Shown: piece after piece, positions 1 to 64,000 of the stretch
How positions within the stretch are numbered: the stretch's first letter is position 1
How the letters are laid out: each line of letters begins with the position of its first letter
Virus record (IMG/VR): IMGVR_UViG_3300009132_000002
Strand: one strand, 5' to 3'
Origin: a virus
Lineage: Duplodnaviria; Heunggongvirae; Uroviricota; Caudoviricetes
DNA length: 64,000 nucleotides
Translations under genes and position numbers: made by a program
Notes under the pieces: generated by a model
What the model saw: the letters and a program-made list of their open reading frames with translations, nothing else
Told to the model about the DNA's origin: nothing
The model's database searches: none

Positions 1-144
1 AATCCAAAAAGTACGGAAAGCAAGAGCTTTAAAAACATCATCCTGTTTTATTGGGAGAAATTCTGGTTTATCTTCATCATCTAATCCGACAGGCATTCCT
101 ATGGTTCTACTCCATAGTTTTAACCATCTTCTTTGTCCGCTCAT
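1..144 (-). CDS. hypothetical protein, N-terminal part only (gene continues beyond left edge)
   Basis: ATG (plus 'cat' 142-144) overlaps the stop of the upstream ORF as TAATG; frame stays open to the window edge (MSGQRRWLKLWSRTIGMPVGL...). Confidence 0.3.
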   Translation of the reverse strand, partial: MSGQRRWLKLWSRTIGMPVGLDDEDKPEFLPIKQDDVFKALAFRTFWI

Positions 145-329
145 TATAGATTTTTTCCATCAGGTTCGTGTGTTGCTGAATTAGACCAAGCCCAACGCAT
201 ACAATTAAATTTATTATAATGGTTATGCCATGAGTCGTTCTGGGACATACCCATGAGCATACCATTTTTTCTAAGAACATGATACCATGCTATAAATCTT
301 TTAAATCTTTGGGTCATATTGATTGCCAT
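144..329 (-). CDS. hypothetical small protein (61 aa)
   Basis: ORF track; tightly packed with neighbouring minus-strand ORFs. Confidence 0.3.
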   Translation of the reverse strand: MAINMTQRFKRFIAWYHVLRKNGMLMGMSQNDSWHNHYNKFNCMRWAWSNSATHEPDGKNL

Positions 330-564
330 TATATCCAGATCCTGTTTTATTTGGACCAGTTTCTACTCCGCTATTGCAACCTACAACAACCACAAGTAAA
401 AAGAATATGGACCAAAGTACTATTCTTTTAGTCCACACCATGAATTGTTCAAATGTTTTTTCTGCTTCTGCTTGCGCTGCGGCTCTTACTTCTTCGTCAG
501 TCATGTTCGCCGCCAGGACCTCTACTACTATAAAAACTATGGGGATTGCGTTTAGCTGTTTCAA
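301..564 (-). CDS. hypothetical membrane protein (87 aa, one TM segment)
   Basis: ORF track; hydrophobic stretch IVLWSIFFLLVVVVGC. Confidence 0.35.
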   Translation of the reverse strand: MKQLNAIPIVFIVVEVLAANMTDEEVRAAAQAEAEKTFEQFMVWTKRIVLWSIFFLLVVVVGCNSGVETGPNKTGSGYNGNQYDPKI

Positions 565-802
565 ATACAGCTACAGTAATAGCGGTAGCACCCAGTAACA
601 GCGTATGTGCTATCATACTATAAAGCCCTGCCCACATACTCCCTATAATAATACCAAACGCAATACACCACATCCAAGCCAATACTTGCATAATCATATG
701 TCTTGTATTTAAATCTGGAATGTTACGCAATGGATTAAGATTGTGATCCATTACAACATTCCAACTGTTGTAAATAAAATTAATCATCGTCTTTCCTATC
801 AA
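497..802 (-). CDS. hypothetical multi-pass membrane protein (101 aa)
   Basis: ORF track; several hydrophobic segments (WMWCIAFGIIIGSMWAGLYSMIAHTLLLGATAI). Overlaps the previous ORF, so one start is likely shorter. Confidence 0.35.
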   Translation of the reverse strand: MIGKTMINFIYNSWNVVMDHNLNPLRNIPDLNTRHMIMQVLAWMWCIAFGIIIGSMWAGLYSMIAHTLLLGATAITVAVFETAKRNPHSFYSSRGPGGEHD

Positions 803-862
803 AAATTAGAAACAGGGCCGCCATTACTAATGAAAGCCCCGCCAATATTACCCAATCGGGCA

Positions 863-1084
863 TTACTTTTTCTCCGTCACAAAAGAATACATTTCTTTTG
901 CCTTTTCCATTAGTTCATCCATATCATACATTTTATATGCATGTTCAATTTCTTCGTAGGTTTTCATCCCTTGTTCTCTGAAATCCTTCATCAGCTGTAT
1001 GTTCATATTATACTGCTGATCCATATAATCTTTTGCTAGTTTAAGCATATCTGCTCTAATTTCAAATGGGTTCTTATTAGTCAT
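863..1084 (-). CDS. hypothetical protein (73 aa)
   Basis: ORF track; same strand as the block; start overlaps the next gene's stop. Confidence 0.4.
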   Translation of the reverse strand: MTNKNPFEIRADMLKLAKDYMDQQYNMNIQLMKDFREQGMKTYEEIEHAYKMYDMDELMEKAKEMYSFVTEKK

Positions 1085-1277
1085 TGATAAGTCCTTTCAT
1101 ATCTTTTGCAAGCTTATCGACACCTTCGTCCATAGCCTTTAATTGATCTTTATAAAAATTGAAAGTATAAGCATTAAATGCTTTGCTAAAAGTATTCCAT
1201 CCGGTTACTTTTAAGTCGACCATTTCTTCAAAAAATGTTTTGTTATGATCCATTAGTTGTTTGTGTGTAAAAATCAT
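1077..1277 (-). CDS. hypothetical protein (66 aa)
   Basis: ORF track. Confidence 0.4.
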   Translation of the reverse strand: MIFTHKQLMDHNKTFFEEMVDLKVTGWNTFSKAFNAYTFNFYKDQLKAMDEGVDKLAKDMKGLIND

Positions 1278-1309
1278 TTAGATTCTCCTTGTGTGTGATG
1301 TGTGACCAT

Positions 1310-1348
1310 GGGGGCGATTACCCGCCCCCTCGGCTGTTTTATTTTTCT
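1310..1348 (+). terminator. plus-strand intrinsic terminator-like hairpin (GGGGGCG-ATTAC-CGCCCCC) followed by a T-rich tract
   Basis: Perfect 7-bp GC stem, then tcggctgTTTTATTTTT; oriented against the minus-strand genes around it. Confidence 0.35.
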
Positions 1349-1563
1349 CCAGCCATTTCTTTACAGTCAAATGATGATTTAGAAAGTTGAATCGGAACAC
1401 CGCCTGCTTGAATACAAGCTTGTTGCCAATTCGGTTGTCTATAACTATCATAAACCGCAAACATACCGATACTAATACAAATAAAGATTAATACCGACAT
1501 AGCTATGAAGGAAGCAACTCCTAATTTGTCTACAATCTCTGCAGACATTGTTTGACTAGTCAT
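1339..1563 (-). CDS. small membrane protein (74 aa)
   Basis: ORF track; TM segment VASFIAMSVLIFICISIGMFAV; start/stop coupled to the proteolipid gene upstream. Confidence 0.4.
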   Translation of the reverse strand: MTSQTMSAEIVDKLGVASFIAMSVLIFICISIGMFAVYDSYRQPNWQQACIQAGGVPIQLSKSSFDCKEMAGEK

Positions 1564-1799
1564 TATACAGCAAACATTAACAATAATGCAACAAGGAACG
1601 AAAAGATTCCTAGTGCTTCAGCAAATGCTATACCAACAAACATATTGGCATTTTGTTCTGCTGATCTATGTGGCATAGCCATAGCAGCTTTTAGAAAAGA
1701 ACCTACAACGGTTCCTACTCCAATTGCTGCTAAACCCATGCCCATGCATGCTAATCCAGCACCAATCAATGATCCCATTTGTACGATATCACCGGTCAT
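1563..1799 (-). CDS. F/V-type ATP synthase subunit c-like proteolipid
   Basis: 78 aa with two TM helices. Helix 1 is Gly-rich ([12 protein letters not shown]). Helix 2 carries a conserved acidic residue in [25 protein letters not shown], compare c-subunit VALVEALPIIGVV / AVAESTGIYSLVIALILL. The polar loop is HRSAEQN rather than the canonical RQP. Confidence 0.5.
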
Positions 1800-1977
1800 T
1801 GCGTAATTTCCCGGCTTCTATCATTAGCTTCTTGGCTTCCTCGTGCATACCCAGCTTTGTAAGTTCGGCAGCCGCTCTCGAGTAACCCAGAAGTCTCGCA
1901 TAGTGATCTATTGAAGACCACAATCCCGATAAGGGTGAGAATACATAGTTTGATACCAATGCTGTCATTAAACCCAT
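1789..1977 (-). CDS. hypothetical protein (62 aa)
   Basis: ORF track. Confidence 0.3.
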
Positions 1978-2285
1978 CCTTTCATGTTGCTGTTAGTTTC
2001 AGCTGATATTTTCATATCAGCGTCTTTACGTGCAACAGAATAGATGTCTCCTCGACACATACCAATATCTGCTAATTCACGATCAGTTAACATATTAAGT
2101 TCTCTAATAGTTTGTTTGATCGCTGCTTGATTTGTTCTGTATCTTATAAAAGACCTAAAGAGTTCTATGAATAGTTCAATTGCCCTCGTTGAGTAATTGT
2201 GGGCTGTTAGTATTGCCTGTGTCATTGTTTTCCTCGTTTTTACCAATGTTGATTTTACGAGGACGCATTTCTTCTGGAACAACAT
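1968..2285 (-). CDS. hypothetical protein; C-terminus resembles DUF1127 (LTDRELADIGMCRGDI). True start probably internal.
   Basis: ORF track. The 5' end overlaps the hsp20 gene by about 110 nt, so the real start is likely a downstream Met. Confidence 0.35.
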   Translation of the reverse strand: MLFQKKCVLVKSTLVKTRKTMTQAILTAHNYSTRAIELFIELFRSFIRYRTNQAAIKQTIRELNMLTDRELADIGMCRGDIYSVARKDADMKISAETNSNMKGWV

Positions 2286-2670
2286 ACTTCAGTTCGATTG
2301 CAAGTATGCCGTCTTGAATATCTGCTCCGTGCACTTTTACGTGCTCAGACAGCCGGAATGTGCGTTTGAATTTCTTTGTGGAAATACCACGGTGAATAAA
2401 CTCACGACCCCTTGAGACATGTTCTCCAGTTACTGTCAAAGTTCTATCTTTAACTTCAACGGATAATTCATCTTTAGAAAATCCCGCGACAGCAAGCTCA
2501 ATAAGATAATCGTTCTCATCGGCCTTAATAATATTATGTGGGGGATAATGATCTTTTGAATGTTTAGCGGTATATTCTAACTCGTTAAACAGATGGTCAA
2601 AGCCAACAAAAGATGAGCGTGGAAAAAGTGTTTGTATGCCTGTCATTGTTTTCTCCTTTTTGTCAAGCAA
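2176..2670 (-). CDS. small heat shock protein, Hsp20/alpha-crystallin family
   Basis: Alpha-crystallin domain signature NDYLIELAVAGFSKDELSVEVKDRTLTVTGE...FKRTFRLSEHVKV...ILAIEL, similar to IbpA/IbpB. Confidence 0.8.
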   Translation of the reverse strand: MLDKKEKTMTGIQTLFPRSSFVGFDHLFNELEYTAKHSKDHYPPHNIIKADENDYLIELAVAGFSKDELSVEVKDRTLTVTGEHVSRGREFIHRGISTKKFKRTFRLSEHVKVHGADIQDGILAIELKYVVPEEMRPRKINIGKNEENNDTGNTNSPQLLNEGN

Positions 2671-2749
2671 GAATTAATAGTGGACCAGTAAAACTGCATC
2701 CACTATTATTTATAATGATGAGCTATTACTCTAGTGAATAGCTGCTATT

Positions 2750-3166
2750 CTATTTACGTCCAATATTATATTTTGGACATAATTCCCATTCCTGTTTATC
2801 TTTAAACGGAATGATTTTAATTTGTCTTAGAGGTGATAAAGGCTGCGCTTTATTTTCATCTTGGATTGTAACCAAACCCCAATCAGACATAAGAGTTGCG
2901 ATTGTATTTCTACGAGCAATATCGCTTTCTTCTAAATTAGATTTTTTACCATCTAATAAAAATAGTTCTTTAAAATGAACTATAAAGTATCTGCCTTGCT
3001 TATGTAATATATGACAAGACTGAAATAATTTTTTTTCTTTTCGAGATGCAACGCCGATGCGTGTAAGTGTTTCTCTGACCTTTAGAAAATCATCAGGCTC
3101 ATTTAGAGAAACTTCTAACATAGTTTCTGGTGTCCATTTCACTAACTCATTATTGACTTCATTCAT
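2750..3166 (-). CDS. regA: translational repressor RegA
   Basis: Collinear similarity to T4 RegA (DFLKVRETLTRIGVA...LFQSCHILHKQGRYFIVHFKEL...DWGLV...EWELCPKYNIG). Confidence 0.75.
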   Translation of the reverse strand: MNEVNNELVKWTPETMLEVSLNEPDDFLKVRETLTRIGVASRKEKKLFQSCHILHKQGRYFIVHFKELFLLDGKKSNLEESDIARRNTIATLMSDWGLVTIQDENKAQPLSPLRQIKIIPFKDKQEWELCPKYNIGRK

Positions 3167-3248
3167 ATCTTCAACTCACGTAAATTTATTATTATAGTTA
3201 TAATACATGATTTTTTTTCATGATAAAACTATTTATAATATACAACTT

Positions 3249-3629
3249 TTAGGGTTTTCTACCACCCTTACTTAACTTTTTGCTGATAAATGTGAGTTGA
3301 TCTTTAGATAGTAATGGCAATACTTGAAATGCCTTTTCTTTAGAATATCCATAATATTCTTTTATCAGATCAATATCTGAATTTTTATCTTCCTTTGCCC
3401 ACTTTGAAAATCTTTTACGTTTTCTAATTAAGGTTCTAAGAAAATCATATTGTAACTTAGAATCTATATGGGCATATCTATTCATCTCATTTGCATATAT
3501 AACAGTATCATTAAAATAAGATAAACCACGATTAACCATAAAAGAATTATATGCTTTCTCATCAAGATTGTCGTGCATAATATTTTCTTTAGAATAGTTA
3601 ATACTATTTAAATAGTCAAAATGGTTCAT
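3249..3629 (-). CDS. clamp-loader small subunit gp62-like
   Basis: Segment RKRKRFSKWAKEDKNSDIDLIKEYYGYSKEKA resembles T4 gp62 [31 protein letters not shown]; located in the 45-44-62-regA block. Shorter than T4 gp62. Confidence 0.5.
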   Translation of the reverse strand: MNHFDYLNSINYSKENIMHDNLDEKAYNSFMVNRGLSYFNDTVIYANEMNRYAHIDSKLQYDFLRTLIRKRKRFSKWAKEDKNSDIDLIKEYYGYSKEKAFQVLPLLSKDQLTFISKKLSKGGRKP

Positions 3630-4231
3630 GATATAGCCCTTACTAATGTTTGCATTCTCATAACATCTACTGCAATATCGTGAACCGGATCGTGATGAAT
3701 AAAGTTATCACAGCCTTCGGGCATAAAACTATTTTTTAATCCGCTACCCCAAGACAGACCTTCTATTATTGATCTAGTATCTCTTAGTTGCCAAAAAGAA
3801 TATGGGTGAGGTTTACAAAGCTGATCCATAATATTTTCAAATATAATAGGATCAAAATTATTACCTCTAGTGTATACTTTACTTCTGAAGGTCATATCAC
3901 CAATTGTAGAAACAAAGAAATCATAAAGTTCTGTAATAGGCCTATCTTGATCCGAGGGAATTAACTGTTTTTTTGCTTCGGGACCCTGCTCGTTCCACCA
4001 TTTTAATGTTTTCTTATCAATAACACGATTATGATTTTTTACTTGATCTTGAACATCAAACTTAATAAGCTTTGCAGATTCTACTAATTCGTTAAATGAA
4101 TATCCATTTTCAGTAGTAAAATTATCTTCTGAAAACTTAAGAGCCGCCAATGAAACCACAACACAATTATATCTATCTGTAGATAATGTTTCAAAGTCAA
4201 AGATAATTGAATTAGACATCTTTAGCCTCAT
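3626..4231 (-). CDS. dexA: DEDDh 3'-5' exonuclease, DexA-like
   Basis: Exo motifs IIFDFETLS, YTRGNNFDPIIF, HHDPVHDIAVD. Collinear similarity to T4 DexA (IKFD..WW.EQ.PEAKK.LIPSDQD). Confidence 0.75.
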   Translation of the reverse strand: MRLKMSNSIIFDFETLSTDRYNCVVVSLAALKFSEDNFTTENGYSFNELVESAKLIKFDVQDQVKNHNRVIDKKTLKWWNEQGPEAKKQLIPSDQDRPITELYDFFVSTIGDMTFRSKVYTRGNNFDPIIFENIMDQLCKPHPYSFWQLRDTRSIIEGLSWGSGLKNSFMPEGCDNFIHHDPVHDIAVDVMRMQTLVRAIS

Positions 4232-4321
4232 CTATTTGTTTTTGGATTATGCGTTCAGGTAAAGAACATATCCAATAGTATGAAAACCAAAAAATAATAT
4301 TATATATTATAATATCTATGC

Positions 4322-5260
4322 TCATTGGAATTCCACATTTGCCATAAGTTCTGTCATACAGGCTACAACATTAAGTTCGTGATCTGCTACAAATGCATTT
4401 TTATATTGATAGTCTGCTAAAATAAGAACAACTTGTGGTATCGATTGTGGCTTTACGGAATCAGACATTCTATCATAGATTCCTCTAAAAATAGAAGATG
4501 CATCGGTATCAATATTATTTACTACCCATGAACGCATTTTCTTAAAATCTTTTGTTTTTAGAAAATCCATAAGGCTCTTAAAAGATTGATCACCAATATT
4601 AACTAGAATGCCAGAATCAATTTTACCACCAATAGAATATCTTTGTGCTTCATTTAAAATTCTACGCCAATCTGGACCATACTTCATGATAAGTTCCGCA
4701 AGAACTTTATTCTCAAATTCTACATTCTCAGACTTAAGAATGGTTTGAAGTCTAGTCATCATTTGGGCGGCTAGTGGTGCCATATCTTTTTTAGAAGTAT
4801 TAAATTCATATACAGAACACCGTGAATGCAGTGGTTCAATAATTCTATTTTTAAAATTACAGGTAAGAATAAATCTACAATTATTAGAAAATTCTTCAAT
4901 GAATCCCCGCAAGGCAGGCTGAGTTGACTGGGGGTTCAAGTAATCAGCCTCATCAAGGATAACAACTTTATAGCCTCCTTGCAGGGAAACAGAAGAGGCA
5001 AATTGTTTAATCTTAGTTCTAAGAGTATCAATATTGCCTTCTTCTGAACCGTTAACCAAAATATAATCAAGATCCAATTCGTTACATAACGCTTTGGCTA
5101 CGGTTGTTTTACCAAGACCGGCAGTACCAGAAAAGAGCATATTTGGCAGCTCTCCGGTCTTGATTATATTTTTAAAGATTGTTTTTAGATTAGGGGTTAG
5201 GATAGTATCTTCAATAGTTGCTGGGCGGTATTTCTCCACCCATAAAAAATCATCATTCAT
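4322..5260 (-). CDS. clamp loader large subunit gp44 (AAA+)
   Basis: Walker A SGTAGLGKTTVAKAL, DEAD-type ILDEADYL, SRC-like arginine region; 312 aa; position next to gp45. Confidence 0.85.
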   Translation of the reverse strand: MNDDFLWVEKYRPATIEDTILTPNLKTIFKNIIKTGELPNMLFSGTAGLGKTTVAKALCNELDLDYILVNGSEEGNIDTLRTKIKQFASSVSLQGGYKVVILDEADYLNPQSTQPALRGFIEEFSNNCRFILTCNFKNRIIEPLHSRCSVYEFNTSKKDMAPLAAQMMTRLQTILKSENVEFENKVLAELIMKYGPDWRRILNEAQRYSIGGKIDSGILVNIGDQSFKSLMDFLKTKDFKKMRSWVVNNIDTDASSIFRGIYDRMSDSVKPQSIPQVVLILADYQYKNAFVADHELNVVACMTELMANVEFQ

Positions 5261-5282
5261 AATATAGTTTTATCCTTAAGAA

Positions 5283-5483
5283 TTAATCTTCAGCTTGTTC
5301 TTGCTTCCAGCTTTCTACGATTTGGACACCCTGTGTACATTGATCCCGCAAATTACCAATAGTGGAAAGTTCTTCACCTCGAAAACCACCACGTTGAGTG
5401 ATAGTATCAATAATAGCAATAGAGCTACGAGAAACTTGATTTAATAGTTCCATTGCACGTTTTGTATCTTCATTATCAGACAT
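5283..5483 (-). CDS. hypothetical small protein between gp45 and gp44
   Basis: ORF track; 66 aa; not present at this position in T4. Confidence 0.4.
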   Translation of the reverse strand: MSDNEDTKRAMELLNQVSRSSIAIIDTITQRGGFRGEELSTIGNLRDQCTQGVQIVESWKQEQAED

Positions 5484-5486
5484 TTA

Positions 5487-6161
5487 TTATTCTCCGTATG
5501 TTGATGTCTTTTCAAGAGCAATCCAATACATAAGATCACTCGCTGAGTTGGTAAATTTTGAAATTAATTTTGAAGAAATTTCTACTTCATAATCTCCTTG
5601 GTCAATCTTTAAATTAGAAATATTAAAGACAAAGTTGTATTTATCACTGGATGAACTACCTTCCACATCAATAGAAAAACTATTTGCTGTAGAATTTTCA
5701 GACGATGTAACAGTCAAACTTACTGCAGATCCACTAGGGGAAACATGAAGTTCACTATGCCCAAGTGCTGAAGCTGCTCGTTTAACTTTACCAAGAGTGT
5801 CTCCATCAAGAGTAAATCTTACATCAGTCTCTGGCATCTTTACTTCTTTAGATGGTGATGTGAGCATTTCTGTATCTGAGTAAAAATACTTCACTTTTGA
5901 TCTACCAGTAGAATCACCAATAATAACATAATTTTCTTCAAAGTTAAGTCGTGGTGAGTCAACTAATCCTAAAACACCTAAAAATTCATTTAGATCATAA
6001 ACTCCAAATGTTTTTGGAAAGCTTTCCTTAATCTCTGCTTTTGAAAGAATATTCTTTGCTTCAGAGATAGTTTGAAGTGTACTACCCTCATTAATAACTA
6101 GGTTAGAATTTACAGAAGCATAATTCTTTAAGATTGAAAGTGTAGAGTCACTGAGTTCCAT
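5487..6161 (-). CDS. sliding clamp gp45
   Basis: N-terminus MELSDSTLSILKNYASVNSNLVINEG and VYDLNEFLGVLGLVDS match T4 gp45 (MKLSKDTTALLKNFATINSGIMLKSG / IYDLNGFLGILSLVND); 224 aa. Confidence 0.9.
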   Translation of the reverse strand: MELSDSTLSILKNYASVNSNLVINEGSTLQTISEAKNILSKAEIKESFPKTFGVYDLNEFLGVLGLVDSPRLNFEENYVIIGDSTGRSKVKYFYSDTEMLTSPSKEVKMPETDVRFTLDGDTLGKVKRAASALGHSELHVSPSGSAVSLTVTSSENSTANSFSIDVEGSSSSDKYNFVFNISNLKIDQGDYEVEISSKLISKFTNSASDLMYWIALEKTSTYGE

Positions 6162-6233
6162 TATATCTATTTCTCCGTTTCATAAAATATATAGTTAATT
6201 ATATCACATATTGTCACTATTGTAAATAGCTTT

Positions 6234-7439
6234 TTAATTTTTTTTAGAAATTAATTTCTCTAATATTGCTAAATTATTAGTTCCTAGGTTATAAAGCAAT
6301 TGTGGATGATTAATAGAACATTTAACAGAATTTCTAGTAAAGTCTAAATCAAAACGAGCACCGGCTGAATCCATACCAGTATTTACAAGAAATACATTAC
6401 AATTATTAGCATGTATCTTTTGCATCAATAAATCACTATATTCGGTTACAGGTCTAGGCATGAACGGTGATCCATAGCATGGGCTAAATATCTTTTTAAT
6501 TTCGTTATTTCCAGCCTCGGTACCGGGCATTTGGCTCGTATATCCTGTTTCAAAGAAACGCCGAACTGTATCACCTTTTATCATACTTATAGGAGGAAAT
6601 GATCCAGTCACATCCATAGTTAAAAAGAATATATTATCTGGATGACTAAAATCTTTATTACTATGATAGGCATTTTCAACTGAGGTAATTGGATAACTTA
6701 ATCTAGCATTTGGCACACCTGGATTTTCTACCACTAAACAGTCTTTATTTCTAGCATCTTCTACGGCATTGAAAATAGTTGGATGGGTTTCTAGGCTAAG
6801 ACCTTCACTTTTAGCATAGCATCCAGTCTCAATCATTCTAATTCCATCTTGATTCCAGTAAACTTCATCATCACTGATTAGCTTATAATCTGGATCACTA
6901 CTTAATGTTGTTTTACCTGTTCCACTTAATCCAAACATAAGATTGGTTGTATCTTTATAAGTAAAGGCACTACAGTGCATTGGTAGCACACCACTTTCTG
7001 GTAGCTCAAAGCTAACGATACCAAAAACACCTTTCTTAATTTCACCTAAAAATGTGGTGCCAGCAATAAGCATCCTGCACTCATTTAGGTGAACATAGAT
7101 TTTGGGTTCTTCGACTTTAAATCCAGTATGATGATATATCGTCCAATCTGCAGTGTATTGTAAAGGATTATCTACTACTGGAAACATATTGCGAACAAAT
7201 TGAGCATGTCTATCGTCATTAGTTTCTACTCTAAAGCAATAACCACAACTATAAAAAACCAAATTATGATTATATTCTAATTCGTACATATCGTTATGTA
7301 ATTTCCAAAAATCTTTTTCATCGCCAATTTTATTATAATCTGGACGATCATGATCAAGATATTTTGTTTTTGAACCAAAGAAATATTTGTTTTTTGGGCT
7401 TCTACCTGTAGGATATGTTTCTATTTCAATATTAGGCAT
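6234..7439 (-). CDS. pckA: phosphoenolpyruvate carboxykinase (ATP), PckA homolog
   Basis: Full catalytic core collinear with E. coli PckA: YPTGRSPKNKYF, HAQFVRNMF, kinase-1a P-loop MFGLSGTGKTTLSSDP, ISDDE..W...G..E.GCYAK, SYPI, FFLT.D..G..PP. 401 aa. Confidence 0.8.
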   Translation of the reverse strand: MPNIEIETYPTGRSPKNKYFFGSKTKYLDHDRPDYNKIGDEKDFWKLHNDMYELEYNHNLVFYSCGYCFRVETNDDRHAQFVRNMFPVVDNPLQYTADWTIYHHTGFKVEEPKIYVHLNECRMLIAGTTFLGEIKKGVFGIVSFELPESGVLPMHCSAFTYKDTTNLMFGLSGTGKTTLSSDPDYKLISDDEVYWNQDGIRMIETGCYAKSEGLSLETHPTIFNAVEDARNKDCLVVENPGVPNARLSYPITSVENAYHSNKDFSHPDNIFFLTMDVTGSFPPISMIKGDTVRRFFETGYTSQMPGTEAGNNEIKKIFSPCYGSPFMPRPVTEYSDLLMQKIHANNCNVFLVNTGMDSAGARFDLDFTRNSVKCSINHPQLLYNLGTNNLAILEKLISKKN

Positions 7440-9157
7440 TATGCCACCATTTTACTAAAGTTCTTTTCTTTTTTGAACTCCAGCTTTTCTTCAAATTTTC
7501 CATCAAGTATTTCTCCTTTATGAGAGATTACAAATACGTTTGTGTCATCATCTAGTGTATGTAAAATTTTCATTAGATTATCAACACCATCATGATCCAA
7601 AGATGAATCAAATGTTTCATCTAATATAAGCAAATTGGTAGCTACAGAGTTTTTCATCTTAGCAATCATTCGCCAAGTAAATAGCAAAGCAAGATCAATT
7701 CTTTGCTTCTCGCCTTCTGAGAAAGAATCATACGAGAATGCATCTCTATGACGTGATCTAATAGTTTCTTGAAAGCTTTCATCTAAATTAAAATGTACAA
7801 AGAAATCCAGAACTTGAAGATATTGATTTACTAATTTATTGATTACAGGAATATATTGTTTAATAACCTTAGTTTTAATGCCCGTATCTTTTAACATCTC
7901 AGCCATAACACTATTATACGAATATTCTTCATTAAGAGTTAATTTATATTCCATTAACTCGTTTCTTTCTTCATTCATATCATGAAGTTCTTGATTAGCC
8001 TCACCAATATCGCCTTCTCTTGAACTAAGTCTTTGTATATCGAGATTAAAACCATCTATTTGTTTTTGATAGGATGATATAAGTTTATTATTGGTATTAA
8101 TTAAATTATTATTATCTTTAACTTCTTCAGCTTTATTATTCCATTCGTCTATTAAAGCTGCTACATCATTAGCTTCCGATTGTATTCTTTCAAGGGTTTC
8201 TTTAGTTTGTAATGCTTTTTGCTTACATTCGTGTATTTTCCTCTTTTTAAAATCTGGTTCGATTTCCTGTGAACAGGTCGGACAGGTGTCATTCTGTTCA
8301 TAAAATTTAGAATCGCCAACGATTGTTTTAATTTCTGATGTGGCACTGGCCTTATCTTGTAAAATGATTTGTTTTTTATTATTTGCTTCTTTAAGTTGCT
8401 TTGATACCTCTTCGGCATTTGCTTCATTAAAAGCACTAGACGCGGCATTACTATTATGTAATTGCTTAATTTCACTTTCGACCTCTGAGATTTTTTTCTT
8501 TTTATCATTAATCTCATCCTCATTAATTTGTGTAATATCTCTAATATATTTTCTTTGAGAATCTAGTTTATTTTTTAGAATATCCAGTTGATAAGAATTT
8601 TCTTTTAGTTTTTCTTTTAGTACACTATTCTTTTCTTTTATAAGAATATTCATTTTTGAAAATACATTGATATCCAGAAGATCCTCAATAACATCTCTTC
8701 TATGCTGTGCAGGTAGTTGCATAAAAGGAATAAAAGATGAAGAACCTAGCACAACAATCTGGTGAAAACTTTTATGATTAAGCTTAATAATGTTTTGTTC
8801 AAGGACCTTCTGGTACTCTTTAGCGTGAGAAGATTGGTTAATCATCACGCCATTTTTCCATATTTCAAATATTTGTGGTTTTATACCACGAACAACCTTA
8901 AAGAGTGCTTTACCTATAATAAATTCAACCTCTACAACACTATCTTTATTATTGATAGTATTAACTAACTGAGGTTTATTAATATTACGATGCGGCTTAC
9001 CAAATAGTGCAAAGGAAAGAGCATCAAGAATAGTTGACTTTCCTGCACCGTTTTGACCTACTATAAGAGTTGATTTTGTTTTATTAAGACTAATAGTTGT
9101 CCAATTATTACCAGTCGATAAAAAGTTTTTATATCGAATAGATTTAAAAGTAATCAT
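7439..9157 (-). CDS. recombination endonuclease subunit gp46 (Rad50/SbcC-like)
   Basis: N-terminal Walker A GQNGAGKSTILDALSFALFGK, long coiled-coil middle, C-terminal signature/Walker B LLILDETFDSSLD. Confidence 0.85.
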   Translation of the reverse strand: MITFKSIRYKNFLSTGNNWTTISLNKTKSTLIVGQNGAGKSTILDALSFALFGKPHRNINKPQLVNTINNKDSVVEVEFIIGKALFKVVRGIKPQIFEIWKNGVMINQSSHAKEYQKVLEQNIIKLNHKSFHQIVVLGSSSFIPFMQLPAQHRRDVIEDLLDINVFSKMNILIKEKNSVLKEKLKENSYQLDILKNKLDSQRKYIRDITQINEDEINDKKKKISEVESEIKQLHNSNAASSAFNEANAEEVSKQLKEANNKKQIILQDKASATSEIKTIVGDSKFYEQNDTCPTCSQEIEPDFKKRKIHECKQKALQTKETLERIQSEANDVAALIDEWNNKAEEVKDNNNLINTNNKLISSYQKQIDGFNLDIQRLSSREGDIGEANQELHDMNEERNELMEYKLTLNEEYSYNSVMAEMLKDTGIKTKVIKQYIPVINKLVNQYLQVLDFFVHFNLDESFQETIRSRHRDAFSYDSFSEGEKQRIDLALLFTWRMIAKMKNSVATNLLILDETFDSSLDHDGVDNLMKILHTLDDDTNVFVISHKGEILDGKFEEKLEFKKEKNFSKMVA

Positions 9158-9269
9158 TCTTTTTGCCTTATTTGTTTCTTAGATTTCTGCCTATCTTTTT
9201 TCTTGGCAGCTTTTTTGTAAGCTTTTTCCCACTTCTTAGATAAACAGTGTATTCTTTCTCGTTTGGGCA

Positions 9270-10331
9270 CTAAACTATTTCCATTGATTGTGCTTCTGTA
9301 AGAAGTTTCCTCATATTTACTTTTATCTTATCTTTATCAAGATCCGTGTCAACAGCATCAACATAACTATCTAACAAGATTTCTGTATCCTCCAAAGATA
9401 TGTTTTCATCTTCAACATTTTCTCCAATAAACTCATTAAAGTTTTCTGCAATCTTTAGTTCATGAATCTTTCTATTCTGTATTCTATCAACTAAACGATC
9501 AAATGTAAAGAGGTCAGACTTATTAATTACAACTATTTTTACAAATTTATGATCTAAATGATCAACATTAAAATCCGAATAACTCTGTCTTGAATCATCA
9601 TATACAATCTTTTCATATAGAGTGTATGGATTTCTAATGGCTTCCATTTCACGAGTTTCAGTATCTATTACATGGAAGTGTTTGTTATCGTGAGCATCAG
9701 ACCAGAAAAATTCCATCTGTGTTCCAAGATATGTTATATTATCTTTTACTGATTTAGTATGAAAATGACCAGACAAAACTTTTTCAAATCGTGAAAATAT
9801 TTTATGGTCCATACCATGTTTATTTTCTATGCCTCTCATCATCTCAAATCCGCTTAATTCAAGATGGCCTCCAAGCCAATCGGCTTTACAGTTTTTAATA
9901 AACTCCATAGACTTGTCATGATTTTCTTGAGTAATCCAAGGTAGCATTGCAATCTTAAGAGAATCATATTCAAGAACACGAGGCTCCATGATAATATTAA
10001 TCTCATTCATAAAGTGACCTAATAATTCTTTTAAACTATTTAAGTCATTTGTATTCTTATAATAGGTATCATGGTTACCGGGCACAATATCCATAGACAT
10101 TCCATAATCACGAAGATGTGATAAAAAATGTTTACGGTTATGGTTTAAAGCTCGGAAATTAATAAACTTACGATTATCATAATAATCACCAAGATGAATA
10201 ATTTGCTTAATATCATGTTCTTTACAATATGGGAAAAAGATGTTTTCATAAAAATCTGCTGCATTATTTAAAAATACATCAGAGCTATTTCTGATACCAC
10301 AATGTGTATCATTTAATACTGCTATTTTCAT
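9270..10331 (-). CDS. recombination endonuclease subunit gp47 (Mre11/SbcD-like)
   Basis: Calcineurin-like phosphoesterase motifs LNDTHCG, LGDYYD, GNHD, GHFH; adjacent to gp46. Confidence 0.85.
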   Translation of the reverse strand: MKIAVLNDTHCGIRNSSDVFLNNAADFYENIFFPYCKEHDIKQIIHLGDYYDNRKFINFRALNHNRKHFLSHLRDYGMSMDIVPGNHDTYYKNTNDLNSLKELLGHFMNEINIIMEPRVLEYDSLKIAMLPWITQENHDKSMEFIKNCKADWLGGHLELSGFEMMRGIENKHGMDHKIFSRFEKVLSGHFHTKSVKDNITYLGTQMEFFWSDAHDNKHFHVIDTETREMEAIRNPYTLYEKIVYDDSRQSYSDFNVDHLDHKFVKIVVINKSDLFTFDRLVDRIQNRKIHELKIAENFNEFIGENVEDENISLEDTEILLDSYVDAVDTDLDKDKIKVNMRKLLTEAQSMEIV

Positions 10332-10337
10332 TATATA

Positions 10338-10940
10338 TTATTCCAAAAAATCAGATAGGTCTGAATCTACATTAACGGCTCTTTTCTTTCTGTTTTTCAC
10401 TTCTTTTGAAAAAGTTTTAATTTCTGTATCATAAGCTTTTACTTTATCAATTCTATCTTTAAGGGTATCAATAAAGTGATTAGCAACTTGAGATGATGCA
10501 TCTTGAGAACCAAGTTCTGTAACAAGGAATGCATCTATACCAGATTGAGCAAGATATTTTTCTTTAATATCCTGTTGTTTCTTTTCTTTTGTAATTCTTC
10601 GTAAAAAAGCATACCAAATAATCTGAGTAAAATAAGCAAACGCATTCGGTTTACCTGTTCTAGTTGTAGCATTAATATTATAATTTTCTATAGCCTTTAA
10701 ACAGTTTTCTACAGCATCCATTACCATTTCTTCACGATATGTATATCTGATAAAATTTGACTTATGTGATAAGTTTTCTGCAATTTGTAGAAAGCTACGA
10801 GCAATATAATCTGGAACAACAGGAAGCTTTTCTTCTTTCTGTTTTGCTAAAGTCACTTCTTTCACATATTCCACGATAGCCAATGAAAATTCTGAATTAT
10901 TAATGTAGTGTATGTTTTTTGTTTTTTTTGCTTTTGCCAT
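10338..10940 (-). CDS. late-transcription sigma factor gp55
   Basis: 200 aa, position downstream of gp47 as in T4, basic/helical composition; a sigma70-type early promoter lies upstream. Confidence 0.65.
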   Translation of the reverse strand: MAKAKKTKNIHYINNSEFSLAIVEYVKEVTLAKQKEEKLPVVPDYIARSFLQIAENLSHKSNFIRYTYREEMVMDAVENCLKAIENYNINATTRTGKPNAFAYFTQIIWYAFLRRITKEKKQQDIKEKYLAQSGIDAFLVTELGSQDASSQVANHFIDTLKDRIDKVKAYDTEIKTFSKEVKNRKKRAVNVDSDLSDFLE

Positions 10941-10954
10941 AAATATAAACCTTT

Positions 10955-10990
10955 TACATATATATTATAAACTAATCATCAACAGATGTA
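10955..10990 (-). promoter_or_regulatory. sigma70-type early promoter upstream of gp55
   Basis: Minus strand GTTTACA-TCTGTTGATGATTAGTT-TATAAT. Confidence 0.5.
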
Positions 10991-11096
10991 AACATATATT
11001 TTTCATATATTTTTTATAGAATTACATCATTTTTTGGTTTACAGTTGCACGAATCTAGTATATAATAAAAGAGTAGTTAGTTGAGAATAGGGAATA

Positions 11097-11501
11097 CTAG
11101 TGAAGCTTAGACTTATCTATAAAATTAAATTTTAATACGTTATCATTCTCTGGATCCGTTGTAATATTTAATTCTTCTTCTTTTTGATTTTCAGTTGTAA
11201 TAAGTTCTATTTCTTCTTTTATTTTTTCTATAGCATTTGTGTATTGATCTAAAATTTCTTTAGATGGTACCGAAGCCGCTATCATATGATATAAATTAAT
11301 AGTTATAAAATGATCTGGTCTTTCAACATAGGTCATCCAAGGCTTGAACATATAATAGCTTCTTTCATTATCTAAATCTACTCTAGCTATTCTGAAAGCC
11401 CCTCTGACAACAATATCTTCTTCAAGTTCTTCCATTATTTCACAAATAATTTCCGAGCCATCTGCTATTTTTAATTGTTTAATATTGTTTGTGTTTATCA
11501 T
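11097..11501 (-). CDS. hypothetical acidic protein (134 aa), translationally coupled to uvsW
   Basis: ORF track; ATGA overlap with uvsW stop. Confidence 0.45.
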   Translation of the reverse strand: MINTNNIKQLKIADGSEIICEIMEELEEDIVVRGAFRIARVDLDNERSYYMFKPWMTYVERPDHFITINLYHMIAASVPSKEILDQYTNAIEKIKEEIELITTENQKEEELNITTDPENDNVLKFNFIDKSKLH

Positions 11502-13006
11502 ATTGAAACCTTATAGAATTTAAATTTAAATCTCTCTTTTTTATATATTTTTAATCTTTCTTCGCTGTGGAGTAGGGCATAGTTTTTTCTTGACTTGTGT
11601 TGGAAGTCATCTGATATATCATAGAGTTTAGTAGTCGTTCCATCCTCTGACTTCCGTAATCCCCTCCCAATAGATTGAAGAACCTTAATTTGGGATTTCG
11701 AAGGTGAAGCAAAAATAATATTATGCAAGTTCCGTATATTAATGCCAGTACTAAAAGTACCCAGACTAGCAACGATAATAGCATCTTTTTGTCCCTCTGT
11801 TATTTTTCTAATAGCTTCCCTATCAGAAGTTTCTGTAGCACCACTTACAAAGAATACTTTTCTACCTTCTTTAGCTTTAGTATTTATCAACTCAAAAAGA
11901 GGTTTTCCATGCTTCTCAACGAACTGAAATAAAACCAAAGTATTACCTTTTTGATCCAACGCAAGATTTCTTATAAATTTATTTCTCTGTTCATACTTTA
12001 CAATATAATCTATTTCATCTTGGTATTGTAAACCAACCATCTGTTTTTTAATTTCTTCACTGTATTGTAGCTGAATCATAAGAATTTCTAAATCCGCAAG
12101 AGTTTGATTATCCTGTAAAGTTCTGGTTGTTGTGACTTTCATTACCTTACCAAATAAACCTTCAAGAACTAACTGGTGGGTCTGTGTTCCATCAAGTGTA
12201 CCAGTAGTACCATAGCGATATTCTGCTAGTTTACATTTATTCATAATATTAGTAAGCGATTTAGATTTAAAACCGTGACACTCATCTCCTAAGATCATAC
12301 CAAACTGATCGAACCAAGCGGGTGGCATTTTATAAATGGATTGCCATGTGCTTATACAGATAGCACTTTCAAACTCTTTATCTTTACCTGAATAGATTTT
12401 ATGCATACCAGTAGGATTTTGTCCATAATCCGCAAAGTCTCCATACATTTGTTCGACCAAAGATGTTGTAGGAACGATAATTAAAACCTTTCCTGCTCTT
12501 GGATAATTAAATCCATCTGTAAGCATCTGAAGCCAATACTTAGCTAAACAGTATAGAATTAAAGATTTGCCTGAACCTGTTGGAGATAAAAGAATTGATC
12601 TTTTTCTTTTTAATCCTTCACATATAGCATTAAACTGATAATCTCTTATGGATATAGGTTCTCCTTTACTTTTTAGTTCAAGAGACTTTATAAAATCCAT
12701 AATTTTATTAGGATTTATTTCATTATATGATTCAGGTAAACCATATTTGCTTTCTTCATATTCTAGTGTATAGTTTCTTTTTTCACAGAAATCTTTTACA
12801 TAAGATATGAGACCACAAGATAATTCGCAGTTATTTACGTTAAATAATCTTATTTTTCCATCCCACACTTTATTTCTATAAAGCGGCATAAATTTATAAC
12901 CAGGCACAAAGAAAGAAAAATAGTCGGATAATTCTTGAGCAATACCCCAATCACAACCGATGATCATATTAGCATGATCTTTTTTCTGTATTTTAACTAT
13001 ATCCAC
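11498..13006 (-). CDS. uvsW: SF2 DNA helicase UvsW
   Basis: Helicase motif I LLSPTGSGKSL, motif II DECH, motif III TGT, motif VI QSIGRGLR; 502 aa. Confidence 0.8.
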   Translation of the reverse strand: MDIVKIQKKDHANMIIGCDWGIAQELSDYFSFFVPGYKFMPLYRNKVWDGKIRLFNVNNCELSCGLISYVKDFCEKRNYTLEYEESKYGLPESYNEINPNKIMDFIKSLELKSKGEPISIRDYQFNAICEGLKRKRSILLSPTGSGKSLILYCLAKYWLQMLTDGFNYPRAGKVLIIVPTTSLVEQMYGDFADYGQNPTGMHKIYSGKDKEFESAICISTWQSIYKMPPAWFDQFGMILGDECHGFKSKSLTNIMNKCKLAEYRYGTTGTLDGTQTHQLVLEGLFGKVMKVTTTRTLQDNQTLADLEILMIQLQYSEEIKKQMVGLQYQDEIDYIVKYEQRNKFIRNLALDQKGNTLVLFQFVEKHGKPLFELINTKAKEGRKVFFVSGATETSDREAIRKITEGQKDAIIVASLGTFSTGINIRNLHNIIFASPSKSQIKVLQSIGRGLRKSEDGTTTKLYDISDDFQHKSRKNYALLHSEERLKIYKKERFKFKFYKVSI

Positions 13007-13467
13007 TAAAAGCCACCAGCCTCAAATTGTTTCCATTTTATAATATTACCAATAGTCTGATGCTTCCAATTAATATTGGTTACAATTTCTTGTAGTGTTT
13101 CAACTAAGGTTTTATAATAAATTACTCTTTCCTCACTCTTTTGTATATCTATATCAGAATCATAATAGTGATTCATATCACCCTTCATAACTTTCATACC
13201 ATTAAAAGGGTCATATTCCCAACCTCTTTCTTCTATTTGCTCTTGAGTCATTTTATCATTATAGTATAGCCATTTATCTTTAAGCAAAGTTTTCTGTTTT
13301 AACTCAGTCTTTTTCAACTGTAGTTTAGAAATAGAAAGAAGTTGTAAATATTTTGCGTGAAGTTTTGCTATGTTAATTGATGATTTATCCAGATGGTTTT
13401 CATCAATTTCACAGTCTTTTTTCCAATCATTAAGTATATCTTCAAGATTCAGCAAGTGCATCTCCAT
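13006..13467 (-). CDS. uvsY: recombination mediator UvsY
   Basis: C-terminal ...KWKQFEAGGF resembles the T4 UvsY C-terminus FEAGK; size 153 aa; adjacent to uvsW. Confidence 0.7.
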   Translation of the reverse strand: MEMHLLNLEDILNDWKKDCEIDENHLDKSSINIAKLHAKYLQLLSISKLQLKKTELKQKTLLKDKWLYYNDKMTQEQIEERGWEYDPFNGMKVMKGDMNHYYDSDIDIQKSEERVIYYKTLVETLQEIVTNINWKHQTIGNIIKWKQFEAGGF

Positions 13468-13495
13468 AATAAATTAATTTCAATATTAATAGTAT

Positions 13496-13993
13496 CTATA
13501 CTATTTCAAAGTATGATACTTTAAAGTTCACCGGAAACGTGACAACTGGTGTTTCAGTGGCAGCTGCTTCCAATAAAAGTGTTCCTATATTTGTAACCAC
13601 ACAGTCTATATATCTAATTTTTTTAATAACATTATTATGGCTGCTTAAAATTGATAGTGTTATATCTACTACATTTTGATCTTCAGCTATAATTTTATTA
13701 GGATTTTTAGATGGGGTTACTACAAGACTTTCTAACCAATTATAAACTTCTATATAACTTGACATATTTTCATCTACTAGAACATCAAAGGCAAGATCAT
13801 CAACACCAAGTGTATCTCCAGGTACTGAAATACTTTGTAAGCGACTATATGGTACTATAGGGGCTTGAACATTTACTCCAGGATGAATAACCCTTTGAGC
13901 AAAAAATTCTAAATTACCATAGTTTTTTCTATCTATAACAACTTTAAAGTTACTTGGTTGTAAAAAGTTAAAATTTTCAGTAAGGTCTGCCAT
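13496..13993 (-). CDS. hypothetical late protein (165 aa), probably structural
   Basis: T4 late promoter TATAAATA (plus 'tatttata' 14018-14025) lies 25 nt upstream of the start. Confidence 0.5.
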   Translation of the reverse strand: MADLTENFNFLQPSNFKVVIDRKNYGNLEFFAQRVIHPGVNVQAPIVPYSRLQSISVPGDTLGVDDLAFDVLVDENMSSYIEVYNWLESLVVTPSKNPNKIIAEDQNVVDITLSILSSHNNVIKKIRYIDCVVTNIGTLLLEAAATETPVVTFPVNFKVSYFEIV

Positions 13994-14017
13994 AAGCCTC
14001 TCCGTTGAAGTTATATC

Positions 14018-14025
14018 TATTTATA
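14018..14025 (-). promoter_or_regulatory. T4-type late promoter TATAAATA
   Basis: Plus 'tatttata'; 25 nt upstream of the 13993 start. Confidence 0.6.
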
Positions 14026-14040
14026 TTGATAAAAAGTACA

Positions 14041-14078
14041 TTTTAGGGGTTTACAAGCGGTGTTTTTTAGTATATATT
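14041..14078 (+). promoter_or_regulatory. early promoter cassette (TTTTAGGGGTTTACA-N17-TATATT) driving the plus-strand gene
   Basis: Same conserved motif as the minus-strand cassettes, here in the opposite orientation. Confidence 0.55.
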
Positions 14079-14106
14079 GTAAGAGTAAATAGAATCGGAG
14101 AAAGAT

Positions 14107-14457
14107 ATGACCAAGTTTGACAAATCTAAATTTACTTTTCATGGCGGTTATCTTGAGTACACAGGTACTTATGAAGGTCAGCCTACATGGGATCAAGTTG
14201 CTCCTGATTGTCACCCATCACGTATAGGTATGCCAAAAGAGTTGTTTATAGCTCGGTTTAAGTATAAAGGTCCTTTTACCAAGGCTAAATTTCTAAAAGA
14301 ATTAATCAAAAGCTTTACTGTTGAAGAATATGTAGAAGCACGTAAAAAAGAAGGCCCTGACGGGGCGCCTCTTAAAATTTTAGAAAATAATAATCCTGAG
14401 TGGGCAGAAAAGATTATGTCAGACTGGTTAAAGAAAATGTCTAATAAGATGGCATAA
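14107..14457 (+). CDS. hypothetical protein (116 aa), only plus-strand gene in the window
   Basis: Own sigma70-like promoter (TTTACA 14050-55, 17-bp spacer, TATATT 14073-78), RBS GGAG, intrinsic terminator hairpin immediately downstream. Confidence 0.55.
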   Translation: MTKFDKSKFTFHGGYLEYTGTYEGQPTWDQVAPDCHPSRIGMPKELFIARFKYKGPFTKAKFLKELIKSFTVEEYVEARKKEGPDGAPLKILENNNPEWAEKIMSDWLKKMSNKMA

Positions 14458-14485
14458 AAAAAAGCCCCACGAATGGAGCTTAGTT

Positions 14486-14512
14486 GGGAGGGTTGAACCC
14501 CTCCCTTTTTTT
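14486..14512 (+). terminator. intrinsic terminator (GGGAGGG-TTGAAC-CCCTCCC + T7) between convergent genes; A-run upstream allows bidirectional use
   Basis: Perfect 7-bp GC stem followed by TTTTTTT; preceded by AAAAAAAA. Confidence 0.7.
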
Positions 14513-14522
14513 ATTTTAAATC

Positions 14523-15845
14523 TTATGCGTTAAGGATGTTATCCACACGGAAGATTCTGTAGTACTGGTTAGACTTCGCTGCAGCAAGACCGTTCGCTGG
14601 GTTAGCACCTACGAATGGGTTTGATACCATGCCATAACGAGTTTTGAATCCGATTTTTGGCTGGAAGTCATTCTCACCAACTGCACGTACCATAGTTAGT
14701 GGTACATATGGGCAATAGAATACACCGGCGTCATATGCATTAGTACCTTTGTAACCTACAGTTACATAGTCTGTTGTTGCATATGGGTCGATATATACTT
14801 TTGTGCGTCCGTTAAGAACACCAGCAAAAGTATTACCTGTATCATCAACATTTAGGTTAGTTGACAATGCTGGAGCATAATCAAGCATACCTGTTGCAGA
14901 CAAGCATGATGCTACGTCTGAAGATGTGATGATGAAGTTACCGCGGCCTCTACGAGTTTCTTTAGCAATTGTATTTGCTTCACGCTCGATTTGTACCATA
15001 AGACCTTTGAACTTCTCTACTGACCAACGGCCATCAGCATCGTTTGTAAGATCAAATACACCGTTAAGAGCTGTTTGAGCTGTAGAAGCACCAGTCTTAG
15101 CTTGTGAGTTGATTGTACGGATTACTTCACGGTTGATTTCCGCAAGAATCTCTGTTGACAAGATGTTTGCCAATTCTGATTCTGCATCAAGACCATGAAT
15201 CGCTTTCAAGTCTTGTGCTAGCTCTAGGCTATACTCTGCTTTCAATGCACGTGTTTTCGCTGAAACAGTTGCTTTTTCAATGGTAAAGCCCATTTCATTG
15301 AAAGTAGATGAAGTTGTACCAAGTACTTCACCGTCTGCTGTTGGCATACCACCAGCAAAACCATTAGTTACACGGTTATCATCGATAGTTGAGTCAGAGT
15401 TAGCATCAGTTACACCAGTAAGACCTGATGGGCCTGCTGAACCGTTTGCTCCACCTGAATCGCCACCCCAAGCAGTATTTGCTTCGTTGTACAATGCTTC
15501 AGTTGAACCTGTTGCACCGGCACCATAGCGTGATTTCATTGCGAAGATCAAGCCTGTTGGACCAGTCATTGGCTGAACACCACATACGTCATAAGCCATC
15601 ATGTTTGGCATTGCACGACGTACAAGTGAGATAAGGATTGGATCCCAGTTACCCACTGAACCAGTGTTTGAAGTTTCTGTCAAGAAGCCTTGCTCTGCTT
15701 GACGCTGCTCAGCAAGAGCTTTTTCTTGGTTTTCAAGAACAACAGCTGTTACTGATTTTCTGTAAGAATCTTCGATTTTACCCGCTGATTCTTCATTGAG
15801 CACTGGTGCCCATTTTTCTGTAAGATTTTTATATGTATTAGACAT
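14523..15845 (-). CDS. major capsid protein gp23
   Basis: 440 aa; N-terminal propeptide-like region ending around ...VLENQ/AEQ as in T4 gp23; position after gp22 scaffold. Confidence 0.8.
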   Translation of the reverse strand: MSNTYKNLTEKWAPVLNEESAGKIEDSYRKSVTAVVLENQEKALAEQRQAEQGFLTETSNTGSVGNWDPILISLVRRAMPNMMAYDVCGVQPMTGPTGLIFAMKSRYGAGATGSTEALYNEANTAWGGDSGGANGSAGPSGLTGVTDANSDSTIDDNRVTNGFAGGMPTADGEVLGTTSSTFNEMGFTIEKATVSAKTRALKAEYSLELAQDLKAIHGLDAESELANILSTEILAEINREVIRTINSQAKTGASTAQTALNGVFDLTNDADGRWSVEKFKGLMVQIEREANTIAKETRRGRGNFIITSSDVASCLSATGMLDYAPALSTNLNVDDTGNTFAGVLNGRTKVYIDPYATTDYVTVGYKGTNAYDAGVFYCPYVPLTMVRAVGENDFQPKIGFKTRYGMVSNPFVGANPANGLAAAKSNQYYRIFRVDNILNA

Positions 15846-15864
15846 TTTCTTTTGTCCCCTTAAA

Positions 15865-16947
15865 TTAAGATGTTCTCAAAGCTGAGAGATATTTGTCCAT
15901 GTTGCTTGAAATTTCTGTTTCATTTGCTTCTTCTAATTCAACACTTTCATTAACCATTTCTACTGGTGCTTCTGTAGTTTCTACAGGCTTTTGAGCAAAA
16001 TATGATTCTTTAAGTGTAGCGATTTTTGAAGCAAAATCTTCTTCGGTTGTAAAGTCAACACTTTCAGCAAGACTTCTAAGTTTTTCAACTTGTGTTTCTG
16101 CTAGGTCTTTAGAAGCTTCACGAATGCAAACTTCTTTTTTCATTGATCTTACAGATTCTGACATTTCCATGTTTTTCTCTGTTTGTGAATTCAATTTGTT
16201 TTCAAGTTCTTCAACTTGCTCCACTAAATCGTCCACAAGATCAATTTTGGATTCTGGAACTTCGATATAAGATTCAGCAAACAAGTCTTTTAGATTTGTC
16301 ATGAATGTTTCTGCAATCTCTGTTCTCAAGCCTTTCTCAACGGCCAGCTTGTTTTCTTCCATCCAAGTTTCAACTACGTAATTTAGATAGCTGTCGATTT
16401 TCTCAACAAGCTCTCCACGTGTTTCATTGAGACCTTCTTCGATTTCAGTTGCATACTGCTCTTCAAGTGCGGCAACTCTTTCTTCTAACTGAGCATCTAA
16501 ATCTGCTTGTTTAGCAGCAACATGCTCATCGACTTTTGAGTTAACAGCAGCTTCAAAAATAGTAGCAGCTTTTTCTTTGAAACCTTCGGCTAATCCTTCT
16601 TCGTTAGAAATTAACGCTTCAAGATCTTGAGAATGATCAGAAGTAATGACCTCATCATCGAGCTCGATTTCTTCACCCATCATTTCTTTATACATAGCCT
16701 GTAGGCCTACTTTGTTTGTTTTTAACATTTTGCTATGCATTGCGTTAACAATACCAGCTTTTGTTTTTGGCATTGGCTCTGAATTTGACTTATCGCCTTT
16801 TCTTTTTGGAGCAGCGTCAGTCGCATCACCAGCAGCATCTACTGATGCTACAGATTGAGCTTCTGCATTCTTAGGATCATGAGCTTCGTCCACAACTTCC
16901 GCTGCTTCATCGAGCTCAACTTCCTGTTCTTGTACTTGATCAGTCAT
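15865..16947 (-). CDS. prohead scaffold/core protein gp22
   Basis: Highly acidic, Ala/Glu-rich, coiled-coil-like 360-aa protein between gp21 and gp23. Confidence 0.65.
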   Translation of the reverse strand: MTDQVQEQEVELDEAAEVVDEAHDPKNAEAQSVASVDAAGDATDAAPKRKGDKSNSEPMPKTKAGIVNAMHSKMLKTNKVGLQAMYKEMMGEEIELDDEVITSDHSQDLEALISNEEGLAEGFKEKAATIFEAAVNSKVDEHVAAKQADLDAQLEERVAALEEQYATEIEEGLNETRGELVEKIDSYLNYVVETWMEENKLAVEKGLRTEIAETFMTNLKDLFAESYIEVPESKIDLVDDLVEQVEELENKLNSQTEKNMEMSESVRSMKKEVCIREASKDLAETQVEKLRSLAESVDFTTEEDFASKIATLKESYFAQKPVETTEAPVEMVNESVELEEANETEISSNMDKYLSALRTS

Positions 16948-16961
16948 GTTTGACTCCTCTT

Positions 16962-17615
16962 TTATTTGAGCAACGAGAGGAAATTCTTAAACTCACGTTC
17001 CTGCACTAAATGCAGATCGCCACGCGGAGCTTTTTTAATTTCAGTCTCAATTTCTTCAATATCTTGAGGTTGAATAACACCATTGTTCCAAACCCACTCT
17101 ACACCTTCCATAATCCCATTAACGAAAGCTTCTGGAGCAGATGGATCTTGTACAATGTCGACAGTGTTTAACATAAAGTCTTCCTTTACATACATTGTCC
17201 CATTACGATTCTCAAGACTTCCCATACCACGAGTTGAAACGCCTAGTTGAACACCACCATCAAGGAGACCTTTTACAATGTTTCCCATTGGAGTATCTAA
17301 TATAAGCGCTTTCCCCATCACATTATTTCCTTCCCAAGTCATCTCGGTAATGCGATGCGAAACCTTATCTAAGTTAACAGTTGGTCCTTCTGGATGATTT
17401 AATTCTCCAACTGCTCTCTTAGTTGCAACCTGTTCGGTCGCAAATTTATGAACTGCAGATTCCATAATTTCTCTTGGATATATTCTGCCGTTTCTATTCT
17501 TACTTTCAGCTTGTGCGAAGATACCTTCGATCACATAGTTTTTCTTACCACTCTCATCTACCTCTTCGGTAACATAAGATAATTCTTGATCATTGTATTC
17601 CGCAATAAGCTTCAT
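16962..17615 (-). CDS. prohead protease gp21
   Basis: NRNGRIYPREIMESAV, GELNHP, VSTRGMGSL match T4 gp21. Start moved to Met23 (MKLIAEY..., 'cat' at 17613-15, RBS AAGGA) to avoid overlap with the upstream ORF; the ORF-track version is 16962-17681. Confidence 0.8.
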   Translation of the reverse strand: MKLIAEYNDQELSYVTEEVDESGKKNYVIEGIFAQAESKNRNGRIYPREIMESAVHKFATEQVATKRAVGELNHPEGPTVNLDKVSHRITEMTWEGNNVMGKALILDTPMGNIVKGLLDGGVQLGVSTRGMGSLENRNGTMYVKEDFMLNTVDIVQDPSAPEAFVNGIMEGVEWVWNNGVIQPQDIEEIETEIKKAPRGDLHLVQEREFKNFLSLLK

Positions 17616-17619
17616 AGTT

Positions 17620-17814
17620 TTATCCTTTATACTGTTTGACGAACTCTTTCGCCATTTTCTCAGCTTCTTTTTCTGAAGCATAAGTATCTAAAACGTCACC
17701 ATCAACTTTAGCCTGAAACTTATTTTTGACCTTTACAATCTCAATTGTAATGCCTTTAACTTTCATTTTCTTAGATTCTTCTAAGCTGGCTTTTAAAGTT
17801 TTAAACGATTTCAT
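17620..17814 (-). CDS. small basic protein (64 aa), possible prohead core component
   Basis: ORF track; position of T4 genes 67/68. Confidence 0.4.
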   Translation of the reverse strand: MKSFKTLKASLEESKKMKVKGITIEIVKVKNKFQAKVDGDVLDTYASEKEAEKMAKEFVKQYKG

Positions 17815-18160
17815 CTTCTACTTCTACTTCGTTATCTATTTCCATATCTACTTCTGTATCAACTTCATCAGTTGCATTATTATACATTCTATTAGCTAAT
17901 TCAATTTTTTTATTATCAATTGCATCTGCTAATTTATCAGCAACTAAATCATTAAAAATACTTGAAGAATTTACAAAATCTTTATCCTCAATAGACGATA
18001 TCATCGCTTCAATTGGATCAAGTTCCACTTCTGGTTCATCACTTGTAGCTTCCTCAGCAGATGTATCTTCCTCAGCAGATGTATCTACTGTGTCAATATC
18101 TTCAAGACTTTCGATGTTTTCGTCTGAAACATCTGTTACATTATTTAATTCATCATCCAT
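17801..18160 (-). CDS. highly acidic protein (119 aa), possible prohead core protein
   Basis: D/E-rich; late promoter TATAAATA at 18183-18190, 23 nt upstream. Confidence 0.4.
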   Translation of the reverse strand: MDDELNNVTDVSDENIESLEDIDTVDTSAEEDTSAEEATSDEPEVELDPIEAMISSIEDKDFVNSSSIFNDLVADKLADAIDNKKIELANRMYNNATDEVDTEVDMEIDNEVEVEDEIV

Positions 18161-18182
18161 AATTATTCTCCATATTTTAGAT

Positions 18183-18190
18183 TATTTATA
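18183..18190 (-). promoter_or_regulatory. T4-type late promoter TATAAATA
   Basis: 23 nt upstream of the 18160 start. Confidence 0.6.
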
Positions 18191-18208
18191 TAAATTAAGT
18201 TTTTAAGG

Positions 18209-19429
18209 TTAATCGCCAGATACTGCTGTATATGTTGGGTATCTTCTTATAGTTCCATCACCTTGAGTACCCCAAACAATTCTTACAGCTCCATCACCAC
18301 CTTTTTGTCCATGGCCAATAGTACTTTGAAGAATACCGGCACCACCACCGCCAGGTGAAGCAGCTTTACCACTAAAAAATGGGTGATTTGATGTACCAGA
18401 AGTTGGTGGAGTTATCGAACCTTCACCACTTGCTGGACCTAAGTTTACGTTACCAGATGAAGCGGTATTAGAACCATGAACGGAAGGATACTGATGTACA
18501 CCTGTATTTGAAGTACTTATGGGAGTTAAACCATTATCACCTTGACCATATATTCCGGTTGCACCACCCGCTTGTCTTAAATTTGGAAAAGTCCAACCAG
18601 AACCGGTTTGGGTGCGTAAACCACCGGCACCACCACCAGCACCACCACTACCAGCAGTAGGTGATCCATCTGCATCTTGTCCTCGTCCACCACCAGAACC
18701 ATAACCAGCTGCACCACCCCCACCTGGAGACCTATGTGGAGTAGAAGTTGAACTAGAACCACCACGACCACCAGTTCCTCCAGCAATTTTTGCAGCGCCG
18801 CCACTCATACCACCGGCACCACCTGCAGTGTTATTTGCTGTATCAGTCGACCCGCCTTCGCCACCATATGCAATTAATCTGTCGGTACCACCATAAGAAA
18901 TAATAGTATCCCCACCGTCAGATCCATCTGCCCCAGAGCTTGTTCCACCAGCGCCACCACTACCAACAGTAATTGTTACAGTATTTCCAGCAGTAACTGC
19001 CCAATGACCATAAACCGCACCGCCTCCGCCGCCAGCAGATGCCGCAGTGGCTGAAGTAGATGAATTACCTCCACCGCCGCCTCCGCCGCCTATACAAACA
19101 GCTGAAATTTCTGTAACTCCACTTGGTACTGTCCATGAAAAGGATGTATCAAAAGTAAGACCAGAAGTGTTTCTATCAAATATAGCAGACATTGCTATAG
19201 TATCAAATCCTTGATTTCGGAAATCACTAAAACTAATTTGACCACTTGTAGGAATTCCAGATGTAACCACAGAACTAGTTACAACATTAGTTGCTGTTAC
19301 AGCTGTTTGAACATTAGTCCCATTTCTATAATATTCTGATAAACTCATTGCGGGAGGTGATTGATCTTCAAACATTTCCTCTATATCGTTATCAAATGAT
19401 ATGGCTCCGGTGTTTGGTATAAATGGCAT
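18209..19429 (-). CDS. glycine-rich repeat protein (406 aa), probable fibre/structural protein
   Basis: Long GGxGG/GSGG tracts; start overlaps the stop of the giant fibre gene (ATGCC at 19429). Confidence 0.6.
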   Translation of the reverse strand: MPFIPNTGAISFDNDIEEMFEDQSPPAMSLSEYYRNGTNVQTAVTATNVVTSSVVTSGIPTSGQISFSDFRNQGFDTIAMSAIFDRNTSGLTFDTSFSWTVPSGVTEISAVCIGGGGGGGGNSSTSATAASAGGGGGAVYGHWAVTAGNTVTITVGSGGAGGTSSGADGSDGGDTIISYGGTDRLIAYGGEGGSTDTANNTAGGAGGMSGGAAKIAGGTGGRGGSSSTSTPHRSPGGGGAAGYGSGGGRGQDADGSPTAGSGGAGGGAGGLRTQTGSGWTFPNLRQAGGATGIYGQGDNGLTPISTSNTGVHQYPSVHGSNTASSGNVNLGPASGEGSITPPTSGTSNHPFFSGKAASPGGGGAGILQSTIGHGQKGGDGAVRIVWGTQGDGTIRRYPTYTAVSGD

Positions 19430-22400
19430 TATTTTTCCTTCTCAAGTCTTTCAACTTTTTCGGAAAGTTCTTTAATTGCTTCAATTAACAAAGGAACCAA
19501 CTTTTCATATCTAACAGCTTTATATCCATCTTCTCGTGTTGTTGTAACTTCTGGTAACACTTCTTCAACTTCTTGAGCTAAGACTCCAGCCTCTCTGAGA
19601 GTTTGATCTTTATCTTCAGCTAATTCATTCCAGTTAAATGTATATCCAGAAATTTTATTTATCTTATCTAAAGCATTATCAATTACAGAAACATTAGTCT
19701 TTAATCTTTCATCTGATGTTCCAAATGCAGTAATATCTCCTGTCGCAGTAAAGGCACCAGTAAGTGTAAAGTTACCAGTGTAAGCCCCGGACATTGCTAA
19801 ACCACTAGTTTGTTGTGTTAAACCACTACCAGCAGCAACACTAAATGTAGTACCACTTAAACCAATGCCACTACCCGCTGAATATGTAGTATTATTATCT
19901 GTGCTACTTATAGTAAAACTAGGATAAGTTCCACTAATACTTGTTGCGCCACTACCTGTTAAAACTACGGTTTGATCAGGGGCTGTATTAGTAAATTCAT
20001 TACTTGAATCAAGAGAAAGCCCAGTTCCTGCAGTATATACTTCACCAGCAGTCCCGGGCTCGAAGCTTGATGTAGTACTATTATAAACAATCGTTTCACC
20101 ATTAGCAATACCTGACGTTGACACGTCGGTTAAATCGTTAATAACCGAAGGTATAGTACCTAAAGCAGCAGTAGAAAGAGATTGTACATGGCCCCATTCA
20201 TCGTAGTTTACATTTTGTATTACAGTAGTGCCGGAATTACTACCAGTATGCGATGAACCAGAACCAGTGGCACCATGTGAAATTGTAACTGTTTCAGATG
20301 TTGAGCTGTTTGTTGTAAACGCTCCACTATTAGTTCCCGGCTGACCACCTCCACTAATAGCAATACCATTTACGCCGCCTGTGCCAGCTTGTCCTTGTAT
20401 TGTTATAGTTTCATTATTTATTTGTTCAATCTGAACAACTGAACCAATAACCATATCACCATTATTATCTACTTCAATTTCAATACCATCTGTTGACTTG
20501 ATAGTAAGTGTAGTATCTTCTCCACTGTCTGGACCTTGATGAAGTAATTTGAAATCAACCTCATTTGAATCACCACCAGCAACAAAATCTGAAATATATG
20601 TAGTATTAGGTAAGTGCATACTATCAGCACTAATTTCTATTCTTCCATCATGTGTTCCAGCTGGAGCGATAGATGAAACTGTTATTCCACCAGAACCGAA
20701 CACTTCAATATATTGAGAAGAAGTATTTGCATCTGCATCAGTCTCAGTAAATGTAATTCTTGGTAAAGTGCCAGGAGATGAAGCATTTGCTTGTAATGTT
20801 GAAGTAATTTGAAGTGGTGCTGCACTAAAATTAAGTGAAGCATTAGAAGCGCCAGGATTTGTAACACTTACGCTAAGCCCATTTGAAGCAGTAACTGCAA
20901 GATTAGTTGTAGTAGTAATACCAGTTGCAGGGCTTGAATCATTAAGAGTTATGAAATTAGAATTACCTACAGATGTTCCGGTAATTGTGCTTACAGCCTG
21001 AAGATCAACGCCCGATATTGTTATTTCATCAGAGGCTTGAGATACTGAAATGCCATTAGTTCCTAAAAAGCTTACTTGGTCATCAACCGTGGCACTATTA
21101 ATTGTTTCAGTAAGAACTAGCTTTGCGCCACCTGATACATCAGCAGATGATACAGCATATCTTGCGAGTAAAGGATTAGCGTCTATAACAATAGAGTTTG
21201 TGCCTGAACCATCTACGTTAATTCCATTAGTACCTGAAATACTAATTGTTTCTACTCTCTGTTGACCATCAGAATCAACAGTTAAATTTATTGTACCACT
21301 ATTTGATGCAGATCCACCGCCTGATAAAGCATAGCTAGATTGTAAACCAAATACAGTTTCTTGTGTAAGAGTTGAAGTAATTTCTATGGCATTATTACCA
21401 TCATCATAATTAACTGATATATTATCATCACCAGACATAATATTACCAACAGCATCTTGTGCACGCTCATTAGTAAAATATAAATTAGTAGTTCCTTCTG
21501 GTAATCCATCAGTATTAGTAATACCTTCAAAATCAATAGTTTTAGCTGACTGATCTACAGTAATTTTACCTATACCACCGCCCGATGCATCATAAACATT
21601 ATTATTATTAGTATTATCAGAAGTTAATGCTAAAAACACTCTAGCAGAATCAAAATATAAATTTAATCCTGACGGTCCTTCTGGAATATCATCCGTTGTT
21701 AAACCATTTTGTCGACCAGTTGCATCTCCAACTGTAGTTGGAGTGGTTCCACCAGGGTTAGTGAAATTGAATGAACCTCCATTTTCTATATTCATATTTA
21801 CAGTACCATCTTCTTCAACAGAAAATACTGCATCACCTTTTGCTGTAGCATCAACTAAAGGATTTTTATTTGAAAATATACCAAAGAAGTTATCAGTTTC
21901 ATTATCATTTCTATCTAAGAAATTAAATATACTCTGACGGGAAGCAGTTGCTATACTATTAGTACCTTTACCAAGATTATAACCAAGATCAATTATTTCA
22001 TGATCTAGGGAATCCGCAAAAAATCTATATGATTGAACATCAAGATCACCACCCAATTGAGGCGTTTGATCATATACAATATGAAGATTACCTCTATGGA
22101 AGTTTATAAATCCATTTTGTAATACACCATCTATATTTGGAGTTTCAAATGCTATTTTATCATTAAGATTATCACCAACTCTAATAATTAATGATCTTTG
22201 AGAATCTTCTTCAGACGCAAGATAAATTCTAGCACTATCTTCATTAATACCACTTGCTGTAAAAGAAGTTCCTTCAAAGGCTAATCCTTTATACCTACCT
22301 TCGGTGAGCATAAGAGTTTGATTAATTTTTGTATTATGATTTTCATCTATCCATGCTTCTCTCTGACCATTCCATGCAGATAAAGAGTTTGGCTGTTCAG

Positions 22401-25221
22401 GACCATATGTATGAAATGTTCCTTTTGTGATACTAAAGTTTAAATCTGCATATGGAGAACTTGAAGAATCATCGCTACTTATTTCATGAGCTTTAGCTGT
22501 TCCACCGGTACCGGTTTTTTGAAATACTGCTGCGTAAGGATTTCTAATAGGAGTTGTTGGCGCATTATAGAGTTTCATCAATCCCTGATCAAACGCCGTT
22601 GTTCTTAAATTATTATTTACGTTTGCTATCCAAGCATCAGCCGATGTTATTGCACCAATATGACCATTAGACATACTATTAATAGCATTAGATAATAATG
22701 TAGAATTGGCTGAATCACTATGTGTATCAAATGTAGTTGAAGAAAGCTTGGTTCCACTAGAATTAAATGTGGTAAGATTTAATCCTCTACCGTGTCCATG
22801 ATAACCCTTTAATAAAATTGGATTTTCATCAAACTCAAAATATTCTGTTTCATTATCAATATACAAATATGCTGGAGAATTATTATTTAATCCTGTTCCT
22901 CTCATTTCTATATATGCAGAACTTTGAGGTAAGCCACTTAAATCAACTTCTTTTATGAGCTGATATGAATTATCTGGATCTTTCCAATATAGAGTTTTTG
23001 ATCTATCATTGTAAAAAAATCTACCAGTTTTCATTACCTCGTCAACGCCAACACTACTATCTAAAATATAGTATCCAGCGCTATCTACTGCTATAGGAAC
23101 TTCACCATCTCTAATATCTCTATCTGAAATAAAAGTATAAATTAAATCATTTTTAAGATCAAATATATTTTTATCATTATCATCAGTAGTAAATACGATA
23201 TCACTTATGATAACACCAGCTTGACCCTGTGTTCCAAATCCATATGCAGTTTCCGCATTTAAAAATGGTTGTAAAAATGTTTTTCCACTAAGTATGGCTT
23301 CTTCAATATCTAATTCAATACCAGTTTTAAATTCTGAATTTTCTATATCAGTATCACCAAATTGGTTTGTAAGAACTCTTATTATATTCCCTTGTTTTTC
23401 AGCAAAAACAGTTGTCTGGCCAGATGAAACCCAATCACTAGTTGATTGACCATCATATGTTGGTGTTATCGGCGCAGGTGCAGCACCTTTTGAAACATAA
23501 TCAAAATCAAAATAGAATTCGTCTGATTGACCAAAATTATAGACTAAACCCCAAGAAGGCGGATCTACTATTATTGTACCATTTTCAAGATAATCACTAT
23601 AATCTTGAAGAGTGCCTTTTGGTCTTCTAAAAGCACTAATAGTGTATTCTTTACCGCGTATTCTTAACTGAGCTACAACTAAGAATATTGGAAAATCTGT
23701 TGCTGCTGTGGAATTAAACGTTGCATTAACATTATAATTTTCATATTTTTTAGGTGATATGATACCTGCAAATGTTCTCGGGGCAAAATCACTATATATG
23801 CTATTAGTAGTTTCATCATATCTTAATGCTTGTGTGTCTGAATCATTAAATGGAAAGGTAAAATCTTCTTCTGGATCAGTATCTAATTCTCTTTGATCGT
23901 AATGAGAAAATCTACTAAACTGATCATAGTATTTGTATTTACCTTGAGAATCCATAGACTCAAGTTGAGTATCAGGGATATAATCTTTTTCAACATTTAA
24001 CTGATCACCGTTAAATACGAATCTTCCTCTTTTAAGAGCATAATCTAAATAGTATGATTGTGCAGATTCTTCATATGATAAAAACTGCCCATCTCTTCCA
24101 GATAAATTAAGAAGAATATTGTTAGATGATGTGTTACCTGTAGTATCATCGGAAGCAATAGAATCAGCATATCCAAATAAATCTGGTTCTATTCTCCAAG
24201 CTTGTGCTGCACTATCATAGTATATTTTTACATTGCTATCAGCAGCCCATTTTATTCCATCACTGTCTAAAACGTATTGATTTACATGAATAGATTTTGC
24301 TACAACCACACCGGTTTCATCAATACTAAAAATCGCATTATTTTTATCAATTGAATCAGTATATGCGTTTAAATCGTTATATAGTGCCCAATAATTTCCG
24401 GTTTCAGTATTATTGACATCTAAGAAATTATGTATAGATTGTAGTGAAGTTAATCCTACATTATTATTTCTATCTACTGGTTCATCATAATCTAAATCTA
24501 ATGTATTACCACTATCTGCTGATCCAGCACCATATATTCTCTGACCATTTATTTCTAAGTCAGTGACAAGTGTATTAGCAGCTAATTGATTAGTTTGTAA
24601 ATAGTCAACATATTTTAGATTTGTAATATGAGCCGAATCAACTCTCATACCAGAAATATAAGCTGAATCTGCAGTAAGCTTTCCTATTACAGCTGAATCT
24701 ATATTAAAACTATTTACTGGTACACCAAAATCTGATTCAAACTCATCTACTGGTAAATCTGTTAAAAACACATCAGGCGGATTACCATTTGCAAATATTG
24801 TGAAATTTAAATCTGAAAAAGTGCTTTCTATCCATTGACCATTTTTTAAATTTCGTTCAGATTCTGCTACTGCAGTACCTATTATAAAATCTAATGATCT
24901 ATTTCCTTGTGGATCAAGAATAGTATTTTCATCAAGATATAATCTAACTGGGATATTAGATGTATACAGTTTTTTATCTGGTGGATTTAATCCTGTTTCT
25001 ATAGCTGATGAATTTGGAAAAAAACTATAACCGGGTAAAGTTTCCTGAGAAAAGAACCAACCACGAATATAATCTGGATTAGGTGCGGTTTCTAAATCTA
25101 CAGAAAACTCAACCCAAACTGTATCACGGTCAATTGTTCTAGTAATTGTGCCAGACGAACTGGAAGGATCTATTGTCCCGCTTTGCCCCTTGTCTGTGAT
25201 ATAGGAAACTAAATCATACAT
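19429..25221 (-). CDS. giant fibre protein (1930 aa) with C-terminal intramolecular chaperone (peptidase S74-type) domain
   Basis: C-terminus ...FGTSDERLKTNVSVIDNALDKINKISGYTFNWNE...GVLAQEVEEVLPEV...YEKLVPLLIEAIKEL matches the auto-cleaving chaperone of endosialidase / T5 L-shaped tail fibres. Ser/Thr/Gly/Asn-rich beta-rich body. Confidence 0.7.
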   Translation of the reverse strand: MYDLVSYITDKGQSGTIDPSSSSGTITRTIDRDTVWVEFSVDLETAPNPDYIRGWFFSQETLPGYSFFPNSSAIETGLNPPDKKLYTSNIPVRLYLDENTILDPQGNRSLDFIIGTAVAESERNLKNGQWIESTFSDLNFTIFANGNPPDVFLTDLPVDEFESDFGVPVNSFNIDSAVIGKLTADSAYISGMRVDSAHITNLKYVDYLQTNQLAANTLVTDLEINGQRIYGAGSADSGNTLDLDYDEPVDRNNNVGLTSLQSIHNFLDVNNTETGNYWALYNDLNAYTDSIDKNNAIFSIDETGVVVAKSIHVNQYVLDSDGIKWAADSNVKIYYDSAAQAWRIEPDLFGYADSIASDDTTGNTSSNNILLNLSGRDGQFLSYEESAQSYYLDYALKRGRFVFNGDQLNVEKDYIPDTQLESMDSQGKYKYYDQFSRFSHYDQRELDTDPEEDFTFPFNDSDTQALRYDETTNSIYSDFAPRTFAGIISPKKYENYNVNATFNSTAATDFPIFLVVAQLRIRGKEYTISAFRRPKGTLQDYSDYLENGTIIVDPPSWGLVYNFGQSDEFYFDFDYVSKGAAPAPITPTYDGQSTSDWVSSGQTTVFAEKQGNIIRVLTNQFGDTDIENSEFKTGIELDIEEAILSGKTFLQPFLNAETAYGFGTQGQAGVIISDIVFTTDDNDKNIFDLKNDLIYTFISDRDIRDGEVPIAVDSAGYYILDSSVGVDEVMKTGRFFYNDRSKTLYWKDPDNSYQLIKEVDLSGLPQSSAYIEMRGTGLNNNSPAYLYIDNETEYFEFDENPILLKGYHGHGRGLNLTTFNSSGTKLSSTTFDTHSDSANSTLLSNAINSMSNGHIGAITSADAWIANVNNNLRTTAFDQGLMKLYNAPTTPIRNPYAAVFQKTGTGGTAKAHEISSDDSSSSPYADLNFSITKGTFHTYGPEQPNSLSAWNGQREAWIDENHNTKINQTLMLTEGRYKGLAFEGTSFTASGINEDSARIYLASEEDSQRSLIIRVGDNLNDKIAFETPNIDGVLQNGFINFHRGNLHIVYDQTPQLGGDLDVQSYRFFADSLDHEIIDLGYNLGKGTNSIATASRQSIFNFLDRNDNETDNFFGIFSNKNPLVDATAKGDAVFSVEEDGTVNMNIENGGSFNFTNPGGTTPTTVGDATGRQNGLTTDDIPEGPSGLNLYFDSARVFLALTSDNTNNNNVYDASGGGIGKITVDQSAKTIDFEGITNTDGLPEGTTNLYFTNERAQDAVGNIMSGDDNISVNYDDGNNAIEITSTLTQETVFGLQSSYALSGGGSASNSGTINLTVDSDGQQRVETISISGTNGINVDGSGTNSIVIDANPLLARYAVSSADVSGGAKLVLTETINSATVDDQVSFLGTNGISVSQASDEITISGVDLQAVSTITGTSVGNSNFITLNDSSPATGITTTTNLAVTASNGLSVSVTNPGASNASLNFSAAPLQITSTLQANASSPGTLPRITFTETDADANTSSQYIEVFGSGGITVSSIAPAGTHDGRIEISADSMHLPNTTYISDFVAGGDSNEVDFKLLHQGPDSGEDTTLTIKSTDGIEIEVDNNGDMVIGSVVQIEQINNETITIQGQAGTGGVNGIAISGGGQPGTNSGAFTTNSSTSETVTISHGATGSGSSHTGSNSGTTVIQNVNYDEWGHVQSLSTAALGTIPSVINDLTDVSTSGIANGETIVYNSTTSSFEPGTAGEVYTAGTGLSLDSSNEFTNTAPDQTVVLTGSGATSISGTYPSFTISSTDNNTTYSAGSGIGLSGTTFSVAAGSGLTQQTSGLAMSGAYTGNFTLTGAFTATGDITAFGTSDERLKTNVSVIDNALDKINKISGYTFNWNELAEDKDQTLREAGVLAQEVEEVLPEVTTTREDGYKAVRYEKLVPLLIEAIKELSEKVERLEKEK

Positions 25222-25236
25222 TATTCAAACTTCGAG

Positions 25237-26754
25237 CTATTCGTTTTCAGATTCAATATTATCTATCTCATCCGCTTTTTCATTATTTTCATCTTCTACG
25301 TCTTGTTCCATATTTTTCATATCTTCTTCAGAAAACTTTAGAACATTTCTCATAACCCAATCTTTAGTGTAGTATTCTCCAACATATTGTTGCATCATAT
25401 CAAGAGTTTGAATACGCTCTTTTAATATTTCACTTTCCTTAGATTCAGCAAAATAGTTATCTCTAGCATAATCAATCTTGAAATGCATTTTATGATTATC
25501 CCAATCTGAATCGGTAATAATCTTTTTTAAGATAAGCTGTTTCTTTAAAATATTTAAGAATAGATGACTAAACTTTTTACGAAGTCTATCAATAAATTTT
25601 TGAAACTTCACTTCATCTCTTGAAATTTCTGTTGTTCTACCAAGAGAAAATTGAGCTTCTTGTTCTAATCTATTAATTGGTACATTTAATGCACGATAAA
25701 CACGTTTTTGGAAATAAACAATATCATCTATTTGACCAAGATTTTCTCCTCCTGGAAGAGTAGAGATTTCAGTACCTCTACCACCTTCTCTACGAGGTAA
25801 CCAAAAATCTTCCAACATAGACATATGTTTGCGATCATCTCTTAACTCTCCATTCTGAGCGTCATATACTAATTTATTACGATATTTCGTCATAATATTT
25901 TTCATATATTCTTCTGCTTTACCTTTTGGAAGGTTACCTACATCAATATAAAAAATTCTACGTTCTGGTGCTCTAGCAAGTCTATAGATAACAAGCGAGT
26001 CTTCCATCATTCTTAACTGGTTAATTGGTTTAATGCATTTATGTAAGTGAGATACTACCTTTTTACGAGTCTCATCCAATAAACCAGATGTTACATAGCT
26101 AATAGAATCAAGAGTAAACTTGACAGCATCTTTTTGTTGCCCTGGCTTTTCTTGGAAAACATAATATTCGTTTACATTTTCTATAACCTCTGCATTTGTA
26201 AGAGGATCTTTTTTCTTTTTTATCTCTTTCATTTTACGAATTTTCATAGCGTCAATAAAACGAATATCTTGAATACCAGCTTTTTCGTTCTTTTCGTCTA
26301 CTACTAAATGGTGGTATATTCTACCATCAATATACCATCTTCTAAATATATCATGACCATTTTCTTCAAAATTTAACATACCTAAAATATTAGTAAATTC
26401 TTCTTGTACTTGTTTTTTAATGTTTTCCGGAAAATCAACATCTTCAAGTGTAAGACTAATAGGATTAAGATCTGAAGTTCCTACTATTGATTCGTTGACA
26501 ATATCTTCAATAGCATTATCAACTTCGGGGTGTACTGCTACACCACGATATTTTCTTATCATCTGATAATTATCTTTTGCAGAACTACCATCAATATCTA
26601 AGTATTGTCCAAAGTGACTACCAGATGCTGTAACATAACCAGCACCATCGTCATCAGCTTTTGGAACAACTGATTTAATTTTTGATTGGGCTTTTTCAGA
26701 TGAATTAGCTCTTTTGATTTCAAATCCAAAGAGTTTAAGTGAATTATCTGCCAT
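25237..26754 (-). CDS. portal vertex protein gp20
   Basis: 505 aa; position between gp19 and the head genes. Confidence 0.75.
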   Translation of the reverse strand: MADNSLKLFGFEIKRANSSEKAQSKIKSVVPKADDDGAGYVTASGSHFGQYLDIDGSSAKDNYQMIRKYRGVAVHPEVDNAIEDIVNESIVGTSDLNPISLTLEDVDFPENIKKQVQEEFTNILGMLNFEENGHDIFRRWYIDGRIYHHLVVDEKNEKAGIQDIRFIDAMKIRKMKEIKKKKDPLTNAEVIENVNEYYVFQEKPGQQKDAVKFTLDSISYVTSGLLDETRKKVVSHLHKCIKPINQLRMMEDSLVIYRLARAPERRIFYIDVGNLPKGKAEEYMKNIMTKYRNKLVYDAQNGELRDDRKHMSMLEDFWLPRREGGRGTEISTLPGGENLGQIDDIVYFQKRVYRALNVPINRLEQEAQFSLGRTTEISRDEVKFQKFIDRLRKKFSHLFLNILKKQLILKKIITDSDWDNHKMHFKIDYARDNYFAESKESEILKERIQTLDMMQQYVGEYYTKDWVMRNVLKFSEEDMKNMEQDVEDENNEKADEIDNIESENE

Positions 26755-26764
26755 AACTATCCTT

Positions 26765-26801
26765 TAACTATATAAAGGTTAGGGGAATAACTCCCCTAAC
26801 C
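26765..26801 (-). terminator. hairpin (10-bp stem GGTTAGGGGA/TCCCCTAACC) followed by a T/A tract between gp19 and gp20; attenuator-like
   Basis: Perfect inverted repeat; located in the 67-nt gp19-gp20 gap. Confidence 0.4.
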
Positions 26802-26821
26802 AAATTATATTTATTCAACTT

Positions 26822-27364
26822 TTAAGAAGTTACAAATCCATCAGGAGCAATTGACTCCCAATACTGAACCTGAAACTCTACGCCGAACTCTTCAATTGTA
26901 TCTACATTCTCATATGATACCTCTATTGCGCTAATAGCAGTCGGGAAGATTCCTCTAAATTTATATTCATAAAGAACGGAACCATCTTTATCTAACTGTT
27001 GCACAGCTGCATCAACTTGATAATCAACTGGATTAGTGATACCAGTATTTGCTTGGTGTTGGTTAATACCATTCATCCACTGTTCCATTGATTTTCTGAT
27101 TTTAAAATCAGTATCATTGATAACAGTGACACCCCAAGGTTCAAACACTCTATCACCAGCCATTTGTAGCTGACGACCTCTATATGCTATAGGAATAGTT
27201 CCCATAACAGAAGCCGGCATTTGTGCTGCTTTGATCATGAATGATGCGAGTTCAACATCCCCAGCCACATAAGCAGGGAAACTTAATATTACTTGGAAGA
27301 GGTTAGGACGTGCCCCACCACCTCTAAGTTTTGATTTAAAATCATTTACGCCTAAAATTGCCAT
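26822..27364 (-). CDS. tail tube protein gp19
   Basis: ARPNLFQV...KAAQMP...RG..L...GDR.F..W.VTV.ND collinear with T4 gp19. Confidence 0.85.
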   Translation of the reverse strand: MAILGVNDFKSKLRGGGARPNLFQVILSFPAYVAGDVELASFMIKAAQMPASVMGTIPIAYRGRQLQMAGDRVFEPWGVTVINDTDFKIRKSMEQWMNGINQHQANTGITNPVDYQVDAAVQQLDKDGSVLYEYKFRGIFPTAISAIEVSYENVDTIEEFGVEFQVQYWESIAPDGFVTS

Positions 27365-27379
27365 TTTTATATACCCCTA

Positions 27380-29380
27380 TTATACTGCGCCGACGACTTC
27401 TTCAAAAGAAACGCCAGATCGGACAGCTACAAAATTAAGAGTAATGAAGTTGATTGATCTTGCGGGCTTAATGAAGATATTCGCTATAAATTGATTTGTA
27501 TCAACTATTTCTGCGGTGTTATTTGTTTCATCGCATACTAGTCTAAAATCTGTAATACCTCTTCGACCCTGAACATTTCTAAGAACTGGTTCTACGATAT
27601 TTACAAACTCAGCTCTTGTAAATTCATCATTGAATTCAAAGAGAATATTCTGAGCAGCTGTAGATATTGCTTTTTCAAGAGTAAGGAACAATCTACGAAC
27701 GTTAATTCTGTCGAATGCTGAAGGTCTTGAAAGATGAGTTTTATCACCAAACAATGTAATACCTTGACCCGGCAAATTAGCGATTGAATTATAACCTGCT
27801 TTGTAAAGCTCATCTCTATCTGATTTATCTGGATTAAATGCTAGAGATGCTACTCCAAAGTATGTACCTCTTCTTGTACCTGCTGGTGAGAACCAAGGTG
27901 CTGTATCATTATCTGATGCAGCCATGATACCAGCTGTTGAAGAAGCAGCAGGAATAAACACATAGTTGTCATTAAACTTATCATACACTTTAAGATAGTT
28001 AGCATCTGCAAATAGATATGAACTACGTGTAAATGTATTACTTGTTTGAGCTGCAATAATAGCTGTTCTTGGTGAGGCATTTCCAACCACTGCTGTTCTA
28101 TTTGGAGAAGCTACAACAACACAGTCTTTTCTAGTATTTTCTGCAATACTTACCATGTTATTAACTACTGTTTGTTGATCACTAGCAGATCCCATACCTG
28201 GAGCAATTAAGAAATCAACTGCAGTTCCGTTTGGATCATTCATAGTAGCAAAACCTGTTGCATATTCTGCAGATGTAAGACTACCAGAATTTGAACCATT
28301 TACAAGACTTACGGTGTGTACTAATTCACCTGAACCGGCATAATTTTTACCGTTTGCTGTTGCGGTACCTGCATTAGAACCAAATGCTGCTGGCATTGCT
28401 GCTGACCAAATATAATTTGAACTTCTAGCAATTACGTCAGGTGCATAGTTTCCTGTACCTTGTGTTGTCTTTGCGTTTGAAGCAAGTGACAAATATGAGA
28501 AAGTTTCAAGAACTCTGTTAGGAACTCCACTGAACTCTCCATCTTCATCAATAACCGCTACGTGAACTTCATCATTTGAAGCACCACGATCTGAAGCAAA
28601 GCTTGATGTACCAGGCGCGCCGTCAAATAATGAAGCATAAGCCCAGTTAGTAAAGTCTGAATCATTAGCGCCACACATAGAAACTTTTAATGAGTTTCCT
28701 AGTTCACCTGGCCACTTAGCAATAGTAATATGATTATTAGCTGCATGACCTGCTTTATCAGCATCCCATCCATCAGCATTTTGTACTACTGGTAAATTTT
28801 CTGGTGTATTTGTGGCATCATATGCGTTAACAGCAACTGTTTCTCTTCCACCACCAGTAATAGTAAATACTGGATCTGTGATATATGTATACCCTGAACC
28901 TGATACAGTAATTCCATCAATTTCATCATTTGCGGAATCATATAAAACGGTTAATGTTGGAGCCGCACCTGAATCAGGTGCTGAAATTGTAACTGTTGGT
29001 TCTGAAGTATAACCACCATTTGGTGCTACTGTAACCGAAGTGATAATACCTGAACCATTTTTGTTTGCGGTAAGTACTGCTGGGATTTGTGCACCACCGG
29101 TAGCTGTTGAAGTTGTAATTGCTCTAACGACATAAAGATCGTCTGAATATTGTAAGTAATTTGAAGCACTTAGGAAATCTATTGCTCTATCTGCATCGGG
29201 ATTTCCAAATTTGTTTGCAAGAGTTGCTTCGTTGTTGACGAGTACCGGCTCATTTACAGGACCCCAGCGAAAGTCACCTACAAACGCACCAGTCGATGTT
29301 GGTACATTCGGGACTCCGTTAGTAAGGTCTACTTCACGAGTAATAATTGCCGGAGACTCTGATGCTGTATATAAAGCCAT
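27380..29380 (-). CDS. tail sheath protein gp18
   Basis: 666 aa; adjacent to the gp19 tube gene, in T4 order. Confidence 0.8.
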   Translation of the reverse strand: MALYTASESPAIITREVDLTNGVPNVPTSTGAFVGDFRWGPVNEPVLVNNEATLANKFGNPDADRAIDFLSASNYLQYSDDLYVVRAITTSTATGGAQIPAVLTANKNGSGIITSVTVAPNGGYTSEPTVTISAPDSGAAPTLTVLYDSANDEIDGITVSGSGYTYITDPVFTITGGGRETVAVNAYDATNTPENLPVVQNADGWDADKAGHAANNHITIAKWPGELGNSLKVSMCGANDSDFTNWAYASLFDGAPGTSSFASDRGASNDEVHVAVIDEDGEFSGVPNRVLETFSYLSLASNAKTTQGTGNYAPDVIARSSNYIWSAAMPAAFGSNAGTATANGKNYAGSGELVHTVSLVNGSNSGSLTSAEYATGFATMNDPNGTAVDFLIAPGMGSASDQQTVVNNMVSIAENTRKDCVVVASPNRTAVVGNASPRTAIIAAQTSNTFTRSSYLFADANYLKVYDKFNDNYVFIPAASSTAGIMAASDNDTAPWFSPAGTRRGTYFGVASLAFNPDKSDRDELYKAGYNSIANLPGQGITLFGDKTHLSRPSAFDRINVRRLFLTLEKAISTAAQNILFEFNDEFTRAEFVNIVEPVLRNVQGRRGITDFRLVCDETNNTAEIVDTNQFIANIFIKPARSINFITLNFVAVRSGVSFEEVVGAV

Positions 29381-29449
29381 GTCTCTTTCCTTTTTTCCAT
29401 TTTGGTAAATTATAAGCTATTTCATAATACGGTTATGTTCAATTAATAG

Positions 29450-29457
29450 TATTTATA
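29450..29457 (-). promoter_or_regulatory. possible late promoter TATAAATA upstream of gp18
   Basis: 70 nt upstream of the gp18 start, inside the gp17 3' end. Confidence 0.4.
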
Positions 29458-29468
29458 TAAAAAAGAGT

Positions 29469-31064
29469 TTAGAAGTTTTCATGATCATACTGAACTGCCC
29501 AACCAAGCGCATCTGGATCATGTTGAACTACTTGATCTAATCCATCATCTATAAAACCAAATGGAAGTATATCATTCTCAATCTCTTTCATTCTTTCTTC
29601 AAATAACATTTTTTTAATATCAATGTCAGTTATTTCATTAAAGAATACGGTTCCACTAAAATAACTAAACATAACAAAGTTCATTACTAAATCATCATGA
29701 TTTCCTTGAGATGCTTCGTAAGATTGACCCTTTGCAACAAAGGTTGATATTTCAAGTATAGTTTCTTCATCAACAATATCAATTTTATGACTTTCTAATA
29801 AATCTTTAAAAGAAGAACAACCAATTCTTTTAACTTTTCTAGTCATAAGTAACCCAAGAGAATTAGCTTTTACTGTTGATTCAACAAACATATTTTCATA
29901 TTCTAATTCGTGATATAAACCATTACAAACAACTTGACCAGCATCATTTGATTCAATTACTACCATAGCATCATTGTAAGAACTCGCATATTTATAAATA
30001 ATATCGGGGAAGAGTATTGGAGAGATAGTATTGTTGCGATAAACAGCAACTTGCTTAAACGGGTTAGCAGTTACATCGAGTAAATTAAAAGTCGAATAGT
30101 CCTGTCCTCTTCCCTTCGCAACATCCACGGTCATAACATATTGATGATCTTTCTTTGGTGTTTCATATATTTTAACATCTTCTTTAGTAGTCTGAATAGG
30201 ATCTTTTTTTCTTAGCGATAATAAAGTTTCTGCACCAATAAGTGTATCTCCAGTACCAAAGAACGTATTTCCAAATTCTTGATCAAACTGTAACTGAGAC
30301 GTATTAGCAATAGTTTGCCTTTTCCATTCTTCATCTCTTCCGGGAACATCCCACCAATTAATTTCAAATCCTTTATATTCATTTACGCCTTGTACGGCAC
30401 CTTCCCAGATTTTATGGAATACATTACCAATTCCATTTGCGGTTGATGTGATAATAACCTTTGTATCTTTACCGGAAGAAACAACCGGATATGTAGATGT
30501 ATAAAATTCATTTGCTCTTTCCACAAAAGCAAACTCGTCGAGATAAAGAAGGTTAACAGACATACCACGAATGGAAGAACCAGATGTGGCAGCTGCAACT
30601 ATTCTTGAATTATTGCTAAATTCTATAGAACCTTTATTAAGTGCTTTACAACCCGGCTGCAAAAAGAACGGTAAATTTTCAAGCATAAGAGTAATTCTGC
30701 CAAGCATTTCTCTGGCAGTTGATCCCTTATTTGCCATAACTGCAATTGTTTTTTCAGGATGAAATAAAGCAAACCAAAGTAAATATGCAACAGATGAGAT
30801 AGATTTACCTGACTGACGACATGCTAAGACAATAGAAAACCTATTGTCGTTAAAATGTTTAAATAATCTCTCTTGATAATCGTATAATTTAAAAGGAACT
30901 AAACCTTCATCAAGAGATATAATTTTACAATATGTTTTTGCAAAGTAGGCAGCATCCTGAGAGCATTTCATATACTCACTTACTTCGTGATTAGTCCACT
31001 GCTGTACAACCCCATCACGCTTGACGTTCGGATTTCCTAAGTATGATTCATTTTGGTTCATCAT
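29469..31064 (-). CDS. terminase large subunit gp17
   Basis: Walker A LACRQSGKS, Walker B LLYLDEFAF, C-terminal nuclease domain. Confidence 0.85.
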   Translation of the reverse strand: MMNQNESYLGNPNVKRDGVVQQWTNHEVSEYMKCSQDAAYFAKTYCKIISLDEGLVPFKLYDYQERLFKHFNDNRFSIVLACRQSGKSISSVAYLLWFALFHPEKTIAVMANKGSTAREMLGRITLMLENLPFFLQPGCKALNKGSIEFSNNSRIVAAATSGSSIRGMSVNLLYLDEFAFVERANEFYTSTYPVVSSGKDTKVIITSTANGIGNVFHKIWEGAVQGVNEYKGFEINWWDVPGRDEEWKRQTIANTSQLQFDQEFGNTFFGTGDTLIGAETLLSLRKKDPIQTTKEDVKIYETPKKDHQYVMTVDVAKGRGQDYSTFNLLDVTANPFKQVAVYRNNTISPILFPDIIYKYASSYNDAMVVIESNDAGQVVCNGLYHELEYENMFVESTVKANSLGLLMTRKVKRIGCSSFKDLLESHKIDIVDEETILEISTFVAKGQSYEASQGNHDDLVMNFVMFSYFSGTVFFNEITDIDIKKMLFEERMKEIENDILPFGFIDDGLDQVVQHDPDALGWAVQYDHENF

Positions 31065-31425
31065 TTAATCTATCTGTAATATCAATTACATTATCTTGTT
31101 CTTTATTCATATCTTGAAGCATGCGCTGTAGTTCTACTGTAGAACCAACAAAAAGATTATTATTAGTCGTGCCTTCAACAGGTTTAGCTATATCTTTTTT
31201 ATTATAATCTTTTTTCTTTTTATGAAGATCCATAAGACGATCATTAACATCTGATATATTTTTTATCATACCAGAAACAACTTCAAACGCTCTTGGGTGT
31301 TCAAGTTGTTTAGCAACCTCCATCATTTCTTCAAGAGCGCCTTGACCTTTTTCAATTAAATCGTAGTATGTTCTTCTCGAATACTCAAAATCATCATCTA
31401 CATTTTCGTGTTTTTCATCACTCAT
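31048..31425 (-). CDS. terminase small subunit gp16
   Basis: HPRAFEVVSGMIKNISDVNDRLMDLHKKKKD resembles T4 gp16 [31 protein letters not shown]; overlaps gp17 start. Confidence 0.7.
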   Translation of the reverse strand: MSDEKHENVDDDFEYSRRTYYDLIEKGQGALEEMMEVAKQLEHPRAFEVVSGMIKNISDVNDRLMDLHKKKKDYNKKDIAKPVEGTTNNNLFVGSTVELQRMLQDMNKEQDNVIDITDRLNDEPK

Positions 31426-31439
31426 AAATTTACTCCAAT

Positions 31440-32219
31440 TTAACCTGAGTCAAAATCTTCTAATATTGTTGTGGTAAAACCATAATCGCTATCTGGATTT
31501 ATTGATAGTGGATTAGGTGTTGTTGTAATCTTTTGTAGCTTTGGGTCATTAGAAATACTAAAGTTCACAGCATCGTGAATAGTAGTATCTGTTTGACGAA
31601 TAATCTTTTTCGCATCTATTGGACCATAGAAATTAACAGACATACCAAAATCTAATGTGTAAATAATAGTTCTTCTGTTTTCAAGTGTTCCTTCAAAGTC
31701 ATCACTAAAATTGACACCTTGGATTGTAACGGGAACATCTTCAACAATATCTGCATGTGTATCAGTAAATGGCTTAATACTAATTGTATATTGTGGATTG
31801 AAATACGGAAGTATTTGTTCTACCACCTGTAAAGCATCATCTTGGTTCTTTGCAAATATATTCAATTGAAATGTAATTTGATATGGGCTTGGAGAAAAGA
31901 ATTTATCACGTGTTGTATTAGTAACACCTTTATGATAATTATTTAACTTCGGAAGTTTTCTTTCAGGATCATATCCAATACTCGTAATTTCAAAAGACAT
32001 TCTTGGAAGCTTTAAAGCAATTTGTGAATTATTTCTTAAATCAGGATTTGTTCTAATTCTTTCAAGATATTTTTCTCTTGGTGCATATGCTAAAGGTACT
32101 TTTATTTGACTAACAGATTTGCCAGTCTTATCTTTACGAATAACATAAATGTCATTAAAAAGAGTACCAAATAAAGCAACTGATTTTCTAATTCTTTGAT
32201 GATAAAAATATGTAAACAT
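31440..32219 (-). CDS. tail completion / sheath stabiliser gp15
   Basis: Position and size (259 aa) in the conserved 13-14-15-16-17 order. Confidence 0.6.
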   Translation of the reverse strand: MFTYFYHQRIRKSVALFGTLFNDIYVIRKDKTGKSVSQIKVPLAYAPREKYLERIRTNPDLRNNSQIALKLPRMSFEITSIGYDPERKLPKLNNYHKGVTNTTRDKFFSPSPYQITFQLNIFAKNQDDALQVVEQILPYFNPQYTISIKPFTDTHADIVEDVPVTIQGVNFSDDFEGTLENRRTIIYTLDFGMSVNFYGPIDAKKIIRQTDTTIHDAVNFSISNDPKLQKITTTPNPLSINPDSDYGFTTTILEDFDSG

Positions 32220-33181
32220 TATAAATCCTCTGGATCGCCGAATGGGTTATTCTCAGAGAAATCTAAGAAGTCCAAACCAAAAGTATTTTCTGATGTATCA
32301 AATACATCATTTTGAGCAAAGCTACTATCTCCATATATATTTTCGTCTAATGTAACTATATTTCTATATACGGTTGTTGCTGAATCACCTATAAATGCTA
32401 ATGCGCCTGAAACATTTCTTAATCTAGTATTACTAATGGATCCAGGCACAAACATTCCATATGTACCATCACTTGTGCTCACATGAGATACTACTATATA
32501 ACTCTCAGACTGATTATATTCAAGAACTTCAGCTGTAATTATTTTTCCACCAGCTAAGGTTTGTTGTACAAATTCACCTTCCATAAAGTCATATGATCTA
32601 TTAGAATTGATACTATCAACACCTACGCTCATATTCAATTTGAGATTGTAACCTAGTTTTTCAATATCATCAATTGCATCAATACTTGTATTAAGTCTTT
32701 CATCGCTGTAAGTAAATAGTTCACATCTAAGTTTAAATGTTGGAAGATTACTTAGTTGATAAAAAGGTTGTTCGTGCTCAACATGCATAATTTCAAATAG
32801 TTTATTAGTAAGAGTAAGATAGATTAAATCTCCTTCTCTTGGTCTAATACTTTCTATTTGATTATTCATCTGACCGACTACATTAGTCCATCTTTTTCTG
32901 GCTACTATAAATGTAGCAGCATCTCTTATTTCAACACCAAACTTTGTAAATAGATCACCTTCTCCATCAAACCCTTCGGTGTTTTCAATATACATTTCTA
33001 TCTTATGAGCAGAAGAAAATACAGATGGGACATCTTCTCCGAATATAGTATTTTCATTTACTATCTCACGAGGTAAATAATAAACATCTTGGCCATATAT
33101 TTTTAGACTCTCTATGATTATATCTTCATAAAGATTTTGTTCGTTTTTGGCTCTTTGATTAAAATAATGATTTAAAGCCAT
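32219..33181 (-). CDS. neck protein gp14
   Basis: Position and size (320 aa); ATGA overlap with gp15. Confidence 0.55.
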   Translation of the reverse strand: MALNHYFNQRAKNEQNLYEDIIIESLKIYGQDVYYLPREIVNENTIFGEDVPSVFSSAHKIEMYIENTEGFDGEGDLFTKFGVEIRDAATFIVARKRWTNVVGQMNNQIESIRPREGDLIYLTLTNKLFEIMHVEHEQPFYQLSNLPTFKLRCELFTYSDERLNTSIDAIDDIEKLGYNLKLNMSVGVDSINSNRSYDFMEGEFVQQTLAGGKIITAEVLEYNQSESYIVVSHVSTSDGTYGMFVPGSISNTRLRNVSGALAFIGDSATTVYRNIVTLDENIYGDSSFAQNDVFDTSENTFGLDFLDFSENNPFGDPEDL

Positions 33182-33184
33182 TTA

Positions 33185-33940
33185 TTATCCTACAAAAAAG
33201 TCTGCTGGCATTTCGTGCTCAAGACGCATATTCTCTTCAAGCTTTTCAATGTCTTGCATTGCATCTTCAAAGATTTGTCTGCCGTTTAGCATTACACCAC
33301 CCGGTAGTTGCATACCTTCAAATTTTATAAGATTAGCACCCCACTGTCTCTTAATAAGAGCAGTAGTATAGGCTTTTATGAATTTATCGTTATATACACT
33401 TGTATGTGTATCTGGATCAATTAATTGGTAAACTTCAGCTACAATATAATCACCAGCTTTTATATCATTATCTTTAAAGTCACCAAAAATATAAAGTCTA
33501 TGCTGATGTCTTGAAAACTGAACTTGCGGCAAACCATTTAACTTCATATCAATTAAAGTTAAATATTGCTGTAGTTGACTATAATATGCAAGATCACCCG
33601 CAAAGTTTTGTAGATCAGTAATATCATTAAGCATCATTTGATACTTAACACTGAACATATCAATGCTATTATTACTTGAACTTGAAACGGGGAAAAGTTT
33701 AGAAACAATGTCTATATTATTAGGCATTGTGATATATTCGTTAGTTACATCATCTTCTGTTATGAGATGCTTAAAGTAAGTACGAAGAGTGGCATCAGAA
33801 TGAAACTCTTGATAAAAATCAAATGCTTCATCTATTCTATCTTCTATTTGATCTGGATCTACATTGATGTCGATAACCGGAGCGCCAAGTCTTCTTAAAC
33901 AATACTCTGATAATTCATCTCTTGAGGTAACTGCAGCCAT
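33185..33940 (-). CDS. neck protein gp13
   Basis: Position and size (251 aa); late promoter TATAAATA at 33973-33980. Confidence 0.55.
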   Translation of the reverse strand: MAAVTSRDELSEYCLRRLGAPVIDINVDPDQIEDRIDEAFDFYQEFHSDATLRTYFKHLITEDDVTNEYITMPNNIDIVSKLFPVSSSSNNSIDMFSVKYQMMLNDITDLQNFAGDLAYYSQLQQYLTLIDMKLNGLPQVQFSRHQHRLYIFGDFKDNDIKAGDYIVAEVYQLIDPDTHTSVYNDKFIKAYTTALIKRQWGANLIKFEGMQLPGGVMLNGRQIFEDAMQDIEKLEENMRLEHEMPADFFVG

Positions 33941-33972
33941 TATAACTTTCCTATTAAATAGTATTTGCTACT

Positions 33973-33980
33973 ATTTATAT
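33973..33980 (-). promoter_or_regulatory. T4-type late promoter TATAAATA upstream of gp13
   Basis: 33 nt upstream of the 33940 start. Confidence 0.6.
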
Positions 33981-34002
33981 AAAAAATTATTAGAACTTGA
34001 AA

Positions 34003-36516
34003 TTAACCTTCTAGTGGTTCTGTAGGTGGTGTAAAGTTTGTAGTATAACGAGCAAGACCTTTTGTAATTCTCACATCTTGAATATTACCAAACCATCTTT
34101 CGTTTCCACTAAATGATGAAAATCCATCGATTGCCCCAATACAATATGGATCTTCAGACATACTATGACTTATATCAGCACTATAATTTCTGGTGTATCG
34201 CAAAGTACCATCAACGTAAGTATAGAAAACTCCATTTACTCTTGTTGCAGCTAAATGAGTCCATTGGTTTGCTGGAATATCGTATGTGCCATGATTTACT
34301 GCAGTATCACCATACCCGCCTCTTACACGGTTGTATACATGAAAATTACCTGAGACCATGCCGCATGCTAAATTAAAAGAATCACCACAGCTAACAACTG
34401 TCGAATAAGATTGTCTACTTGTTGGATATACCCATGCTTCTACGGTCCAATCTTCTGTGCCAGCAAGCTTTGGTGCCCCGTTCATTGGGGCTGGCATCCA
34501 GTGACCCACTCCAGGAAAATACATTGAATAGGTTCCACTAAACTTCACTGGAGATGAAGCCCCTGCTGCACTTCCTACCGTTTCAATATTAGTAGTTTGA
34601 GAAGCATCAACAACAGCAGCGCCAATTCCTTTAAGATGTAATCCCGCAGAAGAATGTGTACTCATTGGAGCAGTTGGTACAGTACTTTCCCTCGCATCAC
34701 CTTTTACAACTTGAAAATCAGCCCAATGTCTTCCTGTGGTAGAGGTGTTAGTATTATTAAATAATTCTAAGTTTTTTTCGCTAGATACTCCAAGGTTCGC
34801 ACCAGTTGTTGTAATAACACTTTCTCCGTTTATTTTTACATGACCAGATCCGCTTGATGGCTGCCACCATTCAATGTAATTCCAAGCCTGTCTTTTAAAA
34901 GCACCATAGCCACTAAATGATGAATTCCAAGATCCACCCCCATCTCTAAATGTTAAACGTATTCTATCACCATTATTAGTATCTGGATAGTGTTGCATTG
35001 CGTAATAACCAGCGGCTGAGGTATTTGTTCCTTTTCGAAACAAATAATTTACTGTTGTATTTGTATCAGTACTATAATGCCAAAACTTCAGGGTAAAATC
35101 TGATGTTCCAACAGACAATTCATCTGATGATTCCGTTGCAGTTATTTTTTTATTAGCTTCATTTACAGTAATTGAACCACCGTTGACAGTTTTGTCATAC
35201 GGCTCACGATCAAATGGGCTAAATTGGCGTGTATAAATATAATTAATTCTTTCAGTAATAGTTTTTGGACTAGAACTTTTATCTAAAAAATTTGCCTCGG
35301 AACATCCTAAGAAAACTGTTCCAGTACCAGCAGTTGCAGGTGTAGTAATTGAAGCAGCAGTAGGTTCATTTGCGTATCCTGCTACGATATGAACATCTTT
35401 CATATATCCTTTAAAATCATGCGAACCTTGATATGTTTCACCAAGTTTACAACCTTGAGCAGTAAAATTTGTAGTATCACTTACTGTGGTGCCTACCTGA
35501 GAACCATTTAAGAATAATTTATTATTTCCAGATCCATCTCTTGTCCAACATAGATGCATCCACTCATTCACAGCTGTTGGTGCATCACTATTAGCAATAT
35601 TGAAAATGTATGAAGATTGATTATGAACTCTTATTAATTGACCGGGCCATACTTTAAAATACCAACCTGTACCGGCTCCAGTCTGATTGTCAACTATGGT
35701 CTGTTCCTGTGTGTTATTATCAACATATAACCATGCACTTACAGTTAATGCTCCAGTTCCTAATTCATAGTCTGATGAATTTGCACTAACATACGCATCG
35801 CCAGCAGTATCAGGAAAATATGTACTATACTGTCTATAAGGACTTAATCCTCCTTGAAATACTCCATCCCCATCAACGCTTATACTTGTATTATTTGTAG
35901 ATGAATCAGTGATACTTTCATTATTTCCTGTACCAACTGCATTTGCGTGCATTATAGTAAGTTTACTATTTGCTATGATTGTGATAAAATTAAGAGTGAA
36001 ACTAGAAACTGCAGGTAAGATATTTACTCCATCTGTTGCTCTAAAGGTTATACTACCCGTACCACCATCCGGAACTTGAGTTGAAGTTTTTGGAGTAATA
36101 GTAAATACACTAGAATCTTGACTGATAGTCGCAATAGAATCCATTGACCCACCAGTTTCATAACTATAAGAAATAGGGAATCCTTCTGGGTCTGATGCAG
36201 AAAGTGTAATGATAGTCGCATCCTGTGGGCTATCCGGATCTAATACAAAAGATGCTCCTGGTTGTCCACCTGAATCCCACGTTGGCGATTCGTTAACAAT
36301 CGCAATATTATACCAACCAGCGCCACTCCAAACAAACAATTTATTTGTATCAGCAACAAAGGCTTGATCACCAGCAGTATTTCCTGTAGCTGGTAACGAT
36401 TCGGCTGTGGCCACATCTATTTGTCCAGTATTAACTGAAGGAGCTGAATCCGTAACTGTGGATAAAACTCCCTTTTCACTAAAAGCTTGTGCTATAAGGA
36501 CTGACTTTGATGGCAT
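34003..36516 (-). CDS. fibre/whisker-like structural protein (837 aa) with two LamG/concanavalin-like domains
   Basis: Two jelly-roll signatures WMHLCWTRDGSGNNKLFLNGSQVG and WTHLAATRVNGVFYTYVDGTL; sits where T4 has wac/gp12. Confidence 0.55.
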   Translation of the reverse strand: MPSKSVLIAQAFSEKGVLSTVTDSAPSVNTGQIDVATAESLPATGNTAGDQAFVADTNKLFVWSGAGWYNIAIVNESPTWDSGGQPGASFVLDPDSPQDATIITLSASDPEGFPISYSYETGGSMDSIATISQDSSVFTITPKTSTQVPDGGTGSITFRATDGVNILPAVSSFTLNFITIIANSKLTIMHANAVGTGNNESITDSSTNNTSISVDGDGVFQGGLSPYRQYSTYFPDTAGDAYVSANSSDYELGTGALTVSAWLYVDNNTQEQTIVDNQTGAGTGWYFKVWPGQLIRVHNQSSYIFNIANSDAPTAVNEWMHLCWTRDGSGNNKLFLNGSQVGTTVSDTTNFTAQGCKLGETYQGSHDFKGYMKDVHIVAGYANEPTAASITTPATAGTGTVFLGCSEANFLDKSSSPKTITERINYIYTRQFSPFDREPYDKTVNGGSITVNEANKKITATESSDELSVGTSDFTLKFWHYSTDTNTTVNYLFRKGTNTSAAGYYAMQHYPDTNNGDRIRLTFRDGGGSWNSSFSGYGAFKRQAWNYIEWWQPSSGSGHVKINGESVITTTGANLGVSSEKNLELFNNTNTSTTGRHWADFQVVKGDARESTVPTAPMSTHSSAGLHLKGIGAAVVDASQTTNIETVGSAAGASSPVKFSGTYSMYFPGVGHWMPAPMNGAPKLAGTEDWTVEAWVYPTSRQSYSTVVSCGDSFNLACGMVSGNFHVYNRVRGGYGDTAVNHGTYDIPANQWTHLAATRVNGVFYTYVDGTLRYTRNYSADISHSMSEDPYCIGAIDGFSSFSGNERWFGNIQDVRITKGLARYTTNFTPPTEPLEG

Positions 36517-36518
36517 TC

Positions 36519-36731
36519 CTATTCCCTTTTAATTTCTTTTAGCATGACATTACATATTTCTACAGCTCTGCCATACCCATTTCTAAATCTGTTTTTACGA
36601 TTACCATATCGTTTAAACCACTCTAAGCTATTTATAACTCCATGACGCTTATCCTCAGCAACATCAAAATTTCTTGCCAAGTCTTCATATTCAGATCGTA
36701 GTCTTAATAGTTCAGCCAGTGATATATTCAT
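36519..36731 (-). CDS. hypothetical basic protein (70 aa)
   Basis: ORF track. Confidence 0.4.
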   Translation of the reverse strand: MNISLAELLRLRSEYEDLARNFDVAEDKRHGVINSLEWFKRYGNRKNRFRNGYGRAVEICNVMLKEIKRE

Positions 36732-37299
36732 ACAGTTCGCTCCAGTTTTTCATTAAAGGGAATTGTTTATTGTCCATATTGTGACCATGTTCAATTAGGA
36801 TACTTTCTAGTCCAAGCCGATCACCAAGTTCGGCATTTTCTGTTTTATCTTCTAACCAAAGATAACCACTACCTTTGTAAGGTTCTAGTACATCATCTTT
36901 ATCTGCACCAGTATCTGCAAAAGAAAAACTAGTGAAAGCGGTTTCTCCAAATAGTTTTTTAGTATTTTCAATCCGAAGAGCTTGAGCTGAAGGATCTAAT
37001 GACAAAGAAGTAACCATATGAAAAACATAACCATGTTTCCGATGGAGCAAATCTACATAATACATTGCATCACGTAATGGTGGCAAAAAGCCAATAGCTG
37101 CAGACTCATTAAAAGTTTGGACAACTAATTTTTTAGTCTGACTATCTAAGCCATAACGTAGACCCATATCATAGGCATGTTCATTTTCTGGAGAGATTTT
37201 ATAACCTTTGTGTTTCATCCAAAGATTAAAAGCGAACTCCCAGTTCATAAGAACACCATCGCAGTCGGTTAAGATTATTTTATTCATATTGTCAATCAT
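36712..37299 (-). CDS. HAD-superfamily 5'(3')-deoxyribonucleotidase-like phosphatase
   Basis: HAD motif I ILTDCDGVL near the N-terminus; size 195 aa typical of the NT5C family; early promoter upstream. Confidence 0.55.
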   Translation of the reverse strand: MIDNMNKIILTDCDGVLMNWEFAFNLWMKHKGYKISPENEHAYDMGLRYGLDSQTKKLVVQTFNESAAIGFLPPLRDAMYYVDLLHRKHGYVFHMVTSLSLDPSAQALRIENTKKLFGETAFTSFSFADTGADKDDVLEPYKGSGYLWLEDKTENAELGDRLGLESILIEHGHNMDNKQFPLMKNWSELYEYITG

Positions 37300-37329
37300 A
37301 TTTATTCCTTTTATTACAGTTAGAACATA

Positions 37330-37368
37330 GCATATTTTTTCTGATTTGTAAACCTCTAAAATGTAAAC
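37330..37368 (-). promoter_or_regulatory. early promoter cassette (tandem GTTTACA boxes) upstream of the HAD nucleotidase gene
   Basis: Plus tgtaaacctctaaaatgtaaacc. Confidence 0.45.
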
Positions 37369-37401
37369 CTATACTCATTATCTTTTCCATATCTAAAAGT
37401 A

Positions 37402-38046
37402 TTAGGCTGCTCTCGCAGCCCTAGCACTTTCTAATCTTTCATATGTCTTGAGCCACTGCTCTGGAGATTTAATATGATTACTAATCGTGACTTTAAGTTT
37501 ACGAGCTTTAAACTGGTTCTTTAATTCTTGAGCTTGTTCTCTACCCAAGAAGCGCGACACAAGCTTTAATAAGCAAATACGGAAACCAACATCATGGTGC
37601 ATATAACCTGCACTATGAGCCAATTCATGAAGCATAATATACTCGTTCATACCATTTGAATGAAGGAGGATCTTATGGCCATAAGACACGCCAGCATAAC
37701 GGTATCCACCAAGAGATTCTATCTCAACTTTTTTACGGAATTCGTGACCACTTTCTTTTACTAACTTTTTCCAAGTAGCCGAATTAGTGATTTTGTTTGT
37801 GAATTTTTGACAATCTTTTATTGTCTCAAATCGCTTACCATAACCAAACTTTTTATTATAAGCAAATTCTGCAGAATAAGTTTTTGATCTTTGAGAATCG
37901 GATCCAAGTGTAATTCTTTTTGTACGAATTATTGATTTCTTTTTCGCTTCATATTTAAGATAAGCAGCTATTGCTTCACGCTTCCAGTTTTTCGCTTTAA
38001 GACTATCGAATAGTTCTCTTTGATCTGAAGTAATTACGATTTGCAT
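37402..38046 (-). CDS. putative zinc metallopeptidase (HExxH)
   Basis: MLHELAHSAGYMHHD motif. Confidence 0.4.
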   Translation of the reverse strand: MQIVITSDQRELFDSLKAKNWKREAIAAYLKYEAKKKSIIRTKRITLGSDSQRSKTYSAEFAYNKKFGYGKRFETIKDCQKFTNKITNSATWKKLVKESGHEFRKKVEIESLGGYRYAGVSYGHKILLHSNGMNEYIMLHELAHSAGYMHHDVGFRICLLKLVSRFLGREQAQELKNQFKARKLKVTISNHIKSPEQWLKTYERLESARAARAA

Positions 38047-38141
38047 TATAGATCCTCTTTCTTTCTACTATTACAACATATCATATTTTATATGTAATGT
38101 AAAGAAAAAAGAATCTAATAAAAAGAATAACTTATAATTTT

Positions 38142-38423
38142 TTATGATTTGTATATATCTGTTAAATGCGTTTCAAAGGCTTCTACCTTCGCTAACCGAT
38201 TCGGCCAGAGAATATATTCCTTCTCTGGATTAGCCTTAAGATTATTTAAAAGAGGAATAATAGCATTATAGAGTTTATCAAGTTTATCTTGATATTCATT
38301 GGCACTTGCTGCAGCGCGAGCAGCTTCAGAACCAACTTCTGCTAACTTTTGCTGTTCTTTTTGAACAGCTTCTAATTCGTGTTCATCGACGGCTGTAAAA
38401 CCAAAATCAAAAATATCAGTCAT
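38142..38423 (-). CDS. hypothetical protein (93 aa)
   Basis: ORF track. Confidence 0.4.
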   Translation of the reverse strand: MTDIFDFGFTAVDEHELEAVQKEQQKLAEVGSEAARAAASANEYQDKLDKLYNAIIPLLNNLKANPEKEYILWPNRLAKVEAFETHLTDIYKS

Positions 38424-38694
38424 CTTTATTTTCCTTTAACTTCCGTTTCATATATTCATGATAACTTTCTTGACGTTCAGTTATATGAGTGCCATATTCT
38501 TTTCGGAGGGACTTAATACTATTTATATCAAGCCACCAATTTTCTGGTTGAATATGTTTTCTTTGATATTCTTCAATTTTTTCCATTAAATATTCCGCTA
38601 TTGTATATGTTGGTTTACCGCAAAAATCATCTAATCGATGTTTTTGAATTAAATCTTGTAAATCTCTTTTAAACGCGTGTGGTGGTTGAGCCAT
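38416..38694 (-). CDS. hypothetical protein (92 aa)
   Basis: ORF track. Confidence 0.4.
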   Translation of the reverse strand: MAQPPHAFKRDLQDLIQKHRLDDFCGKPTYTIAEYLMEKIEEYQRKHIQPENWWLDINSIKSLRKEYGTHITERQESYHEYMKRKLKENKDD

Positions 38695-38865
38695 TAATAT
38701 CCTTGCTTTCTTCGTATATTTTTTTACATTCCTTTGAACAAAACCAAATTTTATTATTTATTTTATGACCGCACCAAGTATCAATGGCTTTATGATCACC
38801 ATTTTTAAGAGGTATAAAGCGTAAATGTTTTTTTCCACATTTCATTTATTTTTTCTAATTATAGG

Positions 38866-39039
38866 TTAATCCTTAAGCTCTAAATCCATTTTGACTAGAA
38901 CTGCTTCACCTTCAAAAATTAAAACAACAAATGTATCTGCATTTTGAATACCCAAATCTTTAGAAGATAAGTTTGTTTTAAGTCGAATATGACCATCACT
39001 ATCTACAGAAAAAGTATTCTGTGAACTCGCATTTCTCAT
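38866..39039 (-). CDS. small AbrB/MazE-like protein (57 aa), below ORF-track size cut-off
   Basis: MRNASSQNTFSVDSDGHIRLKTNLSSKDLGIQNADTFVVLIFEGEAVLVKMDLELKD resembles the swapped-hairpin AbrB fold. Confidence 0.3.
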   Translation of the reverse strand: MRNASSQNTFSVDSDGHIRLKTNLSSKDLGIQNADTFVVLIFEGEAVLVKMDLELKD

Positions 39040-39056
39040 AATATAATCTTTCTATT

Positions 39057-39566
39057 TTACATTCCAACGTCAACCATTACGGTCTGACCAACCCAATGTT
39101 TTTGATTGCTATAAAAATAACCACGTTTATTACCATACTTCCAGTGCACAATTTGTGTTTGTACTTGCTGATTTATTGGTTGATAAACAGTGTTACAAAC
39201 TTGTTGAGATTTATAACCAACGATTTGTCTTGATTGACCACCTTTTGTTGTACTACCAAGAAGACCACCTATAATAGCACCGGGCAAAATACCAGAGTCA
39301 TTACCTTTAGATGTTCCTCCAATTAGACCGCCAATAATTGCTCCAGCAAGAACATTATTATTAACACCTATAGCGTGTTGGTTACGAACTGTTCCATATA
39401 CCGGAACTTGCTGTAAAGAACATTCTTGAACTGGCTCTTGAGTTTGTTGCTGAACATTTACATTTTCTATATACCAAACTTCAGCACCTTGTGTAACAGC
39501 TAAAGCCGCTGAAGCGGTCATAGCAAATACAATTGCAGTTAAAGTTTTTTTCATTTTTTTCTCCAT
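39057..39566 (-). CDS. secreted glycine-zipper (Gly-zipper_Omp / 17-kDa-antigen-like) protein
   Basis: Signal peptide MKKTLTAIVFAMTASAALA; two GAIIGGLIGG-type glycine zippers. Confidence 0.55.
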   Translation of the reverse strand: MEKKMKKTLTAIVFAMTASAALAVTQGAEVWYIENVNVQQQTQEPVQECSLQQVPVYGTVRNQHAIGVNNNVLAGAIIGGLIGGTSKGNDSGILPGAIIGGLLGSTTKGGQSRQIVGYKSQQVCNTVYQPINQQVQTQIVHWKYGNKRGYFYSNQKHWVGQTVMVDVGM

Positions 39567-39609
39567 TAGATTTTACTATTCTAATATATTTTTTGGAAAA
39601 AGTAAACCC

Positions 39610-40104
39610 CTAATTTACACTTTTTCTTCTAATTGCTATTGCCTTTTTAGGATCAAATTTAGCATAGCTTACAGTATTGTCTTGATTTCCACCCAAGATT
39701 ATCCATCTTGTTTTATTTTCATATTGAACTTCTTCTATAAAGAAACCTACATGTCCTTGCCATATTTTATCTCCTCTTGGAAATACTACTATGTCACCTT
39801 TTCTAGGTTTATCTAATACTTCTTCACCCCAAGTTAGAAATGATCTAGCCAAAAGTGGATAATCACTTGTAACTTCAGATCCGGATATTCCTTGCATATC
39901 AAGAACAAAATTAACAAATGCTGCACACCATTGAGTATATACTGGGTCAACACCGACTAATTTTTTTATTTGATTTCTGTCTTTATTTTCATCTAAGCCA
40001 ATATATTGTTCTGCTGGTTTAGATAAATCTTGAAATTCCTCTATAGGTTGACACGCTATAAGAAAACTTAAACAGAAAATTCCTACTGCATTTTTTCTAA
40101 ACAT
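39610..40104 (-). CDS. NlpC/P60 (CHAP-like) peptidoglycan hydrolase lipoprotein
   Basis: Lipobox FLIAC; catalytic Cys in QWCAAFVNFV and His in QGHVGFF. Confidence 0.6.
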   Translation of the reverse strand: MFRKNAVGIFCLSFLIACQPIEEFQDLSKPAEQYIGLDENKDRNQIKKLVGVDPVYTQWCAAFVNFVLDMQGISGSEVTSDYPLLARSFLTWGEEVLDKPRKGDIVVFPRGDKIWQGHVGFFIEEVQYENKTRWIILGGNQDNTVSYAKFDPKKAIAIRRKSVN

Positions 40105-40838
40105 GGCAGATATGCACCCATTGGATGATCACCAATGTTGTCTATTTTGCCTTTCTTTAAGCCCATCCACATGCCCATCAGTCTATCTTTCACTCTTCTC
40201 CAGCCTGTGGCTTTACTATAATCGCCGTGTCTATTAAAATAGTGCATAGTACCATGATGTCTATAACCCATAATCCAAAGAGGAACACGAGTAACTACAT
40301 CATTATTATTTACAAATCTGTGGTGAATCATTCCTAGACTCTTAACATATTTTTTCCAGCCAACTCTTGGCGAACCATATGTGTAAACTTCTACAGGATC
40401 TGCAAGCTTTTCATCGTGAAATGCTCTACTAGCCATAATAGTTGTCATTGCAGCACCTAAACTGTGTCCACAAAACCATAGCTTTTTTCTTACGTTTGTT
40501 TTAACTTCAAGATGTGGTTTTATCATTGGCCATAAATCATCAACTTCGGCTTTAAATCCTTGATGTACTCTGCTTATAGTTTCTGCCATGACAGGTACTG
40601 CTTTTAAATCAGCTTTAACATCATTCCATTGAGTTGGTTCTGTGCCTCTACAAGCAATAACAATGTCATATTTATTCATAAATCTATATGCTTGGGCGCC
40701 ATCTCTATCATAAAATGTTGTTTGATTAAATCCTAAACGTCTTGCAGCTTTCTTCGCTTCTTCAAAAGGTAAATACGATATAGCTGCTAATTTACCAAAT
40801 AATAAACTTCTTTCTTCAAATGATAATCTGGATAGCAT
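40083..40838 (-). CDS. class 3 lipase / alpha-beta hydrolase
   Basis: Nucleophile elbow FCGHSLGAAMTT; late promoter TATAAATA at 40866-40873, 28 nt upstream. Confidence 0.65.
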   Translation of the reverse strand: MLSRLSFEERSLLFGKLAAISYLPFEEAKKAARRLGFNQTTFYDRDGAQAYRFMNKYDIVIACRGTEPTQWNDVKADLKAVPVMAETISRVHQGFKAEVDDLWPMIKPHLEVKTNVRKKLWFCGHSLGAAMTTIMASRAFHDEKLADPVEVYTYGSPRVGWKKYVKSLGMIHHRFVNNNDVVTRVPLWIMGYRHHGTMHYFNRHGDYSKATGWRRVKDRLMGMWMGLKKGKIDNIGDHPMGAYLPCLEKMQ

Positions 40839-40865
40839 TTTGAGCTCCTATGTTTCTATAGAAGC

Positions 40866-40873
40866 TATTTATA
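40866..40873 (-). promoter_or_regulatory. T4-type late promoter TATAAATA upstream of the lipase gene
   Basis: 28 nt upstream of the 40838 start. Confidence 0.6.
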
Positions 40874-40876
40874 TAT

Positions 40877-41209
40877 TTAAACTGTTATATCAATAGTTCC
40901 ACCCGAAGGTTTGCCAACTGTTTGTTTGAAATATGCTCTTAATCTTAAATCTTGAATTAAACTTAACCATTTATCCTGTTTATCATAAAATTCTTTCAAT
41001 AAATCTATATTAACTGATGCTCTAGTCGCAGGTTCAACTACTCGTCGAGCTTCTGTTTTTGGTGGTCTAATATTTTCTGCATTTGGAAATGTATTTGCAC
41101 TAAATGGCATATTTTTAGATTTGCCTACTAGTGATTTATCACCTTCGTTCATAGGCATAGAACTATTACTTTGAAATAATTGGGCTTGTTTAAGTATATG
41201 TGTTTCCAT
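40877..41209 (-). CDS. hypothetical late protein (about 110 aa)
   Basis: Start moved to Met15 (METHILK, 'cat' 41207-09) because a late promoter TATAAATA (41236-41243) lies inside the longer ORF. Confidence 0.45.
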   Translation of the reverse strand: METHILKQAQLFQSNSSMPMNEGDKSLVGKSKNMPFSANTFPNAENIRPPKTEARRVVEPATRASVNIDLLKEFYDKQDKWLSLIQDLRLRAYFKQTVGKPSGGTIDITV

Positions 41210-41235
41210 ACTATTTCTCCGTGTTGGTATAATAG

Positions 41236-41243
41236 TATTTATA
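41236..41243 (-). promoter_or_regulatory. T4-type late promoter TATAAATA
   Basis: 27 nt upstream of Met15 of ORF 40877-41251. Confidence 0.55.
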
Positions 41244-41664
41244 TAAAGCAAAGCTATACCAGTGTCATCGTTAAGGATAAACCTACTGGCATGACAGACA
41301 CTCCCCGCATTCTAGCTGCGGCTGATATAACTTTACATTTTCGAAGAAAGTCATAGCAGCTGATAACTTTCCCTTAATCGCACATATCGGCCACGATGTT
41401 CCGCCTAGGTTTTGACGTACTAGGAACTAACGTACCTATGTTAGAGGGCCACTTCCATGGACATAGGAGTTTTTTGGGTACGTTCGACGAAATTGTCAGG
41501 CATTCCCCTTCGCCCTTATCCAATCAGATGCATCTGATTGAATTCTGTTAGTTTAACCAATACAATTGGTCAAACAAAGAGTAAAAGGATTTCCATCCTG
41601 TACTGCAGCAATTAGAAGCATGATGCCATACACTAATTCCATTTTCACTTCTCCTCATAATATA

Positions 41665-41749
41665 TGGTACGCCTGGAGGGCTTCGAACCCCCACTCCTTA
41701 CGGAACTAGATCCTAAATCTAGCGTGTCTGCCTATTCCACCACAGGCGC
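41665..41749 (-). tRNA. tRNA-Leu (anticodon TAG), type II
   Basis: Acceptor GCGCCTG/CAGGCGT, anticodon arm CTAGA-TTTAGGA-TCTAG, T-loop GGTTCGAAG, encoded CCA, long variable arm. Confidence 0.7.
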
Positions 41750-41754
41750 ATATT

Positions 41755-41827
41755 TGGTAGTGTTGGATAGAATCGAACTATCTCTTCAGGCTTATGAGAC
41801 CCGAGTCGGCACCTAACCGCAACACTA
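41755..41827 (-). tRNA. tRNA-Met/Ile2 (anticodon CAT)
   Basis: Acceptor AGTGTTG/CAACACT, T arm GATAG-TTCGATT-CTATC, loop CTCATAA, CCA encoded. Confidence 0.6.
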
Positions 41828-42364
41828 TTTTACTATAAGCTCATCAATATGAACGGGCTTATAATCAGTTTGTTCAACACATACACATTTGTATGGTCCA
41901 TTTGGGCTTGCATTTTGGTGAATATGACCATGAACATTAATTAGGTTATTTTCACCAAATCTATCTTTTTCTCCTAAAGTAGTTGGATGTGCTGGAGTAT
42001 GTGTAAACAATAATCCATGCGGCATATTTTCTAAAAGAAGATGTCTCCATAACGTTACCTTTTTAAAAAAAGGAGCTAACATTTTTATGTTATCGTGGTT
42101 ACCAACAACCAATCTTTTTCGTCCGGGCAACTTTACAAAATTTTCTTCTAGCCACTCTACCTTGTTTAAACCGAAAAGAACATCACCCAAATGATAGATA
42201 ATATCACCGGGTTTGACAGTGTCATTCCAATTGTCTAACATACACTCATTCATTTCATTAACATTAGAAAAATTACGTGTTGGTTTACCAACAGAATCTT
42301 TAAAGGTTAATATGTTTGAATGATTAAAGTGTGTATCACTAATAACCCATATATCTCTATTCAT
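41825..42364 (-). CDS. calcineurin-like metallophosphoesterase
   Basis: ISDTHFNH, LGDVLF, GNHDN, HGHIH motifs. Confidence 0.65.
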   Translation of the reverse strand: MNRDIWVISDTHFNHSNILTFKDSVGKPTRNFSNVNEMNECMLDNWNDTVKPGDIIYHLGDVLFGLNKVEWLEENFVKLPGRKRLVVGNHDNIKMLAPFFKKVTLWRHLLLENMPHGLLFTHTPAHPTTLGEKDRFGENNLINVHGHIHQNASPNGPYKCVCVEQTDYKPVHIDELIVK

Positions 42365-42554
42365 AGTACATTCCTTTATGAATTGGCAACTGAGGCTCTG
42401 TTATTACCTTCTCTGAGAGGGCCAGTCATTTCGCTCTTTACGTCCTTAGAATCGCAGCAAGGACTTCCAACTTATGAAACTAATATACTATAGTTCTTAT
42501 GATAAGTAAATAGATAAAATATGTTTTTACCTTTCTGTGACAAATATGTTACAG

Positions 42555-42989
42555 TCAATGATGATAAGAATTTTTGACTTCAACAAATGCACCATCTTCA
42601 ACTTTAAAGAAATTTGTTGGATGTTTATTAATGTCTCCCGTACAGCGAAAATATGCTCTACCACCATCTAAGGCTATAGTACCAACAGCATGGAAATCGT
42701 GTCTATGTTGACTATAATGCCAACAATCACCCACCTCTTTCATTCCAAACTCAACCTTTTCAATTCTATCAGCATTTGTAATCACCATATCATCATGGTA
42801 CCAATATAAACCAAAATATTTATTTCCAAATTCTGGATGAGGTGTCTCTCTATAAAAAATATCCATCGCTTTGGATTCATAACCGAGAGCGCTTGTACAG
42901 ATATACTTTATTTCAACACCATCTTTTTTAGAATAGTGATCCACAATAGTTGCGGTATTAAAGATAGGTCTATGACAAATATTAAACAT
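42555..42989 (-). CDS. hypothetical His-rich protein, possibly cupin-like
   Basis: Start moved to Met54 (MFNICHRP, RBS AAGGGA) because an early promoter (-35 at about 43044-50) lies inside the longer ORF-track version. Confidence 0.4.
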   Translation of the reverse strand: MFNICHRPIFNTATIVDHYSKKDGVEIKYICTSALGYESKAMDIFYRETPHPEFGNKYFGLYWYHDDMVITNADRIEKVEFGMKEVGDCWHYSQHRHDFHAVGTIALDGGRAYFRCTGDINKHPTNFFKVEDGAFVEVKNSYHH

Positions 42990-43009
42990 GATATTTCCCT
43001 TATTAATCC

Positions 43010-43052
43010 TTTCACTACTAGTATAACATATTTTTTCTAATTTGTAAACCAT
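43010..43052 (-). promoter_or_regulatory. early promoter (GTTTACA-N17-TATACT)
   Basis: Minus strand GGTTTACAAATTAGAAAAAATATGTTATAC. Confidence 0.45.
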
Positions 43053-43070
43053 TTTATGCATTATATTATT

Positions 43071-43146
43071 TGGAGTACGTGACTGGATTCGAACCAGCAT
43101 GATCCGGGGTTGCAATCCGGCGCCTAACCATTCAGTCCACACGCAC
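43071..43146 (-). tRNA. tRNA-Cys (anticodon GCA), tentative
   Basis: Acceptor GTGCGTG/CACGTAC, anticodon loop TTGCAAC, T arm GCTGG-TTCGAAT-CCAGT, CCA encoded; D arm irregular. Confidence 0.45.
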
Positions 43147-43153
43147 ATATTTT

Positions 43154-43230
43154 TGGAGAACCGTCAGGGGTTCGAACCCTGGACCCCCCGATTAAAAGTC
43201 GGGTGCTCTACCAACTGAAGCTAACGGTTC
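43154..43230 (-). tRNA. tRNA-Lys (anticodon TTT)
   Basis: Acceptor GAACCGT/ACGGTTC, loop CTTTTAA, T-loop GGTTCGAAC, CCA. Confidence 0.75.
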
Positions 43231-43237
43231 AATAAAA

Positions 43238-43313
43238 TGGCGGTCTCAGAAGGACTCGAACCTTCAACCTACGGTTTAGAAGACCGTTGCTCTTCCAGTT
43301 GAGCTATGAGACC
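43238..43313 (-). tRNA. tRNA-Arg (anticodon TCT)
   Basis: Acceptor GGTCTCA/TGAGACC, anticodon arm ACGGT-CTTCTAA-ACCGT, T-loop GGTTCGAGT, CCA. Confidence 0.75.
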
Positions 43314-43314
43314 A

Positions 43315-43689
43315 TTATTCTTTTTCATTAAGTGGCTTAAAGCCATCTAATTTTTCTGTTCTTGGTTCTGGTGTTACAATTTCTTTATCAGAACCATATT
43401 GTTGTTTATGAACTACTTCATTATGAATTTGCTTACTATCTACACTGCGTACGATATAGAAACCTTTATTATATGAAGATATAGCAAAAACTAAAAAGGC
43501 TAAACCAACCGCTATTTTAAATGCGATTTTGACCTTCTTTAGTGCTTCAATTCTATCGCCAAAAATTTCGTTTTCAGGCTCTTTCAGGAATCCTCGGCAT
43601 ATAATATATACGCCGAAGATAAACACTAGAGAAATAATAAGTTTAGCAATTGCATATAGAAGTGCAGAAACTAAAAATGTAAACTCCAT
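43315..43689 (-). CDS. membrane protein (124 aa), partner of the SPFH protein (NfeD-like role suspected)
   Basis: Two TM segments; start 8 nt after the SPFH gene stop. Confidence 0.5.
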   Translation of the reverse strand: MEFTFLVSALLYAIAKLIISLVFIFGVYIICRGFLKEPENEIFGDRIEALKKVKIAFKIAVGLAFLVFAISSYNKGFYIVRSVDSKQIHNEVVHKQQYGSDKEIVTPEPRTEKLDGFKPLNEKE

Positions 43690-43696
43690 TTTTCAC

Positions 43697-44611
43697 CTAT
43701 TTTTTGGTTGGATCAGTTAAAGCAATAGCTGTTTCTAATCCTTGTGAACTTAGCATCTCAACTGGAAAGAATACAACATTTTCATTTCCACCTAGAGATT
43801 CAAGAACCTTCAACCGGCGATACTCTAATAGATCTGGAGTTACACCATTTGCAAGAATACGATTAGTTTCTGCAATTGTTTCAGCTTGTAGAATTTCAGC
43901 ATCTCGTTCTGCTCGTTCAACTTCTAGTTGAGCTTGTGCTTCTCGGATCCGAACTTGAGCATCAGCTTCTGCTCTTTCAATTGCAATGGTACGTTCTGCT
44001 GTGGCTTCCATAGCTTCACGTACAACATCTGGAAACTTAATGCTAGCTAAACCAAATTGTTTAACATCAAATGGTGTTCCTGCAAGTGCTTCTTCAACAA
44101 CATTTCTAAGGGATGCTGAGATTGCTGCCTGATTTGCTGCAATTTCTGATGTTGAATATTCTGACAGCTTAGATCGAACAATGTTACGAACAACTGCTTT
44201 ACCATAAACATCATAAATTCGAGCTAAATCAATATACATTTGATTTGTACCATCACGCCGTGAAGGTGATACCCGATCAAATACACCACGGAGAACTTTT
44301 TCATCCTGAGATAAACCTAGTGTAAATCTAACATCAACACTGATAATCAGGTTATCTTTTGGTAATAGGACATCTAAACTTTCCAGCATACCTTCGTCAC
44401 CTGCTTGGATAACAACTAACTTTTCACAGCCAACTGTCCACCACATACATGGCTTAAGTCTAAACGTTGATGGATTAATGACATCGCCAATATAACCATT
44501 AGGTCCAAGAACCATACCTACAGAAGCGGTTGGAACTTGCGCTCTTTCTCCACATGCTGTTAAAGCTAGTACTGATGCAGAAAGTAGAGACATTTTCAAA
44601 TATTTGTTCAT
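43697..44611 (-). CDS. SPFH / band-7 (stomatin-prohibitin-HflK/C) domain lipoprotein
   Basis: Lipobox LTAC after signal peptide; SPFH core; C-terminal Ala/Glu/Arg-rich coiled coil (ERAEADAQVRIREAQAQLEVERAERDAEILQ); strong sigma70 promoter 44660-44689. Confidence 0.7.
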   Translation of the reverse strand: MNKYLKMSLLSASVLALTACGERAQVPTASVGMVLGPNGYIGDVINPSTFRLKPCMWWTVGCEKLVVIQAGDEGMLESLDVLLPKDNLIISVDVRFTLGLSQDEKVLRGVFDRVSPSRRDGTNQMYIDLARIYDVYGKAVVRNIVRSKLSEYSTSEIAANQAAISASLRNVVEEALAGTPFDVKQFGLASIKFPDVVREAMEATAERTIAIERAEADAQVRIREAQAQLEVERAERDAEILQAETIAETNRILANGVTPDLLEYRRLKVLESLGGNENVVFFPVEMLSSQGLETAIALTDPTKK

Positions 44612-44659
44612 TCGAACACAATCATCCTTTTATTGTTTAAAATTTATAATAACTATACA

Positions 44660-44689
44660 ATTATAACATAAAATTTAATAATTGTAAAC
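44660..44689 (-). promoter_or_regulatory. strong sigma70-type promoter (GTTTACA-N17-TATAAT) for the SPFH operon
   Basis: Consensus -35 and -10 with 17-bp spacer; 49 nt upstream of the SPFH start. Confidence 0.6.
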
Positions 44690-44701
44690 CTTTTTTTTTA
44701 T

Positions 44702-44785
44702 TGGTGGGTCGAGCAGGAATCGAACCTGCCGTGCTTTTCAGCGGAGGATTTACAATCCCCTGTCACACCTTGTAACATCCGACCC
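44702..44785 (-). tRNA. tRNA-Tyr (anticodon GTA), type II
   Basis: Acceptor GGGTCGG/TCGACCC, anticodon arm GGGGA-TTGTAAA-TCCTC, T-loop GGTTCGATT, CCA. Confidence 0.7.
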
Positions 44786-44790
44786 AAATC

Positions 44791-44882
44791 TGGAAGAAAG
44801 CGGGTGGTATCGAACCCCAAGGAGCTACTAACCCCTCCACTAGTTTTCAAGACTAGGCTGTAGACCTCTACAGATCACTTTC
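44791..44882 (-). tRNA. tRNA-Ser (anticodon TGA), type II
   Basis: Anticodon arm CTAGT-CTTGAAA-ACTAG, long variable arm, T-loop GGTTCGATA, CCA. Confidence 0.7.
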
Positions 44883-44888
44883 CATATT

Positions 44889-44962
44889 TTGGTTGTCCTA
44901 GAAAGAATCGAACTTACATCTCACGATTATCAGTCGCGTGCTCTACCGTTGAGCTATAGGAC
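44889..44962 (-). tRNA. tRNA-Ile (anticodon GAT)
   Basis: Acceptor TGTCCTA/TAGGACA, D arm GCTC-AACGGTA-GAGC, loop CTGATAA, T-loop AGTTCGATT, CCA. Confidence 0.7.
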
Positions 44963-45377
44963 AATATTTTTTGTGGCGACACCACGGGAAGTTTAACCCG
45001 ACAGCAAATAGCAGTAAAACCAGTAACTGAACGTATGAGGTTCAATTATAAACCACTAGACTCACCACTTCCTAGGCACTGTCATGTTGTTTAACCAACA
45101 AGCTCCTAGCCACGGAAGTCTGATAACACACGTTCACAAATTCTGGTAAATTTGCTTCTATGCTTATCAGTGCCGCATTCGTATATAATTTGGTGCAGCT
45201 TACGGAATCGAACCGGGGTGATCAAGCCCATCTATCTAGAATGCCGTCCAACGGCTTCACTGCACAATTTAGTCAAAAGCAGAACATCAGGTGGGGACTC
45301 ACCCGACCCAATGTCCCAATGTGTTGTCGACAGCGCTTAGCAAATGCCAGTGGGGCAAGCCGACTGCTCTTAAGTTT

Positions 45378-45454
45378 TGGCTCCCTACTGAGGATTCGAA
45401 CCTCAAACACACAGATTAACAGTCTGCCGCCCCTGCCAATAGGGCCCCTAGGGA
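45378..45454 (-). tRNA. tRNA-Asn (anticodon GTT)
   Basis: D stem GCCC/GGGC, anticodon arm GCAGA-CTGTTAA-TCTGT, T arm TGAGG-TTCGAAT-CCTCA, CCA. Confidence 0.65.
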
Positions 45455-46063
45455 ATAATTCTCTTAGCTTTTTGACACGTTATTCCGTTTCATGCCTAAG
45501 TTCTTTTCAGCTAATGACTTTCAAGGTGTGCGTATTATGCGCTGGCCAACTCGGAACCCCGTTCGCACTCATTTGTATTTTCGTCAACACCCAATCTTTT
45601 CTCTTCCCCCTCACACAAGGAACGATGAGTTCGCAATCACGCTTATCATTATTCCTATAAAGAGCAGGTGTGCTGTGATAAAATAGAGTATCAATCCAAA
45701 TCGTGCTACCTCTACACTATAGGAGCCATAGCCCCTAGCAGGGATCGAACCTACGCCTATCCGGAGATGATACTCTACATTATCCTATACACCAGTTAAA
45801 CTTTTTTAACACCGTCGACTGTGTAACTGGATGTTGACGAAAATACAAAACAGTTTGGTTTTCCGTATCACTGGTCACGACACCACAGTATAGAGTTATC
45901 ACATAATTACTTTAGCTGGTTAAGCTTTAGTTGTATATGTATCAACTTGTATATCAAGGGAACTGACGGGACCAACCGCCTTCATCCTATCAAGAACTTA
46001 GTCTATCTCTAGTAACTGTCCATCGCGCAACCATCCACCGCCGTAACACTGGACACGGAAACT

Positions 46064-46139
46064 TGGCTCCCCAGCGAGGATTCGAACCTCGGACCTTCCG
46101 GTTAACAGCCGGCTGCTCTACCACTAAAGCTACTGGGAA
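46064..46139 (-). tRNA. tRNA with anticodon GTT (second Asn-like copy, identity uncertain)
   Basis: Acceptor TTCCCAG/CTGGGGA, D arm GCTT-TAGTGGTA-GAGC, loop CTGTTAA, T arm CGAGG-TTCGAAT-CCTCG, CCA. Confidence 0.5.
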
Positions 46140-46150
46140 AAATTCTTTTT

Positions 46151-46226
46151 TGGCGCTCCCGGAAGGACTCGAACCCTCAACCTCTTAGTTCGTAGCCAAG
46201 TGCTCTTCCAATTGAGCTACGGAAGC
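46151..46226 (-). tRNA. tRNA-Arg (anticodon ACG)
   Basis: Acceptor GCTTCCG/CGGGAGC, anticodon arm CTTGG-CTACGAA-CTAAG, T-loop GGTTCGAGT, CCA. Confidence 0.7.
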
Positions 46227-46235
46227 ATTTATTAT

Positions 46236-46310
46236 TGGTGCTATGGGGAGGGATCGAACCCCCGACACCAGGATCTTCAATCCTGTGTTCTACCTCTGAA
46301 CTACCATAGC
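46236..46310 (-). tRNA. tRNA-Phe (anticodon GAA)
   Basis: Acceptor GCTATGG/CCATAGC, anticodon arm CAGGA-TTGAAGA-TCCTG, T-loop GGTTCGATC, CCA. Confidence 0.75.
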
Positions 46311-46317
46311 GTAATTT

Positions 46318-46393
46318 TGGTACGGGATAAAGGAGTCGAACCTATGACCTTCTGTGTGTAAAACAGCTGCTCTACCAACTGAGCTAATCCCGC
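46318..46393 (-). tRNA. tRNA-Val (anticodon TAC)
   Basis: D arm GCTC-AGTTGGTA-GAGC, anticodon arm CTGT-TTTACAC-ACAG, T-loop GGTTCGACT, CCA. Confidence 0.6.
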
Positions 46394-46466
46394 TCTAATA
46401 GCAAACTTTTTAGAAGGGTAGTCTTTCCCCACTGTTTACCAGATATGTAAACGACTTTTTGTTTCT

Positions 46467-46958
46467 TCATTCTATTAGATTCTTTATATAATCTGTGCGG
46501 CCGTGAGCAACACCATCTGCTCCAAAGCTGGCTGCCCAACTTTCTGGCTTAAGCTTAGGTTCGATCCCTGTCATTCCAAGAACATAACCTGCTGCTTCAC
46601 TGGCCGCACAGTTTGAACCATGACGCGGGTCGGTGTTAATATCAAGATGTATCTCGATATCAAACTCGTCAATAAATGGTCCAATTTGAGTATATAATTC
46701 ACAAACTTTTTGAACTTCTTTCATCATCCGCATTTTGGGACGATTTGCTTTCATATCATAGTCTGGTTCACGTGAAGTATGAGAAAATATTTTACAACCT
46801 TTATTGCCATTTTTATGAATAATAGCAACAGTAGCATATCGAGCCATTTTACGCCCTTTAATATATCTTACTGAATCACAACCAAGATATACCTTTGTGT
46901 TTTCATCACATTCTACTAGTATATCAACCATTTCTTCGATCTGATTTTGTGTAAACAT
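46467..46958 (-). CDS. hypothetical protein (163 aa) embedded in the tRNA island
   Basis: ORF track; flanked by tRNA genes on both sides; possible RNase-H-like fold (speculative). Confidence 0.5.
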   Translation of the reverse strand: MFTQNQIEEMVDILVECDENTKVYLGCDSVRYIKGRKMARYATVAIIHKNGNKGCKIFSHTSREPDYDMKANRPKMRMMKEVQKVCELYTQIGPFIDEFDIEIHLDINTDPRHGSNCAASEAAGYVLGMTGIEPKLKPESWAASFGADGVAHGRTDYIKNLIE

Positions 46959-46993
46959 TTTCTTATTCCATTTATGTGTTACGAATTACTTTT

Positions 46994-47067
46994 TGGATGC
47001 CCGCTGAGGGGTCGAACCTCAATTTCTTGATCCAAAATCAAGCGTCCTGCCATTAGACGACCGGGCA
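46994..47067 (-). tRNA. tRNA-Gln (anticodon TTG)
   Basis: D arm GTCT-AATGGCA-GGAC, anticodon arm CTTGA-TTTTGGA-TCAAG, T arm TGAGG-TTCGACC-CCTCA, CCA. Confidence 0.75.
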
Positions 47068-47070
47068 TTA

Positions 47071-47163
47071 TGGCGGAAGCGCTGAGAGTTGAACTCAATG
47101 GAAGGATCACTCCCACACTTGGTTTAGCAAACCAGTCCTAAGACCACTTAGATTGTCACTTCC
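47071..47163 (-). tRNA. tRNA-Ser (anticodon GCT), type II
   Basis: Acceptor GGAAGTG/CGCTTCC, loop TTGCTAA, long variable arm, T-loop AGTTCAACT, CCA. Confidence 0.6.
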
Positions 47164-47168
47164 ATTTT

Positions 47169-47245
47169 TGGTCAGGGTAAGAGGATTCGAACCCCTGGCT
47201 TCCGCAGCCCAAGTGCGGCGCTCTACCAGACTGAGCTATACCCTG
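47169..47245 (-). tRNA. tRNA-Pro (anticodon TGG)
   Basis: D arm GCTC-AGTCTGGTA-GAGC, anticodon arm CCGCA-CTTGGGC-TGCGG, T-loop GGTTCGAAT, CCA. Confidence 0.75.
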
Positions 47246-47484
47246 AAAATTCTTACGCCGTTTGGATTCGATACCAAATCTCCCCACCCGTGGGGGCGCT
47301 TTATCATAAGCTAACGGCAGCCACTATATCTTTCTTGAATGAGCTCTTTAGACTTTACTCAATATAATGGATTAACTAAAACTAACTTTTATTTTTTGTG
47401 CAGGTCTCTCCCTGCTTGTCACCGTTACCCTTACGGTCTGGGTAGGGTGCGACCCTACGATCCTAACATTCTATTCTATGGTTT

Positions 47485-47560
47485 TGGTCCCATCTTCTGG
47501 ATTTGAACCAGAGCCTTCTGATCCACAATCAGACGTGCTTACCACTAACACTAAGATGGA
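47485..47560 (-). tRNA. tRNA-His (anticodon GTG)
   Basis: Anticodon arm TCTGA-TTGTGGA-TCAGA, T arm TCTGG-TTCAAAT-CCAGA, CCA. Confidence 0.75.
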
Positions 47561-47565
47561 ATAAT

Positions 47566-47640
47566 TGGAGCGGGCAATGAGATTCGAACTCACGACATCG
47601 GACGTGGAAGGACCGCGCTCTACCACTGAGCTACACCCGC
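47566..47640 (-). tRNA. tRNA-Gly (anticodon TCC)
   Basis: Acceptor GCGGGTG/TGCCCGC, D arm GCTC-AGTGGTA-GAGC, loop CTTCCAC, T-loop AGTTCGAAT, CCA. Confidence 0.55.
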
Positions 47641-48084
47641 AATTAATTGGCGACCCGTTAGCTGCACACCGTTGGAATGATGTTCGCAACCCCTATCGTA
47701 ATAGGATTTAATTCTCGCAGTAAAATGCCACGGGTCAACAGCATTGTTTACTGGGTTTTAATGCAGGTCTGAGATTACAACCTGTACAGAAAGTCTTTGG
47801 TCATTACCCTATCCCTTGCGAGGAAGGTTCTACCGTTATCCACTGAGCGCCTTACGGCTATCTCAGTAACTTTCAACGCTGCCTTTTTTAAGGAGTGGCT
47901 TTTCTCCTATCATATGCTGCTATTCATCTATCTATATCCCGTCTGCTTTGCACAGCAGTTCACAATCGCTAAATCGTTACGTTTTCAATTTAAATAACTA
48001 CATTCACCTTGCGGGTTTCAGTAGACCACATTCTTCTAGTGAAGTGTGGTATTAAGCGCCTTTCACAGCATACTGGAACAGTCT

Positions 48085-48159
48085 TTCGCTTTTTTGGTTC
48101 ACAGAGTAGGATTTGAACCTACAACCTATTGTTTTCAAGACAATCGCTCTACCGTTGAG
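48085..48159 (-). tRNA. tRNA-like gene, anticodon TGA on a type-I (short variable arm) body, weak acceptor stem; possible pseudogene or unusual decoder
   Basis: D arm GCTC-AACGGTA-GAGC, anticodon arm ATTGT-CTTGAAA-ACAAT, T arm GTAGG-TTCAAAT-CCTAC, CCA; acceptor TCACTAA vs TCTGTGA has two mismatches. Confidence 0.35.
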
Positions 48160-48630
48160 CTATTAGTGAGAAACCTATTAAGATGCGCTGCTCCAGTTGC
48201 TCCATATTTTGTTAAATACAGAATACAACACACCTTCTGTCTTTTGCCTTGCGGGCTACTTGACGTTACTTCGAGACTATTTCTCTAGTAATGCTATAAC
48301 GCCTTTCTACGCAAATAGTCAGACTATATAACTACCTGTTAGTATTCGACATTCAACGAATTGGTATGTCATAGCAAAACCACCACAGTTTTTTTAATCC
48401 TCAGCGATCGCCTCCGGACCTATCCTTTCGGACTATAACTTCGTTTTACTGCCTACCACCTATTACTAATAGATGGGCTTTCTTTCGGATTGGCATAAAT
48501 GCGTCCGAGTAAAGCTAACCCAGGCTTGTTTAGATGGACTCATATTGAGCGGTGACACTTAGGTATATCACCTTTGGGTGTATTGCTACACTTACCCTTT
48601 TTGTATGGATGCTAAACCACCCAGTAATTT

Positions 48631-48705
48631 TGGTATTCCGTAGGGGAATCGAACCCCTCTTTCCAGGTTGAAAACCTAGCGTCCTAACCGATAGACGAAC
48701 GGAAC
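48631..48705 (-). tRNA. tRNA-Glu (anticodon TTC)
   Basis: Acceptor GTTCCGT/ACGGAAT, loop TTTTCAA, T arm AGGGG-TTCGATT-CCCCT, CCA. Confidence 0.65.
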
Positions 48706-48750
48706 ATTATTTATATTATAGAGATATATTAAACTATTTTTACTAGATTG
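48700..48750 (-). promoter_or_regulatory. early promoter cassette for tRNA transcription; about 55-nt near-identical copy of the 50255 cassette
   Basis: Plus aaactatttttactagattgtaaacccctaaaatgtactttttt. Confidence 0.5.
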
Positions 48751-48783
48751 TAAACCCCTAAAATGTACTTTTTTATTTTTTAT

Positions 48784-48858
48784 TGGAGCGGGTAGTGGGA
48801 CTCGAACCCACGACCTTTTCATTGGCAACGAAATGCTCTACCTCTGAGCTACACCCGC
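48784..48858 (-). tRNA. tRNA-Gly (anticodon GCC)
   Basis: Acceptor GCGGGTG/TACCCGC, D arm GCTC-AGAGGTA-GAGC, anticodon arm TTTCG-TTGCCAA-TGAAA, T-loop GGTTCGAGT, CCA. Confidence 0.75.
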
Positions 48859-48989
48859 AATTTCCTTAATATACATGTTGCTAACAAACCTTGTGACCCG
48901 ATATGTTATTTCAGTCACCGCTTCTAGGTAATATCTAATACTGAAATCAAGTACTTAAAAATCAATATCACGATATACAACATGTATTT

Positions 48990-49064
48990 TGGCGACCATG
49001 ACGGGAATCGAACCCGCTGCGACAGCATAGACAGTGCTGCTTCCCACCATAGGAACCCATGGCC
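48990..49064 (-). tRNA. tRNA-Asp (anticodon GTC)
   Basis: Acceptor GGCCATG/CATGGTC, anticodon arm CAGCA-CTGTCTA-TGCTG, T-loop GGTTCGATT, discriminator G, CCA. Confidence 0.75.
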
Positions 49065-49509
49065 AATTAAATTCAGCTTTAACAAAGATACACTATCTAC
49101 TTCAAAACCAATCTTCAGTTATACAGAACCAACTGTACAGGGCAACTAAACCCTTAGTGTATCTATGATAGAGCATCTAAACTACCCGAACGGCGTATAG
49201 CCTATCCCCGTGCCAGTGGCAAAAATGATAGTGTAGATCCTTATTCGGTCCCATCAAATACGCTCCTACACTTCACGCCCTTTAGATCAGGCACTTTCTT
49301 GGAACGTATATGGTGGAACCGCTAGGTACTGCCTCAACAAAGATACACCACAAATGGTCTAGCCGTTCCACCCGAGGCCTCTAGTGTAGCGGGGTGGTGC
49401 ATCTTTATTGAGGCAGCTAAGTACTGCCTTAAAAAGATAACACTAAGAGCCCATATCTCCGATGAAGGAACGCTCCAAAGGGTGGGAATCGAACCCACTA
49501 GTGTTATTA

Positions 49510-49585
49510 TGGTGGAGAATAGCGGGCTCGAACCGCTGACCCTCTGCTTGCAAAGCAGATGCTCTCCCAACTGAGCTAATTCCCC
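49510..49585 (-). tRNA. tRNA-Ala (anticodon TGC)
   Basis: Acceptor GGGGAAT/ATTCTCC with G3-T70 pair, D arm GCTC-AGTTGGGA-GAGC, anticodon arm TCTGC-TTTGCAA-GCAGA, T-loop GGTTCGAGC, CCA. Confidence 0.75.
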
Positions 49586-49681
49586 ATTACTAAAAACACT
49601 TGCTGGACACCATGTTATCGTTCCAGGTTTACCTTGCGGCTCAGGTGATCCAATCCTTACGGTCTCGGACAAGTGTTATTT

Positions 49682-49757
49682 TGGAGCCCTTGACAGGAAT
49701 CGAACCTGTTATCTTCTGGTTACAAATCAGTTGCTTCGCCAGCAAAGCTTCAAGGGC
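49682..49757 (-). tRNA. tRNA-Thr (anticodon TGT), tentative; anticodon stem weak
   Basis: Acceptor GCCCTTG/CAAGGGC, D arm GCTT-TGCTGGCG-AAGC, loop TTTGTAA, T arm ACAGG-TTCGATT-CCTGT, CCA. Confidence 0.45.
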
Positions 49758-49769
49758 AATTGTAATTCT

Positions 49770-49843
49770 TGGTTGCGCCGGATGGATTTGACACCACCAG
49801 TTCAAGATTATGAGTCTTGCGTGTTACTTGACACTACTGCGCA
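49770..49843 (-). tRNA. tRNA with anticodon CAT (Met, fMet or Ile2), atypical T-loop
   Basis: Anticodon arm CAAGA-CTCATAA-TCTTG, D arm GTGT-CAAGTA-ACAC, T region GGTGG-TGTCAAAT-CCATC, CCA. Confidence 0.55.
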
Positions 49844-49850
49844 TCAATAT

Positions 49851-49932
49851 TGGTGCTAGCGGAAGGAATCGAACCTACTCCCCTTACGGAACCCGTTATG
49901 AGCGGGTGGCCTACCCAATTGGCATCACTAGC
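49851..49932 (-). tRNA. tRNA with anticodon CAT on a type-II-like body (3-bp D stem, 12-nt variable arm); unusual
   Basis: Acceptor GCTAGTG/CGCTAGC, D arm GCC-AATTGGGTA-GGC, anticodon arm ACCCG-CTCATAA-CGGGT, variable TCCGTAAGGGGA, T arm GTAGG-TTCGATT-CCTTC, CCA. Confidence 0.5.
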
Positions 49933-49942
49933 ATATTCTATT

Positions 49943-50027
49943 TGGTGCCTCCACCCAGACTCGAACTGGGACGCCCGAAGGCGGCAAATTTTAAGTCTGC
50001 TGCGTCTACCTATTTCACCATGGAGGC
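49943..50027 (-). tRNA. tRNA-Leu (anticodon TAA), type II
   Basis: Acceptor GCCTCCA/TGGAGGC perfect, anticodon arm GCAGA-CTTAAAA-TTTGC, variable arm hairpin CGCCTTCGGGCG, T arm CCCAG-TTCGAGT-CTGGG, CCA. Confidence 0.7.
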
Positions 50028-50035
50028 ATTATTTT

Positions 50036-50109
50036 TGGCATCGGTAAAAAGAATCGAACTCTTATCTGCGGGGTTGGAAGCCGCCGTGTTACCATTACAC
50101 TACACCGAC
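50036..50109 (-). tRNA. tRNA-Trp (anticodon CCA)
   Basis: D arm GTGT-AATGGTA-ACAC, anticodon arm GCGGC-TTCCAAC-CCCGC, T-loop AGTTCGATT, CCA. Confidence 0.65.
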
Positions 50110-50254
50110 TCTCTGTTTTCAATTACATACTTAGCAAATATGCACGTGAAAACAGAGATATTTTTCTGTTTCCAATCTATTATCGAGTTTCCTCTAAGAT
50201 CAAGCCCAAATTTTCAAATAACGTTGTAACAATTTTCTTTTTTGTTACTATAAA

Positions 50255-50300
50255 GATATACTAAACTATTTTTACTAGATTGTAAACCCCTAAAATGTAC
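50255..50300 (-). promoter_or_regulatory. early promoter cassette at the upstream end of the tRNA island
   Basis: Plus aaactatttttactagattgtaaacccctaaaatgtactttttt. Confidence 0.5.
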
Positions 50301-50325
50301 TTTTTTCACTTTTTTTTATTTTTTG

Positions 50326-50360
50326 CAAAAAAAAATCTCCTCAACTTACGTTGGGAGATT
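50326..50360 (-). terminator. minus-strand intrinsic terminator (AATCTCC / GGAGATT stem, then T9 on the minus strand)
   Basis: Plus caaaaaaaaatctcctcaacttacgttgggagatt. Confidence 0.55.
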
Positions 50361-50600
50361 CGAATGTTTAAAAGTTAATACTTTACTTTATTCGTGTATC
50401 CCCCATTCGGCAATCCCGCGATCTGTCTCAATCATAAACGCATAGCCGCAATTGGTCGCCGGTTTTACCGTCGATAATGGTTGCCATGAATTGAGTCTAT
50501 GTATTGAAAACATTTTTTCTTGTATCTCCTTTGATACTATTATATATACATTTTTTTAGTTATTTTGTACATAATATTATATTTTTTTTTTATTAAATTG

Positions 50601-50858
50601 CTAATAAACTGCTGCCCAAATATCAGCACTAAAGATGCGTAGCCTAGGATACATAGATATAATAATATCACGCGCAGTAATATCATACTTACATTTAAGA
50701 CAACTAATAGGACACTTAAGTATTATATCCTCAAAGACTTCATCTGGACAATTATCAACAGTATAAGGAATTAATAAACACTCTCCTGCTTTAGATTGTT
50801 CAATATTCGCTTCTTCACATTTTGGACATACAATTGTCACTTCATCAAACATACCCAT
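50601..50858 (-). CDS. zinc-ribbon protein (CxxC...CxxC...CxxC), 85 aa
   Basis: IVCPKCEE, CP...CLKCKYDI. Confidence 0.45.
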   Translation of the reverse strand: MGMFDEVTIVCPKCEEANIEQSKAGECLLIPYTVDNCPDEVFEDIILKCPISCLKCKYDITARDIIISMYPRLRIFSADIWAAVY

Positions 50859-51065
50859 TTTAAAATTGCTCCATTAAAGCTTTATTTTTTTCTTGTTAAA
50901 AGATCAAGAACGATAGTCAACTCATATATAGCTTTATCTAAAACTAAGTGAGCAGTTCTATTGTTGTTCTTTTTCTTTTCATCTCGTAGCATCTCTAGTC
51001 TTACTTTTATATATGCCTCTGTTTTATCACGCATATTTTGTATCTTTCTTAATTAACAAAACTTA

Positions 51066-51138
51066 GGCTCCGGCGGTAGGACTCGAACCTACTAGCAGTC
51101 GACTGCAGTCAATTGCTCTAGCCCAGTGCTACGCTGGA
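51066..51138 (-). tRNA. tRNA-like sequence with intact T arm and acceptor but disrupted anticodon arm (probable pseudogene); no CCA
   Basis: T arm GTAGG-TTCGAGT-CCTAC, acceptor TCCAGCG/CGCCGGA with one mismatch; internal direct repeat GACTGCAGTC-GACTGC where the anticodon arm should be. Confidence 0.35.
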
Positions 51139-51343
51139 ATAATTTAGGGTGGAGCCACCACAGTTGGACTCCAGTGTTAGGATTTCGACAAATAGGGTCT
51201 GTTTGCAACCATCCACCTAAAGTGTACCTAACTCTATGCAATTAGATAAATTTTGAAATACACGCGCCTTGATAACCTCTCGGCTCTTGTCCTATGCACA
51301 GGAAAGCAGGTGCATCTACTCCCGCGTGTACATCAAAATTTAT

Positions 51344-51420
51344 TGGCGGTCCCTGCAGGACTCGAACCTGCAACCTACTGCTTAGAAGGCAGTTGCTCTA
51401 TCCAATTGCGCTAAGGAACC
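51344..51420 (-). tRNA. tRNA-Arg (anticodon TCT), second copy with a different body
   Basis: Acceptor GGTTCCT/AGGGACC perfect, D arm GCGC-AATTGGATA-GAGC, anticodon arm ACTGC-CTTCTAA-GCAGT, T arm GCAGG-TTCGAGT-CCTGC, CCA. Confidence 0.7.
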
Positions 51421-51570
51421 TTAATTTATTAACTTAATTGTCCTCATTTACATATGGATTATCTTCTCCATAAATCTTTTTTGCATCTTTCCAGCCTTGG
51501 CGAAGACCTAATACATAACCAATTTCAATGGCCACAATTGCAATACAGATGGTGATTACGATTTCATTAG

Positions 51571-51777
51571 TCATTTTTTTACTCCTAGTTCAAGGATCAT
51601 GGTGTCAATTAACTCACAAATGATTTCAACATCTTTATCATTCATAGGTTCAAGTTCTTTTTTAAGAATACCTTCAATTATTTTTTCTTCGATATTCTCA
51701 CGGTTACACTTACCATTTTTAAATGGTCGGTGATAATTAAAATACAAAATATCAAGCGCTACTTGCGCATGGTACAT
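51571..51777 (-). CDS. hypothetical protein (about 69 aa; start trimmed to MYHAQVAL to remove a 116-nt overlap)
   Basis: ORF track with start adjusted. Confidence 0.35.
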   Translation of the reverse strand: MYHAQVALDILYFNYHRPFKNGKCNRENIEEKIIEGILKKELEPMNDKDVEIICELIDTMILELGVKK

Positions 51778-51778
51778 T

Positions 51779-52108
51779 TCATTCTGTATCATTGTTATCC
51801 CAACTAATAATCTGATATGATTTTTCAGTAGATACAAGATGGCCACTATAATCACCGGCTGTCCTAGGATCCCTTTCATGGATTTTATATCCAAGGTCTA
51901 TATATTTACTGACTTCATCATTATTCAACCGAAAAGGAATTTGAGCGTGGTATTTTCCTTGCTGTGAAGATTGCGCAATTTCCTTTTGAATTATTTGAAT
52001 TCGGAAAATCGCTGTATCGACAGCAACTTGTCTAGCACATATAAATTCAACAAGCTCACCATTATTCAGCCTTTCAAAAAAGGTCATACTATCAAATGTT
52101 TTTGACAT
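51779..52108 (-). CDS. hypothetical protein (about 109 aa; start at Met14 giving a TAATG junction with the upstream gene)
   Basis: ORF track with start adjusted. Confidence 0.4.
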   Translation of the reverse strand: MSKTFDSMTFFERLNNGELVEFICARQVAVDTAIFRIQIIQKEIAQSSQQGKYHAQIPFRLNNDEVSKYIDLGYKIHERDPRTAGDYSGHLVSTEKSYQIISWDNNDTE

Positions 52109-52317
52109 TAGTAAATCTCCATTCCAGTGGAATACTCTTGAAGCCATCCACGGTCAATAGCATGAAGAACAACAATGTTCTTATATGGTTCGGTTGTCCA
52201 CAGACCCTTTTTAAGAGACCATGCTTTCATATCAGACTGAACCATATAAGACTGCTCACCTTGAACAGGTTCAGCATTTATTTTACGTTCTTCGGCTTCG
52301 ATAAAGTCATATGTCAT
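52108..52317 (-). CDS. hypothetical protein (69 aa)
   Basis: ORF track. Confidence 0.35.
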   Translation of the reverse strand: MTYDFIEAEERKINAEPVQGEQSYMVQSDMKAWSLKKGLWTTEPYKNIVVLHAIDRGWLQEYSTGMEIY

Positions 52318-52337
52318 TATAAGTTCTTTCTTTTAAG

Positions 52338-52583
52338 TTAAGAATAGCATACTGTTGCATTGTAAAGAGTGACTGCATCATACCAAAGATTATTAGCACA
52401 ATCGTCTGTTTCAAAACCATATTCAGATGCAAAATCCATTGAAGAGGAAGTATAGACATCTCCATCAAACCCATAATCCTGAAGGATACGCAAAGCTCCT
52501 TTCGCAGTACTTACTTCTGCTACACAGCGATTTTCATTCCACAGTTCCAATTCACCGTTACGAGCTGAGATATAATTAATCAT
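52338..52583 (-). CDS. hypothetical protein (81 aa)
   Basis: ORF track; early promoter cassette upstream at about 52600-52650. Confidence 0.4.
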   Translation of the reverse strand: MINYISARNGELELWNENRCVAEVSTAKGALRILQDYGFDGDVYTSSSMDFASEYGFETDDCANNLWYDAVTLYNATVCYS

Positions 52584-52624
52584 TTTTAGTTCCTTCCGAT
52601 TCTCTTTATACTACTAATATAGTA

Positions 52625-52660
52625 TATCCACAACCATTTGTAAACCCCTAAAATGCATTT
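52625..52660 (-). promoter_or_regulatory. early promoter cassette
   Basis: Plus tttgtaaacccctaaaatgca. Confidence 0.4.
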
Positions 52661-52757
52661 TTTTTATTTTTTTTTATTCCAATATAACCATTTACTTAAG
52701 TCACGTCCGCTTACGTCATCACAAGGATCGTCACTGTCTGCCATTGCAGTATTCCTA

Positions 52758-53171
52758 TTATGCTGAGAAAAATTCTTTTGTCATGAGTCTTTGAAGCCTA
52801 AAAGCTTCTACTTCCCAAGGAAGCTCCTTGTAGGGAGTTTTTGTTGTGTCATACGTTTTACCCTTCCATGTTCGACCATCTTCATCTAAACGGCCGTCTA
52901 TGATTTGTTTTACGTGAACTAACTCATGAAATATGGTTTCTACCATATCAGAAGTATTTATATTAGAACTAATTTCAACTACATAATCTTCGTCTTCCAA
53001 ACCGTTACAATAACCCCAGACCTGTTTTCCAAGATCCGAAAGAAAAACTAACTTTATAATAAAGTCGTCATCCAATCCAAGATAATATTGTCCGAAACCA
53101 AGAATCTCATCAAGAAATTCCATTGAAATAGTTGATGGCTTATTGTCAATATAGTAATACATTTCTAACAC
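52758..53171 (-). CDS. hypothetical protein with HExxH motif (FHELVHVKQI), 137 aa
   Basis: ORF track; early promoter cassette upstream at about 53180-53215. Confidence 0.4.
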   Translation of the reverse strand: MLEMYYYIDNKPSTISMEFLDEILGFGQYYLGLDDDFIIKLVFLSDLGKQVWGYCNGLEDEDYVVEISSNINTSDMVETIFHELVHVKQIIDGRLDEDGRTWKGKTYDTTKTPYKELPWEVEAFRLQRLMTKEFFSA

Positions 53172-53189
53172 CTCTGTAGCTATAATAAA

Positions 53190-53225
53190 CTATTTTTCAG
53201 AGAATGTAAACCCCTTATGCACTAG
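53190..53225 (-). promoter_or_regulatory. early promoter cassette variant
   Basis: Plus gaatgtaaaccccttatgcac. Confidence 0.35.
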
Positions 53226-53889
53226 AAACTTTAGTTTTATCAAAAGGTTCTGGTTTATAATCTTTATTACGAGTACGTTTTGCTCTACGACCTTTATTAT
53301 TATCTCTTACTTCAACATTTTTTGGAAGGGGAATCTGAGATTTACCTACATCGTGGTAAAGTATAAATTGTGTATCCTTAAACTCATTAAAAATTCCATG
53401 CCAAATAGGTCTCCACTTAGATGTTAATCTCTGTGTATTTAAATTATCTCTAGCAGATTCCATAAAGGTATCAGACATACTTGTAGTATCAAATTCAAAG
53501 ATTGAGTCAAATCCATACATGTGAATTTCTTTACGTTTCAGTTTATTTGCGATCCAATGCGTTGCCATATGTCCACAATTAAAATCGGTATAATTCGGCG
53601 CATATTTCGGAAGTGTAAGATAAAATTCTTTAATCTGTTTTGAATATTTTACATAGAAATCATTTTTCATTTCCATCCATTTATGAGGTCTAGCACCGAG
53701 AACCCAATCCCCAGGTACTGTTATATTCTGCTTATGAATAGCATTCATCATTTTAAAATCAACCATAACAGTAGTATAAAGATTCTGCACCTCAAAAGGA
53801 GGAAGATTACAAGCAATCTTTAATCCTTTGGCGTGCTGATAAAAACCAGAACTTTTACCGTTTCCTATTAGATGTGCTACGTCACCCAT
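53215..53889 (-). CDS. putative glycosyltransferase, GT42 (CstII sialyltransferase)-like / DUF115-like
   Basis: N-terminal HLIGNGKSS (compare CstII IIAGNGPS) and CGHMATHWIANKLKRKEIHMYGFDS (compare CAVAIALGYKEIYLSGIDF). Confidence 0.45.
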   Translation of the reverse strand: MGDVAHLIGNGKSSGFYQHAKGLKIACNLPPFEVQNLYTTVMVDFKMMNAIHKQNITVPGDWVLGARPHKWMEMKNDFYVKYSKQIKEFYLTLPKYAPNYTDFNCGHMATHWIANKLKRKEIHMYGFDSIFEFDTTSMSDTFMESARDNLNTQRLTSKWRPIWHGIFNEFKDTQFILYHDVGKSQIPLPKNVEVRDNNKGRRAKRTRNKDYKPEPFDKTKVSSA

Positions 53890-53892
53890 AAA

Positions 53893-54579
53893 TTATCTCC
53901 AATAATCTTTAATCCAATCTTGTGGTTCAAATGTCTGCATAGGTGTAACCACTGTTTCATTCATTGCCTGAATAATACTAGGTCTCCCATGAAAGCATAC
54001 AATAGATGTATCTTTATCTAAACCTTTATTATATATCTGGTACTTATAGGACTTTAATTTGCCGGGATGTATCTTTTGTAACAGCTGTCTCTGATATTTT
54101 GGAACCGATGCATTTAAGTATTCTCCATCACCACGAAAAGATTTTACTGCCCAGTCTTTTCTTAATATAAATTCATTCCATATGCTTGCACCTACCATAG
54201 GAGTCCAAGACATTACTGCCGATTGTAATACATTTTTTAAATGCGGTTGATGTGAATTTACAGAACCAACATCTTCAATCCCAAGAAAATCTCCGTCATA
54301 TTTAAATAACCAATCAAGATCACCAGTAATTACAGTATCTAAGTCAAAGTAGAAACATCTATCACCTAGTTTATGAAATGTATCAAATAGTTGTAGTTTA
54401 TTCCACCAACCAGTAAATCCCGGTTTAAGTATTCTACAATCAAAACCTTTTCTATGTCTATCAGTAAGAACAACAAACTTATGCTCAACTGTAGTATTTC
54501 TCTTGATCATTGATCTAAGATTTTCAAGATATTCTATAGGAAACTTATCACCCCAATATACACATGCCACTGTAATCAT
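53893..54579 (-). CDS. putative GT-A fold glycosyltransferase (DXD: FDLDTVI)
   Basis: Nucleotide-diphospho-sugar transferase-like N-terminus (VACVYWGDKF) and a DxD motif. Confidence 0.45.
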   Translation of the reverse strand: MITVACVYWGDKFPIEYLENLRSMIKRNTTVEHKFVVLTDRHRKGFDCRILKPGFTGWWNKLQLFDTFHKLGDRCFYFDLDTVITGDLDWLFKYDGDFLGIEDVGSVNSHQPHLKNVLQSAVMSWTPMVGASIWNEFILRKDWAVKSFRGDGEYLNASVPKYQRQLLQKIHPGKLKSYKYQIYNKGLDKDTSIVCFHGRPSIIQAMNETVVTPMQTFEPQDWIKDYWR

Positions 54580-55229
54580 AATAAACTATATCCTTCTCCA
54601 TATCCATGTTTAGCTAAGCAACCTTCCACTTTTTGGATTGTTGAGAAATTTTCTTTTACTGAAATCGGCCAAGGATAAAATTCTTTTAGCCATGGAAAAT
54701 TATTATTATTAAAGAATATATCAGTAGGAGCCGCATCAGTTAAAGATTTTTCAAGAGCGGCTTTTGCTCCTTTTGGAGACATTACATATGCATGAGCACC
54801 TGGAAAATATTGTTTGGAAACTAAAGGTCCAATCCCAATGGATTGTGGAGTATTATATTTACCGTAAGATGGTTCCCCAAGAGAAACAATCATTTCGTTT
54901 CCATGCATTACATTAGTTGATATTGCATTATTAATTATAGCATCATGTTCGAGAATGAGATAGTTTTCTTTTCCTTTAGAACATAGCTCCCAAAGTGATC
55001 TATGAGATAAAAATGCAGATAAACAACTTTCATATCGTGAATATTTATTGTTCTCAAAGTTCTTTGTTGGAAGACCTTTATCTTTAAATAGTTTTACTGG
55101 GTCATCTTTCGGAGTGATACCAGAATGTTTTTTTACTATAAACCCATAACGACTTGCTGACTTTATACATCTTTCAGCTGCTTGCACAGACTCTTCAATG
55201 TTATCAACTGTTATAACAAAAGCTTTCAT
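54576..55229 (-). CDS. glycosyltransferase family 25-like (LPS beta-1,4-galactosyltransferase family), paralog 1
   Basis: MKAFVITVD...CLSAFLSHRSLWEL...YLILEHDA pattern; paralogous to 56572-57270 and 57815-58498. Confidence 0.55.
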   Translation of the reverse strand: MKAFVITVDNIEESVQAAERCIKSASRYGFIVKKHSGITPKDDPVKLFKDKGLPTKNFENNKYSRYESCLSAFLSHRSLWELCSKGKENYLILEHDAIINNAISTNVMHGNEMIVSLGEPSYGKYNTPQSIGIGPLVSKQYFPGAHAYVMSPKGAKAALEKSLTDAAPTDIFFNNNNFPWLKEFYPWPISVKENFSTIQKVEGCLAKHGYGEGYSLL

Positions 55230-55230
55230 T

Positions 55231-56028
55231 TTATAACCATCCAGATGCTTTTACAATTTTTCTTATATTACTATCCATTACGTCATTAAACTCTTCATCA
55301 GATTGTGGATATTTTAATCCTTCACTTAGTGCTCTACTAAAGCTTGCTGAGACTCCTCTATTCCGTGACATTCTTTTACATGCTTCTTTTGTGGAATATC
55401 CGCCACTGAGGAATACCACTTTGGCATTTGGTAGCAAAGTAAAATATTCATATAAATTTGGTTTTTCTGGTGGCGTAACTTTTAATATATACCGACCCTG
55501 AAACTTATTCAGTTTTGTTTCTAAATATGCTGATAAAAGATTTTCTATTTGCTCTTTCCAAGGATTGTCAATAGGAACTTCTGGTTCTATAATAGGAACT
55601 AATCCAGATTCTGCTATTTTTTCTGCATACATTATTTGTTGTTTTACTACTGGTATTACCATGTTTTCAGATATTACTATACTTCTCATTTTAGTTCCAA
55701 AACAACCATGATAGCAGGCGTATTGTATCATATCATCAACATCAAAAGGTTTTAAAGTTCCATCAGGTTCGCAGCCCTCATCAATCTTAATAATACTACG
55801 AATCCACTTTTTATCTAAAACATCAACAGCACCTCTTTCGACACTATCCTTATAAAGAATGGCACCATATATATTTTCACTTGTAAATTCTGGAGCAGAC
55901 ATCATTCTAAGACGAAACTCATGGATACGCTCCATTTTATTTTTCTCGTCCCATTCTCTATCATATAGATCAAGAACACCACCGGCACTACCACCACTAT
56001 TATCCATAGCTGCGATAAAATTACCCAT
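55231..56028 (-). CDS. class I fructose-bisphosphate aldolase-family protein (short, 265 aa)
   Basis: IAAMDNSGGS (compare ILAADESTG), IYGAILYKDSV (compare ISGVILFEETL), VVFLSGGYSTKEA (compare ITFLSGGQSEEEA). Confidence 0.55.
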   Translation of the reverse strand: MGNFIAAMDNSGGSAGGVLDLYDREWDEKNKMERIHEFRLRMMSAPEFTSENIYGAILYKDSVERGAVDVLDKKWIRSIIKIDEGCEPDGTLKPFDVDDMIQYACYHGCFGTKMRSIVISENMVIPVVKQQIMYAEKIAESGLVPIIEPEVPIDNPWKEQIENLLSAYLETKLNKFQGRYILKVTPPEKPNLYEYFTLLPNAKVVFLSGGYSTKEACKRMSRNRGVSASFSRALSEGLKYPQSDEEFNDVMDSNIRKIVKASGWL

Positions 56029-56042
56029 ATGTTTCTCCTGTT

Positions 56043-56381
56043 TTACTCATATGTTTCACCAGTTTCTCTAAAGAAGTTTCCGCTCCAGAAGGCCTTATCG
56101 TCTACCCATACGTCATAGTGTTCTTTTTCTCCAACACTTAATTCGTGATACTTAGCGCCCCAAGCCATTAGCTGCCGCCTAGTAAGCGGTTCATAATCTA
56201 TACCACTTGTAATACCGCGGGCAGTCATATATTTAATAGTGTGACCTAGGTCATATAATCTATTGATCTTTTCTATTCTATCCATATACGGGATATGGTT
56301 CTCATAATCTTTCTTACCACCACTATCTGGAATAATTACTTCTTTACAAATAGTTCCGTCAATATCAATTATATATTTCAT
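56043..56381 (-). CDS. small HAD-like phosphatase (112 aa)
   Basis: Motif I IIDIDGTI. Confidence 0.5.
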   Translation of the reverse strand: MKYIIDIDGTICKEVIIPDSGGKKDYENHIPYMDRIEKINRLYDLGHTIKYMTARGITSGIDYEPLTRRQLMAWGAKYHELSVGEKEHYDVWVDDKAFWSGNFFRETGETYE

Positions 56382-56569
56382 TCCATTAGCCTTTGCGCAG
56401 TTGTTTGCTTATAATCATATTCTTCTCTTATTTCAGGCTCATCACTCATTTTTTCAACCGTGTAAAGAGCTGAATGTCCTAAGTCTTTACACGCCAATGC
56501 TTCAGCATCTTCCTTTGTTGAACACATCGCAGTAATTTCACCATTTATTCGTTTTTTTACAGCCCACAT
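56378..56569 (-). CDS. hypothetical protein (63 aa)
   Basis: ORF track; ATGA coupling. Confidence 0.35.
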   Translation of the reverse strand: MWAVKKRINGEITAMCSTKEDAEALACKDLGHSALYTVEKMSDEPEIREEYDYKQTTAQRLME

Positions 56570-56571
56570 TT

Positions 56572-57270
56572 TTAACTCCTTGTAGTAGTTGATTTAAGAC
56601 CTTGTATATGAGTATAGAATTTTCTAGTTACTCCTAATCCATTTACAAGTTGTCGACACATAAGTGCATCATTCGGCCACATGCCATATCTATAAACCAA
56701 AGAAATCATTTGTTCTGCTCCTTCTGGTTTTATAAGGTATGCTGAGTTTCCAGCAAGTCCTTGAGGAACTTTCATATCCTCATCCACGTAAGGTGTTAGC
56801 TGAAATGCTTGTTTATTTTTTACTACCGTATTATAATATTCTCTTGCCCTACGAGTAGCACCAAGAGGATTATTTAAACCAACAATATCGAACCCCGTAT
56901 CATCTGGTATAAAATCTATTTTTTGAGCAAAATAAGCATCATGCTCTAATATGATAATAGGCTGTCTTCTTTCAAAGCAGAGTTGCCATAAGTAAAAATG
57001 GCTCATGGCACATGCCATTCTTGCCTTTGGATTAGCAGTTATATAGGCATGCTTTGTAAGACCTGTTGAAAAATCCACAACAGAACCTTCCCAAGGATAG
57101 TTCCATGTAACATCTTGATCTCGCATATCTTTTTCAACGGTATCAGGAGTAATGGCTTTAAACTGTTTTAGTTTAAATTCATTACCTACATCATATGAAC
57201 TTTTAGCTAAAGCGGCATATCCAAATTCAGATATTTCATTACCTTCAATTACTATAGCATAAGCTTCCAT
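56572..57270 (-). CDS. glycosyltransferase family 25-like, paralog 2
   Basis: MEAYAIVIEGN...CAMSHFYLWQLCFERRQPIIILEHDAYF. Confidence 0.55.
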   Translation of the reverse strand: MEAYAIVIEGNEISEFGYAALAKSSYDVGNEFKLKQFKAITPDTVEKDMRDQDVTWNYPWEGSVVDFSTGLTKHAYITANPKARMACAMSHFYLWQLCFERRQPIIILEHDAYFAQKIDFIPDDTGFDIVGLNNPLGATRRAREYYNTVVKNKQAFQLTPYVDEDMKVPQGLAGNSAYLIKPEGAEQMISLVYRYGMWPNDALMCRQLVNGLGVTRKFYTHIQGLKSTTTRS

Positions 57271-57281
57271 TTTAAAACCTA

Positions 57282-57602
57282 TTATCCTTTCTCATCAGTA
57301 TGGAACAAAATTCTATAATTTGGCCAATACGTTTGTGGTTTACACTGACAATAGTCATCAACATCACCAACAATATTTGGCACTTTCATAATCTCATAAT
57401 CAACACCCATTTTATAATTTCGTAATGCTAATATTATCTGGTGTCTAACCTCAGAATAATCATAAGAACTATTATTCGTATCCCTAACTTGAATGAGTAT
57501 TTGTCCTGTTTGTTTCCAAGCTTCCTCGAATATTTCAGTATCTTCTTTTTCCCAAGGTGCCCTTGCTAGCATTTGAATTGTTGGCTTTTGATAATCAAAC
57601 AT
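57282..57602 (-). CDS. hypothetical protein (106 aa)
   Basis: ORF track. Confidence 0.4.
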   Translation of the reverse strand: MFDYQKPTIQMLARAPWEKEDTEIFEEAWKQTGQILIQVRDTNNSSYDYSEVRHQIILALRNYKMGVDYEIMKVPNIVGDVDDYCQCKPQTYWPNYRILFHTDEKG

Positions 57603-57605
57603 TAT

Positions 57606-57750
57606 TTTTTCCCATTATAAAATTTCTTTTTCTTAATAAAATCTATAGAAATATAAATTCCAAGAATTATGAAACAACCAATGATCCAAATTGGCCAAAT
57701 CATATTAATGAATGTTCTATGCATCTTCTTCTTGTATTCAATAGTCATTA
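57606..57750 (-). CDS. small membrane protein (about 48 aa), below ORF-track cut-off
   Basis: MTIEYKKKMHRTFINMIWPIWIIGCFIILGIYISIDFIKKKKFYNGKK; early promoter cassette at about 57770-57795 points at it. Confidence 0.3.
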
Positions 57751-57764
57751 TTCTTTATACCACA

Positions 57765-57800
57765 GTTACGAGTAAAAGTAAACCCCTAAAATGCATTTAG
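57765..57800 (-). promoter_or_regulatory. early promoter cassette
   Basis: Plus gtaaaagtaaacccctaaaatgca. Confidence 0.4.
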
Positions 57801-57814
57801 CATAAGCTTCCATT

Positions 57815-58498
57815 TTAAAATCCGTGACTCATATTTAAATTTTTTAAAGTAAAAGTAAAATACTCAGGAACTACATATTGAATGTGAACATTGTGTGTAT
57901 TGATAAAAAAGTCACTTTGTTCCCATCCATGTTTCTTAACGGCACTTAGAAGCTTTTTGGCTCCTTTTGGATTAATTGCATAAGCAGCTGTTCCAGGAAT
58001 CATTAAAGAGTTCTTCCAAGTTCTGTTTGGATGTCTATATGGAATAGGAGAATCATTATAATCATTAATTCCTAATCTCCAAGAATTATTATAACCTAAA
58101 CTACTAAGGTGTTTAAACACTTGTTGTTTAAAAGCGCTTTCAATGTTTAATATTAACAATTCATCAAAAATATTATTTTTCCAAGGCCGAATGCAATCTG
58201 AATCTTGTTCTATAAATGCAACCGGTTCATTTAATTCGATGCATTTTTTCCATACTCTTATATGATTATTAAAACATGATTTCTTAGTTCTATATATCCC
58301 ATTTTTATCTTCTTTAAAAAAAGCGGCAGCTCTTGAACCTTCCGCAGTTGGTATATCATCGTAACTATCTAATGTTTCAGGTGTAACCCCTTTTATGGGT
58401 TCTACATCCCATCCATACCGTTTGCAACTTTCCATACAATATTTCATATAAGATTCTGAAGCTTTATGACCTTCTACATATATCACAAACGTTTTCAT
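57815..58498 (-). CDS. glycosyltransferase family 25-like, paralog 3
   Basis: MKTFVIYVEGH...VAFIEQDSD pattern similar to the other two paralogs. Confidence 0.55.
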   Translation of the reverse strand: MKTFVIYVEGHKASESYMKYCMESCKRYGWDVEPIKGVTPETLDSYDDIPTAEGSRAAAFFKEDKNGIYRTKKSCFNNHIRVWKKCIELNEPVAFIEQDSDCIRPWKNNIFDELLILNIESAFKQQVFKHLSSLGYNNSWRLGINDYNDSPIPYRHPNRTWKNSLMIPGTAAYAINPKGAKKLLSAVKKHGWEQSDFFINTHNVHIQYVVPEYFTFTLKNLNMSHGF

Positions 58499-59055
58499 CT
58501 TTTAAACCTATAGATTTTTGAATTTTTTTCTTTATTTTTAAAAGCTCCAATAAAGGTTAATCCAACATTAGTGGCCAATTCTAAAAGTTCTTGTTCACTT
58601 AACTCTAAAGGATCTGTAGATCTTGAAAGATTATTTTCTCCCCATCCCCATTCAATATATAATGATCCATTGGGTAAAAGCTGATCAGCCCAAGTCTGAA
58701 TGCATTTTTGAGGATCATAAGAATGATCAAATGAGTTTGAATATACTATATTAAATTTATTAAGCCATTCTTCTTTTGGTTCGTGAAAATCATGCTGTAT
58801 AGTCATCGGAAACTGAGATGCCGTATGAGATATTTCAGTTCCAATTATTTCTGCCATTTTAAAATGATCTTTAAAATACTCTTGTTCTCTTGCATTTCTA
58901 GTGCCATGGCAAAGGATTGCTGATGCTGTAAAATTTTCTTTACAGATTTTATTAATCACATCTTTTCTAACCCACACAGCTTTTAATTTTTTAACATTAG
59001 CCCGAGTTTGTTCAGAAACATATTCTTCATAATTTTTATACTTATAAATTTTCAT
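58495..59055 (-). CDS. putative class I SAM-dependent methyltransferase
   Basis: ILCHGTRNAREQ, NIVYSNSFDH, LLPNGSLYI motif-like segments. Confidence 0.4.
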   Translation of the reverse strand: MKIYKYKNYEEYVSEQTRANVKKLKAVWVRKDVINKICKENFTASAILCHGTRNAREQEYFKDHFKMAEIIGTEISHTASQFPMTIQHDFHEPKEEWLNKFNIVYSNSFDHSYDPQKCIQTWADQLLPNGSLYIEWGWGENNLSRSTDPLELSEQELLELATNVGLTFIGAFKNKEKNSKIYRFKR

Positions 59056-59056
59056 A

Positions 59057-59653
59057 CTATTTCCTTTTTATAGTAGCATGACCACATTTTCCAAGAGTAT
59101 AATGTTCATACATTCTCCACTCTTTATGTTCTTTTAAAAAAGTTTCCACTACTTTCCAAAGTTGAAATTGTGTTCCATTCATTGGGTTTCCAAGCTTTGT
59201 GTCATGTAAAGTAATAAATTTAGAAACACTTTTATGATGCAAATATAGTTCTTTTTTTAGGTGTTGTGGATTGTGCCAGCTATCAATATGTAGAAGATCA
59301 ACTTCTCGCACACTTTCTTCACTTATAGAGCTTGCTTCAATTAGTTCAAAGTTTATGTTATTCTTATCAGCATACTCCTGAAATATTTTTTTGAGTTTAG
59401 GAGTAAATCTATTTAAATTAATATCAACACCGTGAATACTTTTTATTCCTTGTTGCATAAAAAGTGCCATAGTCCTACCCTGAAAAACACCTAGTTCAGA
59501 AACGGTTTCTACTTTTTTTCCAAGTTTTATTAAATGCTTATATCTCTCAGTATCATGAATTCCATTGTCTGTGGCAGTGAATATTTCTTCATTAAGAATA
59601 AACTGACTCAAGTCCTCTAGTGAATTAAATACACTATAGTCACCTTCTTTCAT
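59057..59653 (-). CDS. TylF/MycF/CmcI-family (Methyltransf_24-like) sugar O-methyltransferase
   Basis: VSELGVFQGRT (motif I), LLHIDSWH, ITLHD. Confidence 0.5.
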   Translation of the reverse strand: MKEGDYSVFNSLEDLSQFILNEEIFTATDNGIHDTERYKHLIKLGKKVETVSELGVFQGRTMALFMQQGIKSIHGVDINLNRFTPKLKKIFQEYADKNNINFELIEASSISEESVREVDLLHIDSWHNPQHLKKELYLHHKSVSKFITLHDTKLGNPMNGTQFQLWKVVETFLKEHKEWRMYEHYTLGKCGHATIKRK

Positions 59654-59996
59654 TGCTCTTTACCTCTTTTATATCTTTATTGAAGAATTTAAATTGTAAC
59701 TTCTTCTTTATTTCATATCTTTCACTATTTAATTCATCTATTACTGATGCTAGTATTAGATTAGGATCTTTTCTTATTATTTCAAGCTTATCATAAATTT
59801 CTTCATTTAATCTAATAAGTTCTTTATATTCTTCTGATTCAATAATATCATGAAACTTAATTCCTAATTGAAATTCTAAGCTGTCATAATAAAAAACAAG
59901 TTGTTCTTTCGCGCCATTTAATTTTTTCTTTGCTTTTACTACTGCAATGCTTAAAAAATCAAATGCAAATGCTTCATCAACTTCAATAGTAACCAT
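59640..59996 (-). CDS. hypothetical protein (118 aa)
   Basis: ORF track. Confidence 0.4.
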   Translation of the reverse strand: MVTIEVDEAFAFDFLSIAVVKAKKKLNGAKEQLVFYYDSLEFQLGIKFHDIIESEEYKELIRLNEEIYDKLEIIRKDPNLILASVIDELNSERYEIKKKLQFKFFNKDIKEVKSNERR

Positions 59997-60651
59997 GCGA
60001 CAAATACCTATTATAATTTTTCCAAGTACCCAAATCTATATATTTACCGCCTTGGACAGTAGTAAATTTAAAACTATTAACAATTGTACCGACTTCACTA
60101 TATCTATTAAATAGCCCTTGTTTAATAGCATCACTTATATTTTGTCCGTCAAATTTTAATATTCCCCAAAAATTTTCAGTAGTGTTCATATCTAATTCTG
60201 TTTTTACATAAAATTTTTCACCAAATTTATCTAACCTATCAACTTTAGATTCGGAATCTGTTACAAATAATCCGGCTACCACACCACTTTCTTTAACCAT
60301 CTGAATGTATAAATTATCTTCAAAAATGGTATCTGGCATTCCAAATAAAACTATATCATTTTCCTTTATGTTTTCTATTCTATATGCTTCATATAAAACG
60401 TTTGCAAACCCTGTTTTGGATTGCTTATAATGTTTATACTCATTAGCGGTATAGAAAGAAGTGACATCTATTTTAAAATCATCACCGTGTATAAAAATTA
60501 TTTTTTCTGCTCCGGCTTCAAGCATTTTATTAACTAAATGATTTGATATCGGATTATATAAACTTGTATCTTTTTGAGGTAACATTTCTTTTGAAAAAGT
60601 TAACCCTAATCTTGTTCCTAATCCGCCTATTGGTACAACGCCCACAATCAT
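59983..60651 (-). CDS. sugar-1-phosphate nucleotidyltransferase (GalU/RmlA-type), short form
   Basis: N-terminal VVPIGGLGTRLGLTFSKEMLPQ matches the G-x-G-T-R-x(8)-K-x-x-L-P signature of glucose-1-phosphate uridylyl/thymidylyltransferases. Confidence 0.55.
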   Translation of the reverse strand: MIVGVVPIGGLGTRLGLTFSKEMLPQKDTSLYNPISNHLVNKMLEAGAEKIIFIHGDDFKIDVTSFYTANEYKHYKQSKTGFANVLYEAYRIENIKENDIVLFGMPDTIFEDNLYIQMVKESGVVAGLFVTDSESKVDRLDKFGEKFYVKTELDMNTTENFWGILKFDGQNISDAIKQGLFNRYSEVGTIVNSFKFTTVQGGKYIDLGTWKNYNRYLSHGYY

Positions 60652-61355
60652 AATATCTTGCTTTCTCTTAACATTTTTTCAATAGTTTTATAATTATTTG
60701 TTAAAACACCATCACCATGATAATTATGGTGTTGTCTTGTTCTTATCAAAAGTTTATTTTCTATTTTATCTATAAGACAAGAACGAAGGTGAGATTCTAT
60801 GGCACCGCCCCAATCATTATCATTTCTAACAGTCATTGGTAATGGAAATAAATGCTCTATACTATTTGGAACAAATGATAATATACTAGCATTAGGATAG
60901 TAATTGCCTTTCTTATTTTTATTTTTTCTTATACCAGTTCCAAATTGTGCATATGCTAAATCATAGTTTGATTGACTTAAAATTCTAAGAGTTTCTCCTG
61001 TAGTAAAGAAATGATCTTCAGCTAATAATAATACTTTTTCATTTAGACCTCTTACTTTATTAAATATGGAGTTATACCCCTCAGTAAATATTTGAAGATT
61101 TCTTTTACCTGGAGATCCCGATGTTATTTCATCATTATCAATTTCTGGACTAGTGTTAGTGTTATTTTTAAGTTGAGTTTTTTCATAAAAAATATGATTT
61201 ACATTTTCAATCTTATCAAGAGAATTATATTCGGATTTATGATTATCATAAAAACATAGACATCTTATATCAGCATCAGGAATAAAATGTCTTATACTTT
61301 TCACTGTAAGATTAAGTGTTTTATTTCTAAAATAATTTCTTAAATATATGATCAT
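60648..61355 (-). CDS. hypothetical protein, possibly GT-A-like transferase
   Basis: ORF track; cluster context; LLLAEDHFF acidic motif. Confidence 0.35.
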   Translation of the reverse strand: MIIYLRNYFRNKTLNLTVKSIRHFIPDADIRCLCFYDNHKSEYNSLDKIENVNHIFYEKTQLKNNTNTSPEIDNDEITSGSPGKRNLQIFTEGYNSIFNKVRGLNEKVLLLAEDHFFTTGETLRILSQSNYDLAYAQFGTGIRKNKNKKGNYYPNASILSFVPNSIEHLFPLPMTVRNDNDWGGAIESHLRSCLIDKIENKLLIRTRQHHNYHGDGVLTNNYKTIEKMLRESKIL

Positions 61356-62020
61356 TTATTTACCATTTTTTTAAAAAAATGACCTCTTCTGTTACTACCA
61401 TCTAAATGTTTAACTGTGGCAGGTAAATTAACTGTCCCGTATATCGAACCTTTAAAGTTTTCTACTGCAGTTAAATTCTGTTCAACACCACCTCTTTGAC
61501 CTTCTGGTGGAACAGTTATATGCGGAAGACCTTTCTTTATAAATTTTTCTCTATGTATTAAATGAGGATTATTTGATACTGCATCTGTCAAACAATAATC
61601 GTTTTTTATGATAAGATTTTTATCCCACTTGATTGCTAATGTTTGCCTTTTATTAAATCTCATGTGGATTAAATTATTATCATTCATAATTTTACAAATA
61701 TTATCTAAACTATGTGATATATGTTTTTTATTAAAAATCCAATCATGTTCTAACATAAATAAGAAATCGCTTTTAGATTCATTAACTGCTCTAATATATC
61801 CATCTGCAAAACAAGTTGTAGTATTTACCTTTGTAAAAATACTTTTAAGGTTTTTTTCATATATTTTAAATGATGATTTATTTGGTTTTGGGTCGCACCA
61901 AACAGTAGCATTCATACTACCAAAAGTTTCACAAAAGCTATTATATGTTGTTTTTATAGTATCAATATTTGGTGCATATTGTGTACAATTTGTGAAGATA
62001 TGAAGTTCTATATTATACAT
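61352..62020 (-). CDS. hypothetical protein, possibly transferase
   Basis: ORF track; cluster context; FMLEHDWIF. Confidence 0.35.
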   Translation of the reverse strand: MYNIELHIFTNCTQYAPNIDTIKTTYNSFCETFGSMNATVWCDPKPNKSSFKIYEKNLKSIFTKVNTTTCFADGYIRAVNESKSDFLFMLEHDWIFNKKHISHSLDNICKIMNDNNLIHMRFNKRQTLAIKWDKNLIIKNDYCLTDAVSNNPHLIHREKFIKKGLPHITVPPEGQRGGVEQNLTAVENFKGSIYGTVNLPATVKHLDGSNRRGHFFKKMVNK

Positions 62021-62021
62021 T

Positions 62022-63167
62022 TTACCACTTTGGAGAATTTAATATAACATCTTTATTAACTTTTTCCTTTGTGGAATCAGCAATAAAGAGAATGTCGTCA
62101 ATTAAACCATCACTTAACAATGTTGGTTTAAAACCTAAAGAAATAAGACCAGAGTTTTCAACCTCTAACTCATTCTTTGTAAGTTCCTTTCTTGGGTTTT
62201 CAAGATAATTTATCTCAACGTTGGCTTTTGATGAAATCATTTCGGCTAATTCTTTAACTGATCTTGTTTCAGCCACTTGGTTAAATATTCTCACTCTTTC
62301 AGTGTTATCAGGTCTATTTTCTAATGCAAGTTGTATACACTTAACACTATCTTTAATGTGTATAAAAGCTCTTGTTTGCCCACCAGTTCCGTAAACTGTT
62401 ATATTGTTTCCACTAGCCGCTTGCGAAATAAATCTGTTTAAAACCGTACCATATAATCCATCATAATCAAATCTATTAATGAGTTTATCATCTGCCTTTG
62501 TTTCGTCTGTTTGTACACCCCAAACCACACCTTGATGCAAATCTGTTATTGCTAAATTCCAATTCTTATTATAAAATTGAAATAGTATTTGATCTAAACT
62601 TTTTGTCATATGGTAAACACTACCGGGGTTTGTAGGATATAAAATATCCACATCCTTTTGTGTAGAATTAATCTTAATATTTAAATAACCTTCCGGCAGT
62701 TTTCCAAAGTCTTTACTATATCCATATACACCCATTGTACCAAGATGCACTAAATGAATATTTTTATCAACTTCTACAATAGCATTAAGAATATTATGCG
62801 TTGCACTTATATTTTTATCAACAGTTGATCTTCTTTCTCTTTCACCTAACATTGAATATGGTGCAGATTTTAATTCAGCTAAGTGAACTACTGCATCAGG
62901 CATGTACTTCTTAAATATATTTTCTAATCTTAAGTAATCTCCAGCAATATCACAAAACTCAAAATTTATTTTTCCAAAAATATTTTTTGCAGTTTTAAGT
63001 CTTACACCTATTGATTCAAGATCAGTTAAACTGTTACTTGACATTTCATCATCAAGTGCTCTGCGTGAAAAATTATCAACAATTGTAACCTCATGGCCTG
63101 CTGAAACTAATTTTAAGGTTGTTGGCCATCCACAAAATCCATCGCCTCCGAGCATTAATATTTTCAT
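62022..63167 (-). CDS. sqdB: UDP-sulfoquinovose synthase (SqdB/SQD1) homolog, SDR-family sugar-nucleotide enzyme
   Basis: Full-length collinear match to plant SQD1: MKILMLGGDGFCGW (SQD1 VMVIGGDGYCGW), APYSM, HLVHLGTMGVYG, DLHQGVVWGVQTDET (SQD1 DLNQGVVYGVKTDET), FDYDGLYGTVLNRFISQAASG..ITVYGTGGQTRAFIHIKDSVKCIQLAL. Confidence 0.8.
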   Translation of the reverse strand: MKILMLGGDGFCGWPTTLKLVSAGHEVTIVDNFSRRALDDEMSSNSLTDLESIGVRLKTAKNIFGKINFEFCDIAGDYLRLENIFKKYMPDAVVHLAELKSAPYSMLGERERRSTVDKNISATHNILNAIVEVDKNIHLVHLGTMGVYGYSKDFGKLPEGYLNIKINSTQKDVDILYPTNPGSVYHMTKSLDQILFQFYNKNWNLAITDLHQGVVWGVQTDETKADDKLINRFDYDGLYGTVLNRFISQAASGNNITVYGTGGQTRAFIHIKDSVKCIQLALENRPDNTERVRIFNQVAETRSVKELAEMISSKANVEINYLENPRKELTKNELEVENSGLISLGFKPTLLSDGLIDDILFIADSTKEKVNKDVILNSPKW

Positions 63168-63943
63168 TCAACTAATTCCCTCAATTGTTCCACATTCTCA
63201 CCTCTATTTGGAAGATGATCTTTTAAGAAGAAATGAACAAAGTGGCATTCTTTAATGCGAGTATTAGCAGTAAACAATCCGTTCCATCTCCAGTCCATAT
63301 TTTTAATTTTCATATTTTCTTCACGAATCCATGTATTTAATAGTGTTTGATCGGTAGACCATTTCCAAGCACCCATACCATCAACAAATGGTTTAAACTC
63401 TGGTCGCCGAATAAACTGTGTTGGAGTTTCTCCTCTTAGATATTTTTGGATCTTTTGGTTCATAACCATAATACCCATATTCATAAACTCAGCACCAAGA
63501 TTATTCCATTTCCAATCCACTTTCTTAATAGTCTGATATTGCATACGTGAATAGTTTGCAATCTTACCTTTATACTGATTTGTAATAGGCATCTCACGTT
63601 CCACAACACCACCAAAATCATACTGTGGTTCTAAATCATCAAAGATATTTGGAGCACCAGGACGAATCCATACATCAGCATCTACTATAGCTACTTGATC
63701 ATATGACTTAAGATATGAGAAGGCATTTTCTTTTTCATAGATTGGTAAGTAACCACCATGTTTTTCATATGATTCTCGGCTACGGTTTGTTACAAACACG
63801 TCTGGTTTAATCATGAGTATGGGAGTTTTTTGTACTTCGTGTACGATACCGTGTGCTTTACAGTATTCTGCTACTGAGTTAACACAATGGTCATAGAGTT
63901 TTGAACGCTTTCCAACGTACACCTGATAAATCAATCGTTTCAT
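63164..63943 (-). CDS. putative GT-A glycosyltransferase (DXD: IVDADVWI)
   Basis: ORF track; DxD motif; sigma70-like promoter at about 63975-64000 upstream. Confidence 0.45.
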   Translation of the reverse strand: MKRLIYQVYVGKRSKLYDHCVNSVAEYCKAHGIVHEVQKTPILMIKPDVFVTNRSRESYEKHGGYLPIYEKENAFSYLKSYDQVAIVDADVWIRPGAPNIFDDLEPQYDFGGVVEREMPITNQYKGKIANYSRMQYQTIKKVDWKWNNLGAEFMNMGIMVMNQKIQKYLRGETPTQFIRRPEFKPFVDGMGAWKWSTDQTLLNTWIREENMKIKNMDWRWNGLFTANTRIKECHFVHFFLKDHLPNRGENVEQLRELVE

Positions 63944-63969
63944 GACGAAATCATCCTATTATTTAATCT

Positions 63970-64000
63970 ATTATATACTATTATCTATATAATGTAAATA
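63970..64000 (-). promoter_or_regulatory. sigma70-type promoter (TTTACA-N17-TATAAT) in front of the glycosylation-cluster genes
   Basis: Minus strand ATTTACATTATATAGATAATAGTATATAAT. Confidence 0.45.

Follow-up and report, generated by a model that had tools for sequence, protein, structure and literature searches.

Organization of the gene island

The analysed window, 64,000 nucleotides of IMG/VR record IMGVR_UViG_3300009132_000002, stems from an uncultured marine T4-like phage that is kin to the pelagimyophages and the Kyanoviridae. Its minus strand carries, at 53215-63943, 17 ORFs of at least 60 aa and a hydrophobic ORF of 48 aa as the eighteenth (Table 1). The island is thus real, and the 18 co-oriented, coupled genes described in the first-pass annotation are borne out, most junctions being overlapping or 1-3 nt wide. 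Among 16 island junctions, seven are ATGA overlaps (-4), two are overlaps of 14 nt and five are gaps of 1-3 nt; the remaining gaps measure 11 nt, 14 nt and 212 nt, the last being the site of the 48-aa ORF. None of the 17 proteins of at least 60 aa has a hydrophobic or membrane segment (0 of 17), and the island has no gene for a flippase, polymerase or ligase.

Table 1. Features of the island and its borders (positions in the window).
Feature	Coordinates	Strand	Length	Description
sigma70-like promoter motif	63970..63998	-		TTTACA-N17-TATAAT, about 27 nt upstream of g01
g01	63164..63943	-	259 aa	GT8-like retaining GT-A transferase; DxD = VDADVW; first island gene
g02	62022..63167	-	381 aa	SqdB/SQD1-family UDP-sulfoquinovose synthase
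g03	61352..62020	-	222 aa	glycan-synthesis domain, conserved L-E-H-D-W; possible transferase
g04	60648..61355	-	235 aa	GT-A transferase, GT8-like fold; E113-D114 invariant
g05	59983..60651	-	222 aa	sugar-1-phosphate nucleotidyltransferase; GalU-like N-terminus (GGLGTRL...KEMLP)
g06	59640..59996	-	118 aa	conserved partner of g04 and g05
g07	59057..59653	-	198 aa	probable class-I SAM methyltransferase, CmcI/Methyltransf_24-like; Pfam 19.1 bits, below cutoff
g08	58495..59055	-	186 aa	possible methyltransferase; Methyltransf_31 17.7 bits, E=0.003, below Pfam cutoff
g09	57815..58498	-	227 aa	GT25; Pfam PF01755 41.1 bits, cutoff 24
indel cassette	57255..57820	-		48-aa hydrophobic ORF (57602-57748) and g10 (57282-57602, 106 aa)
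g11	56572..57270	-	232 aa	GT25; Pfam 52.4 bits
g12	56378..56569	-	63 aa	
g13	56043..56381	-	112 aa	small HAD-like, DIDGT motif
g14	55231..56028	-	265 aa	short bacterial-type class-I fructose-bisphosphate aldolase
g15	54576..55229	-	217 aa	GT25; Pfam 31.6 bits, cutoff 24
g16	53893..54579	-	228 aa	GT8 glycogenin-like; DxD = FDLDTV
g17	53215..53889	-	224 aa	sialyltransferase/Maf (MptE-like) fold; conserved final island gene
g18	52758..53171	-	137 aa	HExxH-motif protein; promoter-like site of its own at 53182-53210

The sulfoquinovose synthase and its neighbor

Searches with the ORFs upheld most of the proposed family assignments. The product of g02 aligns with Arabidopsis SQD1 over its full length (E=3e-83, residues 2-381) and carries the motifs GGDGFCGW, GTMG (T144) and YHMTK (Y185, H186, K189), so that the TMG...YxxxK fingerprint of the family is intact (PMC8987622). 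Its score on the NCBIfam equivalog model UDPsulfquin_syn is 344 bits, below the cutoff of 575. By alignment and motifs, g02 is a genuine SqdB/SQD1-family synthase, as had been claimed. The closest cellular SqdB, from Paramylibacter ulvae, has two Stf0 sulfotransferases and a GT4/GT2 protein as neighbors, a setting that reads as a sulfo-glycan context and not as a sulfolipid operon.

The end of g01 and the start of g02 overlap by 4 nt. On the Pfam GT8 model g01 scores 16.3 bits, below the cutoff; its family profile matches the GT8 domain of LARGE1 best (6e-5), followed by WbbM, PBCV-1 A64R and LgtC. Profile comparison of the phage GT8-like family with a SqdD-like GT8 of Rhodovulum gave a probability of 86% (hhalign, E=5.5e-6), and an F0 paralog, that is, a GT8-like protein of the g01 type, stands beside SqdB in related viral loci, upstream in 14 and downstream in 25. 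We regard g01 as a candidate sulfoquinovosyltransferase.

The other enzymes of the island

Three GT25-like transferases had been proposed, and g09, g11 and g15 all score above the Pfam cutoffs. Where at least two further DXD GT-A proteins were expected, there are three GT8-like ones (g01, g04 and g16); the g16 family profile matches glycogenin (E=1e-8) and LgtC (1e-3). The supposed GT42 (CstII)-like transferase, g17, has a sialyltransferase/Maf (MptE-like) fold, with Maf proteins as best fold match. The g03 domain has no sequence match in the PDB. It occurs in 200 representative clusters, and longer proteins combine it with GT2, GT25, rhamnosyltransferase, pyruvyltransferase or methyltransferase domains.

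Of the two methyltransferases claimed, one or two find weak support, both below the Pfam cutoffs: relatives of g07 match RMNT_CmcI and Methyltransf_24 weakly, in keeping with the proposed CmcI likeness, whereas relatives of g08 gave no match. We therefore regard g07 as a probable methyltransferase on weak similarity and g08 as a possible one on very weak similarity. The class-I aldolase and the small HAD protein were called correctly, g14 matching PDB 2IQT (E=7e-43) and Pfam Glycolytic (29.6 bits, above cutoff; 217 bits on NCBIfam PRK05377, below its cutoff of 392), and g13 matching PDB 9IQW, deposited as "capsule biosynthesis protein" (E=8e-10), and 1XPJ (E=0.003). The GalU/RmlA-type assignment of g05 holds for the N-terminal motif, but not for the rest of the protein (NCBIfam galU E=8e-5; PDB GalU E=0.02 over residues 4-70 only). 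That g05 feeds UDP-glucose to SqdB is doubtful, since g05, g04, g06 and the HAD protein move together as a separate module; in phage contig L171, homologs of g04-g05-g06 are found with an adjacent, 82%-identical copy of g13. There was no significant PDB match for g06 and no match in the family search for g12. Overall, the evidence supports both the list of genes and the proposed pathway, in which an unusual sugar, sulfonated and methylated, is made and transferred. Judging by these predicted enzymes, the island can make sulfoquinovose and join sugars into a chain.

Expression and variation

At most one mismatch from the sigma70-like motif upstream of g01 are 10 sites in the window, compared to 2.2±1.4 expected, and none of 100 shuffles reached 10. 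Further copies lie upstream of gp45, the ORF in the gp55 position and g18. An identical motif precedes g01 in the strain contig L001; it is not conserved in relatives. T4-type late motifs are located before structural genes, and there is none inside the island. In relatives, genes for RNR, RNase H, PhoH and the 5'-nucleotidase NT5C, along with a PD-(D/E)XK nuclease gene, immediately precede the island. Because the enriched motif precedes both the island and gp45, late motifs are missing from the island, and the neighbors in relatives are nucleotide-metabolism genes, the island is probably expressed early.

SqdB proteins of the same clade occur in at least 32 IMG/VR viral contigs, in syntenic islands with variable cassettes, and the viral sequences form a 32-leaf clade in the tree. 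Neither an ortholog of this SqdB nor a homolog of g01 is present in GenBank phage records. In relatives, g18 is a conserved neighbor of the island. Cassettes are swapped among relatives, and a sulfotransferase and a 543-bp cassette are gained or lost at strain level, so that some island variants have a sulfotransferase in addition. A 23-bp sequence, repeated exactly and in direct orientation (57798-57820 and 57255-57277), bounds the indel cassette on both sides, and the cassette is missing in L001. Some relatives carry a second SDR, which is not SqdC-like. By analogy, this pattern of variation resembles that of surface-antigen loci.

Discussion

The headline of the first-pass annotation was a complex DNA hypermodification, in which the transferases would put a sulfonated oligosaccharide on a modified phage base so that the DNA evades host nucleases. 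We find no positive support for this idea and consider it highly improbable. Searches with T4 gp42, gp56, alpha-gt and beta-gt returned no homolog, neither from the window nor from 79 related viral loci; the positive controls (gp44, regA, gp46 and gp47) matched. A base-hydroxymethylating enzyme could sit elsewhere, the window covering 64 kb of the genome. The island shares with T4 hmC glucosylation that sugar transferases using UDP-sugars are probably made early, and its place in relatives directly after the RNR, RNase H, PD-(D/E)XK nuclease and 5'-nucleotidase genes could suggest a DNA-related role as readily as an envelope one. However, no island transferase is like the known DNA glycosyltransferases, the families here being GT8, GT25 and a sialyltransferase-like fold, and there are far more enzymes: known DNA sugars have 1-3 residues, as opposed to seven or eight transferases here. 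Cassette-type variation and LOS-type families also indicate a surface glycan. The empty alpha-gt slot between genes 47 and 55, taken as a clue before, is uninformative, because alpha-gt is limited to T-even type phages, and neither it nor gene 42 is among the genes listed for marine cyanophages (PMC2993671). As to the slot itself, tblastn with T4 proteins confirmed gp46 and gp47 in the window, gp47 spanning 9270-10331, but the gp55 position is occupied by a 200-aa ORF (10338-10940) that starts at 10940 and not at 10331; the T4 gp55 query had no BLAST match.

It is also conceivable, if unlikely, that the soluble enzymes build the sulfonated, methylated glycan in the cytoplasm on capsid, fiber or decoration proteins, much as in chlorovirus PBCV-1 (A064R and partners). 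There, too, soluble virus-encoded GT-A enzymes and methyltransferases work independently of a lipid carrier, and the capsid-glycosylating A64R shows remote similarity to the family profile of g01 and to the model of g04. This similarity, and the lack of a membrane-association signal in the island proteins, speak against an envelope glycan. Protein glycosylation would also fit the lack of lipid-carrier machinery, the phage's own nucleotide sugar and methyltransferases, the likeness of g17 to Maf, which glycosylates a protein, flagellin, and a 1930-aa Ser/Thr-rich ORF within the head-gene region of the window. But PBCV-1 is a virus of eukaryotes, and its capsid is proven to be the target, whereas the island, as read from its sequence, seems early: it has an early-type promoter, no late-promoter motif and, in relatives, a place among early nucleotide-metabolism genes. 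No glycosylation target or sequon was identified, and GT8, GT25 and GT42 are combined more commonly in LOS than in protein glycosylation. The acceptor cannot be read from the GT8 and GT25 families as such, because both include protein-glycosylating members (glycogenin, Skp1 GalT, collagen GalT).

Known SqdB/SQD1/Agl3 pathways make plant and cyanobacterial sulfolipid, operate from the Rhodobacter sqdBDC operon or contribute to a Sulfolobus N-glycan. Remodeling of membrane lipid, with SqdB and its GT8-like neighbor acting like alphaproteobacterial SqdB/SqdD to make sulfoquinovosyl diacylglycerol or a related sulfoglycolipid that spares phosphorus or stabilizes the membrane in infection, would account for the paralog that usually flanks SqdB and for PhoH upstream in relatives. 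In Rhodovulum, sqdB precedes a GT8 gene (Pfam 34.5 bits), to which the phage family is related, and an SDR gene. A viromics study of coastal water, in which viral SQD1 is among the highly expressed auxiliary genes, proposes membrane-related roles (PMC13288924). We nevertheless think this quite unlikely. The likeness to SqdD is at GT8-family level only, and nothing was returned when the surroundings of cellular sqdB genes were searched by BLAST and HMM. A GT4 SqdX-type synthase is absent, the second SDR of some relatives is unlike SqdC, and the closest cellular SqdB lies outside any lipid operon. Seven or eight transferases plus methyltransferases far exceed the needs of sulfolipid synthesis, and the acceptor of this multi-transferase island is probably a glycan, not diacylglycerol.

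The best reading, which we hold tentatively, is remodeling of a host envelope glycolipid, earlier offered as an alternative in the form of LPS remodeling. GT8, GT25 and GT42-like enzymes are the set that builds LOS outer cores in Neisseria, Haemophilus and Campylobacter (LgtC; LgtB, LgtE and Lic2A; CstII and Lic3A, respectively), and the presence of the same three families here would favor an envelope glycan, as would an SqdB that is authentic by sequence and shared by a viral clade. The probable early timing, the variation reminiscent of surface-antigen loci and the sulfo-glycan setting of the closest cellular SqdB also speak for this reading. In these bacteria, too, the enzymes are soluble or peripheral, work without Wzx/Wzy and are encoded in strain-variable loci. 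The systems differ in being cellular, and the island enzymes resemble theirs remotely (at the level of fold or profile for GT8 and GT42, of Pfam for GT25). Sulfoquinovose is not known in the LOS structures of these genera.

The gene content is outside the canonical T4 repertoire, as stated before, but LPS-type islands have been described in marine T4-like phages, including 24 "LPS genes" in Prochlorococcus phage P-SSM2 (PMC1079782) and GT8-rich glycosyltransferase genes in pelagimyophages (PMC7029224). In these clusters, too, genes for epimerases, transferases and synthases share one orientation and lie in variable regions, with GT8 prominent, and the role proposed for them, a change of the host surface against coinfection, points by analogy toward an envelope glycan here. 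UDP-sulfoquinovose synthase and sulfotransferases, by contrast, are unmentioned in both papers. Viral SQD1 has appeared at catalogue level, as a putative synthase in a Mu-like contig from the Cariaco Basin (PMC7785012) and in the coastal survey (PMC13288924), without genomic context, a T4-like lineage or a transferase island. The island is thus a hypervariable glycan-synthesis island of a kind known in marine T4-like phages, and the sulfo-sugar enzyme within such an island has been little studied.

Together, our data suggest a model in which g01 would transfer the sulfoquinovose made by g02, and two more GT8-like, three GT25 and one sialyltransferase/Maf-like enzyme would add further residues. 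The portable module of small HAD protein, GT-A transferase, GalU-like nucleotidyltransferase and 118-aa protein would activate and add another sugar, and the aldolase may drive carbon toward hexose phosphates. One or two methyltransferases would cap the glycan, and in some strains a sulfotransferase would act as well. Because all 17 proteins are soluble and genes for a flippase, polymerase or ligase are missing, we infer that a lipid-linked glycan of the host, similar to an LOS/LPS outer core and lying on the cytoplasmic side of the inner membrane, is the most likely acceptor; LOS-type assembly there does not need Wzx/Wzy. The finished glycan would be exported by the host's own machinery, and the resulting anionic, methylated surface would stop the adsorption of competing phages or of the phage's own progeny.

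Organization of the island

All 17 ORFs of at least 60 aa at 53215-63943 lie on the minus strand, from g01 at the right end to g17, and together with a hydrophobic, presumptive membrane ORF of 48 aa they account for the 18 genes counted in the first-pass annotation. Neighbouring genes share ATGA overlaps at seven junctions and overlap by 14 nt at two; spacers of 1-3 nt separate them at five junctions, and spacers of 11 and 14 nt at two more. The sole long intergenic gap (212 nt) houses the 48-aa ORF. The island is AT-rich (GC 0.275-0.34), with the minimum across 58-62 kb. Kyte-Doolittle means over 19 residues peak at no more than 1.5 in 17 of 17 island proteins, none of which has a membrane segment by this measure, and a Pfam search of the island found no families of initiating phosphoglycosyltransferases, flippases, polymerases or ligases. 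The missing membrane components and the low hydrophobicity of the 17 proteins do not fit a Wzx/Wzy- or ABC-dependent O-antigen or capsule locus.

Coordinates of features in the window and in related contigs
Feature	Position	Strand	Remark
PEPCK_ATP ORF, 401 aa, between gp46 and gp45	6234-7439	-	precomputed Pfam match
Ser/Thr/Gly/Asp/Asn-rich ORF, 1930 aa, between portal-position gene and head genes	19429-25221	-	
tRNA array	41665-51420	-	26 genes (ARAGORN)
Rfam "tRNA-Sec" matches	44795-44883 and 47075-47163	-	52.2 and 47.9 bits
GOLLD RNA	47766-48236	-	Rfam RF02032
tRNA-Ser(tga)	48095-48169		enclosed by GOLLD RNA
TTTACA-N17-TATAAT copies	6198-6226, 10964-10992, 44660-44688, 53182-53210, 63970-63998 and others		intergenic
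Exact 23-bp direct repeats TTTTAAAATGGAAGCTTATGCTA	57255-57277 and 57798-57820		flank 543-bp insertion; each with g11 start codon
Hydrophobic (membrane) ORF, 48 aa	57602-57748	-	
FG-GAP repeat protein gene	L001 2-1363		past the window's right edge
Sulfotransfer_2 protein, 222 aa, between g01 and SqdB	L001 2320-2988		near-identical strains
Two island modules	L171 631-4802 and 9521-11728		Tara Oceans contig
sqdB locus of Paramylibacter ulvae (L087)	NZ_BMZF01000002.1, 8001-13600	+ (sqdB)	

The SqdB homolog and its relatives

Sulfoquinovose is known chiefly as a component of the membrane lipids of photosynthesis and, in archaea, of an N-glycan. On sequence grounds, the predicted product of g02 is a genuine SqdB/SQD1-family enzyme. 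Its residues 2-381 align to residues 3-382 of Arabidopsis SQD1 (1QRR; phmmer, E=3.2e-83), and it is 52-62% identical to bacterial SqdB. The motifs GTMG (143-146) and YHMTK (185-189), together with the NAD motif GGDGFCGW (7-14), match SQD1 in the alignment (T145, Y182, H183, K186), including the His that follows the Tyr. A TMG...YxxxK fingerprint ([ST]MG...Yx3K, NS-SDR) sets UDP-sulfoquinovose synthases apart from the remaining sugar-nucleotide dehydratases (PMC8987622). The score on the NCBIfam equivalog model NF041015 (344.1 bits) is below the cutoff of 575, but this is still by far the top family (E=1e-102). The full-length match to SQD1, the NAD motif and the fingerprint bear out the SqdB/SQD1 homology proposed earlier.

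An SqdB identical to g02 is found on 14 marine metagenome contigs, and IMG/VR holds homologs at 79 loci (41-68% identity), several of them on contigs of 140-150 kb. In a neighbour-joining tree, g02 falls within a clade of 32 viral sequences, with SqdB from the alphaproteobacterium Paramylibacter ulvae as its sister and also as the closest cellular SqdB (62% identity). The P. ulvae sqdB is a lone gene adjoining two Stf0 sulfotransferases and an 895-aa GT4/GT2 protein, possibly a bacterial sulfo-glycan locus and not a sulfolipid operon. In a set of 80 cellular sqdB loci, neither tblastn with the island proteins nor HMMs of five families (F0, the g01-like GT8 paralogs, and F14, F26, F2 and F8) gave any match, and the island was therefore not captured wholesale from a cellular locus.

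Transferases and other enzymes

All three GT25-like transferases named in the first-pass annotation pass the Pfam gathering score of 24 for PF01755 (g09, 41.1; g11, 52.4; g15, 31.6 bits). The family profile of g16 leads to glycogenin (E=1e-8) and that of g01 to GT8 members and chlorovirus A64R. The GT8-like g01 overlaps the SqdB gene and reaches 86% in hhalign with a Rhodovulum SqdD-like protein, a relation at family level only; BLAST and HMM searches gave no match between g01 and SqdD, and Pfam found no GT4 domain, the family of SqdX, in the island. PDB sequence and profile searches returned nothing for g17, g04, g03 and g06, and structure prediction was therefore applied to g17 and g04. In the predicted structure, g17 would have a variant GT-A fold of the sialyltransferase/Maf type. 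By sequence it has no Pfam, NCBIfam or PDB match that would place it in GT42 (CstII-type), only an MptE-like one at E=0.19; the label of a GT42 (CstII)-like transferase thus holds for the fold, but not for sequence membership in GT42. The g03 domain is unassigned; in other proteins it occurs fused with GT2, GT25, rhamnosyltransferase, pyruvyltransferase or methyltransferase domains. A paralogous relation between g03 and the sulfotransferase was considered and rejected, as was a collagen-like GT25 target, the window being without G-X-Y repeat proteins.

Two further proposals, a class-I aldolase-family protein and a small HAD, agree with our searches: g14 matches 2IQT (E=7e-43) and is a class-I FBP aldolase of short length, and g13 is small, HAD-like and resembles a PDB entry submitted as "capsule biosynthesis protein" (9IQW), for which no describing publication was found. 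With this aldolase and the PEPCK_ATP ORF of the window, the phage could drive gluconeogenic flux to hexoses. The two methyltransferases fared unequally, g07 being weakly CmcI/Methyltransf_24-like and g08 barely methyltransferase-like. The proposed GalU/RmlA-type nucleotidyltransferase, g05, does have a GalU signature, confined to the N-terminus, but its supposed supply to SqdB is doubtful, since HAD, g04-like, g05-like and g06-like genes form one contiguous module in the phage-like, 99-kb contig L171, and g05 therefore probably serves the GT8-like g04.

Modules and strain variation

The other module of L171 comprises a 2OG-Fe(II) oxygenase, a truncated UDP-glucose dehydrogenase, and GT25, GT8-like, g17-like and g18-like genes; SqdB is absent from the 21 kb read. 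The two modules (HAD-g04-g05-g06 and GT25-GT8-g17-g18) therefore speak for an island assembled from portable parts. Gene-family mapping gives a conserved frame of up to four GT8-like paralogs per locus, SqdB, two to three GT25, a glycogenin-like GT8, the g17 family and g18, the neighbouring HExxH gene. Variable cassettes in relatives hold FkbM and class-I methyltransferases, a radical-SAM enzyme, a HAD-nucleotidyltransferase fusion and a sulfotransferase, and g03-g08 are confined to this phage and near-identical strains. A second SDR of the relatives was considered as SqdC and rejected.

The sulfotransferase insert is present in four contigs of near-identical strains (L001, L004, L005 and L006), where it scores 29 bits in Pfam (cutoff, 22), and the Sulfotransfer_2 protein recurs in divergent viral islands (L027, L043, L046, L081, L085). 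In the window, a 543-bp insertion between direct repeats contains the 48-aa ORF and g10 (106 aa), for which L001 has the empty site. L001 is 98-100% identical to the window across g01-g09 and 88-93% across g11-g15, with g13 and g14 unequal in length, and this mosaic divergence suggests recent recombination within the island. Upstream of the island, L001 encodes a large protein (453 aa or more) in which Pfam recognises FG-GAP repeats (34.5 bits); relatives have nucleotide-metabolism genes there instead.

The phage and the timing of expression

The window contains the T4-like core genes gp21 protease, scaffold protein, gp23, UvsY, UvsW, gp46, gp47, gp45, gp44, gp62 and RegA. T4 gp55 gave no BLAST match, and the gp55 assignment is therefore by position alone. 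The capsid protein shares 66% identity with its counterpart in Phage C48C1 (Kyanoviridae), 61% with the one in Pelagibacter phage HTVC008M and 60.7% with the one in OM43 phage Melnitz. A megablast search of 50,697 GenBank phage records with the island gave zero matches, PHROGs were nearly blank for it, and neither an SqdB ortholog nor a g01 homolog was found among the GenBank phage records; g17 occurs there in C48C1 and DSL-LC06 only, the latter copy being annotated as a sialyltransferase. An 837-aa protein of the window is not on record. The core genes, the capsid identity and the syntenic, cassette-variable islands on IMG/VR contigs place this sugar-nucleotide and transferase cluster, a variable region, among the LPS-type glycan islands of marine T4-like phages, which have been known since 2005 (PMC1079782).

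Outside the island, the window has a large tRNA array and a GOLLD RNA (183.5 bits; gathering score, 150) enclosing a tRNA-Ser(tga). Two Rfam "tRNA-Sec" matches barely exceed the gathering score of 47, have no ARAGORN call and may represent tRNAs with a long arm instead of selenocysteine tRNAs.

The motif TTTACA-N17-TATAAT, with at most one mismatch, occurs 10 times in the window against 2.2 expected, a roughly fivefold enrichment attained in 0 of 100 shuffles. It precedes gp45, the gp55-position ORF, g18 and g01, stands between genes ahead of those of early type, and is a candidate for the early-promoter consensus of this phage. In L001 it likewise precedes g01, with a second copy in opposite orientation within that intergenic region; upstream of the island in relatives the motif is not conserved. 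The T4 late motif TATAAATA stands on the coding strand ahead of structural genes, with zero copies inside the island, and in relatives the island directly adjoins, without a gap, genes for RNR, RNase H, PhoH, a PD-(D/E)XK nuclease and 5'-nucleotidase. From the promoter motif upstream, the absence of the late motif and the nucleotide-metabolism neighbours, we infer that the island is probably expressed early.

Discussion

Sets of GT8, GT25 and GT42 enzymes extend the lipooligosaccharide outer cores of Neisseria, Haemophilus and Campylobacter. The island likewise combines GT8-like and GT25 enzymes with a GT42-like fold, in soluble form and without Wzx, Wzy or ligase. Because of this LOS-type enzyme set, the probable early expression and the variation in the style of antigen loci, we tentatively favour a model in which the phage would add a sulfonated and methylated oligosaccharide to an envelope glycolipid of its host; this would probably stop further adsorption. 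Published but untested proposals for P-SSM2 and pelagimyophages agree with such a role at the host surface (PMC1079782, PMC7029224).

We consider it doubtful that a methylated, sulfoquinovose-containing oligosaccharide is built instead on the phage's own macromolecules, be it virion proteins or, least likely, modified DNA bases. Chloroviruses do have virion proteins as glycan target, and the 1930-aa ORF, which has no collagen-like repeats, might belong to the fibre or decoration proteins and be a possible substrate, yet glycosylation of this kind seems unlikely here. A sulfolipid (SQDG) role would fit the pairing of SqdB with a GT8-like gene, also seen in Rhodovulum, but the transferases are too many, which makes it less likely than virion-protein glycosylation, and we regard it as improbable. 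The DNA hypermodification that led the first-pass annotation is very improbable: tblastn of the visible 64 kb and the viral loci found no homologs of gp42, gp56, alpha-gt or beta-gt while controls matched, which speaks against T4-type hmC DNA glucosylation, and the transferases are unlike those for known DNA sugars in family and number. The empty alpha-gt slot, taken as a pointer to DNA modification, is common to almost all non-T-even relatives (PMC2993671).

Viral SQD1 has appeared in two catalogue-type reports (PMC7785012, PMC13288924). New here are the conserved viral SqdB clade, its place within a modular LOS-type transferase island and its recurrent sulfotransferase partners. The modular, strain-variable build suggests an arms race over surface structure. 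If the glycan were built on the phage's own macromolecules, it would be the first sulfonated glycoconjugate that a bacteriophage makes autonomously. A monophyletic SqdB clade located within the transferase islands of ocean myophages that are abundant yet uncultured would indicate a viral source of sulfonated glycans, and the SqdB islands would give testable chemistry to the old, untested idea that marine T4-like phages change the host surface.

Follow-up and report, generated by a model that had tools for sequence, protein, structure and literature searches.

The locus described here raises the question of why a tailed phage should encode a relative of the UDP-sulfoquinovose (UDP-SQ) synthases SQD1 and SqdB, and whether the sulfo-sugar would be destined for a lipid or for a glycan. 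A first-pass annotation had named the gene a phage-encoded SQD1/SqdB homolog and offered two roles for it: manipulation of sulfolipid, in the manner of an auxiliary metabolic gene (AMG) for a photosynthetic host, or a contribution to a sulfoquinovose-containing glycan. We analysed the gene within its window, that is, the whole 64-kb stretch of phage DNA, by means of profile searches, a residue census, predicted folds and the comparison of gene neighbourhoods across viral and cellular relatives.

An SQD1/SqdB family member in a marine T4-like myovirus

The gene (Table 1) lies on the minus strand, the annotation having named none, and opens with an ATG start codon; its product retrieved SQD1 (1qrr, 1i24) as the top match in a phmmer search of all PDB chains (E 3e-83, 283 bits, residues 2-381 of 381), the second-best family being UDP-glucuronate decarboxylase (E 2e-14, 57 bits). 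Identity to Arabidopsis SQD1 is 41.7% across 372 aligned columns, and the resemblance is far beyond chance. This bears out the annotated homology over the whole length; the comparison with the SQD1 structure 1QRR proposed at first reading returned that protein as the best PDB match, with SQD1/SqdB ahead of generic epimerases and dehydratases by about 230 bits. Against the NCBIfam equivalog model NF041015 the protein scores 344 bits (RmlB model, 55 bits) and falls short of the curated cutoff of 575 bits. We rejected this shortfall as an argument against family membership, because six bacterial and cyanobacterial SqdB proteins of bona fide context, including Rhodobacteraceae examples with sqdBDC linkage, score 335-346 bits themselves. 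The cutoff does not discriminate here since ordinary bacterial SqdB is also excluded by it, and the model seems to be built around a different subgroup, possibly one resembling Agl3. The phage gene is a new member of the established SQD1/SqdB enzyme family and is under purifying selection: dN/dS is 0.06 against an 80% relative (L160) at a dS of 2.3, the one usable value because dS was saturated in all pairs but this closest one. Its GC content, 0.33, is that of the remaining phage sequence.

The phage origin assumed in the annotation was likewise confirmed, since genes for a T4-type major head protein, scaffold, portal, sheath and terminase lie in this window too; the window also holds 26 tRNA genes, and its source is a marine myovirus of T4-like type. 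The capsid and portal proteins have their closest counterparts in Phage C48C1 (65-66%; no host recorded), the values being 51-61% for pelagimyophages and Melnitz and 50-59% for cyanophages; judged by these identities, the relatives are not specifically cyanophages. In a neighbour-joining tree without support values, the protein falls in a virus-dominated clade of 81 leaves nested in bacterial SqdB diversity, with one bacterium, Paramylibacter ulvae, inside it. The viral content of this clade comprises 43 sampled metagenome protein clusters (from about 120 matches of at least 61% identity) and 35 IMG/VR loci, and the carriers include dozens of diverged viral contigs, up to 174 kb, with T4-like contexts. 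Of the 50,697 catalogued phage records searched, none has this gene.

The active site and a substituted arginine

Every motif cited at first reading was recovered: GGDGFCGW (7-14), SAPYSM (101-106), LGTMGVYG (142-149), DLHQGVVWGVQTDET and the YD..YGT.LNRF...TVYG.GGQTR...I.D.V.C block. The NAD motif GxxGxxG is intact (G7-G-D-G10-F-C-G13) and aligns with GGDGYCGW of SQD1. The published fingerprint of UDP-SQ synthases is [ST]-M-G ... Y-x3-K, where 4,6-dehydratases instead have [ST]DE or [ST]DK (PMC8987622, Table 1); the phage protein displays it as T144-M145-G146 and Y185-H186-M-T-K189. The catalytic Thr/Tyr/Lys that the annotation had marked for checking are thus kept as T144, Y185 and K189, together with H186, which supports its core claim of a phage-encoded SQD1/SqdB homolog with this triad. 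Equivalents of SQD1 His183, His96 and Tyr149 are present as H186, H95 and Y148; among Agl3 mutants, H95A is inactive and Y148A impaired (PMC4388408).

A caveat absent from the annotation concerns the position of SQD1 Arg101, a conserved residue outside the published fingerprint. Here the phage protein has Lys100, where the residue census found Arg in 249/249 other distinct sequences, SQD1 and Agl3 having it too; the Agl3 R101A mutant is inactive (PMC4388408). Beside it, Leu99 stands at the position of SQD1 Gln100. The R101K and Q100L/I changes arose jointly in two viral lineages, and no further alignment column switches together with R101K. Positions essential in Agl3 also vary in canonical contexts: Met146 is Thr in Rhodovulum (sqdBDC) and His96 is Gln in Paramylibacter. 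Three other departures from SQD1, Glu148 to Val, Asn208 to His and Tyr213 to Trp, were considered as anomalies and rejected, since all of 80 bacterial genomes have V147 and the corresponding His and Trp, sqdX-linked and sqdBDC-linked genes included.

With Arabidopsis SQD1 the phage protein forms a near-gapless full-length alignment that has the NAD motif, T-M-G, Y-H-x-x-K, SAPYSM, LNRF and GGQTR in common; it differs in the Lys and Leu just described and in the bacterial-type Val148, His208 and Trp213, and its gene is without a plastid context or an SQD2 partner. Bacterial and cyanobacterial SqdB share with it 52-62% identity, the same length, the same states at 148/208/213 and the same NF041015 score, whereas the phage gene is set apart by having no SqdX (GT4), SqdD or SqdC nearby, by its virus-dominated clade and by ELK instead of EQR. 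Equivalents of H95, M145, Y148, Y182 and K186, residues shown by mutation to matter in Agl3 (Sulfolobus acidocaldarius; N-glycans, PMC4388408), are all present, whereas Arg101 and Glu147 of Agl3 are Lys and Val in the phage and the acceptor pathway is unrelated.

An exchangeable glycan cassette

Table 1. Coordinates of the sqdB-like gene, its neighbours and the variable cassette within the 64-kb window
Feature	Position	Strand	Remark
Variable glycan cassette, ~5.9 kb	57271..63167		Unrelated ~5.2-kb cassette in its place in sister phage L172
GT8-like GT-A glycosyltransferase, 259 aa	63164..63943	-	Conserved anchor at variable cassette edge
SQD1/SqdB-like NAD-dependent SDR, 381 aa	62022..63167	-	Predicted UDP-sulfoquinovose synthase, 'ELK' variant (L99, K100)
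GT2-like GT-A glycosyltransferase, 222 aa	61352..62020	-	Starts 1 nt past sqdB stop
Cassette gene, 235 aa	60648..61355	-	No Pfam, NCBIfam or PHROGs match; absent from L172
GalU/RmlA-type N-terminal GGxGTRL protein, 222 aa	59983..60651	-	Possible sugar-1-phosphate nucleotidyltransferase, weak
Cassette gene, 118 aa	59640..59996	-	ORF without significant family match
Methyltransferase-like gene, 198 aa	59057..59653	-	Weak: Pfam Methyltransf_24 E 0.0025, under gathering score
Methyltransferase-like gene, 186 aa	58495..59055	-	Weak: Pfam Methyltransf_31 E 0.003, under gathering score
GT25 glycosyltransferase, 227 aa	57815..58498	-	Within variable cassette; PF01755 E 2.4e-10, over gathering score
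GT25 glycosyltransferase, 232 aa	56572..57270	-	Conserved cassette flank; PF01755 E 8e-14

The neighbourhood of the gene is tightly packed and operon-like with intact translational coupling signals, the stop of the GT8-like gene overlapping the sqdB start (ATGA). Alignment with the sister phage (blastn, tblastn) gives 82-93% nucleotide and 83-99% protein identity in the flanks (64000-63164 and 57292-52690), and essentially zero nucleotide match between them, where that phage has an allelic, non-sqdB cassette. The sqdB-like gene is thus cargo of an exchangeable cassette of a T4-like phage. Insertion polymorphism is seen at the cassette in two further loci (L164, L167), Sulfotransfer_2 genes recur in related cassettes and strain variants, and in the 80% relative this block includes LPS-core genes of RfaE-like and heptose-epimerase-like type. 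A T4-like core combined with a GT8-like/GT25 cluster that differs between close relatives marks the locus as a hypervariable glycosyltransferase region of the pelagimyophage type.

Searches of PDB sequences with the GT8-like protein, its profile, the sulfotransferase-like protein and two L172 cassette proteins gave no matches, and for such neighbours the fold search alone is informative. A Pfam GT8 match was obtained for 18 of the 24 members of the GT8-like family (best E 2.7e-5), and the AF2 model of the window's protein (pLDDT 85) has PBCV-1 A64R, UGGT, XXYLT1 and LgtC as its top Foldseek matches. In 42 viral loci this gene precedes sqdB; the reciprocal test found it without sqdB in 34 loci, one copy being 99% identical, and therefore it is not sqdB-specific. 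We accordingly rejected it as a dedicated SqdD-like partner, and its similarity to a Rhodovulum SqdD candidate reaches only E 0.03. On the other side, the GT2-like gene trails ELK-type sqdB in three diverged lineages: that of the window, that of L160 (80%) and that of L246 (76%). Its product has a GT-A fold in the AF2 model (pLDDT 92.4, pTM 0.88), matches B4GALNT1, SpsA, POMGNT1, TarP/TarS and RmlT in Foldseek (E 3e-8 to 1e-6) and has invariant E91 and D93; it is the likeliest candidate for the sulfoquinovosyltransferase of this lineage. In EQR-type phages, a GT8-like paralog of 269 aa is enriched beside sqdB (29/61 versus 2/34 loci, Fisher p 2e-5).

As for the remaining neighbours, the GGxGTRL protein matches TIGR01099 (GalU) at E 8e-5 over residues 5-68 only and PDB GalU chains at E 0.02-0.1, and it could conceivably supply a UDP-sugar. 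The L160 homolog of the 198-residue methyltransferase-like protein is 70% identical and that of the 186-residue one bears Methyltransf_23. The flanking GT25 is 90% identical in L172 and is found in most sqdB-positive viral loci.

Lipid, glycan or neither

Phage AMGs often encode a single bottleneck enzyme, and the phage SqdB might in this manner boost the committed step of SQDG synthesis, with host SqdX or SqdD completing the lipid, and thereby save phosphorus or remodel membranes. SqdB is indeed that committed step (PMC13436972); in 25 of 80 genomes, cellular genes of this sequence type have a GT4/SqdX gene no more than 6 kb away, as determined by tblastn with three sqdB-adjacent GT4 proteins as queries, and in Rhodobacteraceae they are linked to sqdD/sqdC. 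A class-3 lipase encoded elsewhere in the window could be counted on the same side; however, its gene has a CHAP-domain gene and one for a glycine-zipper protein as neighbours, a group that looks like a lysis module. The same tblastn search detected SqdX-type GT4 neither in the window nor in the main viral clade, the sole viral positive being an outlier (L058), and SqdD (GT8) and SqdC were equally absent from both, with homologs only in L081 and L116. As none of the three was found, the sulfolipid reading lacks support. Moreover, a motif scan detected no psbA or hli motifs in the window, which covers only part of the genome, and the capsid and portal relatives point to no specific affinity with cyanophages. 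The suggestion of a photosynthetic-host AMG thus found no support, and a sulfolipid role appears unlikely to us. The alternative suggestion of a sulfoquinovose-containing glycan fits the gene context: sqdB co-travels with GT-A glycosyltransferases and sulfotransferases, and because it sits in a swappable block of sugar-transfer and methyltransferase-like genes, allelic with a non-sqdB cassette of a near-identical phage, a sulfo-sugar glycan is suggested rather than a sulfolipid.

The substituted active site admits a different account, in which the R101K and Q100L enzyme would add no sulfite and would release UDP-glucose-5,6-ene or the 4-keto intermediate, or accept another nucleophile, leading to an unusual 6-modified sugar. 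Agl3 without sulfite does yield UDP-glucose-5,6-ene (PMC4388408), and this account could draw on the invariance of Arg101 elsewhere, the inactivity of its Ala mutant, the joint origin of both changes in two viral lineages and the different dedicated neighbours of the two types, GT2-like (222 aa) for ELK and GT8-like (269 aa) for EQR. Yet Lys preserves the positive charge, no second column switches with it, all other active-site residues are kept, and Agl3-essential positions vary even in canonical-context genes; we regard such altered chemistry as improbable. That the gene is a passenger newly acquired from a bacterium, or a piece of cellular DNA mis-binned with the phage, functionless in infection, might be read from the nesting of the clade in bacterial SqdB diversity, with Paramylibacter ulvae inside it, and from the hypervariable region in which the gene sits. 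Set against this are the T4-type structural genes and terminase of the same window, the matching GC content, the low dN/dS, the intact coupling signals and the many diverged viral contigs that share the gene in T4-like contexts, which make it very unlikely. UDP-glucose serves DNA glucosylation in T4-like phages, and the nucleotide sugar could be imagined to hypermodify the DNA of the phage, as with the glucosyl-hydroxymethylcytosine of T4; however, the neighbours (GT8, GT25 and GT2-like GT-A) are of LPS/LOS and wall-polymer types, not T4 alpha- or beta-glucosyltransferase types, and LPS-core genes share the block in the 80% relative. Although the pelagimyophage study (PMC7029224) counts DNA modification among the roles that phage glycosyltransferases may have, we consider it extremely unlikely here.

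A predicted sulfoquinovose pathway and its precedents

We consider it probable that the gene specifies a functional SqdB-family enzyme, carried as exchangeable cassette cargo, whose product UDP-SQ goes into an anionic glycan borne by the host envelope or by the virion. [quoted passage not shown] The abutting GT2-like glycosyltransferase would transfer the sulfoquinovose, and the GT25 and methyltransferase-like enzymes, with a sulfotransferase in strain variants, may contribute to the assembly of a sulfonated, anionic oligosaccharide carried by virion proteins or by a glycoconjugate of the host envelope. In this scheme the cassette would serve as a serotype-like determinant, for example in superinfection exclusion or receptor masking. 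Counting against the proposal are the two substitutions at Arg101 and Gln100, a motif scan of the window for a source of sulfite encoded by the phage (PAPS reductase PP-loop, ECGLH) that returned none, and the GT8-like neighbour, which is not sqdB-specific. A broader and more tentative possibility is that widespread marine T4-like phages, possibly of non-phototrophic hosts, make UDP-SQ in infection and install it in a strain-variable glycan of the host envelope or virion, accompanied in some cases by O-sulfate and methyl groups; in addition, chemistry could be modified in the ELK (R101K/Q100L) subtype, which has a GT2-like partner of its own.

That a UDP-SQ synthase can serve glycan rather than lipid synthesis has a precedent in Agl3 of Sulfolobus (PMC4388408). 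Our literature search for a published viral enzyme yielded only one mention, a putative UDP-SQ synthase of a metagenomic Mu-like virus from the Cariaco Basin, which Mara et al. (2020; PMC7785012) discussed as an AMG related to glycosylation; by its description, that case is one contig from euxinic water, briefly mentioned, whereas the present one is a large T4-like clade with cassette context, partner transferases and residue analysis. In pelagimyophages, a glycosyltransferase hypervariable region has been proposed to modify the host surface (Zaragoza-Solas et al. 2020, PMC7029224). These are likewise marine and T4-like, with ~33% GC and GT8-rich LPS-type clusters differing between close relatives, but the portal and capsid of our phage are only 51-61% identical to theirs, it carries 26 tRNAs, and no sulfo-sugar gene appears in that paper (0 occurrences of 'sulfo'). 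TarP of an S. aureus prophage and TarS, matching the GT2-like protein, and PBCV-1 A64R, matching the GT8-like one, do so at TM-scores of ~0.5 and 9-16% identity; TarP and A64R are precedents for viral enzymes glycosylating host wall polymers or virions.

If the phages do make the activated sugar, surface glycans of bacteria or viruses may contain sulfoquinovose, which as a glycan component is so far known only from Sulfolobus N-glycans, and this would be the first sulfoquinovose-containing glycan of a bacterium-phage system. It would also imply a marine source of sulfoquinovose outside phototroph lipids, by which infection could feed the sulfonate pool exploited by SQ-degrading bacteria, and surveys that use sqdB (K06118) for sulfolipid synthesis or phosphorus stress may partly count phage genes. 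The cassette exchange itself offers a concrete case for serotype-like glycan switching in marine T4-like phages.

Identity of the enzyme

The first-pass annotation proposed that a 381-aa ORF of the window, here sqdB (see table), encodes a UDP-sulfoquinovose synthase resembling SQD1/SqdB over its whole length. The motifs that it quoted are all found in the product, and a phmmer search against every PDB chain aligned residues 2–381 with Arabidopsis SQD1 (1qrr, 1i24, 1i2b; E 3e-83; 41.7% identity). A generic epimerase or dehydratase is not the best match: the runner-up family, UDP-glucuronate decarboxylase, reaches only E 2e-14, with GalE and RmlB weaker. The plus-strand frame at this position is riddled with stops.

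Pfam reports only generic Epimerase and GDP_Man_Dehyd domains. The top NCBIfam model is the UDP-sulfoquinovose synthase equivalog NF041015 at 344 bits (RmlB second, 55 bits), below its curated cutoff of 575 bits. As a control, we scored six homologs from cellular genomes with NF041015, namely those of two cyanobacteria, Rhodovulum (in a sqdB-GT8-SDR operon resembling R. sphaeroides sqdBDC), Paramylibacter, a SAR116 MAG and Oceanobacillus. These scored 335–346 bits; hence, the cutoff shuts out ordinary bacterial SqdB, and we dropped the low score as an argument against the phage protein. The phage protein belongs to the SQD1/SqdB family. It is predicted, very probably, to oxidise and dehydrate UDP-glucose through bound NAD+; that it then adds sulfite and so makes UDP-sulfoquinovose is likely, the R101K change described below being the main reason for caution.

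Features of the window and of related loci
Feature	Location	Strand	Remarks
sqdB	62022..63167	minus	381 aa, ATG start; from the ORF listing
222-aa protein gene	61352-62020	minus	abuts sqdB
GT8-like gene	63164-63943	minus	abuts sqdB
GT25 gene	56572-57270		
Exchangeable island	about 57271-63167		~5.9 kb
Aldolase-like gene	55231-56028	minus	class-I fructose-bisphosphate aldolase-like; beside glycan genes
SPFH/Band-7 family gene	43697-44611	minus	among tRNA genes
tRNA genes	41665-51420	minus	26 genes, most amino acids covered
Class-3 lipase gene	39057-40838	minus	PF01764, E 5e-20
1930-aa ORF	19429-25221	minus	between portal gene and tail-fibre-like gene
Alternative cassette, sister phage	L172:10777-15948		~5.2 kb; genes of 234, 223, 388, 273, 212, 190, 188 aa
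Sulfotransfer_2 gene, strain variants	L164:2320-2988; L167:190-858		between GT8-like gene and sqdB
Nodosilinea MAG locus	L083:7993-10461		sqdB, double-rhodanese protein, Sulf_transp family transporter
Paramylibacter ulvae locus	L080 (NZ_BMZF01000002.1):6001-8881		sqdB flanked by two Stf0-type sulfotransferase genes

Active site

SQD1 uses Thr145, Tyr182 and Lys186 as its catalytic triad; members of the family share the fingerprint [ST]MG...Yx3K, where 4,6-dehydratases instead have [ST]DE or [ST]DK (PMC8987622). In Agl3, activity is lost in the mutants H95A, R101A, M145A, Y182A and K186A and impaired in E147A and Y148A (PMC4388408). The phage sequence contains H95, T144-M145-G146, Y148 and Y185-H186-x-x-K189, and the catalytic Thr, Tyr and Lys that the first-pass annotation had singled out are therefore in place (T144, Y185, K189). 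Three further residues, Val where SQD1 has Glu148 plus His and Trp at positions 208 and 213, were not counted as anomalies, as all three occur in 80/80 bacterial genome homologs and represent the bacterial state.

The one real deviation is in the E-Q-R-S/A-APYSM motif, which is E-L-K-S-APYSM in the phage protein. Arg101 is invariant among 249 other distinct sequences. Only the subclade of the window phage (relatives at 100, 80 and 76%) and a second viral lineage (L043/L044, motif E-I-K) have Lys there. A residue census found no other column switching together with R101K. Positions essential in Agl3 also vary naturally in genes of canonical context, with Met146 replaced by Thr in Rhodovulum and His96 by Gln in Paramylibacter. 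R101K weakens, without abolishing, our confidence that the chemistry is the same. Between the phage sqdB and its 80% relative dN/dS is 0.06, with dS near saturation.

An exchangeable cassette

The gene lies in a tightly packed array, with an ATGA overlap and a 1-nt spacer read directly in the sequence. A gene for a GT8-like GT-A enzyme and sqdB are followed by the genes of the 222-aa protein, of an unknown protein of 235 aa and of one whose N-terminus weakly resembles GalU. GT25 enzymes and two genes with weak similarity to methyltransferases also belong to the array. We counted 42 viral loci with the GT8-like gene upstream of sqdB. In the reciprocal test, of the loci found via the GT8-like gene, 13 had sqdB, 34 lacked it over a span of at least 6 kb, and 33 were too short to judge; given those 34, we rejected it as a dedicated sqdB partner and regard it as an anchor gene.

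On the 177.5-kb contig of a sister phage (L172), the GT8-like copy is 99% identical and there is no sqdB. Both flanks match the window (82–93% nucleotide, 83–99% protein identity), and an unrelated cassette lies between the GT8-like gene and GT25. Hence, an exchangeable island carries sqdB as cargo, and the island genes travelling with it are better partner candidates than the GT8-like anchor. Two genes of the alternative cassette were compared with PDB sequences, without a match.

In phages with the standard EQR motif, 29/61 sqdB-positive versus 2/34 sqdB-negative loci (p 2e-5) have a gene for a 269-aa protein paralogous to the GT8-like one (hhalign 99.4%, E 4e-21); it is directly downstream of sqdB in 17 loci. 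In the ELK subclade, the gene directly downstream is that of the 222-aa protein, in the window type and in its 80% (L160) and 76% (L246) relatives. The AlphaFold model of this protein (pLDDT 92.4) matches GT-A GT2-like transferases (B4GALNT1, SpsA, POMGNT1, TarP/TarS, RmlT), and E91 and D93 are invariant in its family.

Sulfolipid or glycan

The first-pass annotation offered two uses for the enzyme: sulfolipid manipulation, as an auxiliary gene suited to a photosynthetic host, or a sulfoquinovose-containing glycan. The usual cellular neighbour of sqdB is an SqdX-type GT4 (directly downstream in 13/53 loci, within 6 kb in 25/80), replaced in Rhodobacteraceae by SqdD and SqdC. None of these is found in the window or the main viral clade, which speaks against the sulfolipid use, and the glycosyltransferase array around sqdB favours the glycan.

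Strain variants have an extra gene of the carbohydrate sulfotransferase family Sulfotransfer_2 (29 bits; gathering score 22); they are 99.4–99.6% identical to the window over sqdB and the downstream genes and 90–96% in other shared segments. Its homologs occur in further viral cassettes (L039, L074, L036, L078, L020). The same block of the 80% relative has RfaE-like, heptose-epimerase-like and UDP-glucose-dehydrogenase genes. As predicted from sequence, the cassette gene content is that of an LPS/LOS-type or wall-polymer glycan pathway. Such content is also described in pelagimyophage hypervariable regions, in a paper that makes no mention of sulfo-sugars (PMC7029224). A strain-variable anionic glycan, rather than SQDG, is the most likely destination of the enzyme product. 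No PAPS-reductase motif was found in the window. In the cyanobacterial Nodosilinea MAG, the rhodanese/Sulf_transp pair, which follows sqdB there instead of sqdX, may be a sulfur-donor supply module.

Relatives and phyletic spread

Among 50,697 catalogued phage records there is no SQD1-like gene, the best matches being generic epimerases at 23–27% identity. The protein database holds one 100% identical cluster, three at 76–80% and a large set at 61–69%, and IMG/VR has 79 loci with homologs. The long contigs carrying viral sqdB are T4-like (RNR, RNase H, SegE, PhoH, Phage_DsbA, Clp). Among GTDB representative genomes, scanned by exact query peptides so that lineages may be missed, Paramylibacter ulvae is best at 62% and all others are at 51–56%.

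A neighbour-joining tree, which carries no support values, contains an 81-leaf clade, nested within bacterial SqdB diversity, in which the window falls together with 43 clusters sampled from metagenomes and 35 loci from IMG/VR. The sole cellular genome in this clade is Paramylibacter, which suggests phage-bacterium gene exchange in either direction; the P. ulvae protein is the one with Gln at the His96 position. Outside the T4-like clade, SQD1-like genes of about 50–53% identity lie on IMG/VR GVMAG giant-virus MAG contigs (L054, L055) and on very large viral contigs of 244–286 kb (L047, L056, L061).

In the literature searched, the sole precedent for sqdB in a phage or virus is a brief mention of a Mu-like virus with a putative UDP-SQ synthase (PMC7785012). 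With the phage sqdB, a known enzyme family gains a new, virus-borne member whose context is informative.

The phage genome

All large ORFs of the window are on the minus strand. PHROGs matches include a T4-type major head protein (E 9e-162), portal (E 3e-190), scaffold, tail sheath, large terminase, helicase and SbcC-like nuclease, and a gp44-type clamp loader is also encoded. The nearest catalogued capsid and portal proteins are those of Phage C48C1 (Kyanoviridae, without recorded host; 65–66%), followed by Pelagibacter phage HTVC008M, Mosig and Methylophilales phage Melnitz (51–61%) and then cyanomyophages (50–59%). Together, the core genes and these relatives identify the window as a marine-type T4-like myovirus.

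The tRNA genes account for a GC rise to 0.42–0.44 at 44–50 kb and are numerous compared with what phages of this group usually have; some published pelagimyophages have 0–2 (PMC7029224). The lipase gene adjoins those of CHAP-domain and glycine-zipper proteins, and together the three resemble a lysis module that includes a lipase. The aldolase-like gene (NF003784, E 3e-64, under that model's cutoff; PDB 2iqt, E 7e-43) is kept among sister phages (L172 copy, 83%). Its only matches in the collection of isolate phages are two records of Staphylococcus phages, unannotated and 38% identical. Possibly it is a phage metabolic gene that has so far gone unreported.
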